From the NCBI GenBank assembly GCA_950097015.1, contig CATNEN010000031.1, forward strand, positions 3,286,001 through 3,350,000: a stretch of 64,000 nucleotides of DNA, given 5' to 3'. The position numbers and the translations under genes were made by a program. Positions 1 through 64,000 of the stretch are shown in pieces; positions within the stretch are counted from its first letter, which is position 1; each line of letters starts with the position of its first letter. Below the pieces are notes generated by a model. That model saw nothing but the letters and a program-made list of their open reading frames with translations, ran no database searches and had not been told where the DNA came from. This DNA comes from Macrostomum hystrix. Lineage: Eukaryota; Animalia; Platyhelminthes.

Positions 1-241
1 ATCACGCGAAGCTTAAAGTGCGGTCTCCAAGAACCGGGGCGCATTTTTAAAAGCGTCAAAGCCAATTTGCCCGAGTAGTCGGCGCGAGTAACTATACCAG
101 CGTTTCTAAACTTTAACGCCTCGTCATCTAATCACAATTCGCACAGAATCAGGTCGCCTCAGTTTCTAAGAAAGCAGAACCCATTTAAAACGGCTCGCAT
201 GCTCTCACTGATTGATGAACTGATCGTATTCTGCCTGTTTA

Positions 242-353
242 TACAGCGGCTGATCCGGAAATGTCGTGCTTATAATTTCAGTTCTCATTGTACCTAATTT
301 TCGGTGTCGAGATTCTTGTTTCCGTTAATAAGCCTTTCCGGATCAGCCGCGTA
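242..353. mobile_element. Small MITE-like element (Tc1/mariner-type ends)
   Basis: Perfect 16-bp inverted repeat GCGGCTGATCCGGAAA ... TTTCCGGATCAGCCGC with TA at both outer ends (242-243 and 352-353). Confidence 0.5.
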
Positions 354-701
354 CTGGAGTTGTTGGTTAATTCTCAATAGCAGTATAATCTGTAGGCTTC
401 AAGTATTCAACAACAGTTCTCGCCATTTGCGTTTTTTAACAAATTTGTATGAATCTTACGATTGGCATTTTTTCCTGTAAATTTTATTGATCAATTTTTC
501 AGTTTTTTTAAATTCAGTGATGATTGTTTAAATAAATTGTCCTTGTTTATCTGCGATGTGGCTAGCGTGACATAACTGACAGCAGCATCAGACTGTCTCA
601 TTCTCAGCATGCATGATTGAGAGCAGGTATTAGGTCACTAAGACTTATGATTGATCCCATTCTTTTCTTGCTTAGATATTTTTAGTTATCTATTGACCTT
701 T

Positions 702-905
702 AACAGTAGAAAGACGGCGCCATTTAGGTATTTCAAATACCCACTCCCTACTTCACGATAGTTTCTTTGCTTCATTTTAAGGCGTTGAATATCTGGACGA
801 TGCCGATGTTTTGTGATTCTGGAAGTTGTTTCATCGGATAGAGCGGAAAATTTGAGCCCGTTTTCTGGATTTTCATGGCAGTCGGTTCAATATTTTGGGA
901 GATAC
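702..905. repeat. Dispersed repeat family with (G)GTATTTCAAATACC palindromic core; other copies at ~19880-20020 and ~22144-22260
   Basis: TAACAGTAGAAAGAC..TATTTCAAATACCC..CCTACTTCACG is shared with 22144-22230. The reverse complement of 815-900 aligns to 19929-20010. Confidence 0.5.
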
Positions 906-1149
906 AGAAACGGGAGGAGGCTAGCAGGCTAGCACTAGCTGATCTGGCTGAGTTTGCTCTGCCGCTCCCATTGTTGACGATGGAATTATGGGAATTACAG
1001 TCATCCAGAGTGAGCTCAGGCTACTCAGCCACTCAGAGCGAGAGTTGAAAACACTTTACATGCGCGTGCGAGTCTCACAATGCATTGGCGGCTAGCGGCG
1101 AGAAATTATCCATTTCAGGCTGGTCGAAAATTTGCAACTGAAAATTCCC

Positions 1150-2900
1150 AATAAAAAGAGATAAAATATTCGGGCTAGGACCCACTCGAATCCCAAGGTG
1201 AGAATTAGAGAGTAGCTGTGCTCGAATCCCATTAAAGTGGAGATTTTAGAGTAAGTGTACTCAAAAATTGTGTACTCACACTCACACACTCAGATGTACT
1301 CACACCTTCTCAAGAGTGGATTCGAGAGAAGGTACAAGGGATTAACTCCCGAAGTGGAGATTGGAAAGGTGAAACTCAAATCCCAAAGTAAGGATTCGAA
1401 AAAGTATATCGGGGATTCACTCAAATCCCAGTGATGATCGGAAAGTACGAGTAGGTGTGGGGAATTCATTGAAATCCCAGAGTGGGGATTGGAAAGGTGT
1501 GGGATTAACTCAAATCCGAGTGGGGATCGAAAAGTTGGTTTGGGGGATTAACTCAAATCCGAGTGGGGATCGAAAAGTTGGTTTGGGGGATTAACTCAAA
1601 TCCCAGAGGGGATCGAAAAGTAGGTGTGGGATTAACTCAAATCCCAGTGGGGATTAAAAAGTAGGTGTGGGGGATTAACTCAAATCCCAGTGGGGATCGG
1701 AAAGTAGGTGTGGGGGATTAACTCAAATCCCAGTGGGGATCGAAAAGTAGGTGTGGGGGATTAACTCAAATCCCAGTGGGGATCGGAAAGTAGGTGTGGG
1801 GGATTAACTCAAATCCCAGTGGGGATCGGAAAGTAGGTGTGGGGGATTAACTAAAATCCCAGTGGGGATCGGAAAGTAGGTGTGGGGGATTAACTCAAAT
1901 CCCAGTGGGGATCGGAAAGTAGGTGTGGGGGATTAACTAAAATCCCAGTGGGGATCGGAAAGTAGGTGTGGGGGTTAACTCAAATCCCAGTGGGGATTGG
2001 AAATTAGGTGTGGGGGATTAACTCAAATCCCAGTGGGGATCGGAAAGTAGGTGTGGGGGTTAACTCAAATCCCAGTGGGGATTGGAAATTAGGTGTGGGG
2101 GATTAACTCAAATCCCAGAGGGGATCGAAAAGTAGGTGTGGGATTAACTCAAATCCCAGTGGGGATTAAAAAGTAGGTGTGGGGGATTAACTCAAATCCC
2201 AGTGGGGATCGGAAAGTAGGTGTGGGGGATTAACTAAAATCCCAGTGGGGATCGGAAAGTAGGTGTGGGGGATTAACTCAAATCCCAGTGGGGATCGGAA
2301 AGTAGGTGTGGGGGATTAACTCAAATCCCAGTGGGGATTGGAAATTAGGTGTGGGGGATTAACTCAAATCCCAGTGGGGATCGGAAAGTAGGTGTGGGGG
2401 ATTAACTCAAATCCCAGTGGGGATTGGAAATTAGGTGTGGGGGATTAACTCAAATCCCAGTGGGAATCGGAAAGTAGGTGTGGGGGATTAACTAAAATCC
2501 CAGTGGGGATCGGAAAGTAGGTGTGGGGGATTAACTCAAATCCCAGTGGGGATCGGAAAGTAGGTGTGGGGGATTAACTAAAATCCCAGTGGGGATCGGA
2601 AAGTAGGTGTGGGGGTTAACTCAAATCCCAGTGGGGATTGGAAATTAGGTGTGGGGGATTAACTCAAATCCCAGTGGGGATCGGAAAGTAGGTGTGGGGG
2701 TTAACTCAAATCCCAGTGGGGATTGGAAATTAGGTGTGGGGGATTAACTCAAATCCCAGTGGGGATCGGAAAGTAGGTGTGGGGGTTAACTCAAATCCCT
2801 GTGGGGATTGGAAAGTAGGTGTGGGGGTTAACTCAAATCCCAGTGGGGATTGGAAATTATGTTTGGGGGGGAATTCACTCAAATCCTAAAGTGAGTATTA
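1150..2900. repeat. Minisatellite, 43-bp unit GTAGGTGTGGGGGATTAACTCAAATCCCAGTGGGGATCGGAAA, degenerate at the left edge
   Basis: Period 43 (e.g. 1747 to 1790), with ~30 homogeneous units from ~1500. Confidence 0.95.
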
Positions 2901-3354
2901 TGGTGTTAGGATTAAATTTCTGGGGTGAGGATTAGTGACAAGGTGTGCGTCAATATCACTTCAAATGGAATCGGGAGGCCAGTAGTAGATGCACAAAAGC
3001 GAGCAGCCAGCATTATACAAACCGGCTTTCTTTCTGCCAGGAAGTGCGAACCAGTGAAACAAGTTGAAGCGGAAACCCGGCCGAGCGTATCAAAGTTTCA
3101 CACAGAGATGGAAAACTACTGAATGTACGGCATCACTAACTAGCCGGGTATTTGACTTGATGCATGACAAGCGGCATGGGCTCAGCGGAGCTGCCTATAC
3201 GGGGCATCGATCCAGCACCGAGTCCTATTTGAGCTCATTTTTCTTCTCCCTAAAAAATCGAGCCGCTGTCGATGGGTGTTGCGATTTCTGCTGGGTTGGG
3301 TTCGCAGTTTGGTTTGCTCCAAGTCAACAACACCATGGAAAATTTTGCACCCAC

Positions 3355-3648
3355 CCGACCGGCGCCAGCGAAGCCCGCAGTTTCCGGTGGCCCGGCGCTG
3401 GGCTTAATTAATTGGCTGAAATAATAAGCCTGAGCTGCTACTGCTGCCGCTGCCGCTGCTAGTTCAACTTGTCCGCACTCTGGGCAAACTGCCATTGAGC
3501 TCTGTGAGCGCATTGCAGTTAGGGGCGGGCAACTGGCGCATTGTTGGAAGTTTAGATAAGAGATCGTCCGAGCTGCGATCCCATTTGGATAATGACTGTT
3601 AAAGCAATTAGCAGACGGATTGTTGCGCTTCTCATTTTCATTTGTCAA
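3355..3648 (-). CDS. Possible orphan coding exon (Ala-rich, unrecognised)
   Basis: ATG at 3648 opens a frame with a poly-Ala run and GC-rich codons like the real exons here. There is a possible donor CGG|GTGGGT at 3355. No family recognised. Confidence 0.25.
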
Positions 3649-3829
3649 ATTAGACGCGTGAGTTGGAGCTCAATTTGATCCGATTAAACATTCTGGGCGA
3701 CTCACTTCCCACACTATTCTGTTATCCTAGAAGTCGATTTCGATAAACCGATTTTTCGGTTTGTGAAACAAACATGGCATGTGAATAGAGAGAAACTTCA
3801 GGTCAATTGTGGCCAGTTACCGCTGGAAA

Positions 3830-3950
3830 AGGTAGGGAGCGGGCTGTGAAGGGAAGAATGGTAGGGAGCGGGCTGTGCAGGGAAATAAAGGAAGGGAGCG
3901 GACTGTGAAGGGAAGAAAGATAGGGAGTGGGATGAGAAGGGAAACAAAGG
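3830..3950. repeat. Short degenerate ~30-bp purine-rich tandem repeat
   Basis: GGGAGCGGGCTGTGAAGGGAA recurs about 3.5 times. Confidence 0.6.
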
Positions 3951-4261
3951 AACGGAGAAAGTTATTTTCGGATTCTGACGAAGGTCAAAACAAAAGCTGT
4001 AAGTTTTCTGAATGCAAATGGTTGAGCATTAGAAGCAGAATTTACTCTGAAATTAAGTGCAGCAGCTTGTTTCTGCTGGCTGTACATACTAGACAAAACA
4101 AACAGAGGCTTTAAGTGTATTTTAGAATTTAACTGTTAAAATCAATACGAATGCTGATTAATTTGCAGGTACAACTATTTTAAGCCACATTAGCATATTT
4201 TTGTAATATAGAAAAATTTTTGAAATGCTAAAAGCCATATCTTGTAATCGAGAATTTTTTC

Positions 4262-4995
4262 GGAGAGGAGAGAGAGAAGGGTAGAATGGGAGGAGAGGAG
4301 AGAGAGAAGCGTAGAATGGGAGGAGAGGAGAGAGAGAAGGGTAGAATGGGAGGAGAGGAGAGAGAATGGTAGAATGGAAAGATGAGAGGAGAGAGAGAAG
4401 GGTAGAATGGGAGGAGAGGAGAGAGAGAAGGGTAGAATGGGAGGAGAGGAGAGATAGAAGGGTAGAATGGGAGGAGAGGAGAGATAAGGGTAGAATGGGA
4501 GGAGAGGAGAGAGAGAATGGTAGAATGGGAGGAGAGGAGAGAGAGAAGGGTAGAATGGGAGGAGAGGAGAGATAGAAGGGTAGAATGGAAAGAGGAGAGA
4601 GAGAAGGGTAGAATGGGAGGAGAGGAGAGAGAGAATGGTAGAATGGAAAGAGGAGAGAGAGAAGGGTAGAATGGAAAGAGGAGAGAGAGAAGGGTAGAAT
4701 GGAAAGAGGAGAGAGAGAAGGGTAGAATGGGAGCAGAGGAGAGAGAGAATGGTAGAATGGGAGGAGAGGAGAGATAGAAGGGTAGAATGGGAGGAGAGGA
4801 GAGATAGAAGGGTAGAATGGGAGGAGAGGAGAGATAGAAGGGTAGAATGGGAGGAGAGGAGAGAGAAAGGTAGAATGAAAAGAGGAGAGGAGAGATAAGG
4901 GTAGAATGGGAGGAGAGGAGAGAGAGAGTGGTAGAATGGAAAGAGGAGAGGAGAGAGAGAAGGGTAGAATTGGGGGAGAGGAGAGAGAAGGGGGC
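4262..4995. repeat. Purine-rich minisatellite, ~30-bp unit GGGTAGAATGGGAGGAGAGGAGAGAGAGAA
   Basis: GTAGAATGG recurs at 4281, 4311, 4341 and onward. Confidence 0.95.
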
Positions 4996-5799
4996 AGAAT
5001 GGGGAGAGGATAGACTAGTGCAGAGTGGTCCGACAGTAATCAGAAGAAGCAGGTGTAAAGCAGTGCAGTGAGTGATTCTGCAGGAGAGCATTGAAGTGGC
5101 AAGGACCCGGGAAGTGAGCTGCATTAGCGAGTGCACTAGCGAGGCAGACTAGCTGCGATGAAGGCAGAGCGAGAGTGGAAAGCTGGATGGCCCAAATTGA
5201 CTTAGCGGCTGCCAAATTAATGCCAGATTAGTCGTAAAATAGGGAGAGAGAGAAGAAATTAAGCGAGACAGATCTCCAATCGCTACCTTCTGTTCTTAAG
5301 CGGCAGTTTCCTAATTTCAGATTCACAATTTTAACGCATCTAATTAGTAAGCGGAGTGATAGCGCAATGGATTGTTGTGTAGCATATATAATAAATGGAA
5401 ATCAGTTTTAACATTAGCAGCAGCTTAGTGTACACGCAGAGAGAGAAAGACAGAGAGAATCCAAGAATCCGCCAAAACCATTAACGATAGGTCATTAACT
5501 ATGTGAACAGCACATTTTAAAATGATAAATCATTACTAGGTAACAAAAATCTAATACAGTTTCAAAATAGTTAATGCCGTCTCGTCATTTGCGTAGTCCT
5601 TATTTGTTACACAAAAACATGTTTTGAACTGTTTAAGAGCATTGAGAATGAAATTTTATAAACTCTACATAAAAAAAATACATTAAATTATATCGATCAA
5701 AAGGTAACCTGATTGGTTTTTAGAAGAACTATGAAAATATCACCAAATAGGATAAAAATAATAAAACAAAATTACTGGGATCTCACCTGATTCTCATTT

Positions 5800-6410
5800 C
5801 TATGGGTTTCTATGGCAGAATACCCTGTTGGGATTCTATGGGAGCAAGAATACCCTGCTGGGATTCTATGGGAGTGAGAATACCCTGCTGGGATTCTATG
5901 GGAGCAAGAATACCCTGCTGGGATTCTATGGGAGTGAGAATACCCTGCTGGGATTCTATGGGAGTGAGAATACCCTGCTGGGATTCTATGGGAGTGAGAA
6001 TACCCTGCTGGGATTCTATGGGAGTGAGAATACCCTGCTGGGATTCTATGGGAGTGAGAATACCCTGTTGGGATTCTATGGGAGTGAGAATACCCTGTTG
6101 GGATTCTATGGGAGTGAGAATACCCTGTTGGGATTCTATGGGAGTGAGAATACCCTGTTGGGATTCTATGGGAGTGAGAATACCCTGTTGGGATTCTATG
6201 GGAGTGAGAATACCCTGTTGGGATTCTATGGGAGTGAGAATACCCTGTTGGGATTCTATGGGAGTGAGAATACCCTGTTGGGATTCTATGGGAGTGAGAA
6301 TACCCTGTTGGGATTCTATGGGAGTGAGAATACCCTGTTGGGATTCTATGGGAGTGAGAATACCCTGTTGGGATTCTATGGGAGTGAGAATACACTGTTG
6401 GGTTTCTATG
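5800..6410 (+). repeat. Minisatellite, 30-bp unit GGGATTCTATGGGAGTGAGAATACCCTGTT (~20 units), in the DENND11 3' region
   Basis: Exact 30-bp period, starting ~60 nt past the DENND11 stop. Confidence 0.95.
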
Positions 6411-6469
6411 GAAAATTTTATAAAATTTACTATTTCGAAGTCCGCCCACGCAGGGGCCGGAGGGTCGCA

Positions 6470-8680
6470 CTACAGCGGGCAGCAAGAGTTGTTCGCCAGG
6501 GCAGCTTCCAGTCCCCGAAGGCGCATCAGCTCGACAAGGAATTCTCGATCCGGCCGGGCGCCCAGGTCGAAGCCGAACTCGCGCGCCGCCACAGCGCTGA
6601 GCAGGTGACCTTCGCCCGGCTGGGCTGCGCGTTCCAGGGCGGCGCCGAAGCCGCGGTTAAAATCCGCAAACCAGCGCAAGGCGTCGACGGGCGAGCGTCG
6701 ACGGCCGTACTCGGATTTAGCGCTGGTGAATCGCCGCCTGTCACCGGCGGTGACGCAGCACAGCCGCTGGCTGGTCGGCCCTAAAGGCGAGGGCTTCAGG
6801 CGCCAGCCATCGGTCACTGCCAGGTGCCAGAGGTCCGGCTTGTCTAGCAGGATGGCCTCGGTGCTGCAGGCGGCAAAGTGCGTCAGGCTGCGCAGCCTGT
6901 CGATGTCGGCGACGCTGACGAATAGCTCCGGCTGCGGCGCCGGGGCGCCAGTTTCTGCGGCCAAGGCGCAGGCGAAGAGAACTGCGGTATGCAGAATGGT
7001 CACAGGCATCACAATGACCAGCTAGCGATGACAGCACTTCATGACAAAACTGTCTACGACTGGACTCCATGACCAATAGTCTATGCCTGCACTTCATGAC
7101 AAAACTGTCTTTGTCAATTATGCGTCATGACTGCAAAACGACTACATTGCCGACCTTCGCACCAAATTCAGAGCTGCTAAGGGAATTCAGCTTGTCATTT
7201 TTCAAGTATTTTTCTGAATTCAGTCATACTGAACAAAAAGCAACATCATAGTTATTCAAATATTTAATGATACAAATTGATCGTGCTCACCAAACAGGCA
7301 GGTCTCGCCAATGGGAGGCGGAGAGCAAAATAGAATTCTCTTGCGCAGCAGCATGAATTTCCACAGGATCATCAGCTGGTCGCCGAACCCGTCGAAGAAG
7401 GCGTCAAAAGCCAGCGAGTGTCGCTGATCGCTAAAGAACTGGACAAAATAGAGAAAGAAGCTAGAGCTGTCTAAGACTTCAGAAAAAATCTTACTAAAAC
7501 AACCAAAATATTACCGCCGTCACACACTAACAATTGCAGAATGCGTTTGAGAACACTTAAATCGCTACGATTTCTCGTACCCATAGATACCAACAGGGTA
7601 TTCTTATTCCAATAGAATCCTCACAGGGTTCTCTTAATCACAAAGAATCCCAACAGGCCATTCTCACTCCCATAGAATCCCAACAGGCCATTCTCACTCC
7701 CATAGAATCCCAACAGGGTATTTTCACTCCCATAGAATCCCAACAGGTATTTTCACTCCAAAAGAATACCAACAGGGTATTTTCACTCCGATAGAATACC
7801 AACAGGGTATTTTCACTCCCATAGAATCCCAACAGGGTATTTTCACTCCCATAGAATCCCAACAGGGTATTTTCACTCCCATAGAATCCCAACAGGGTAT
7901 TTTCACTCCCATAGAATCCCAACAGTGTATTTTCACTCCCATAGAATCCCAACGGGGTAGTTTCACTCCCAGAGAATCCCAAAAGGGGATTTTCACTCCC
8001 ATTGAATCCTAAGGGTATTCTCACTGCTGAAGAATCTACAGAGCGTTCACACACTCATTGAGTGCCAGCAAGGACTTATATTATTAGTATCATGATCCTT
8101 CCCGCTTTCAGTTCAGATGCTATGCATAGAGGTCCCTGGCGCAAGTGTGTTCAGGCTCCGACTCAAAGTATTTTTCAAAGTGGCTTACCCCCAAGTCGAG
8201 TCCAAGATGCTCAATTTCACCGTCGAACTCGTCAGCACCGTTCAGCTGTCTGCGCTGCTGGTCAACAAAGGCGGCCAACTCGGTGTAGTCGGCTCCGCCA
8301 TCTAGCAGGCGGTCGGCCTGGCGTCGCAGGAAGGCGGCGTGTCGGCTGAGCAGCGCCGGCCGGTTGGCAAGGACGCCAACTGATCGGATGCGAGCTCCGC
8401 GCTCGGCGGCGGCCGCCGCTGCCGATCCCAGCAGCGACAGGTCGCGTTTGACGCAGACGGCCAAGCCAAACAGGCAGCCGCAGCGCATGTAGACAAAGTC
8501 CACGGCCAGATCGTGGGCGCCGCTCGGTATGGCTTTGAACTCCAGGCCGGGACTGGCCAACTCCGCTGGTCGGCACCACTCCACCAAGTTGCCAACGTGG
8601 GTGTCGAATGCGGCGACAAAGGCGCCGGATATGGCAGGCGGCGGCAAATTGTCGCCCTCGACTGACGCTTCATAATTCAT
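6470..8680 (-). CDS. DENND11: DENN domain-containing protein 11 (LCHN/KIAA1147 family), 3 exons, ~383 aa
   Basis: Exons are 8680-8189, 7438-7291 and 6981-6470, all GT-AG, with phases 0 and 1; the total of 1152 nt is in frame. Motifs [70 protein letters not shown] and C-terminal NNSCCPL parallel vertebrate DENND11 (family recalled, not searched). Confidence 0.9.
7590..8030 (-). repeat. Same 30-bp minisatellite family in inverted orientation (~14 units), DENND11 intron 1
   Basis: Plus strand CATAGAATCCCAACAGGGTATTTTCACTCC is the reverse complement of the 5800-6410 unit with one fixed difference. Confidence 0.95.
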
Positions 8681-8849
8681 GACTTGATTTGTCTAGACTT
8701 ACTGCGAAACTGCAATGACGTATAGTTCATTTTTAATGCTTTCTGATTAGTACTAGTAATGATAGTAAAAATGGCTCAATAAATGAGCCAGCGAGGCGAT
8801 TCTGTTCATTCTGCTTGCTGACTTCTGAACATCTGCGGCAGACACAAAA

Positions 8850-8970
8850 TCACCCAGGTGTGTTCATCTTCCCTGACTTCTTTATCGTCAAGCAGTGTAC
8901 ACCCTTGCTGTGCCTTGAGGTTTCGCTCTCAAAGGCGTAAATTGCACAACAAGCCCTCAAGCCTTCTTTC
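8850..8970 (-). mobile_element. SINE fragment, copy D
   Basis: CAGGTGTGTTCATC..CCCTGACTT and CTGTGCCTTG..AAGGCGTAAATTGCACAACAAGCC match 57414-57515. Confidence 0.5.
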
Positions 8971-11900
8971 TAATAAAATCGTATTATATGAATCAGTCTC
9001 GGGGGCTGGAAAACTGATTTATTCTGTCGAAAGTACAAGAAATTGGTGAAAAATATAAGCAAAACAGTCGCAGTAATGCTTTTAATTAAGCTTTATGAAA
9101 AAAACGGGCAAAAACACCTGGCCACAAGCACTCCGGATTGTCTAAAGGTAAGGATGTTTATTTCACCAGGGCACTACAAATGGACAGATCCACTTAATTA
9201 TTTCTGACTGCTGTGTGGGCTACAAGTAAAGGCAAGAACTTAGGTGTGTGTTGCAAAAACTGTAGCCTGGTATAAAAGTCGGTAGCCTTTTCTTGCCAGG
9301 TAGTAAACTAGCGGGTTCATAATTTATCCCTTAAAAAGCAACTATCCTTGAGGCAAACAGCAATAGTCTTTATGCTTAGATAGGAAAACCTGTGTAAACT
9401 TTTTTTTCGATTTGTTGGTACTCTACTCTAAGTAGCATAACCAAAACTATAAATACATGTCCTCACTTTACAACATCAGAATATCATACAACTTCCGCAA
9501 GTTCATTTCATGCTGGATTTTAATTGCTCTAGCTACTCATAATTCTCATGAAATAAGCAAGGAAAGGTAAGAAAATGGAGCTAATTGCTATTTGTGACGA
9601 ATTACTAAGTAATAAGAAAGCAAAAAAGTATACATATTTTCTGGGAAATGAAATTTTACTAGTTTAACTAGTTTTTAATAGTCTTAGTTGACAAAAAATA
9701 TCATATAATTTAGATAATTTACAGACTATACCATTGAAGAGACACACATTGTACATAAACTATTTGTAAATACATTTTTGTATATAAACAATTTGTTTAT
9801 TCCAAAAAAATGTTTTTTTTCAACTTTTTTCACCTAAATTTAATAATTTTTTTAAATCGAAAATTGTTCAGTCTCAAACATCAAATAAACAAAAAAATCA
9901 GCACCCAATCGGTGTGCACACCTCAAAAAATAATAATAATAGTACATAAACATGGTTCAGAAGCTATTCTGTGAAATATAGAAAAGGAATAGAAATCACA
10001 CATATCAAAATTTCTATTGTAGCTAATATATTGATACCAATAATATATATATATAATATATATATATATATGAACAGTAACATAATAGACAAATGAGAAA
10101 TTAAATTAGGCCTACTTGCATAAAGACCAAAATTTATTTCTGAAAAACTTAATCTTAAACTCTGACCTAGACTTTTCAGTCAAAAGAGATTAGAAGCTAT
10201 TGTCACTTTTAAGTAGCTAGCCACTTGTAAGGTCACATGACATATATGTGACTTGCTGTTGGCAGGTGATCATTAACTATAAATTTACTTAAAAGTTACT
10301 TAAGTTACTTAAAGTTACTTAAAAGTAACATGATTGTCAAATAAAATAGTTATAGGCCTAGCAAATAGCTAAGCTGACAATCTGCTTACTAACAGTTTTA
10401 GAAAGACCGAATTACAGTAAACAGCAAAAAACTTCTACAGTTTGCTAATAAGATAATGAGGCATTATAATCTGTAATCGTTAATGTAGCTATATAACCAA
10501 TTTTACCATGTTTTTTATGAAAACCAAGGGTTTTGCATATGAATATGATATGATTTATCACATGATATTACACATTTTTTTAATTTGCAAACGAACATTT
10601 TACAACACACTATTTCATCAAAGCCTACCACTTATTATACAACTATGCTGTTTGCAAATAGTTTTGGTGATTAGTTATGAAAGATTAGAGTATAAAAATG
10701 TAAGCTGGGTGTACATAATTTTTAGATGAGTAAATGAATATGAGTATAAGTAAGCTTTAGTGTAGCTTGATATTCTAAATTGAGACAGGATAGATAGATG
10801 CTTATCGAAGCCAGAAATGGTGTGGATTGTAATAAATACTCGTTAAGTTTCTACGAAAAATGAAAATTAAACAATGACACAACGCACATGATTTCTAACA
10901 GAACGAAGTAACGACTAGTTTTTTTCTGATATAGTGTCAAAAAAAGAAGCAAGAAATAAAACAATAAGGATAACCATGCAGATTCGGAGGTTTAGGAAAA
11001 AACAGTAGCCTTCGGCTTTTAACATCAAGGATTAGAGTTTTAATCATATAATACCAACGTTTTTATTTGCATCCAGGCTGAAGTCTGGATAAAAGTACAT
11101 GCATTTCTTGACCACAGATTACTATAATTCAGTATCAATTGTCGAAAGTTATTAACATTATAGTTATCATCGTATCTTTAATCTTGGCTAAAGCAATTCA
11201 TCAATCAGAAAAGAAATTATCAACGCTATTTCTTAGCTTACATTTCACCTTTACCCAGTTTCTTTTAATAGAAAAAACTTTCAAAATAATTTACAGACAT
11301 GAGACATGTTAGAATCGAGCTTCGAATAAAATCAATCTATGCAGTTTTGATGTTTTGTGCATACAATTTTCACACTTTTTGTATGATTTAACATGCAGCA
11401 GCCATTACATGCAGAGCGTTGAATGTAGAACCTCGATAGTCACCTCGCCGCTGAACACCCATTTTCCGGCCAAGTATGACTTGGCTGTCCCAAATTTACA
11501 CGGGGCAGATAGGCAACTCGGATGCAAGTTTTCTTGGAGAAAAACAACGGAATAACTTTGATTTTACTTTACCATTTTCATTGATGCAAAAGTGATCGTC
11601 TTTTTGTGCTACATACACACTTTAGGTATTTCTTTACGCTACTTGTAGTAGTAGTAAAAGATAGTAGAGCAACAACACTCCAACAAAGCTGTTGCAAGAT
11701 GACAATGTTTATTACCAATGGGGCCGCTATCCGTTTACTCCATAGAAAAGAAGGCCCGGAAAGGGATCGAGAAGAATTGTGGGAACTCCTCGTTTTTTAC
11801 TTTACTTTAAAGTAAAGGAAGGTGGTCGGTACTTTAAACTGACTTTTTAGTTTAAAGGTTAATTAAGTTTTTAAAAGTAATTTTTCCTTCTCAGCAGCAT

Positions 11901-12431
11901 AATTTGAAACATAATGACCTTGTAATAACCTTCGAATGAAAGATGGAAGATGGCATCTTCCAATTAGTTCTCATTATAGCTTCAGCTTAAGCTTACTTTA
12001 AACTTAAACTTACTTTAAATTTATATATAAATCTCCGGTATAACAGTCGATACTATACGCTATGGCCTTATTTTTTATACCACTCTCATATGCTATCTTA
12101 AGGCAGTCGTCTACACTCTCGTAAATACTCGGGGAAAACATGCATGACTTAAAAATCTGTTGATGCCCTTGTTATCATAGTTATCAGTTTGTGAAAAGCT
12201 CCAGTTTTTTTTGTTGCCAAATCGGACTGGAAAATCGAGTTAAGGGCTTGGTAGCTTATTACAAGGTCATTATGTTTCAATTATGCTGCTGAGAAGGAAA
12301 AATTACTTGACTGAAGATAGGCCAGTTCTCGTTCGCTTGCTCTTTGGGTCGTGGTTTCGTGGACCGAACTTTGGAAGGGAAAAATATATTGTTTGCTTCG
12401 CTCCATGTCTGGGTCGACAGGATTGAAGGGT

Positions 12432-12857
12432 GGGGCGGGGGCGGGGAGTGGCGGTCGGCCAGTGTAGAAATGTCACGCGGTCCATGTGTGATAGCAGGCG
12501 TCACTTCCGAAATTACCGACCACCGACCCCTCTCGTGTTTAAAACAAGTTGCGCTTTCGGATGCGAATTTCGGGCATGCGTGAACTCTGTGCATTGTGCA
12601 TGGTCACGAGGCCACGCCTCCTCGCGCAACCCACCGTACACTGCCATTTCTAATTCACGCCACGATGCATGCGCCCACCGCGTGAAAATGAAGCCTAGTC
12701 TTCGCTTGTTGTTGCTAATTTTAGCACAGGAAACCCACTCCGACCTTTAGGCATTTACCCAGGGCATGCGAGAGCCTGATGATTCCGCGGGAAGAGAACT
12801 TTATATAGCAAGCTTGGAGGGCCGCCGTGTCCTTAGACCAAGCGAAAAGCCACGCCC
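12432..12857 (+). promoter_or_regulatory. Proximal promoter of the KLF gene
   Basis: Tandem GC boxes at 12432-12446, GCGTCACTTCCG (CRE-half/ETS-like) at 12498-12509, TATATAG at 12802-12808 and CCACGCCC at 12850-12857, in a GC-rich island just upstream of ATG 12914. Confidence 0.55.
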
Positions 12858-12913
12858 CAAATTGTCCCACACTTTCGTAACAAGTTTTCAGCCTGCTAGA
12901 CAGATTCTCAAAA

Positions 12914-13960
12914 ATGGAACTGGACTGCGCTAGGGCTCTCTTGTCTCTGGCTCAACCAAAGGAGGATAAATCCTCTAGAACCGCACAAGAAGCTGCCGAA
13001 GCCGCCTATGACAATGAACTCTGCCGTCGATTGAAGTTCAAGCTGCATCGACTGGCTCGTCCCGAGCCGGTTGTGCAGCCCCAACCCAGCCCGACAGCTC
13101 TGGATGCCGAATCGGACAGCCGCCGCCGTCAGTTGGCTGCCACTATGTCGCTGATCCAGGACCGGCCGGCTCCTGTCCCGACCCAAGTTGCCGCAATGCC
13201 GATTCCATCGACAGCACCGCAACAGCTGCAGAAGCAACAGCAGCTGTTCACAGCGGTCCCATCGGGCAGATCGCTGCTATCCGAGCTACTGTTCGATCGC
13301 AAGCGCCAACAGGCCAGCTCGCCGGCCAGTAGCGACTGTCCGAGCCTCGGCTCCGCTGACCTGACCGACGAGTCTTCGGCTGATGCCACGTCAGCACCAG
13401 CTGCCAAGATCGCTCGGCGACAGTTGCAGCCGGATGGCGAGCCAGTGTCGGACCAGCTTGGCCCGGTCCAGGCCCTGCTAATTCCTATCGGCGCGCTGCA
13501 GAAGCCGCTGAATACACCAGTACAGGTAGTGCTGCTGCATTCCGCACCAGCGCAGCAACAGAAACTCGAGCAGCAGCAGAAACAGAGGCCGCCAATGCCG
13601 GTCGCTGCGTCAGTTCCCAACTCGGCAGCGCTAGTTCAGCGCGGCAAGGCGCACGCCTGCAACTATCCGGACTGCGGCAAGTCTTACTACAAAAGCTCGC
13701 ACCTGAAGGCTCACTATCGGTGCCACACAGGTGAGAAGCCCTACCACTGCGACTGGCCAGGCTGCGAGCGCGAGTTTGCCCGCTCTGACGAGCTCTCGCG
13801 TCATCGACGCGGCCACACCGGTGAGCGGCGCTTCCGTTGTGCCCGTTGCGATCGCCAGTTCAGCCGCAGCGATCATCTGGCCAAGCACGAGCGACGCCAC
13901 GACACCCGATCTGTTGACTCGCCTACTCAAAGTAGGCTTATATGCGAATTGCCAGACTAG
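12914..13960 (+). CDS. KLF10/11: Kruppel-like factor, KLF10/11 (TIEG/cabut) type, intronless, 348 aa
   Basis: Three C-terminal C2H2 fingers with TGEKP/TGERR linkers ([32 protein letters not shown]). The second finger is closest to KLF10/11. N-terminal [10 protein letters not shown] resembles a Sin3-interaction helix. Confidence 0.9.
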
Positions 13961-14649
13961 ACTAACCTAGATCCAAATAACAACTGTCTGGTGTGAGAAA
14001 TAATTCACACACCCTACGGCTCCATTTCGAGCCCGTCTTTCCGCATCCGGCGCCTCAGCTCCCGCTGTGCTTATAATTAGCTAATCTGTTTCCTTGCGTT
14101 TTTGTTACTGAGCTTATACGAGTACTTGAGACTTGAATATGGCTATATGCTTTTTAAATCTTCTCGTCTATTTGTATTTCTCTACTGTCGATGGAATGTT
14201 GTTTCGCGCACACCCACGCAAAGACATAATGCCCAGATGGCATTGTGAATATCATATACAGTTACATTGCCCTGTTCCCTGCATTTCATGTTCAACTACT
14301 GTCCAAGCACAATGAAAGGCGCTGTATAGATAAACATATTGCAGAATACTGTCATAATCATTTTGGGCCTGATCGTTGAAGTTGTAATATTCAATAGATA
14401 TGATATTTCAGATATACTTTTGTCAGTCTGTGCTGATGTGTACGGCTCTTGACTTTGCGGTTTCGCCGAGTTGTCTGTGTGTTCAGAAAATATATATTAA
14501 AAAAGTGTTCTTTGAATGAAGCGAAATCACATTTTGAACTTGTATTGTTAATCATTTGAAGTCTTCTGAATAAAAATCAAAATGGTTTCGGAAATTGGTA
14601 AAAGTAAAAATACTCTGACTTTGCCAGTTGTACTGAATCCTCGAAGTTA

Positions 14650-17600
14650 TATCAGCTCAAACTCTCGACTCAAACTAGAATATGCTAATCGAAAATAGAA
14701 TAGACTCAAACCAGAATATGCTAATCGAAAATAGAATAGACTCAAACCAGAATATTCTGATTGAGAATGGAATCGACTCCAACCAGAACATTCCAATCGA
14801 GAATGGAATCGACTCAGACAAGAACATTCCAATCGAGAATGGAATCGACTCAGACAAGAACATTCCAATCGAGAATGGAATCGACTCAGACAAGAACATT
14901 CCAATCGAGAATGGAATCGACTCCAACCAGAACATTCCAATCGAGAATGGAATCGGCTCCAACCAGAATACTCTAATTAAGAATGGAATCGACTCAAACC
15001 TGAATATTCTGATCGAGAATGTAATCGACTCCAACCAGAATATTCTGATTGAGAATGGAATCGACTCAAACCAGAACATTCCAATCGAGAATGGAATCGA
15101 ATCCAACCAGAACATTCCAATCGAGAATGGAATCGGCTCCAACCAGAATATTCTGATCGAGAATGGAATCGACTCAAACCAAAATATTGCAATTCAGAAT
15201 GGAATCGACTCAAACCAGAATATTGCAATTCAGAATGGAATCTACTCAAACCAGAATATTCTTATCGAGAATGGAATCGACTCAAACCAGAATATTCTGA
15301 TCGAGAATGGAATCGACTCAAACCAAAATATTGCAATTCAGAATGGAATCGACTCAAACCAGAATATTCTGATCGAGAATGGAATCGACTCAAACCAGAA
15401 TATTGCAATTCAGAATGGAATCTACTCAAACCAGAATATTGCAATTCAGAATGGAATCTACTCAAACCAGAATATTCTTATCGAGAATGGAATCGACTCA
15501 AACCAGAATATTCTGATCGAGAATGGAATCGACTCAAAACCAGAATATTCTGATCGAGAATGGAATCGACTCAAACCAAAATATTGCAATTCAGAATGGA
15601 ATCGACTCAAACCAGAATATTCTTATCGAGAATGGAATCGACTCAAACAAGAATATTCTTATCGAGAATGGAATCGACTCCAACCATAACATTCCAATCG
15701 AGAATGGAATCGACTCAAACCAGAATATTCTTATCGAGAATGGAATCGACTCAAACAAGAATATTCTTATCGAGAATGGAATCGACTCCAACCATAACAT
15801 TCCAATCGAGAATGGAATCGACTCAGACAAGAACATTCCAATCGAGAATGGAATCGACTCCAACCAGAATACTCTAATTAAGAATGGAATCGACTCAAAC
15901 CTGAATATTCTGATCGAGAATGTAATCGACTCCAACCAGAACATTCCAATCGAGAATGGAATCGGCTCCAACCAGAACATTCCAATCGAGAATGGAATCG
16001 ACTCCAACCAGAACATTCCAATCGAGAATGGAATCGGCTCCAACCAGAATATTCTGATCGAGAATGGAATCGACTCAAACCAAAATATTGCAATTCAGAA
16101 TGGAATCGACTCAAGCCTAAATATTGCAATTCAGAATGGAGTCGACTCAAAACCAGAATATTGCAATTCAGAATGGAATCGACTCAAGCCTAAATATTGC
16201 AATTCAGAATGGAATCGACTCAAACCAAAATATTGCAATTCAGAATGGAATCGACTCAAACCAAAATATTGCAATTCAGAATGGAATCGACTCAAACCAA
16301 AATATTGCAATTCAGAATGGAATCGACTCAAACCAAAATATTGCAATTCAGAATGGAATCGACTCAAACCAAAATATTGCAATTCAGAATGGAATCGACT
16401 CAAACCAGAATATTGCAATTCAGAATGGAATCGACTCAAACCAGAATATTCTGATCGAGAATGGAATCGACTCCAACCATAACATTCCAATCGAGAATGG
16501 AATCGACTCAGACAAGAACATTCCAATCGAGAATGGAATCGACTCCAACCAGAACATTCCAATCGAGAATGGAATCGGCTCCAACCAGAATATTCTGATC
16601 GAGAATGGAATCGACTCAAACCAAAATATTGCAATTCAGAATGGAATCGACTCAAGCCTAAATATTGCAATTCAGAATGGAATCGACTCAAACCAGAATA
16701 TTCTGATCGAGAATGGAATCGACTCAAACCAGAATATTGCAATTCAGAATGGAATCGACTCAAACCAAAATATTGCAATTCAGAATGGAATCGACTCAAA
16801 CCAGAACATTCCAATCGAGAATGGAATCGACTCCAACCAGAATACTCTAATTGAGAATGGAATCGACTCCAACCAGAATACTCTAATTAAGAATGGAATC
16901 GACTCAAACCAGAATATTCTTATCGAGAATGGAATCGACTCCAACCAGAATACTCTAATTAAGAATGGAATCGACTCAAACCAGAATATTCTTATCGAGA
17001 ATGGAATCGACTCAAACCAGAATATTCTGATCGAGAATGGAATCGACTCAAACAAGAATATTCTTATCGAGAATGGAGTCGACTCAAACCAGAATATTCT
17101 GATCGAGAATGGAATCGACTCCAACCAGAATATTCTGATCGAGAATGGAGTCGACTCAAACCAGAATATTCTGATCGAGAATGGAATCGACTCCAACCAG
17201 AATATTCTGATCGAGAATGGAATCGACTCAAACCAGAATATTCTGATCGAGAATGGAATCGACTCCAACCAGAATACTCTAATTAAGAATGGAGTCGACT
17301 CAAACCAGAATATTCTGATCGAGAATGGAATCGACTCAAACCAGAATATTCTGATCGAGAATGGAATCGACTCCAACCAGAATATTCTGATCGAGAATGG
17401 AATCGACTCCAACCAGAATACTCTAATTAAGAATGGAGTCGACTCAAACCAGAATATTCTGATCGAGAATGGAATCGACTCCAACCAGAATACTCTAATT
17501 AAGAATGGAGTCGACTCAAACCAGAATATTCTGATCGAGAATGGAATCGACTCAAACCAGAATATTCTGATCGAGAATGGAATCGACTCAAACCAGAATA

Positions 17601-17870
17601 TTCTGATCGAGAATGGAATCGACTCAAACCAGAATACTCTAATTAAGAATGGAGTCGACTCAAACCAGAATATTCTGATCGAGAATGGAATCGACTCCAA
17701 CCAGAATACTCTAATTAAGAATGCAGTCGACTCAAACCAGAATATTCTGATCGAGAATGGAATCGACTCAAACCAGAATATTGCAATTCAGAATGGAATC
17801 TACTTAAACCAGAATATTAATTCTTAACGAGAATAGATAATCGACTCAAACAAGAATATTCTGATCAAGA
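14650..17870. repeat. Minisatellite, 36-bp unit GAGAATGGAATCGACTCAAACCAGAATATTCTGATC (~88 units, several variant types)
   Basis: 36-bp period, giving the 12-aa repeat in the ORF track. Starts just after the putative KLF polyA signal (AATAAA ~14568). Confidence 0.95.
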
Positions 17871-18140
17871 GTTTCTTTGCTGGAAATTGAAGAATGGAAT
17901 GAAAAGTCTACAATAAGACTACAATTGTAATATGATTTTCTTTCTGCAATGAAAGTGCCAGAAATATCACATTATGAATAGAAGGCCAAGTAATTCAGTT
18001 GCATTTGCAATATAAAAAGCTATTTTGTTTTCCTGCTTGAGAAGCTGTTCTGCTTTAGCTTAGAGTCCGGCTCACTGTTCCAGCACAGCCGTAGCCATCG
18101 GCTCATGCACTACTCAGCTCTCTAGTAGCCACGCTGAGCA

Positions 18141-18178
18141 CACGTGCGAGGCACGCGCTGCCTGCGTGATTTTCGCGC
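18141..18178. promoter_or_regulatory. E-box plus E2F-like motif in an intergenic GC-rich patch
   Basis: CACGTG at 18141-18146 and TTTCGCGC at 18171-18178. Motif match only. Confidence 0.2.
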
Positions 18179-21100
18179 CAGTCAGTGAGGGAGAGACATT
18201 AGAAGGGGAGCGCACCAGCCCTAGGAATGAAAAAGAACAAAGTAGAGTTCAAATTGATAAGAAATTGAACAGGGGGCTCCTTTTATTTCTTACGAAGGTG
18301 AAATTTTCGCTTCATGACCCATTGGTCCGGGTAGATTTTTATCTCTGCATTTTAAATTATATATAGTTTATGAAGGGTATTCGCTTCACTCTGTGTGAGT
18401 ATGCCTTTGCTTAAAATAATGATTGCCTGTATAATGTGACTTTAAAGCAGACGGTAGATTATACAGTAAGGTAAGTATTTTTTCAGCTGGGTGTGTAACA
18501 ACAAGTTCGCAATAATAATGGCTTGGACGGTCGGTCCAACTGACAGGGCCACACGGCGTGCGCGTGATCACTTCTAAATTTAGCCTCGCCTCACGGGCGG
18601 CGCACTTTAACCGCTCTAACGAGGCATAAAGGCTATTTAGGCTACTGAGTAAGTAGGAGTGACAGAGTCGTTATCTTTTGTTTTTGAAAAAAAATTGTTT
18701 TAATTGATAACACGCTGCATAAACTAACAAAAGTGCTAACAGAAAAAGAACTCTAAAATTAATCAACAGAATACAAAGGACAATAGAAAGAGATTCTGCA
18801 CGCAAAATAAAATTTAGACAAAAAAGAACTTTAAATCATGTAAAAGTCCATTAAAATTCTGTCGTTACGCTCGTATGGACGGATTTCAAAACACTGAAAA
18901 ATCCGATGTGGCTGCATCCAACAAGGAACACTAGAAGAAGAAGGACGGACACTTCGTCTCATGGAAAATGTCTTGCATGCAAAAAAAGTTATAGTCATTT
19001 TTGTGTGAAAAAAGTGAAAGTTTCCTATCTCGCTAGTGCATTTAATTTTTTTTTCGTGAAATCTACCTTTAATAATTTTTCCAAGAAAGGAAGTGTGGTC
19101 CTTCTTCCAGTGGTCCTAGCCATCCAACTGGAGGCAAGCTGCTTGCTAATGTCTGAATCGAGGCCGTCCTAAACATTAGGTAATTATTAAACGTGTGATT
19201 CAATCTGAAATTATCAGAAACATCGGCCCAGACTGCCGTCTAAGTGGGACATGCCGTGCTCAATGAAAAATGCAAACATTTCTAAAGAAAGGACAAGTCA
19301 ACTATTTAAAAACATCGGAACTTGGACAATTTCGAAATAAAGTCAGTGAACAGACCTTAGGTGAAGAAAACTGAAAATATTGACTGAATGCCATTGTTTT
19401 CAGTTCAAATGACACCCAGCAGAATCTATAGACGGTGAATCCGATTTTGTAAATAGACTGCAAAGCCTAAATTTACAACTATCCAGGAAATTAACTTCAC
19501 CCCAAAACGGCTTTTAAAGATTCATGTTAGTCTTGTGAGAGATACAATTCAGACTACTGACAACAGTAGAAAAGCAAAGACTTGGCTGCAAAACTCTCAC
19601 ATAACACAAAAAAATATCGCCATAAAAATGGCAGGCTTAAAAGAGACTTCTGTGCACACTGAGAGTGGTGGGAGAGGACTGCGTGTGGCTATGGCTGACT
19701 GACGAAGGCAAACAAGCCGGGAACCGGAGGTTCGTTCCCCACTTTTAGTGTGTTACAAGGCTAGTATTTAGATTTAAGCTAATTGGACTTAACGACTAGG
19801 CATGCAGACTATAATTGTGGATTCCAAGAAAGTCGGAGAGGCTCGAGCTTTTCTTGCCATCCATAAACAAAGACTGCAGTCGTAGGAAGACCACTGGGGG
19901 TATTTCAAATACCTACATTTTACTCAGACCCAAAATGTTCAACCAATCGCCATGGAAATCCAGAACACGGACTAAAATTTTCCGCTTTATCCGATGAAAC
20001 AACTTCCAGAAGGCACCGTCGAGATCGAGATAATGCTGGTGCCCATTTTGAATGAATGAAGTGAAACACTACAGCGTAATACCTTGCTGAAGAACGCAAT
20101 TAACTGGCTTTTTGGCTGAGATTTGAACTCCTGACATCTCTGCCGACCCCTTCTTGGGTTTTAGGTTTGACCATTCTATGGGTCTGACACCCTAACAACC
20201 AATAAACACCCAAAAAAACCCATAAACACCCAATAAACACCCCACAAAACACCCCATAAACACATGCAATGGCCGCATTCGTCATATATTATATTGGCCA
20301 TAATGGAAAGTTAGCAGAGCCGAGCGTGTGTGCCCTAGTTTGCTTCTTGATTTGTCTATGGTACAGGAACTGTGCCCTTTGAGTCGTTCATAATCCAATG
20401 AAATTCAAGGAGATAATGAGTACAAAAAGAGACAACTTTTATAATGAGAAAATGTACTTCATGTAACTAGGTATAAAATGAGAACAATGAGAACTAAGAA
20501 AACACAGTTTTTAGACATGGCGTTTAGTATTAATTAATTTAAATTAGTAGAATATTTGTTATGCTTCCCTGCATTATCACTCATTTGATAGTACCAAAAA
20601 GGAATATTTAAATTTTAAACTGTCGCTCACTGGAAGTCAGATTAGGTTATCTGATAGGTTAGGTTAGGTTATTACGATATTCTGATTCGCTGTCAAATCT
20701 ACCGACCAATCAGGTATCCGGGTACAGTTCAGTTTAAAATTACTTAAAACTGCTTCTGCAGCATCAATTTTTGCCACAGTACAGTCCACTTCGAATTCTT
20801 AGAAATGTAAGTAAAATTTTTTTTGCATACTTTTTTTGGTAAATTTATATTCGTGTTCGCCATATATAGCCTTCAGGGCCTATTTCCACTTACGATTCAA
20901 TAGCGCAGTTGGAAAGTACTTTTCGAGAAATTTCTCCTGAGCGAACCCGCTCCACTTGTAAACAGCGAACTAGAGAACATATGTTTTGCTATTATGTTTT
21001 ACACCCTTGATTGGCTTGCTGTCGACTTCATTTTTGCGTGATGGAGATCAAAGCGAGGCTAAATAAGAAAATAGCGTGTGAACTTGAAGCAATTTTTAAT

Positions 21101-21414
21101 CAAACACTTGGCCTAATTTCCTGGCCTGGGAATCATGCAGCGAGAGCAGCTCAGTAAATCGATTGGTACGGATGAAGCCCGAGGCTTCCGCTACTCCCGT
21201 GATGGGCATCTGTCCCCGGGATCCGAGGAACAAAAGGGATCGTTATTTTTTTAAGAAAATACGACTCATCTCCGTTTTGTTGGCTATCAAATCACTATCA
21301 ATTTCGATTCATGATATCTGATTGTCTTGAGTCTTGACTTAACTCAATCGCATGGTTTATTTGGTTCATGATGAAAATTAGATTGTTAAGGGGACACCTG
21401 GACTCAGTTGGTGA

Positions 21415-21454
21415 GCTTACTTACTTACTTACTTACTTACTCACTTACTTACTC

Positions 21455-21543
<89 letters not shown>

Positions 21544-21560
21544 TTTACTTACTTACTCAC
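21415..21560. repeat. (TTAC)n microsatellite
   Basis: ~35 tetranucleotide units with a few TCAC/TTAT variants. Confidence 0.95.
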
Positions 21561-21589
21561 AACGCCAGTTCCGCAGCCATCGGCTTACG

Positions 21590-24500
21590 ATGTCCAGCAA
21601 TGTGTCGAGTCCCGGCGCCAACACGTCAGCTTCCTGTGTACACCACCTGACCAACCAGAATACCCAGCTGTTCGACCTACAGCCGCTGCTCCGGTTCTAT
21701 CAGTGCCGCAATCAGGGCGCATTCGCCCGTCGCGTCCTGGAGGAGGCGGAGCGCGAGGGCCTGCAGGAGCTGCACCGGATGCGCCTGCCCCTGCTGACTG
21801 CCTTCGTCTGCCTCATGGCGTTTGGCGCGGCTGGCAATGCGCTGCTTATCTGCGCAGTGTCCAGGCGGCCCGGCATGCGAACAATGACTAACCTGCTGGT
21901 GCTCAACCTGGCCGTGTCCGACTTTTTCTTGTGCACCGTCACTCAGCCATGCAACGTGCGGCGACTGCTGTTTCCCGAGCGAGGCTGGGAGACCGGCCTG
22001 GCGCTGTGCAAGATTGTCAACGGACTCACCGGACTCAACTTGTTTGTGTCCACCTTCTCAGTGGCTGCCATTGCTGTCGACAGATGCAGGGTAAGCACTC
22101 CAGCGAAGGTTGAAAACTTTCAAGAGCGCCTTACCTCTCTGATTAACAGTAGAAAGACCACGCAATTCCCCCTGGACAAAGACCACAGGGCTATTTCAAA
22201 TACCCGCTGCCTACTTCACGCCAGCTCCCAAACCGAATGACCGATTTTCGTGAAAGTTCACCATATAGATAAAAAAATATCTTCCTTTTCGACGAACTAA
22301 CTTCCTATGCCGTCCGACGCCTTGACTTGACTTTACTTGACTTGACTGAAGTTGCACATTCCGCTAATTCCTGAAAAGCCCGCTTCAGCGGATGATGCGG
22401 GGCCAGTCAAGGAGGTCCGTGGCCGGTCCTAGCGTATTGCTCACTAGGGAAGAAGGATGCTCGTCTGGTAACCCTGAGGAACCGGACAAGCCGTGAGATG
22501 TTCTCGGATCTGCAAGCGTCGTCCTTGGATGGGTTCGGTCAAGGTGAGTTAGCCTTGTCTTATTAATAAAAGGGCATTGACAGACGAAGTGCAAGGCATC
22601 CTCGTTCTCGAGCATCCAGTATCGACACAGCTCGTCCCTAAGGTCTCCCCGGAGGAAGCAGTGCCTCCTGGCATAGCAGCCATGGCCTGTGAGGGTCATG
22701 GTGAGGGCTCGTATGCCTTTCCGCGTTTGGTTCAGGAGGAAGATCCGAAGTCGGGTGGGTGGAACCGGGCCTGCCACTTTGGATTAGTTGCCCAGTTATT
22801 AATCTGGCTATTAATGACAGTATTGGGGGTCGGGGCTGAGTCAGGCCTGTTTTGTTAGAGTCAGCAAGCTCGTTTCCAGGAAAACCAGAAGGCCCTGGAA
22901 TACATTGGAGGGCAGCAACGCCAGCCGTCCGACGCCATCATCGCCGAGATATTCAGCGATTCTTGTCGAAGATCCTGGTGACAAGGTCAAATAACATTTC
23001 TCTCTATATAAGGGCGGGCTCCCTTAGTTCAGCGTCAGCAGCAAGATTTAAACTCGTGCGCACATTTTTTTCAAAGGGCTTATAAATAAATTGTCCATTA
23101 CCACTAATATATTTTTACCCGTATAATATTCTTTAATTAATTTAAAATGCAGTCAAAATTGATGTGGAGTTTGGAAAAAATTCTCACTTTGCTTGCTAGA
23201 TGTGCCTAAAATGCTAGGCTGAAGCGAGGGTTGGCCATAGACTATAACGCATTTTTGCTTTTCAGTCTCAGATTGCTAGAAAAATGTCTTACTTGGCTAT
23301 AAAAATATACTGTAATTAAATCACGATATCTCTTGTAGATGGTCTCGTCCATAGACATTTATCTACTAAAAGCGAGCATTAAACGACTCGGGGTTGCTCA
23401 TCGGCCAATGTATTCAATGCAAATAGGCTGCTTAACAGAAACGGTCGAGGCGCGAAGCCGTCAATTTCACTGATTAAATTGGCAAGCAAAGGGTGCGAAC
23501 AATACATACCATCACGTGAACAAAACCCATGGGTTGTTAATTTAGATAATGCAGGCAGTTTAGCAAAATGTAGCAAATAATGAACAGCTGTAATATGGAT
23601 TTTTATTCATGCAGGTAAAGAAAATGAAAGGAAGGGAACACTAAGAAACTGATTGGCTATTAAAATTAAAAATAAATTGCGAAATTCCTCTGCTGTTTTA
23701 AAAAGTATGCAGCCCACGGTGCTGCACTGACAAAGCCAAAGACAATGACAAAGAAATGGGCGGAACCTGTTTTGTTATATAAGCTTTCATTGAACATTTT
23801 CTGAGCAAAATTCTGCTTAAAGATGATGGATTAGACGCCATAGAGTCAAAATCGATGTGTTATTTTAAATCACTTACAATTCAACATATGACTTATGTGA
23901 CTTAAAGTGAAATCAATATGCAACTTCCATAATCATTACCATTGCTTCATGGGTGAGTGACAGGGCGGTCTAATGCGTTTGCCTCTCGCACCGAGGTCCC
24001 TGAGCTCGATTCCGTGGCGAGTTCATTTTTATTTGAGGCGCAGCCGCGAAGAGAAGGCTGAGAGGTTTTTCGTGCAATTTGAGCCTTTGAGGGCCAACCA
24101 ACAAAGCACAAGTAGAAGTGTTCGCTGATTGACGATGAGAAAGTCAATGCAGATGAACACAGCTTTGTGAGCGTGTGCTCAGGAGTCAGCTGAATAGACA
24201 GAATTGCCTCTTCGCTGGCTGCGGGTGCACTCCTGCAATTATTATTATTGTTTCCTTGCTTCAGGTGGTGCTTCAGCTGGCACCGATGAACGGCAGCCAG
24301 CAGGCGGGCCGGCGGGGTCGTCTGATCCTGCCAGCTATCTGGCTAGTAGCCGCTGCCGCTGCCAGCCCGCTGCTCTGGTTCGCCGAGCTGGCCGACGACG
24401 CCACCTGGCTGAGCGGCGGCCGGAGACAGGTGTGCGCCGAGAAAGCCGGCAGCTCGGTGGATCGGGCCCTGAAGCTGGCCTACAGCGTTGGCAGCATCTG

Positions 24501-25062
24501 TCTGCAGTACGCGGTGCCTCTGGCCGCTCTGCTGCAGGCCTTCGCCAGAATTCGGGCGCGCCTGGCCCGCCGCCTGAACAACCTGGCTGGCGGCTGCTCC
24601 TCGCTGACTCCGCTGCAGCAAATGCGACACCGAGTGGAGAGCAGGCGGAGGCGACGGGCCAACTGCCTGCTGGCAGGCGTGGCTCTGCTTTTCGGCCTGT
24701 CTTGGCTGCCACTGTCCGTGTTCAACCTGTTGCACGACGTCAAGCTCTGGCAGATCGACCTACGACACAGCGCGGTCAGCTTCGCCGTGGCGGAGAGTCG
24801 CGTCGGTCAGGCCGATCTCGGCTTCTCGGCGCTGACAGCCCAGGGCCTCTGCCTGCTGGCCGTGCTGGCATCGGCCTGCGCCAATCCGCTGCTCTACGGC
24901 TTCTTTAACGATAACTTCCGCAGCGAGCTGAGCGACCTGCTGTGCGCCCACTGCCGCTGCTGCCGCTCCGGGCGGCAGCGGCAGATGCCGACATCGACAG
25001 AAACGCCGCATACCGGGGGCGCTGTCGGGGACAGTCCGTTGCTGCAGGACAGCCGGATGTGA
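21590..25062 (+). CDS. Rhodopsin-like neuropeptide GPCR, NPY/NPF/PrRP receptor family, 2 coding exons, ~432 aa
   Basis: Exons are 21590-22090 (donor AGG|GTAAGC) and 24265-25062 (acceptor TTCAG|), phase 0. Motifs: GN in TM1, TNLLVLNLAVSD, CK in TM3, DRC in place of DRY, SWLP, NPLLYGFFNDNFR. N-terminal N-x-S/T sequons are present. Confidence 0.88.
22321..22990 (-). mobile_element. 5'-truncated, degenerate non-LTR retrotransposon 3' end (RNase H C-terminus plus CCHC knuckle; I/R1/LOA-like superclade), in the GPCR intron
   Basis: The minus strand reads LQCIPGPSGFPGNELAD near 22861-22910, which resembles the RNase H motif W(I/V)PGH.G..GNE.AD. It then reads LTGHG..RRH....D.LCRYW..ENEDALHFVCQCP, the LINE C-terminal knuckle with one Cys changed to Trp. 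A short tandem (AGTCA)n tail lies at 22321-22347. Confidence 0.65.
23951..24250 (+). mobile_element. tRNA-derived SINE, copy A (near full length)
   Basis: The head GCCTCTCGCACC..CCCTGAGCTCGATTCCG is shared with copy B, the body aligns with copy B by eye, and the element ends CTCCTGCAATT(ATT)n. Confidence 0.65.
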
Positions 25063-27522
25063 CAGCTAAACTGTGCATGGCAACTCGATTTGTTGAGGAA
25101 GAAAGTTAATGAGGCTGTATTAACAATGTCCATTTCCTGATGTATCGCGAGTGATTTCTGTTTGATATTACAGCGTCACTATATCCCTCTTTTATCCCGA
25201 GGAAACACTGCAGATGATATTTGATTTGTTTCCAATTGCTTAACACCAAAAGCATAAATAAACAAGTCAAATCAGCACAATTATGATAGAAAACTTTTAT
25301 GACGAGTATAGACAAGTGTCACTTTTCAATTGTTAGCGCAATATATATAAGTTCTTGGAATGGTGTAGTAACCTGTACCTCGGTGTAGTTATTATACATG
25401 TTGTAATAGCTGATGTTCTACCAGCCTGTTATATTATTATTTTTATTATCATGGCAAACACAGTTCAGGTGCTGATTTGCTGGCTTACTTTTGGCTGTTA
25501 CAATTATAACAAGACCCAGAAATGTTTATGTAGGCCGATAGAATATATTACAATGAAGTAATACCGCCAGGGCTATAGGAGTTTAATAATTGGTCCAGAT
25601 CAATGCCTGGATCGGGCTTGATTATTTGAATGTTTCCAATTTACCTGAGCAGCCAGGTGGATTTGATCTATATTTTAGAGACTGTGAAGAACTCGAAAAA
25701 CAGACAAATTATAATGTAATACACGGCACAGCGTCTGTGCTTTTGTGAACCGCAAAGCCGCAGATGATTAATGAGTTCTCCGCATAAGGCCGGAATAGAA
25801 TTTGTCAAGTGTGCTCTCTACGAGTACTAGACGTGCCAGTGAAGATGAACATACTGCGTGCATTATTCTCTTGGGAATAGACTGGCATGGCCGAGGGGAT
25901 CTGGACACAGACGGGCTGCTACAGCTGAAATAATAAAAAACTGATAATAATTACATTTGTCTATAATGTCCGCCAATGAGGGGAGAGATAAGAATACGCA
26001 AATTAAGAAGTGCGCTTTTTGGTACACATCATGCACGGCAGACATGTTGCCGTGCGCCTTATGACATGCACCGTACGAGACTAGATAAAAAAGATTTAAA
26101 ATGAATTATTAAGAAAATAATTGGGCTGCAGTTTTCATTTATGTAATGCTGTGTGCAAGCTGTCAGTAGAACCACACACTGCATCACTACGAGTATCTAC
26201 TCGTAGATACAAAATGGGACTTTTTACTATATTCCACAAGCAACACGCGACTTGCCAGACCATCAGTTGTAGTAGTGAGTGAAAAGTGAATTGCGCTATT
26301 TAAAAGCCCCATATGCATTCGTGGGTTGTCAGCTGTAGAATTGAATGCTTGGGCTGGTATTGAATACCAACTATAGATGTCAGGGGAGATCCATGATAAA
26401 TCCTGCATAGCAACGCATATAGACATAGATGAGCTTCATTTCTTGCTCTCAATTGTTAAGCTCTCACATGGTACGAGTGCAGCCTAGGTCTTTCTCACAG
26501 TCATCAGCGAATGATGAATCAGTTTGGCAATCCACCGCCTTTTAAATACTACGATGCATAGAATGATGCACTTTAAGAGATGACGTTATGCTCGACTCTT
26601 TTTAATCCAATCACAACTTGGACGTATCTTCATTATAAATTTTCTTCCCTGTTTTGCAGGAAAAATATTTTTACCTTGCTGTACAAAACTGGAAACTAAG
26701 TTTGAATTCCACACCCATTGAGGTGATAATTTCAATATGGAAGTTAAATACCACATAGACCACAACCACGGACCACTAATAGTCTACTTTAGTAGTCCTT
26801 GACGACAACTCCATAAGAAACTTGCCAGAAAAACGCTCGCTACCTATCAACTGCAACTTACTGCTACATTCGAGCTCGGACCATCGGTTATTAAGTACAA
26901 AGCACAATCCTCCGCAGAGCAGACACGAATTCAATCTAACTACTCGTACATTAGCCAAACACACTACTAGCAATGGTAGAACTCAAGTAATAAATGCCTC
27001 CATAATTGGATTTTTAAGGAATTAATTCTTAACTAGCTTTAACTTAACGAAATGAATTCTTAAATAGAAACCTAGACAAGGCTTGTACAGAGCTAATTAC
27101 ATTTAGTTAAGAAAAATGACGCATCTCTCAAAAGAGCATTTCCAGTGCAGAGTAGACTCTCAGTCACGCCCATAAGATGAAGAAACTAAAACGACTTATT
27201 AAAAAGCACTCAAAATTAAGTTGCTTACGAAACTGACCTGCCATACTTCCACAGTCCGGGTGAAAAATTCTTTGCACTTTAGTTTGAGGTGCATGGCGCA
27301 CCGTCATTGCACACATCAGTTGTATTTTTCTCTTACGGAATGCTTAATAGCGCACACCACGCAATTCCTACTCAAGGTTGATAAACGAGCCAATTGTCTC
27401 AGAAAGAACAAGAACGAACGCAAAAATTACAAAATTAAAACCCTGTCAACTAAAACCAGACGGACTCCACGGACTCAACTCGCACACCGAAGGCGTCTCA
27501 TCTAGCCAGCAAAGTGGGTTGC

Positions 27523-28002
27523 TCAGGCCTCCTGGCAGTCGCGGGCCATGTGACCGGGCTTGTTGCAACGGTAGCATGTCATCTCTGCCTGCGGCTGGCT
27601 GCAGTCGCGGGCCATGTGACCGACCTCGTTGCATCGGTAGCAGCGGGAGCCGCCGCCACCGCCGCCACCACCACCACCGAAGCTGCCGCCACCACCACCA
27701 CCGAAGCCGCCGCCACGTCCACCTCCGAAGCTACCGCCGCCGCCGCCGCGACCACCACCAAATCCACCGCCGCGACCGCCGCCATAACCACCGCTGTAGC
27801 CGCCACCACCACCGCGGCTGCCACCGTCAGGGCATTCTCTGGCCATGTGGCCCGGCTGGCCGCAGTTGTAGCAGGAGCCACCGCCGCCGCCGCCGCCGCC
27901 ACGACCGCCTCCGCGGCCACCACGACCGCCACCGCCGCCGCCACCCTGGGGGCACTCGCGGGAGAAATGGCCTGGTTTGCCGCAGTTGTAGCAATCGCCC
28001 AT
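27523..28002 (-). CDS. CNBP/Gis2-like CCHC zinc-knuckle, RGG-rich nucleic-acid-binding protein, copy 1 (159 aa)
   Basis: Four C-X2-C-X4-H-X4-C knuckles ([56 protein letters not shown]) with Gly/RGG linkers. Intronless CDS with AACAATGG start context. Confidence 0.85.
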
Positions 28003-28164
28003 TGTTTACTGAACTGGGATGTTAAACACGAAGCTCACGAAAGATGGAATACACTAATTAACCTTTCAACCACTTTGCACTGACTTGTCCTCTGCTGGCC
28101 ACGCCTTCACACACCACTCTGGAATGTGATTTAGGGATGTATAATTATTAGTAAAATATTTATA
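28003..28164 (-). promoter_or_regulatory. Putative TATA/Inr promoter and short 5'UTR intron of CNBP-like copy 1
   Basis: On the minus strand: TATAAA at 28164-28159, TCACATT ~35 nt downstream, a possible donor AAG|GTTAAT near 28062 and acceptor TTCAG| 6 nt before the ATG. Confidence 0.35.
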
Positions 28165-29009
28165 ACCAGAAGATAAGAAAAGTAACTTCACACCAGCAAA
28201 AAACTAACAGACGATTTTACAAAAGCTGACTTCAAATAATCTGTAAAGCTATAGCAGCTAAAAATCTAACTTGCTTATCTTATTAACTGTGTATTCTTTT
28301 TCTAACAAAACACTAACTCACTAGTACGATGCTTTGCATTTATACAAACTAAGCTGAGCTTCATATATATAAAATGATTGAGTTTCTAAGCCCTAGTTTA
28401 CACCTACGAAAGGAATGCCTAGCCTTAGCATATGAAAAAGCAACAATAAAACAGTTATTTGCAAAAAGATATCAATGCTTGTTTTTGTTTATTAATAATG
28501 CACTGACCCTACTATAAATGCAGCTGAATTCTAGTCCGCGAATCAGACAGGAACTAATTGAGGACCAAAATTCTACAAAACACTATTCCGCCGCACATGA
28601 TAAAAAGTATTCGAAACGAGACAGTAAACCAACAATCACCGGTCATTTATACCAAGATGCTAATATTTGCTAAAAGCAATTGCGACAAATTAGTCCATGG
28701 CCGTGCACAGAATTCTTCTATCCTAATGGCTATTGTTTTAATTATGCTTTCATAATTTATTGCAGACAACTTTAACTTTTAGTGAATTTTTTTTGACAAA
28801 AACTTATTGACCAAAGCTGCAACCGGTGATAGTGCCTGCGCATTGGTCCGGTACGACTGACCAACCAAACCAAGACCCAACTGGTGAAATACACCCCAAG
28901 TTATTAAGTTAACAAAAACAAAACCGATTCGAGATTAATTGATAGAGCAGCCCAAAACAAAGGGAATAAATTTGCCACTCCGTATCCAGTCAAATCAGAT
29001 TAAATAAGT

Positions 29010-29438
29010 TCAGGCCTCCTGGCAGTCGCGGGCCATGTGACCGGGCTTGTTGCAACGGTAGCATGTCATCTCTGCCTGCGGCTGGCTACAGTCGCGGGCC
29101 ATGTGACCGGCCTCGTTGCATCGGTAGCAGCGGGAGCCGCCGCCGCCACCACCACCACCACCGAAGCCGCCGCCACGACCACCTCCGAAGCCGCCGCCGC
29201 CGCGACCACCACCAAATCCACCGCCGCGACCGCCGCCATAACCGCCGCCGCCGCGGTCGCCACCGTCAGGGCATTCTCTGGCCATGTGGCCCGGCTGGCC
29301 GCAGTTGTAGCAGGAGCCACCGCCGCCGCCACCACCACGACCGCCTCCGCGGCCACCACGACCGCCACCGCCGCCGCCACCCTGGGGGCACTCGCGGGAG
29401 AAATGGCCTGGTTTGCCGCAGTTGTAGCAATCGCCCAT
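29010..29438 (-). CDS. CNBP/Gis2-like CCHC zinc-knuckle, RGG-rich protein, copy 2 (142 aa)
   Basis: Same four knuckles as copy 1 with shorter Gly linkers. Tandem paralogue ~1 kb upstream of copy 1. Confidence 0.85.
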
Positions 29439-30418
29439 TGTTAAAGATGAATTATTTTTATCTGATGCAAATCGACGTTTAATGCTGTTTATTTTGGTAG
29501 TATTGCTGAAATCGGATATAGAGTAAGCGTTGTGAAAATGATACGAGATAAAATGAATGATGTCATAAATCGATCTCTATAAGTATGTGCGAATGTGAGC
29601 AGCTATGGAATACTTAGTACTTCTCCATCCGATATATGCTAGTGTTTTTACTACAAGTTTTATAGAACTCATACATGAGAAATAGGAACTATACACGAGG
29701 ATGGAACAATTATTCTGAATCGTAAAAGTTATTGTCAAATATCAAAACTCAAATAATTAGAAAACAGCCTTGTGATAATATATTAAGAGTTTAATAGATT
29801 ATTTAAAAAGAAGTCTGCTAAAATAATCATACAGATACTTTATGAAGGCACCAAAAGACTAATGTCAATAAAAAATGGAAAATTGTCGACGAACATCACA
29901 TAAATAGGAGAGCTATTTATATAAAAAGTAATGCATGATAAAATAATAACAATCATTATCTCAGACCTTTTGTGAAAATTTTTACAAGATTTAGAATGAT
30001 TAAATGAACAGCAAATCGGCACAAAATACAATCGAACGAATTTGCAATTTAGCAAGTGTCTTGATTGTGTGATAAGGCGCAATTAGCAGAGGGTACAGAA
30101 TTGAGCTTAAAATTTTAAGTCTACATTGGGAAATATATACAAAATGTAAGGAAGAAAATAAAAAACAAGTTCTTTTATAATCGCTGCATATGTTTTTTCT
30201 TGCAGTCGCTGAAAAAGCGCTTTAGAGAAAGACATATACATATAACTGTCCTATGCCCGACACTTGCAGTTTCAAGATAAAGACTATTTGATAAATAGTT
30301 GAAAAGTATAGTTAAAAAATAGAGTCTACGTCACTGATAGCAATGCCTATAGTAAACTGGAAAAATCAATAGCAAACTCTATGGACGGTAAGTGTAGCAT
30401 GTCAAATGTCAGAGGCTT

Positions 30419-31689
30419 TTAACCGCCGATCAATATCATTGGTCGGTTCTTGAGCTTGGACAGCGTCTCCATTCCTGCAACAGATTAGTGGAATGAGAAT
30501 TATTAACTAAGGGCACAAACATCGAGGTATTGCACTAAAAGCCTGGATTGTCCGAATCTTTTAACTCACCAGCATGTTGAGCCTTTTTGCGCTGCAATGC
30601 ATCAGCCACAATCTGCTTGAGCTCCAGGTCAGAGGCTCCGGAACGCATAGCGTCGCGCAAGCTGACCTCGCTGCCGCCGTGAAGACACACTTTGAAGTTG
30701 CCATCAGCAGTGACGCGTACTCGATTGCAGACAGCGCAAAAGTGTTGAGTCATGCTAGAGATAAAGCCAACGCGACCTCGAGCACCCGGCACGCGCCACG
30801 CTTTGGACACGTGATTTGGTTCGTCTGGCAGTCTTTCCAAATTAGGAAATTCAGTCCTAATGCGGTCAAGCATCTCGGCATAGGGTAGCATCTTTCCTGT
30901 GCTCCATCGATTGCCGTCAAACGGCATGTATTCAATAAAGCGCACATCGTAAGCATGGTCTAGCGTTAGACGAACAAAGTCTACTAATTCGTCGTCGTTG
31001 AAGCCACGCATAGCTACGCAGTTGATCTTCACAGTTGGAAAGCCGCTGTCTAGAGCGTGACGGACTCCGGACCAGACCCGATCCCAGCCGCGTCGCCGGG
31101 TGACCAATTCGAACTTAGCTGGCACGAGGGTGTCGCAGCTAACGTTCAAAGCGTCTAGACCGGCCTGTCGTAGAGCTCTGGCATGTCGCTGCAACAATAT
31201 ACCATTAGTAGTTAGGCCGATCGACTGCAGGCCGTATGGTCTCAACTCATTTAGACCAGCCACAATGTCTAGCAAGTCAGAACGCAGCAGTGGTTCGCCG
31301 CCAGTTAGTCGCACCTTGCGCACACCCCATCCAACAAAGGCGCGGGCTAAACGCGAAATTTCGGAGCTTGTTAGTAGAGATTTGGAAGCCGTCAGAGGCA
31401 CACCTTCTGCTGGCATGCAATACTGGCCTACGGGACAAGGAATACAATTATAAGTTACTTATTTGATGATTGCTGCATTTGAGAATTTTCGGATAACAAA
31501 ATGCTTACATCGCAAATTGCACTTCTCAACTAGTGAAATACGCAAATAAGTATGACGTCGCTTAAACTTGTCGGTAAGAGGATCGCTATTGTCAGCCAAA
31601 GGTCTTTCCTGTTGCATCTGAGTTGTATTGGCCACTACAGAGTACATTCGACGCGAAATTGCACAAGCCGCACTCTTAGAAAGCGCCAT
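30419..31689 (-). CDS. MOCS1: Molybdenum cofactor biosynthesis GTP 3',8-cyclase (MOCS1A/MoaA), 3 exons, ~364 aa
   Basis: Exons are 31689-31509, 31427-30570 and 30474-30419 (GT-AG, 1095 nt in frame). The radical-SAM motif CNLRC|QYC spans intron 1. Also present: LTGGEP, the second cluster CAVCNR..KVC, and C-terminal KNRPMILIGG-stop. The N-terminus is basic and Ser/Ala-rich, like a mitochondrial presequence. Confidence 0.93.
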
Positions 31690-32169
31690 TGCAGCTGAAA
31701 AAAGAATAAATTGATTTAGCATTTAAATTTGCATTCAACAAGTTCTGGACATTTAGTATAACTATAGCTCATTTAAAAACAGACACAAATATTCAAGGCA
31801 AGGCGCACCTATACATCTGCTAAAAGTGAAGTCTGAAAGTCTTCTATGAACTATGATAGAAGTATCCAAAACAGAACAAGCTCACAAAGCAATTAAACAT
31901 AAGATCATATCCAATAAGTTTGCTATAATATATGATAGCTAAGACTTAGCTAATTAAAATTTTGAGTAACAAAAAAAACAAAATACAGAGCAAACTTTGT
32001 TATACTTTACATTTAATTGCTAATGTACCACTCAAAATGAAATTAAAATTGTCATTAAAGTTGAATTTATTGAAATGAGGTTATTTAAACAGTGCAGTAA
32101 ATTCCGCATAGTCTTACTGCATTATAAGGTTTGTTAAACAGTGTAGTTTTTAAACATGTTATAAACAGT

Positions 32170-32260
32170 GTGGTAAAAACCGCTAACTTCACTGCAGGCC
32201 CAGGGTAATGTGTTGCCATTGCTATGCAGTAAAGTTAGCAGTTTTTACCGCGCGGTAAAA
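32170..32260. repeat. Inverted repeat plus perfect palindrome
   Basis: 27-bp arms (32170-32196 and 32225-32251, 3 mismatches) overlapping the 18-bp palindrome TTTTACCGCGCGGTAAAA (32243-32260). Confidence 0.6.
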
Positions 32261-32644
32261 TGTTGCTAACGTCTAAGCTTAAATGTCACCAGGGAGTGCA
32301 CCATGGCAATCTTATTGTAGTGTGGATAATGTGTCATGGCAAATGACTCAAAAGTAAAAATGTTGGCTACTTGAAACTTTAGCAACTTCCTTCTACTGGG
32401 TTGCAAACAGTTTAGTATTTTGTTGCCAATTAATTCTGGCTTTTTGATCTGTCACTACTAGCTATTTCTTACTAGGACAATCTTTTTGACTTCTCTTTTG
32501 CCATCTCTTTATCTTTTATCTGCTGCAATCTTGTTTGCCATTAGACAAGTTGACTTATTAGTGAAATTCATGACATGAGCAGACTAGTTGGTAAACTTGG
32601 CCTTGACTAACATGAGAGTAAATTCAACACCTTGCTATCATGCT

Positions 32645-33987
32645 ATTGTACAAGGCAGAGCTTATTCCCACGGTCCCGTGCTGATAATTTCAAATTTATC
32701 CACACGGATCTGTGCCAATAATTTTCTGCTTATCCACATGGCAGCTTATATGAATAGGTCTACAACTCTTTATATAAATATGCCGCAGTGCCATTAATTT
32801 CAATTTTATCCACACATAGCTGTGCCGATAGTTTTCTGCTTATCCACACAGCAGCTTTTATGAATAGGTCTAAAACTCTTTATATAAATATGACATGCCA
32901 TTAATTTCTGAAATTTTATCCACACGTTTCTGTTATTTGAAACGAGGCCCTTTCAGGTTTGAAAGTTTTGTTGAACCCTTGAGCCAATAGATCAACAAAG
33001 TTGACAGTGCGTTACGACAGTGTTCTACATTTCAACCTACACATTCATTAACCCACATTAATGTCATCCTTTTTAATTATTGTAATAACAAATTACTAAA
33101 TCTTTTGTCATTGTTACATGTTTTCATTCAAATTGTATTGACTTAAAAAAGTAAGAAGTCTATCAAAGAAAATCATACGAGTCAACCAGTGAAATTCTAG
33201 TCAGCACCAAACTTGTCACATATTATACATCATTGTTATTCTTTTACACCAGTTGCATTGATAGTGTACACTATACACTATAATATACTCTGAAGCAAAA
33301 ACCTTATGCTCAGAGAAGAACAGGTAGGGACTTGAAAGTAGACCTATTCATACAAGCTGCCATGTGGACCATAGTCCAGATCATGTCGTTTACGCCGGAG
33401 ATCTCCGGCGTAAATCTGGTTTGGGATCGGAGGCTGGCGTAAGTGCTTGGCATAAGTATAGGCCAAAATGTGCCTTGGCGTAAGTGCTTGGCGTAAGTAC
33501 ATGGCATAAATCAAGTGGCGTAAATGTTAGAACAAATGAGATCATTCATGATCAAATGTATCACTATAGAACATAACACATTTGCGTTAATTATGATGTT
33601 AAAGAGCAGCATTAAAACAAAGTTCATTAAAATATTGCAGTTCGTATAAATGAGATAGCAGAATATCTATTGTAGGATAGCAAAAGTTTTTTTAGCTTTA
33701 AGATGCTTATTTTGATACTTGATTCAGAACTTGCAACTTGTAAGATTTTTAAACAGTTGCAACTTCTGAATTTAATTAATCACCAATTAACAAGAATTGT
33801 GAAGGACCTTTTTTTGGGTGGCGTAAGTCAGAGGGACCTTTTTTGGTTGACGTAAGTCTGGCGTAAGTGCCAAAAAATGTTGGATTTTTCCTCTGGCATA
33901 AGTCCAGCATGATCCGGACTATGGCATGTGGATAAGCAGAAAATTATTGGCACAGGACTGTGGGAATAAGCACTTTCATTGTACAAT
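32645..33987. mobile_element. Putative non-autonomous DNA transposon with ~60-bp imperfect TIRs and subterminal repeats
   Basis: 32645-32705 is inverted relative to 33925-33987. A 110-bp tandem unit carries TTATCCACA. There is an inverted partial copy at ~33338-33368 and GGCGTAAG repeats at ~33415-33525 and ~33820-33870. No ORF. Confidence 0.5.
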
Positions 33988-36516
33988 GTGTGCCAATAGA
34001 AAGTGAGTAGATTTTTTTGTTCTTTGACTAAATTGAATGGATTTGCATACACTTTTCATGTGAGTGCAGTGCAGATGCCCTACCATGCGCAAGAGAAACC
34101 ACTTGCTAAGGTGAGTTAGCTAGAGATAGAGAGTAAAATGCATAACATTATTGCATACAATTTGATTTTATGGTCTTGTCTTGTAGGCCTACTTGCAAAG
34201 AGGTGGACACTTTCCTACAAACCAGATTTGTGCAAGCTTCTGCAAGTATTTAAAAAATCGAGACGGTCTTTTATTTTGCATTGATAAAAGTTATAGCAGA
34301 CGACTTTGTTCAATTTGTCCATTATGGCAGACAAGTTTCTACATAGCTTCTTTTAAAGAAGTTATTACTAGACGAGATGGCAGCAGACGCAAAGACTGAA
34401 ACTGGAAATTCTTAGCTATCACACCTTAAATCTAAACAAGACAAGAGCTCATATTTGATCCAAGAGTCCTAAGATGTGCAATCACTTGAAAATGAGAATA
34501 GTAAGGCCTGATCTAACAGTAGGTATGGTTGTAAAGTTTACATTATAATATTTAATACTCTAAGGTCTGTCAAGTTTTTTAATAGCTAAAATACTATTAG
34601 ATGACGAAAGCTTAAAAACAATAATTGTGAAAGTTAAAAAATTGCTTAGCCTCAGATGGCCAGGCTTGTGTCCTGAATAAACGTAGCTTGTCAACAAGTA
34701 CTAAACAAGAAAGTCGTTTGGAATATATTAGAGTACAAGACAAAGAAACCTATAGAATAAGAAATTGACTTAGTAACAACAAATGCGCACGATCCTTATT
34801 TAATCTTTAATAATTAAGCATATACAACCTGAGGACACCGACAATCAATGTAATGGCCGGCTGAAACGAGTGTGCGATATAATGAAGCAAGAATATTTGA
34901 GTAGAAAAAATTATATTGCTCAATGTAAAGTGACTCCGATTTGAGCTAAAAGATTTAAAACAAACTGTTGATACGTTTGGTAAGTTTTATTAAATAGAAT
35001 TATTTTTAATCTATATTTTAGCTACTATATTCCACAAAATTTTTCTATGTGTTATATGGCATTACACAGGTTTTAAGTTTTTAACTGCTGCTCCTACCTC
35101 GTTACCAAGCGTCAAGCGAGCGAACTCTCAAGTGATTGCCTCGAGAAAGCATCAGAGCGCGAGCCAAAAAATAAGTTCTCATCAAACATAATTTAAACCA
35201 AACATATAAAATCTTGGAGTCAAGTCGAAGAATTGAGGCTCCGTGTACTTTTAGCATAAGGACCTGACCTGGCGGTTTAATTGTGCACACTGACGTGAAC
35301 ATATTTTAAGGTTGCATATTTCTGCACAAGTTATAATACATATTTCATGCTAAAATGTTAATAAAGTTTTCTGTCTTGTTCTTTGATACATATGTCGCAT
35401 TTACATCTCGGCGCATTGGTATATTTCCAGAACACGCACTTTTTACTGTCAGTCGCTTTATCGATTGAAATATTAATATTTTAGCAGATGTTGTACTGTA
35501 CATCTGCTATACATCTGCTACACACTACTTCTGTTATTTATCGTATCATTACGACTTGCAAAAAAGAATAACCCAAGCAGGTACTGTTTTCTCTATTCTG
35601 TGTTATTTTACAGAAATCTTTAATCCCATTTTGATTTTCTAGTGTTCATTCCGATAATGTAGTATGCTTAGTTGCTGTTCACGTACTTTAATTAAAGGGC
35701 TAGTAGTATCTAAAGCAATTTTAGAATTAAGTACTTAACATGTAATAGTTTACAACCATTTTTAGTTTTTTTAATTCAGAAATTAGATATTTAATACTTG
35801 AAGTTGGGTTCAGAGTTTTAAAACAATCACTCCACATTATTTATTTATTTGCTTGTAGCGGCTTTTTAGAGCATGCATACATTGTTCTTACTTCATTTCA
35901 GAGTAAACTGCGCTCTATTACAGACACAAATAAAACTGAGATTTGCTTATAGATGTAGAACAATGAAACACATGGGTGCGTATTTGTCATTCAGACAAAG
36001 AAATCATAGCAAATGCTCATAAAGAAATAAAGCTTCTAAAAAGTACAGAAAGCACACTCAATGTCACTGCATGTATGAGATTGAATACTTTTTAAGCTCT
36101 CTAAAATAAGCAAGAACAAATTGAAGAGATAAAAAATAGCTTTTTTTCGTGGATGAGCGAATGAACACCAAGGTGTGGAGAGTACAAAAGCGCGCTAAAA
36201 TTAGCACCCTAAAATTGTGTTTACAAAATATTTCATAAAAACTGCAAATTATAATTTTATCTGGGAAAAATTCAATTTTCGTTGCAAAAAAAACTTTGAA
36301 GTCAATGATGCCATCACATGTCACTGCTGAATAATGTTTAGATGTTAGATTTCTGTTGAAGCAGATAGCTTGACTGGAGACCTCATAGTACAGACTATAA
36401 AAACTAGAATATTGGAAAATTATATGTGCAATAATATATCCGAATTTATTTTTATTTCAGATAAATGACTATACAATCAGACTCGATTGAGACAAACGAC
36501 GGCGGTGATGAGAAGG

Positions 36517-39500
36517 TCACGGATACCTGTAGTCAGTGTAGTTGTCCTCTGTGGCTGGAAACGCCGGCTCAATGGGTTGAAAGCCACCCAGCTCGCTGCT
36601 TATCCTCTCCCGCTCGGCCAGGTAGTCAATGTCTGAGCAGCTGACGGCAGCCGCTGAGCTGCGACTAACGACAGATGCTTGACCCGGGAAAAGGGCGCGG
36701 TCGAGCGCTGCAGGTGAGGGTATAGGAGCGAAAAGGTTAGTGATGATTTCCGATTATCTGCCTTAGTTGCTATAAAAGCTGTACATAGCAATTTAAAATT
36801 GACCAGGTGACTTAAAATAGCTTTTTGCAGACCATTTGATCCTTCGAGCATTCGATTTAATCCACAGTGGCAAAGTCCAAGCGTTTCAGGCCGATTTTCA
36901 AGTTGTCTATGGCCAAAAGTATGACTGGATTTTGCCACCGTGGATTAAATCGAATGCTCGAAGGATCAAATAGTCTGCAAAAAGCTATAATTCAGCTAAT
37001 TCTAAAATCCAAATATAATTAGAAGGGCCACTTTAAGGCTCGCACTACCGAAGAAGCGCATACTTTCATGTGGACGCAAGTAATCAATATGGTTTCTGCT
37101 TTCAGGTTACATCATATTTCTGCTTACCTCAACTGAACAACGGTACGGTTTTTTTGCTGTACTTCTCTGCGCTTCTGTGCAAATATACGTATGCCTTTCA
37201 ACGACAGAACTGTACCTACCCTGCACTTGAAGCTGTACAGCCTGGAGATGACGCAGACAGCCCAGCAGCTCCTCCTGCAGCTGCCGGGGAGATCCGCTGG
37301 CAAGGCTACTTCCGCCGCCGCTGCCGCCTGGCCCGCCTTTGGCTGGGGTTGTTGGCGAAGGGCTCGGCGATAGACCGGCTGCCCCGTCCGCGCCTCCTCG
37401 CCGTAGCTTGGCCATTATGTCGTCGGTACATCGGCGCAGCTTCTGACTGAGCTGATGAAGGCTGCTCGCCAGCAGGTGAGCCTCGGTCTGCGGCCCCGGG
37501 GCTGCTGCCGTCGGGGACGGACTTTCAGCCACCTCGGTGAAGGCTGACCGTCTGGCGAGGTCCTGAAGTTGCGAACGGACAGATTTCAGGCTTCTCTAAC
37601 CTGAGTTCGAGAAAGTGACTAGCGTGCGAAAATCTCGGTGAAATGTTTAGACCCTGTAACAAGAGCTTCGGAATTTTGACACAATAAAAAATGTGTCCTT
37701 TAGCAATGCACCTCACTACCCAGTTGTAAAATTGGTGCCGGCATTAGCTGGGCTTGAAATTTGTCTTAATGTGGCGGCTTCCAGTTCACGGACTGAAAAG
37801 CTGTACAATTGGACTAGGTGTAATTTACACTCTTTACCTCTCGTCGGCCCAGACGGTCCAGGTCTCGTCGAAGATCGAAACCTCCGGGCAGACTGCTGCG
37901 CAACTTCAGCGAGTGCCTGCCGTACTCGAACCTTTGCAACTGCTGCTGCTGCTGCTGCTGATGCCTCCGAGGAGATCCCATAGCAGCCACCCCAGACAGA
38001 ACTGGCGCATGTCTTAAAGAGGACAGGCGGGTCAGTCTGGGTTCCGAGGTTCTTAGAAAGTGACTCTCCAGCTGGTGCAGAGCGTCGGCCGTGTCGCGCA
38101 AGAGGCCTGACGTGTCTGAAGTCTGGTCAGCCGAGGAGGCGCCGTCAACGCTATCGATGGATGTTGCCGCTGCAGAGGCCACCGCGGCTGCTGACTTCAT
38201 CTCCAGCTCCTTAGATTAAAAAACTGCCATGCATAAAGACGATGACTCATTTAAGCACCCATGGGATCTCTAGTCTATGGGAACTCTAGCTTCGATTCCA
38301 TTAGCTTGGATCTCTAGCTTCGATTCCATTAGCTGGGATCTCTAGCTTCGATTCCATTAGCTTGGATCTCTAGCTTCGATTCCATTAGCTAGGATCTCTA
38401 GCTTCCATTCCATTAGCTTGGATCTCTAGCTTCGATTCCATTAGCTTGGATCTCTAGCTTCGATTCCATTACCTTGGATCTCTAGATTCGATTCCATTAG
38501 CTTGGATCTCTAGCTTCGATTCCATTAGCTTGGATCTCTAGCTTCGATTCCATTAGCTTGGATCTCTAGCTTCGATTCCATTAGCTGGGATCTCTAGCTT
38601 CGATTCCATTAGCTGGGATCTCTAGCTTCCATTCCATTAGCTGGGATCTCTAGCTTCGATTCCATTATCTTGGATCTCTAGCTTCCATTCCATTAGCTGG
38701 GATCTCTAGCTTCCATTCCATTAGCTGGGATCTCTAGCTTCGATTCCATTATCTTGGATCTCTAGCTTCCATTCCATTAGCTGGGATCTCTAGCTTCCAT
38801 TCCATTAGCTTGGATCTCTAGCTTCGATTCCATTAGCTTGGATCTCTAGCTTCGATTCCATTAGCTTGGATCTCTAGCTTCGATTCCATTAGCTGGGATC
38901 TCTAGCTTCGATTCCATTAGCTGGGATCTCTAGCTTCCATTCCATTAGCTGGGATCTCTAGATTCCATTTCATTAGCTGGGATCTCTAGCTTCGATTCCA
39001 TTAGCTGGGATCTCTAGCTTCCATTCCATTAGCTGGGATCTCTAGCTTCGATTCCATTATCTTGGATCTCTAGCTACGATTCCTGCTCCTAGAGCCTTGG
39101 TTTCTAGGTACTGCGCTCTCTAGCTCACCCTACAATGAAATGCCTTTGTTCTGCGACCTGCATGTGGTCCACAGGTCTTACCTAAGCCAAATCTTGTCCA
39201 GATCCTAGATTTCCTGTCTAGGAACTGAAATTTTCTTTCTCAAGCAAATGACACACAGCGCCCTGTGTGCAGCCTAATTGCACGTCAGAAAAGTCCCCTC
39301 ACGAGAAAATATTGAATGGCTCGCTGCTTTTTTAGATTTACAGAGTCTCAGGTGCTGCTGCTGCTGATAGCAGCCAGGGAAAAAAATGATAATTGCTGGG
39401 AGCTTGCAGAGGCATTCTGCTTCTGCATCCTTTTGAGAACGTCGAAATTGGCTAGAAACGGAGAGTGCCGAGTTCCTGCCCTGCCTCACTAGGCAGTTTT

Positions 39501-42500
39501 CCTCTGCATTCCCAAAGTAAAATACAAATGGAATGAGGTCCGCAAGGTTCCGACCGCTATGATTTATTTAATTATCAGCCAGCATTCATTAACCACTAGT
39601 TTCCTACTATCAAAGTCCACTTCACTATTCATACTTCTAGCAAGTTGTGAAACAAGCAAGTAAAAGCCCTTTTAAACTTACATTCGTAAAAAAATTGCGT
39701 AACATATGAATTTTAGCCACCGGAAAATCAAAAGTATGCATACATCAGGCAGTGGAGAAACAAGGACTCAAACAGTACCACAAGGACAAGTCAAGAAAAA
39801 AATCCCTCTTTCCTCTGTCTCCTCCTCGCTAATCTTCTCCACTTTCTCTCCTCTGTCACTCTCTCTCCTCTTCCACTCTCTCTCCTCTGTCACTCTCTCT
39901 CCTCTGTCACTCTCTCTCCTCTGCCACTCTCTCTCCTCTGCCACTCTCTCTCCTCTGTCACTCTCTCTCCTCTGCCACTCTCTCTCCTCTGTCACTCTCT
40001 CTCTCCTCTGTCACACTCTCTCCTCTGTCACTCTCTCTCCTCTGCCACTCTCTCTCCTCTGTCACTCTCTCTCCTCTGTCACTCTCTCTCCTCTGTCACT
40101 CTCTCCTCTGCCACTCTCTCTCCTCTGCCACTCTCTCTCCTCTGTCACTCTCTCTCCTCTTCCACTCTCTCTCCTCTGTCACTCTCTCTCCTCTGTCACT
40201 CTCTCTCCTCTGTCACTCTCTCTCCTCTGTCACTCTCTCTCCTCTGCCACTCTCTCTCCTCTGTCACTCTCTCTCCTCTGCCACTCTCTCTCCTCTGTCA
40301 CTCTCTCTCCTCTGCCACTCTCTCTCCTCTGCCACTCTCTCTCCTCTGTCACTCTCTCTCCTCTGCCACTCTCTCTCCTCTGTCACTCTCTCTCTCCTCT
40401 GTCACACTCTCTCCTCTGTCACTCTCTCTCCTCTGCCACTCTCTCTCCTCTGCCACTCTCTCTCCTCTGCCACTCTCTCTCCTCTGTCACTCTCTCTCCT
40501 CTGCCACTCTCTCTCCTCTGTCACTCTCTCTCTCCTCTGTCACACTCTCTCCTCTGTCACTCTCTCTCCTCTGTCACTCTCTCTCCTCTGTCACTCTCTC
40601 TCCTCTGCCACTCTCTCTCCTCTGTCACTCTCTCTCCTCTGTCACTCTCTCTCCTCTGTCACTCTCTCTCCTCTGCCACTCTCTCTCCTCTGTCACACTC
40701 TCTCCTCTGTCACTCTCTCTCCTCTGTCACTCTCTCTCCTCTGTCACTCTCTCTCCTCTGTCACTCTCTCTCCTCTGCCACTCTCTCTCCTCTGTCACTC
40801 TCTCTCCTCTGCCACTCTCTCTCCTCTGTCACTCTCTCTCTCCTCTGTCACACGCCCAACTCTCCCACTGTCTTTCCTTTGTCACTCGCCAATCTCTCTC
40901 ACTCTCTTTCCTTTGTCACTCACCAATCTCTCTCACTCTCTTTCCTCTTTCACTCGCCAACATCTCTCCTTCATATCGCATTTTTCCTGGCCACCCCTGC
41001 TGCTATTTTCTTAATTTATTCACTCCTGTCTCAACTCCTGATGAGCGGCACCTAATTAATGAGCGTCGGAGCCTTGAATCCATCAGCAAACGCCTGTCAG
41101 CCTCTCCCTGGATTCAAACCGATTCAGACGGAATCAAGTGGTGATGATGGACGGCCGGGTGATTTATGAAAGTATTTTTTCTGTTCATTCATTATATTGG
41201 ATCATCGAGTGTAGTGAGAGAATCCAAAGACATAGCAAAAAAATCTGAGGCTACTAATTTCCCGATTATCTATGACTTTCCTGAATGCTCGCGACATAGA
41301 AGGAGAGAGTGACGAGAGACAGATGGAGAGAGTGACGAGAGACAGAAGGAGAGAGTGACGAGAGACAGAAGGAGAGAGTGACGAGAGACAGAAGGAGAGA
41401 GTGACGAGAGACAGAAGGAGAGAGTGACGAGAGACAGAAGGAGAGAGTGACGAGAGACAGAAGGAGAGAGTGACGAGAGACAGAAGCAGAGAGTGACGAG
41501 AGACAGAAGGAGAGAGTGACGAGAGACAGAAGGAGAGAGTGACGAGAGACAGAAGCAGAGAGTGACGAGAGACAGAAGCAGAGAGTGACGAGAGACAGAA
41601 GGAGAGAGTAACGAGAGACAGAAGGAGAGAGTGACGAGAGACAGAAGGAGAGAGTGACGAGAGACAGAAGCAGAGAGTGACGAGAGACAGAAGCAGAGAG
41701 TGACGAGAGACAGAAGGAGAGAGTGACGAGAGACAGAAGGAGAGAGTGACGAGAGACAGAAGGAGAGAGTGACGAGAGACAGAAGCAGAGAGTGACGAGA
41801 GACAGAAGCAGAGAGTGACGAGAGACAGAAGGAGAGAGTGACGAGAGACAGAAGCAGAGAGTGACGAGAGACAGAAGCAGAGAGTGACGAGAGACAGAAG
41901 GAGAGAGTGACGAGAGACAGAAGCAGAGAGTGACGAGAGACAGAAGGAGAGAGTGACGAGAGACAGAAGCAGAGAGTGACGAGAGACAGATGGAGAGAGT
42001 GACGAGAGACAGAAGGAGAGAGTGACGAGAGACAGATGGAGAGAGTGACGAGAGACAGAAGGAGAGAGTGACGAGAGACAGATGGAGAGAGTGACGAGAG
42101 ACAGAAGGAGAGAGTGACGAGAGACAGAAGCAGAGAGTGACGAGAGACAGAAGGAGAGAGTGACGAGAGACAGAAGGAGAGAGTGACGAGAGACAGATGG
42201 AGAGAGTGACGAGAGACAGATGGAGAGAGTGACGAGAGACAGAAGGAGAGAGTGACGAGAGACAGAAGGAGAGAGTGACGAGAGACAGAAGGAGAGAGTG
42301 ACGAGAGACAGAAGGAGAGAGTGACGAGAGACAGAAGGAGAGAGTGACGAGAGACAGAAGCAGAGAGTGACGAGAGACAGAAGGAGAGAGTGACGAGAGA
42401 CAGAAGGAGAGAGTGACGAGAGACAGAAGCAGAGAGTGACGAGAGACAGAAGCAGAGAGTGACGAGAGACAGAAGGAGAGAGTAACGAGAGACAGAAGGA

Positions 42501-45500
42501 GAGAGTGACGAGAGACAGAAGGAGAGAGTGACGAGAGACAGAAGGAGAGAGTGACGAGAGACAGAAGGAGAGAGTGACGAGAGACAGAAGCAGAGAGTGA
42601 CGAGAGACAGAAGCAGAGAGTGACGAGAGACAGAAGGAGAGAGTGACGAGAGACAGAAGGAGAGAGTGACGAGAGACAGAAGGAGAGAGTGACGAGAGAC
42701 AGAAGCAGAGAGTGACGAGAGACAGAAGCAGAGAGTGACGAGAGACAGAAGGAGAGAGTGACGAGAGACAGAAGCAGAGAGTGACGAGAGACAGAAGCAG
42801 AGAGTGACGAGAGACAGAAGGAGAGAGTGACGAGAGACAGAAGCAGAGAGTGACGAGAGACAGAAGGAGAGAGTGACGAGAGACAGAAGGAGAGAGTGAC
42901 GAGAGACAGATGGAGAGAGTGACGAGAGACAGAAGGAGAGAGTGACGAGAGACAGAAGCAGAGAGTGACGAGAGACAGAAGGAGAGAGTGACGAGAGACA
43001 GAAGGAGAGAGTGACGAGAGACAGATGGAGAGAGTGACGAGAGACAGATGGAGAGAGTGACGAGAGACAGAAGGAGAGAGTGACGAGAGACAGAAGGAGA
43101 GAGTGACGAGAGACAGAAGGAGAGAGTGACGAGAGACAGAAGGAGAGAGTGACGAGAGACAGAAGGAGAGAGTGACGAGAGACAGAAGGAGAGAGTGACG
43201 AGAGACAGAAGGAGAGAGTGACGAGAGACAGAAGGAGAGAGTGACGAGAGACAGAAGGAGAGAGTGACGAGAGACAGATGGAGAGAGTGACGAGAGACAG
43301 AAGGAGAGAGTGACGAGAGACAGAAAAGGAAGACAGTTGGGTGTACTTGCCTTTCTTAAAAAATTCTTTATCCCAACAATTACTCACATTTTTGAGTCGC
43401 AAAAAAGGTCTCCCAAAGAAGTCCATGAATTCCTATGCAGCAAGGCGTGCAAGTGTTTCTTTGTAACAGAGTAGTTACTTATCAATGAGATTTCGACACT
43501 AAAGTGTCGCTAGCGGGGGTCCGGGATGCTGAGGTTTTCTGAGACCGGACCTTTCTGGAATCTCTCTCCCAGACCCGGCCTCTCTTAATGCTATTTGCCT
43601 GCTCAGGACCCGGGTCGGGGGAGGAAGGAGAGAGCAGTGAGAGGGCGACTCCGGCTCAAGAATGCAGATTGGGGGAGTGACGGAGAGACTCGACACAGAA
43701 AAGGCGAATGGAGAAGGGGAAGAGAAAGCCTTTGCTTCCCGGATTTATGCTCTTTGGCAAAAACAACAGGAATAAGCTGCCAGCTGCCAGTCTCATCTCT
43801 CTCCCGTGTCTCATCTGTCTCCCGTGTCTCATCTCTCTCCTGTGTCTCATCTCTCCCATGTATCATCTCTCCCCTGTCCCATCTCTCCCGTGTCTCATGT
43901 CTCCTGTGTCTCATCTCTCCCATGTATCATCTCTCCCCTGTCCCATCTCTCCCGTGTCTCATCTCTCCCGTGTATCATCTCTCCAATGAATCCCATCTCT
44001 CCCGTGTCTAATCACTCCACTGAATCCAATCTCTCCCGTGTCTCATCTCTCCACTGAATCCCATCTCTCCAGTGTCTCATCTCTCCACTGAATCCAATCT
44101 CTCTCGTGTCTCATCTCTCCCTCAGTAGGACAGAGGGGCGAGTCCAGGCTCAAGAAGAAGGTTGGAGTATTGCAGAGGAACCGGAGGCATAGGGGAGGCG
44201 CACTGATCGTTGTGTGAGTTGGGGAGCGAGAAAGCCTTGGCATTCCCAAATTTCTGCTTTCCAGCATGAGCAGCGGGCCTGAGCTGGCAGTCTGGAAGAA
44301 TCGTGATCGGAAGGCAACTCAAGGATTTTATGGGATCTGAGCCGAGATGTTTTAATTCCGCATTAATTGCCTAACTCAGCCTGAGTTTGTCAGCAGTCAA
44401 CAGGCTGGCAGGTCAGCTAGCTCTAAGTAGGCGACCCTTCATGGCTTCTGATTGGCTGCGAATGCGAGAACTTTTTACTTGCTTGCATTCTAGAAATGGT
44501 ACCTTAGGCAGGCAGTCTCAACATGGCACAGGACTGCTACCTGTAATATCATGCTAAACCTACCTGTTAGAGATTGCAACCTTCCTGTTAGGTGGGGAGC
44601 CTACATATTTGACAGGGCACATAACTTTTAGACAAGGTAAATTACAATGTAGCACACTCAAATTTGAGTAAAACAAGAAGGCAATTAAAATCAGAATGTG
44701 ATAAAAAAGTTTCCCGAGGGTCACCTGATCTTCTTGCTCAGGCTGAGCCGGATCATCACCGGTGATGTGCTCATCGTCTAGGCCGTCGCTGCTGCCGACC
44801 TCCGAGATCGTGTAAGTGCCAGCCTCGCTAACAGCGTCTTGCTTGGCCTCGGCCTCCTGTTTGGCCTCCAAAACTTCGGTTTGGCCTTCGTCCTCCTCTC
44901 TCGGAGCCTCCCGCAGATCCTGCCGCTGATGCTTCGACGGCGCAACTGGACTGAAAATAAAAAAGGAGTAATGTAAGTGAAACTACTACTCGTTATTTGT
45001 TAGTAGCACGAACGCGCACGTTGAAACGAAAACTGTTTGCCGACCTTTGCCGAGTGTCGGTCCCCCGTCTCTGCTCTACGGCTGGTCCGCTAGCCAATAG
45101 GCGGTCAATGAGAAACTTTGTAGGCACGGAGCGGCAGCTAGACTGCTTCGACTCCTTAGCCATGGTCGACGGTCGCGACTGCTGCTGCGGCGACGCCTGA
45201 GGCACCAGTGACGGCGCGCTGCCTCGCCGCAGCTGCTGCAGGCGGCTCTGCGGCAGGCCGGGCGGCTGATACAGCTTGGTCGGCTGCTGTTGAGGCGCTC
45301 GGCCCATCGAGTTGCGCATCGGGCCGACGGCGGCAGGAGCAGCCGCTGGCCGAGGGGTTGATCTGGCGACGCGGCGCTGATGATCGCGCTCCTGGAAGAC
45401 CCGCTGAAGCCGCTGAGGCACAAAGCTGCTCAGACTGTTGCCAACATCCAAGACGCTGCCGGGACCGGAGCCGCTGCTGCCAGCATCGTTGGAGTCATCC

Positions 45501-47961
45501 AGCGTTGTCAGCGGCACCAAGAAGGCTTCGGGCTGGCGCGGAAACGGAGGCGGCGACGTCGTCTGATGCGGCGCCTTCGAGTTGGCGGCACGTTGTTTGC
45601 ATTATAAAAAAATACCAAAGTTAATTAAACTTGCTATCCTAGGCTACTGCTAGTAGATATTAGGGAAATGTACATTTTTCAAGCTAATTACAGTAACGAC
45701 ATGAATTGTGTCTGATACGTTGCCCGTTCGAATAATAAAAACGCTATAAATTAATTAATAAAAGTAACCTCACCACAATCGGTCGCGAGCCCTGTTTGTA
45801 AGGCTGTTGCTGCTGCTGCTGCTGCTGCGGCTGCTTTCTGGTGCTCCTAGAAGATGGTGGCGCCTCGTCCACATCGGCATCGTCCATTCCCCACCAGTCG
45901 GGCTGCCCATAGAGCTCTGGTTCCAAAATTATGAGAAAATGATTACCACGTCTGCCACTATATATTTTCAAAATCTTTTTAGATCCAAAGCGATTTAGTG
46001 CGCGATTTTCATATTTTTTCCTTTATTCTTGCGCACCTTTTATCTTCTTCTGGTCGACGCTTCTTGAACAGGCTCTGCCAGAGTGAGTTCGCGCCGAGGT
46101 AAGCAAAGCACCAGCGGCACAGCCCTGCACGGAGTTTGTTTCTAGATAATTATTCCTTGAATGCGAATGCAAAGATAGACGAGGCCAGCAAACAGGTCAT
46201 TACTGCAGGCAACCAGTGGACAACATTTAAGTGAAAAAACTGGACAGAATGAACTCAGAAATAACAAAACAAAGTTTAGAGTGCCGCTAAGATTAGTACA
46301 CTTGTCTATTCTTACTGTGAAAGTAACGTGCCGTTAAAAAACATTCAGGGGTTGCTTGTCTAGACGAACCATAATGGGTGCAGTTGGCAAGGGAGAAAGT
46401 GAGGGGTGTAAAGTCCATTTAAGGTTGTAAGATAGACAGGAAATGAGGTGGATGCATTGGGTAAAGGGATAAATGAGACAGGCCGGAGCGAGGTGGGTGC
46501 AGTGGTTATGCGGGTAAGAGAGACAAGGAGTGAGGTGGGTGCAGTGGATGAGGGGAAAAATTAGACAGGGAGTGGGGTGGGTAAGGCGGTTAATGGGGCG
46601 TGAAGAGTCAGTGCAGGACAGGCTGGTGGTCAAGCCAAGCAATGCGAGACTCATCAGTAGGTGATTTAGGGGTAGGCAGTGAGCAGACGATCTGTGCTCA
46701 GGGAGGCTGTTAAACAAACCTTGCAATAGACTCATAGTCCATTAAAATAACGTCGACTGCTCAGCACTATAAGGAATAGGGCAACGTTTTAGCTTTTAAA
46801 CAACTAAGTAAGCGCTAAAAAAGATTCGATAATTTCACAGAAACAAGACTGCAATTAAAGCAAAATGTAAGTGAATGATCCCCTTGCAGATCCCACCAGC
46901 TCACTGGACACTCGGAGCTCTGTGGTAGCCGACTCCGCTGCCACCGGCCGCGTTCCACTGGCCTGGTGGAGGCGGCCTTCGCCGCCCAGGCCGGCGGGTC
47001 GGGCAACTCCAGCCGCTGAGTGGAGGCGGCGAACCTGGCCACCCGGAGTCCGGCTGGCTCCCGGCCGAAACGCAAACTGTCGTCGGCCTCCAGGACGGCG
47101 CCGGAAGTCGCGTCGTTGCCAGCCGATTCATTACCAATCCGGCGATTGTTGACAAATGTCTGCGTAGGTTTTCGGTTGGTCGAAAAAGGCAAGACGTAAA
47201 AGAAGAAAAAAACATCTCTCCCCTGTCTCATCTCTCCCCTGTCTCATCTCTCCCCTGTCTCATCTCTCACCTGTCTCAACTCTCCCGTCTCAACTCTCCC
47301 CTGTCTCAACTCTCCCCTGTCTCAACTCTCCCCTGTCTCATCTCTCCCCTGTCTCATCTCTCTCCTGTCTCATCTCTCCCCTGTCTTATCTCTCTCCTGT
47401 CAATCTGGCCAGCATTTTCTATTTTAAAGTTTTGATCTTTTTGGCTCGCGTTGCATATCAGGTTGCTGACCCCCTGAAAAGGTACATGGCTCTACCAGTC
47501 GGCGGGTGTCTGACTGATAAGCGAGTCGCGGAACACCGAATCGCTCACCCCCTCAGCTGAGCCCAGGTCTTTCAGTCGGTGGCGCTGCAGGCTGGGATCA
47601 AAGGTCACCAGGGCGTGCCTGGGTTCAACAGTTGCCGACTGCAATTGCAAGGGTTCCGAATCGGGACATCAGGAACGTATGAGCTTCGCATAGGAGCCCA
47701 AGAATGAAAGTGGAGAAAAATCTAAATATTGAACTCGCAAACTCGATTGCAAAAATCTCCAATAAAACATTTTTATGACATCTATGGGACAGTACATACA
47801 CTAATCAAAGTTCAAACCTTTATCTGCAATTGGCAGTCTGAGCGACCAATCAGAAACGTGCCATCCTGCGACAGCCAGTATCTGCCTCCCTGGGAGTCGA
47901 CCAGGCACCAGACCGTTTGGTCGGCCGTCTCACTTGCTGATGAGGCCAGCAAGCCAGCTTC
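36517..47961 (-). CDS. CEP170: CEP170/CEP170B-like centrosomal protein with N-terminal FHA domain (multi-exon; middle exons incompletely resolved; no genomic ATG found for the first exon)
   Basis: Phase-consistent exons: 47961-47818, 47638-47549, 47159-46905, 46124-46037, 45916-45774, 45562 (or 45574)-45045, 44950-44725, 38209-37838, 37562-37220, 36707-36517. Candidate extra exons at 41107-41052 and 39224-39129 are uncertain. FHA motifs: WCLVDSQG, LIGRSDC, HAL..LKDLGS.EG|TFVN..LRFG. Family motifs: LYGQPDWWG, FPRQPEAF, SEAGTYTI, DTSGLLRDT. Confidence 0.8.
36817..36988. mobile_element. MITE-like hairpin in the last CEP170 intron
   Basis: 63-bp inverted arms (36817-36879 and 36926-36988) with 3 mismatches and a 46-bp spacer. 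Confidence 0.7.
38280..39080. repeat. Minisatellite, 28-bp unit GCTTCGATTCCATTAGCTTGGATCTCTA (~28 units), CEP170 intron
   Basis: Period 28 (38289 to 38317). Confidence 0.95.
39820..40850. repeat. Pyrimidine-rich minisatellite, ~17-bp unit CTCTGTCACTCTCTCTC
   Basis: Direct inspection; 17-aa period per 3 units in the ORF track. Confidence 0.95.
41295..43325. repeat. Purine-rich minisatellite, 23-bp unit GGAGAGAGTGACGAGAGACAGAA (~88 units)
   Basis: Direct inspection; variants GAAG/GAAC/GATG. Confidence 0.95.
43790..44120. repeat. ~16-bp minisatellite TCTCATCTCTCCC(C/G)TG; second array of the same family at 47215-47400
   Basis: Same unit and orientation in two different CEP170 introns. Confidence 0.85.
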
Positions 47962-49274
47962 CTGAATAGTTACAGTAATATCCCGTTGTAGCCTACTGCT
48001 GTCAGTTTATATTTATGAAACATTTAATAATGCTCAAAATTGTCATATATGTACTTAGGTCTTGATTATAAATAAGTTTTCAGAACTTGTTTATCATCGT
48101 TAACTAATTAAATATTTTCTGGACATACAAACAGAAATAAAAAGTATGCAAAACATTTTTTTGATTTCCTTATAATGGTTTAATAATGTCAAAATAATTT
48201 TTTTTGTTAAATTTTATGTGTTATTTATTACAACTTGAATAATACAAACTTTAATTTTTCGTCTTTTGCGATTGAATTAACTATCAAAATGTACCCTTGG
48301 ATTGTATTTCATGAATGGACCGCTATTATGTTACAGAAGAATATGTGGACGCAGCTTTGCGTATATAATTAAAATATTAATGTCATATTTTACACAGTGA
48401 AAACGTTGCTGTGAGAATTTTAATGCAAGTTCTTTTTATTTTGCTGCACTAAACCATAAAAATCATTCCGTTTTTATGCGCAAAATAAAAAGTATTTATA
48501 TATATATAAACAATATTCATGAGCGCTATAAATTAAATGAACGCAGGAAACAAAAAATGATTATAAGTTATGTTTCTAGCTAACTATCTATATAGGGCCG
48601 ATGGGCATTTTTGTGAGAATTGAGTTCTAATCGGTACAATAGAACATAAAAAAACATGACATAACAGTTCAAGTCAGATTTAATATCTGGTAGTCTGTAA
48701 AAACATCTTTAGGGATTCATGAATTATTAGCTTAACTAGGTCTTAATATCGTTGTTGCATAGCGCTTTTTAATTAGTTTTAATTGCTCATATCTTTAAGC
48801 AAAATTCAAGCAAAAAGACACACTTTGTTATAATCCAAAAAGAGACGGATTGTCGTCCTTTATTAGTAGGTTGCATAAACCTAGATCGAGTAAATGTTCA
48901 AGCATAAATTCGAGCTTAAAACGAGTTAACTCATAAAAAACTTTTAGCTTATCAATAAAGCCATATCTTTTATTTAAACTACTTACTATTGCATTGTTGA
49001 GTGTATATAAGTTAGTTAACTGAGAGTTGCATGTTAATTAGACAGGCAAAGAATTTTCAATCAATAAGTGAACAATAATTATCGAACGACTTTATGTAAA
49101 GTACGAGAATAAGAAATGTTGGCAAAAAATTCGCAGAAAATATTTTTATCAACGTTGGTGTTAACATCGTGCACATTACGATTCGCTGGAGAACGCGGCA
49201 GTACTACGAGTATTTAGTAGACAGCTAAGGGTGTGTTCTGGAGCTGTACTAAAATGTACAACAGTTTTTTATTT

Positions 49275-61895
<12,621 letters not shown>

Positions 61896-61898
61896 CTA

Positions 61899-63500
61899 GC
61901 CAACAATCACATTCCCTAACAATCACATTCCCCAGCTATAACATTCCCAACAATCACATTCCCTAACAATCACATTCCCCAGCTATAACATTCCCAACAA
62001 TCACATTCCCTAACAATCACATTCCCCAGCTATAACATTCCCAACAATCACATTCCCTAACAATCACATTCCCCAGCAATTCATTCCCCAGCAATCAGAT
62101 TCCATAACAATCACATTCCCCAGCAATCACATTCCATAACAATCACATTCCCCAGCAATCACATTCCATAACAATCACATTCCATAACAATCACATTCCA
62201 TAACAATCACATTCCATAACAAACACATTCCATAACAATCACATTCCATAACAATCACATTCCCCAGCAATCACATTCCCTAACAATCACATTCCCCAGC
62301 TATAACATTCCCTAACAATCACATTCCCCAGCTATAACATTCCCTAACAATCACATTCCCAAGCAATCACATTCCAAAACAATCACATTCCATAACAATC
62401 ACATTCCCCAGCAATCACATTCCCTAACAATCACATTCCCCAGCAATCACATTCCATAACAATCACATTCCATAACAATCACATTCCATAACAATCACAT
62501 TCCATAACAATCACATTCCATAACAATCACATTCCATGACAATCACATTCCCCAGCAATCACATTCCCTAACAATCACATTCCCCAGCTATAACATTCCC
62601 AACAATATCATTCCCCAGCTATAACATTCCCAACAATCACATTCTCTAACAATATCATTCCCCAACAATCACATTCGCCAGCAATCACATTCCCCAGCAA
62701 TCACATTCCCTAACAATCACATTCCCCAGCTAGCTCGTATAACATTCCCAACAATATCATTCCCCAGCTATAACATTCCCAACAATCACATTCCCTAAAA
62801 ATAACATTCCCAGCAATCACATTCCACAACAATAGCATTCCCTAACAATCACATTCCATAACAATCACATTCACCAGCAATCACATTCCATAACAATCAC
62901 ATTCACCAGCAATCACATTCCCTAACAATCACATTCCCCAGCTAGCTCGTATAACATTCCCAACAATATCATTCCCCAGCTATAACATTCCCAACAATCA
63001 CATTCCCTAAAAATAACATTCCCAGCAATCACATTCCACAACAATAGCATTCCCTAACAATCACATTCCATAACAATCACATTCACCAGCAATCACATTC
63101 CATAACAATCACATTCACCAGCAATCACATTCTCCAGCAATCACATTCTCCAGCAATCACATTCCATAACAATCACATTCCCCAGCAATCACATTCCCTA
63201 ACAATCACATTTCCCAGCAATCACATTCCCAGCAATCACATTCCATAACAATAACATTCCCAGCAATCACATTCCATAACAATAACATTCCCAGCAATCA
63301 CATTCCATAACAATAACATTCCCAGCAATCACATTCCATAACAATAACATTCCCAGCAATCACATTCCATAACAATAACATTTCCAGCAATCACATTCCC
63401 TAACAATCACATTCCCAGCAATCACATTCCCTAACAATCACATTCACCAGCAATCACATTCCCAGCAATCACATTCCATAACGATAACATTCCCCAACAA
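61899..63500. repeat. 16-17-bp minisatellite AACAATCACATTCCC(T/C/A), ~95 units
   Basis: Direct inspection; abuts the acceptor of the first visible RasGRP exon. Confidence 0.95.
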
Positions 63501-63849
63501 TCACTTTCCTTCAATTCAGACGAATGAAAACTGTTAGCCCTGTGATTTGGCCAGCCCAAAGGAGAGCAGCTGCTCTATGGCCCTAAAGGCAGAGAGCCAG
63601 TTAAATCTAGTCCACAACTGGTTTTGACTGGCTACATTTTTCAAACTAAACAGACTTCAGGACTCGGGCAATCAGCGACTTTCTCTACTCAGGCAGAGCT
63701 CAACGGTTTGTACTTGTAAATCCACAAATTGAATGACCTTTTTTGCACTTGTCAAACAGAATTTTTTTCGAATAGTTCTTATCGGACTCCTTTCAACCAC
63801 GAGCACTCTGCTGGTTGCGTCTGTGAGCTATTGACCCCCTAGAATAATG

Positions 63850-64000
63850 CACCCACAGCCATCCCAGTCCTCCCTGAACACCCACAGCCATCCCAGTCCT
63901 TCCTGAACACCCACAGTCATCCCAGTCCTTCCTGAACACCCACAGCCATCCCAGTCCTCCCTGAACACCCACAGCCTTCCCAGTCCTCCCTGAACACCCA
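63850..64000. repeat. 29-bp tandem repeat GAACACCCACAGCCATCCCAGTCCTCCCT, running off the window end
   Basis: Period 29 (63876 to 63905). Confidence 0.9.

What the first reader, a model, noticed from the sequence alone, without database searches (positions are those of the whole stretch)
47818..49275. CEP170 FHA exon has no genomic start codon: candidate for a spliced-leader-donated AUG in a RasGRP-CEP170 dicistron
Seen: the first CEP170 exon starts at an acceptor (TATTCAG|GAA GCT GGC, 47961) in phase 0 and contains no in-frame Met. An in-frame TAA lies 14 codons upstream. The next in-frame Met comes after the FHA domain. The 1.3-kb gap to the RasGRP stop is AT-rich, and the one GTAAGT donor I noticed there (48986) would give ATG CAA TA|G, a stop. 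Established: flatworm spliced leaders end in a conserved AUG that can serve as initiator in Schistosoma. Inference: trans-splicing here gives ...AUG|GAA GCU, an exactly in-frame MEAGLLASS N-terminus, and CEP170 is the downstream cistron of RasGRP.
Basis: partly seen in the sequence, partly recalled or inferred. Interest (0 to 1): 0.75.

Follow-up and report, generated by a model that had tools for sequence, protein, structure and literature searches.

The report
Spliced leader likely supplies start codon
In this Macrostomum flatworm a CEP170-like centrosome gene has no start codon of its own and most likely takes it from the AUG that ends the trans-spliced leader, a mechanism known in flatworms since 2006. 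The added idea that it shares one transcript with the neighbouring RasGRP gene is not supported.

Summary
On the minus strand a CEP170-like FHA gene begins at an AG acceptor (exon 47961-47818, phase 0). The genome carries at least 23 exact copies of the 35-nt Macrostomum lignano spliced leader, which ends ATG|GTAAG. Joined at 47961, that ATG reads M-EAGLLASS in frame.

Spliced RNA contigs from three public runs match exons 1-3 without a mismatch. They leave the genome exactly at the acceptor and carry 22 more letters that fit nowhere in 46500-52000. The tool did not print those letters, so the leader junction is strongly indicated but not read.

In M. lignano the orthologue has a Met where this genome has CTG (Leu5), so a genomic start codon seems to have been lost here.

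The dicistron half is unsupported. The gap is 1117-1313 nt, unique and repeat-free, has no RNA contig, and exceeds the published 1-kb operon cut-off.

This scan has already confirmed the same mechanism for other genes of this genome (CHMP6, NF-YB, MRM2). I read this as a new member of a known kind.

The parts
47962..47976 (-). 3' splice acceptor region (actgtaactattcag|); TTCAG matches 5 of 6 positions of the M. lignano trans-splice acceptor motif [T/C]TNCAG
   Evidence: motif from PMC8629364
47818..47961 (-). First coding exon of the CEP170-like FHA gene: 48 codons, phase 0, no Met. RNA contigs match it with 0 mismatches and leave the genome at its 5' edge
47947..47949 (-). CTG (Leu5) that aligns with Met547 of the M. 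lignano orthologue model; probable site of a lost genomic start codon
   Evidence: the RNA contigs confirm the base calls
48007..48009 (-). In-frame TAA, the 16th codon upstream of the exon; no ATG between it and the exon
47549..47638 (-). Exon 2 (30 codons, FHA core, no Met); intron 1 GT..AG confirmed by contigs
46905..47159 (-). Exon 3 (85 codons, no Met); intron 2 confirmed by contigs; the 3' boundary is ambiguous by one base
47962..49078 (-). AT-rich spacer: an outron, or intergenic DNA plus promoter. Unique in the genome, with no tandem repeat of note, no Rfam hit and no RNA contig in X2-X4
49079..49444 (-). Last exon of the RasGRP-like gene: coding to TAG 49277-49275, with RNA contigs reaching 49079; CATAAA at 49096-49091
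49353..49361 (-). In-frame donor-like CAG|GTGACC inside the RasGRP last exon. A cis-splice to 47961 would give an in-frame fusion, but no contig shows it

Best explanation
The CEP170-like gene is transcribed with a non-coding 5' outron. That outron is removed when the roughly 35-nt Macrostomum spliced leader is trans-spliced onto the acceptor at 47961. The leader ends in AUG and the exon starts in phase 0, so the mature mRNA reads ...UUGC AUG|GAA GCU GGC. The leader's only AUG is then the 5'-most AUG and the initiator, giving M-EAGLLASS followed by the FHA domain. The genomic start codon still seen in M. lignano (Met aligned with Leu5, CTG) has been lost here, and the in-frame leader AUG four codons upstream takes its place. 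What is shown: the anatomy, SL genes ending in ATG, the frame, and spliced RNA that leaves the genome at the acceptor. What is inferred: that the 22 extra contig letters are the leader, and that translation starts at its AUG. The pre-mRNA most likely has its own promoter in the 1.1-kb AT-rich spacer rather than being the tail of the RasGRP transcript.
For: (1) The exact 35-nt leader published for M. lignano (PMC8629364) occurs at least 23 times in G000, with 149 matches at up to 3 mismatches and 0 for the reversed control. The gene reads ...ttattgcATG|gtaagacacc. It folds into three hairpins with an Sm-like AUAUUUUUAG, z = -3.9.
(2) Leader plus exon 1 translates as M-EAGLL... in frame. The leader has one ATG and no in-frame stop.
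(3) No in-frame ATG lies between the TAA at 48009 and codon 163. The best solved relative, the human CEP170 FHA domain (4JON, E 7e-13 via the M. lignano orthologue), starts at residue 5 of its chain, so the start codon must lie just upstream of the conserved W.
(4) In each of runs X2, X3 and X4, one 713-nt contig covers exons 3, 2 and 1 across GT..AG introns with 0-1 mismatch. It aligns to 47962 and then carries 22 letters that fit nothing in 46500-52000. Matching through 47962 means the letter next to the exon is G, as in AUG.
(5) 23 leader letters is what a k=31 assembly graph should keep if another trans-spliced mRNA shares the first 7 exon letters. This follows from log4 of 7,000-22,000 acceptor sites being about 6.4-7.2. 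This point is my inference.
(6) The contig ends at the same place in all three runs.
(7) No contig lies in 47992-49078 in X2-X4.
(8) A leader AUG used as initiator is established in flatworms (Cheng et al. 2006, as cited in PMC9851317 and PMC12582326) and is suspected in Macrostomum (PMC10468722).
Against: The 22 letters were not printed, because the loose-ends table was truncated. Their identity as leader is therefore inferred. Contigs cannot show absence of a rare cis-spliced isoform. No protein from this species with an M-EAGLL N-terminus was found in the protein collections. No translation data exist. The acceptor matches the published trans-splice motif at only 5 of 6 positions.
Confidence: 0.8

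Rival explanations
1. RasGRP and the CEP170-like gene form an operon (dicistron). One promoter upstream of RasGRP makes a polycistronic precursor, and leader trans-splicing at 47961 frees the downstream cistron. It is compatible with a leader-donated AUG and rivals only the own-promoter part of my explanation.
For: The two genes are adjacent on the same strand. The downstream gene is probably trans-spliced. The adjacency is conserved in M. lignano, where one gene model (UniProt A0A1I8HEX7) even fuses the two. About 15% of M. lignano genes are assigned to operons (PMC8629364).
Against: The spacer is 1117 nt from the last RNA-supported RasGRP base, or 1313 nt from the stop. It is unique in the genome and free of repeats. 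It therefore fails the 1-kb repeat-adjusted cut-off and lies far from the ~100-bp mode. No RNA contig covers the spacer in three runs. At 28.9% GC the spacer looks like ordinary intergenic or promoter DNA.
Confidence: 0.15
2. A conventional cis-spliced 5' exon with its own in-frame ATG is joined to 47961. It would lie in the spacer or farther upstream, and the 22 extra contig letters would be that exon.
For: Thirteen ATG...|GT phase-0 mini-exons can be drawn in the spacer. The candidates with donors at 48455 (three alternative ATG starts) and 48295 end in G, as the contig requires. An earlier case in this genome turned out to have a tiny upstream ATG exon (note s1-316733).
Against: Nine of the 13 candidates end in a letter other than G and are excluded by the alignment running through 47962. 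The remaining donors (GTTTAG, GTACAT) are far from GT[G/A]AG. The bins holding them have zero depth, and no joint was reported although joints with 23-letter sides were listed. A unique exon gives no reason for contigs from three runs to end after the same 22 letters.
Confidence: 0.07
3. The acceptor at 47961 is used in cis from an in-frame donor inside the last RasGRP exon (CAG|GTGACC at 49359/49358). This would give a RasGRP-CEP170 fusion protein, as in the M. lignano model A0A1I8HEX7, either as the main product or as a minor isoform.
For: The donor-like site is in phase 0 and would join in frame. The M. lignano model has such a fusion...RLHNQVT|GGCMASS.... Sharing of acceptors between cis- and trans-splicing is reported in parasitic flatworms (PMC12582326).
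Against: RasGRP contigs in X2, X3 and X4 run unspliced through that site to 49079-49154. No joint from 49358 to 47962 was listed. A fusion should leave about 29 upstream letters in a k=31 contig, not 23 (my inference). The A0A1I8... model is a genome-based prediction, and merged models are the expected artefact when the downstream gene lacks an ATG.
Confidence: 0.05
4. Translation starts at a non-AUG codon (UUG Leu4 or CUG Leu5), or at the first downstream Met, without any contribution from the leader.
For: CTG at 47949-47947 sits where M. lignano has ATG.
Against: If the leader is attached, its AUG is the first AUG and is in frame. The first downstream Met lies beyond codon 163, so starting there would delete the whole FHA domain.
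Confidence: 0.03

Closest known systems
[quoted passage not shown]
   Same: The leader ends in AUG directly before the GU donor. The recipient exon starts in phase 0 at an AG acceptor. The conserved ORF has no genomic AUG. So the leader both caps the mRNA and supplies codon 1.
   Different: This is a free-living macrostomorphan, not a parasite, and a different gene (CEP170-like). The evidence here is contig-level RNA and comparative sequence, not cDNA cloning or translation assays. A congener keeps a genomic Met five codons into the exon, which suggests a recent loss.
Macrostomum lignano SL trans-splicing (Ustyantsev and Berezikov 2021, PMC8629364; Wiberg et al. 2023, PMC10468722)
   Same: The 35-nt leader is identical, with a GTAAG donor and a three-hairpin SL RNA. 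The acceptor is of the TNCAG type. About 20-30% of genes are trans-spliced. The 2023 paper notes that the final ATG is probably a start codon.
   Different: Those papers do not list genes that depend on the leader AUG. This genome is a congener, not M. lignano (46-97% protein identity to the M. lignano model).
SL-resolved operons of M. lignano and C. elegans
   Same: Same-strand neighbours, with the downstream gene (probably) trans-spliced.
   Different: The spacer is 1.1-1.3 kb of unique DNA, against a mode of about 100 bp. No precursor RNA was seen.
Human CEP170 (FHA domain structure 4JON)
   Same: An FHA domain starts within a few residues of the N-terminus. It is the best solved match (E 7e-13 through the M. 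lignano orthologue). A LYGQPDWWG-type motif lies downstream (45744-45971); its likeness to the human protein is from my memory.
   Different: No Pfam CEP170 C-terminal domain was detected. The sequence is highly diverged outside the FHA domain.

Membership tests
mRNA whose initiator AUG is donated by the flatworm spliced leader | The organism has SL RNA genes whose leader ends in AUG immediately before the GU donor | tested here: met
   At least 23 exact copies of the leader, reading ...GCATG|GTAAG, with a three-hairpin fold and an Sm-like site. A second variant in 5S repeats also ends ATG|GTAAG.
mRNA whose initiator AUG is donated by the flatworm spliced leader | Leader sequence seen joined to the acceptor in RNA | tested here: inconclusive
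   Contigs of three runs leave the genome at 47962 and carry 22 unplaced letters. The adjacent letter is G and the length fits a leader. The letters themselves were not printed.
mRNA whose initiator AUG is donated by the flatworm spliced leader | The leader AUG is in frame with the conserved ORF | tested here: met
   Leader plus exon 1 reads M-EAGLL... through the FHA domain.
mRNA whose initiator AUG is donated by the flatworm spliced leader | No genomic in-frame AUG is available upstream of the conserved domain | tested here: met
   The TAA at 48009-48007 is followed by no ATG through codon 163. The RNA contigs confirm the bases.
mRNA whose initiator AUG is donated by the flatworm spliced leader | Translation actually initiates at the leader AUG | not testable with these tools
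   Needs Ribo-seq, N-terminal proteomics or a reporter assay.
SL-resolved operon (dicistron) | Short intercistronic distance (mode ~100 bp; no more than 1 kb after subtracting repeats in M. lignano) | tested here: not met
   The distance is 1117 nt from the last RNA-supported base and 1313 nt from the stop. The spacer is unique in the genome and has only a 28-nt tandem repeat (criterion).
SL-resolved operon (dicistron) | Precursor RNA spanning both genes | tested here: inconclusive
   No contig lies in 47992-49078 in X2-X4, but contigs drop rare molecules.
SL-resolved operon (dicistron) | No promoter between the genes | not testable with these tools
   Needs CAGE or chromatin data.
CEP170 family | FHA domain at the extreme N-terminus, closest to the CEP170 FHA | tested here: met
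   Pfam FHA on exon 2, just under the gathering score (E 1e-3, 20.0 bits against 20.7), and on the orthologue (1.6e-7). The best PDB match is 4JON, CEP170, at 7e-13.
CEP170 family | CEP170 C-terminal domain | tested here: not met
   No Pfam hit on the C-terminal ORFs or on P0003 and P0007. I therefore call the gene 'CEP170-like'.
RasGRP | RasGEF domain, EF-hands and C1 domain in that order | tested here: met
   Seen in the window exons and in the collinear M. lignano model (RasGEF 1e-45, EF-hand, C1 1e-15).

The most novel reading that the evidence does not exclude
The acceptor at 47961 is shared between leader trans-splicing and cis-splicing from an in-frame donor in the last RasGRP exon. Under this reading the locus makes both a stand-alone CEP170-like protein that starts on the leader AUG and a RasGRP-CEP170 fusion protein. 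The conserved adjacency and the fused M. lignano model would then reflect a real conjoined gene or long-spacer operon rather than an annotation artefact.
Probability: 0.08. Interest if true: 0.55.

Novelty: new member of a known kind. Interest (0 to 1): 0.3.

Why it matters
Gene finders that demand a genomic ATG will mis-annotate genes like this one. They may truncate it, losing the FHA domain, or merge it with its neighbour, as seems to have happened in the M. lignano model A0A1I8HEX7.

The comparison with M. lignano (Met against CTG at the same position) offers a small, concrete picture of how a gene comes to depend on the leader. Once an in-frame leader AUG sits a few codons upstream, the gene's own start codon can decay.

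The mechanism itself has been known since 2006, and this scan has already confirmed several other cases in this genome. The value is therefore in annotation and in counting such genes, not in a new principle.

Tried and rejected
1. I tried to read the 22 extra contig letters. The single read-laying run truncated its loose-ends table ('286 more are not shown') and no second call is allowed.

2. I tried to reach the contig through its protein, and four searches failed:
- A word search with the 138-aa ORF holding exon 3 was blank.
- An exhaustive HMMER search with exon 1 gave no near-identical protein; the best hit was 54% identical.
- Two searches with the M. lignano model's CEP170 half returned only itself or nothing.
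- The look-up of encoding contigs has no record of P0003.

3. Exons were handled one by one, by reference.

4. The sigma-70 promoter/terminator scan of the spacer is meaningless for a eukaryote and was not used.

5. An Rfam scan of the spacer found nothing, and the tandem-repeat scan found one 28-nt repeat.

6. I considered whether the similarity between the translated intron upstream of the acceptor (SRLQRDITV) and the M. lignano RasGRP tail (TRLHNQVT) means anything. I rejected it, because the true RasGRP exon aligns far better.

Full report
**What is there**

All relevant features lie on the minus strand. A RasGRP-like gene (RasGEF, EF-hands, C1) ends with TAG at 49277-49275. After a 1313-nt stretch of 28.9% GC comes an AG acceptor, actattcag|GAA GCT GGC, with the first exon base at 47961.

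The exon (47961-47818) is 144 nt and in phase 0. It encodes a 48-residue peptide, EAGLLASS...CQLQIK, with no Met. Read upstream in the same frame, there is a TAA at 48009-48007.

**Gene identity**

- Exon 2 carries the FHA core, just under Pfam's cut-off (PF00498, E 1e-3, 20.0 bits against a gathering score of 20.7).
- The only informative relative found is the Macrostomum lignano UniProt model A0A1I8HEX7 (P0003).
- The FHA region of that model has human CEP170 (PDB 4JON) as its best solved match, at E 7e-13. The alignment starts at residue 5 of the human chain.
- In this family the FHA domain thus begins almost at the N-terminus, so the initiator must lie just upstream of the conserved Trp at residue 18 of exon 1.
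- No CEP170 C-terminal Pfam domain was detected, so I call the gene CEP170-like.
- A paralogue elsewhere in the genome (C1:678660-678767, L008) has the same exon end but carries its own genomic ATG, which puts 56 extra residues upstream of the conserved Trp.

**Does the organism have an AUG-terminated leader?**

Earlier notes of this scan called the genome Macrostomum-like, and I tested this myself.

- The 35-nt leader published for M. lignano (PMC8629364) occurs at least 23 times exactly. There are 149 matches at up to 3 mismatches, against 0 for the reversed control.
- The exact copies lie mostly in tandem units of about 11.6 kb.
- The gene reads ...ttattgcATG|gtaagacacc. It folds into the canonical three hairpins with an Sm-like AUAUUUUUAG (z = -3.9).
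- The leader has a single ATG, at its very end, and no in-frame stop. Joined to 47961 it reads ATG GAA GCT, giving M-EAGLLASS in frame.

**RNA evidence**

That share is about what the exons alone would give.

I laid three of these runs and a fourth run, X1, on 46500-52000. Each of X2, X3 and X4 contains one 713-nt contig with these properties:
- It covers 46904-47159, 47549-47638 and 47818-47962 with 0-1 mismatch.
- It crosses two GT..AG introns, so it derives from RNA of this species.
- It confirms the bases, including CTG at 47949-47947, and the absence of Met in 163 codons.
- It then carries 22 further letters that were laid nowhere in 46500-52000.
- Its alignment runs one base past the acceptor, so the letter next to the exon is G, as in AUG.

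No contig of these runs lies in 47992-49078. The tool's loose-ends table was truncated, so I could not read the 22 letters. This is the main gap in the case.

**Why the 22 letters are probably the leader**

This section is my inference.

In a k=31 assembly graph, a contig that enters a shared leader must stop where another trans-spliced mRNA shares the same exon prefix. With 7,000-22,000 acceptor sites (PMC10468722, PMC8629364), the longest shared prefix is expected to be about log4(N), which is 6.4-7.2 letters. That leaves 30 - 7 = 23 leader letters, and 22 + G is what was observed, identically in three runs.

The alternatives fit less well:
- A unique cis exon gives no reason for such a fixed stop.
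- A cis-splice from the RasGRP exon should leave about 29 letters, and should have been listed as a joint. Joints with 23-letter sides were listed.
- Of the 13 ATG...|GT phase-0 mini-exons that can be drawn in the spacer, nine end in a letter other than G and are excluded.
- The other four (donors at 48455 and 48295) have GTTTAG or GTACAT rather than the GT[G/A]AG consensus. They also lie in bins of zero depth.

**Comparison with M. lignano**

P0003 aligns with exon 1 at 54% identity, and its Met547 sits opposite Leu5 (CTG) of the window. In local alignment this is GCMASS against GLLASS.

The congener thus keeps a genomic ATG five codons into the homologous exon. Here it is CTG, confirmed by RNA, and the in-frame leader AUG lies four codons upstream. 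The simplest reading is that the gene's own start codon decayed once the leader AUG could serve. The direction of that change is inferred from one protein alignment only.

P0003 itself is a fusion of RasGRP and the CEP170-like gene...RLHNQVT|GGCMASS.... It is a genome-based prediction. Merging is the expected artefact when the downstream gene looks start-less, but the model also shows that the adjacency is conserved.

**The dicistron claim**

RasGRP contigs run unspliced to 49079 (X3), 49118 (X4) and 49154 (X2), with CATAAA at 49096-49091. From 49079 to the acceptor is 1117 nt.

- The spacer is unique in the 220-Mb genome.
- It has only one 28-nt tandem repeat and no Rfam hit.
- It is not covered by RNA contigs.

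The published M. lignano criterion is 1 kb or less after subtracting repeats, with a mode near 100 bp. The pair fails that criterion, though narrowly.

Trans-splicing does not imply an operon, since most trans-spliced genes are monocistronic. I put the operon reading at about 0.15. An in-frame fusion through the donor-like CAG|GTGACC (49359/49358) is possible on paper, but no contig shows it.

**Comparison with what is known**

Use of the flatworm leader's 3'-terminal AUG as initiator was established for Schistosoma mansoni in 2006. [quoted passage not shown] All reported flatworm leaders end in ATG (PMC12582326). The Macrostomum genome paper remarks that the final ATG is probably a start codon (PMC10468722).

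This scan has already confirmed the same thing for CHMP6, NF-YB and MRM2 in this genome. The present case is a further member of a known kind.

**Verdict**

| Question | Result |
|---|---|
| Observation | Confirmed |
| Leader-donated AUG | Probable, about 0.8 |
| Dicistron | Unsupported |
| Interest | Modest; annotation value and a neat Met-to-CTG comparison |

Joined sequences were not sent to any search tool.

Noticed in passing
G000:C39:12667884-12685526 and beyond (L011 91-125, 431-549, 1358-1476): A second type of SL RNA gene. The leader differs at 3 positions (...GACTCTCTTTTTTGCATG|GTAAGACACCG) and is followed by hairpins and an Sm-like GUAUUUUUGAC. It is repeated at least 20 times with a ~927-bp period, and each unit also holds a 5S rRNA gene (Rfam 117.9 bits). 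Published M. lignano work describes a single leader. Whether the variant is expressed was not tested.
   Followed up: partly
L005 1838-2000 (G000:C15, and the ~11.6-kb arrays on C15, C17 and C42): The canonical SL RNA genes sit about 300 nt from a U1 snRNA gene (Rfam RF00003, 151.7 bits) inside tandem units of about 11.6 kb.
   Followed up: partly
G000, dispersed (for example C1:10196334, C8:3485170, C38:22441508): At least 15 dispersed copies of a leader-like 35-mer ending ATA instead of ATG (...TACGGCGAAGGCTCAATTTATTGCATA). They may be a retroposed or transposon-borne leader relic.
   Followed up: no
window 47213-47394 (intron 2 of the CEP170-like gene): RNA-contig word depth reaches 30,000-100,000, with many 'goes back' joints and GTCTCATCTCT-type loose ends. 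This points to an abundant, apparently transcribed short-unit satellite. Similar coding-looking microsatellite arrays fill 39.7-43.4 kb, 49.9-50.8 kb, 58.6-59.5 kb and 60.0-60.6 kb.
   Followed up: no
G000:C1:678660-678767 (L008 1342-1629): A paralogous CEP170-like FHA gene with the same exon-1 end, but with its own genomic ATG and a 56-residue acidic stretch ahead of the conserved Trp. It is the orthologue of M. lignano BOX15_Mlig006295g1 (P0007 and P0017).
   Followed up: partly
window 30535-31722, minus strand: ORFs that, from my memory of the family, resemble a MOCS1/MoaA-type radical-SAM molybdenum-cofactor enzyme (GGEPLLR... motif region). No family scan was run on them and they are unrelated to the finding.
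   Followed up: no
UniProt A0A1I8HEX7 (P0003), M. lignano: This public gene model fuses RasGRP and the CEP170-like gene into one 1147-aa protein named 'Ras guanyl-releasing protein 3'. It is probably a merged annotation caused by the downstream gene's dependence on the leader.
   Followed up: partly
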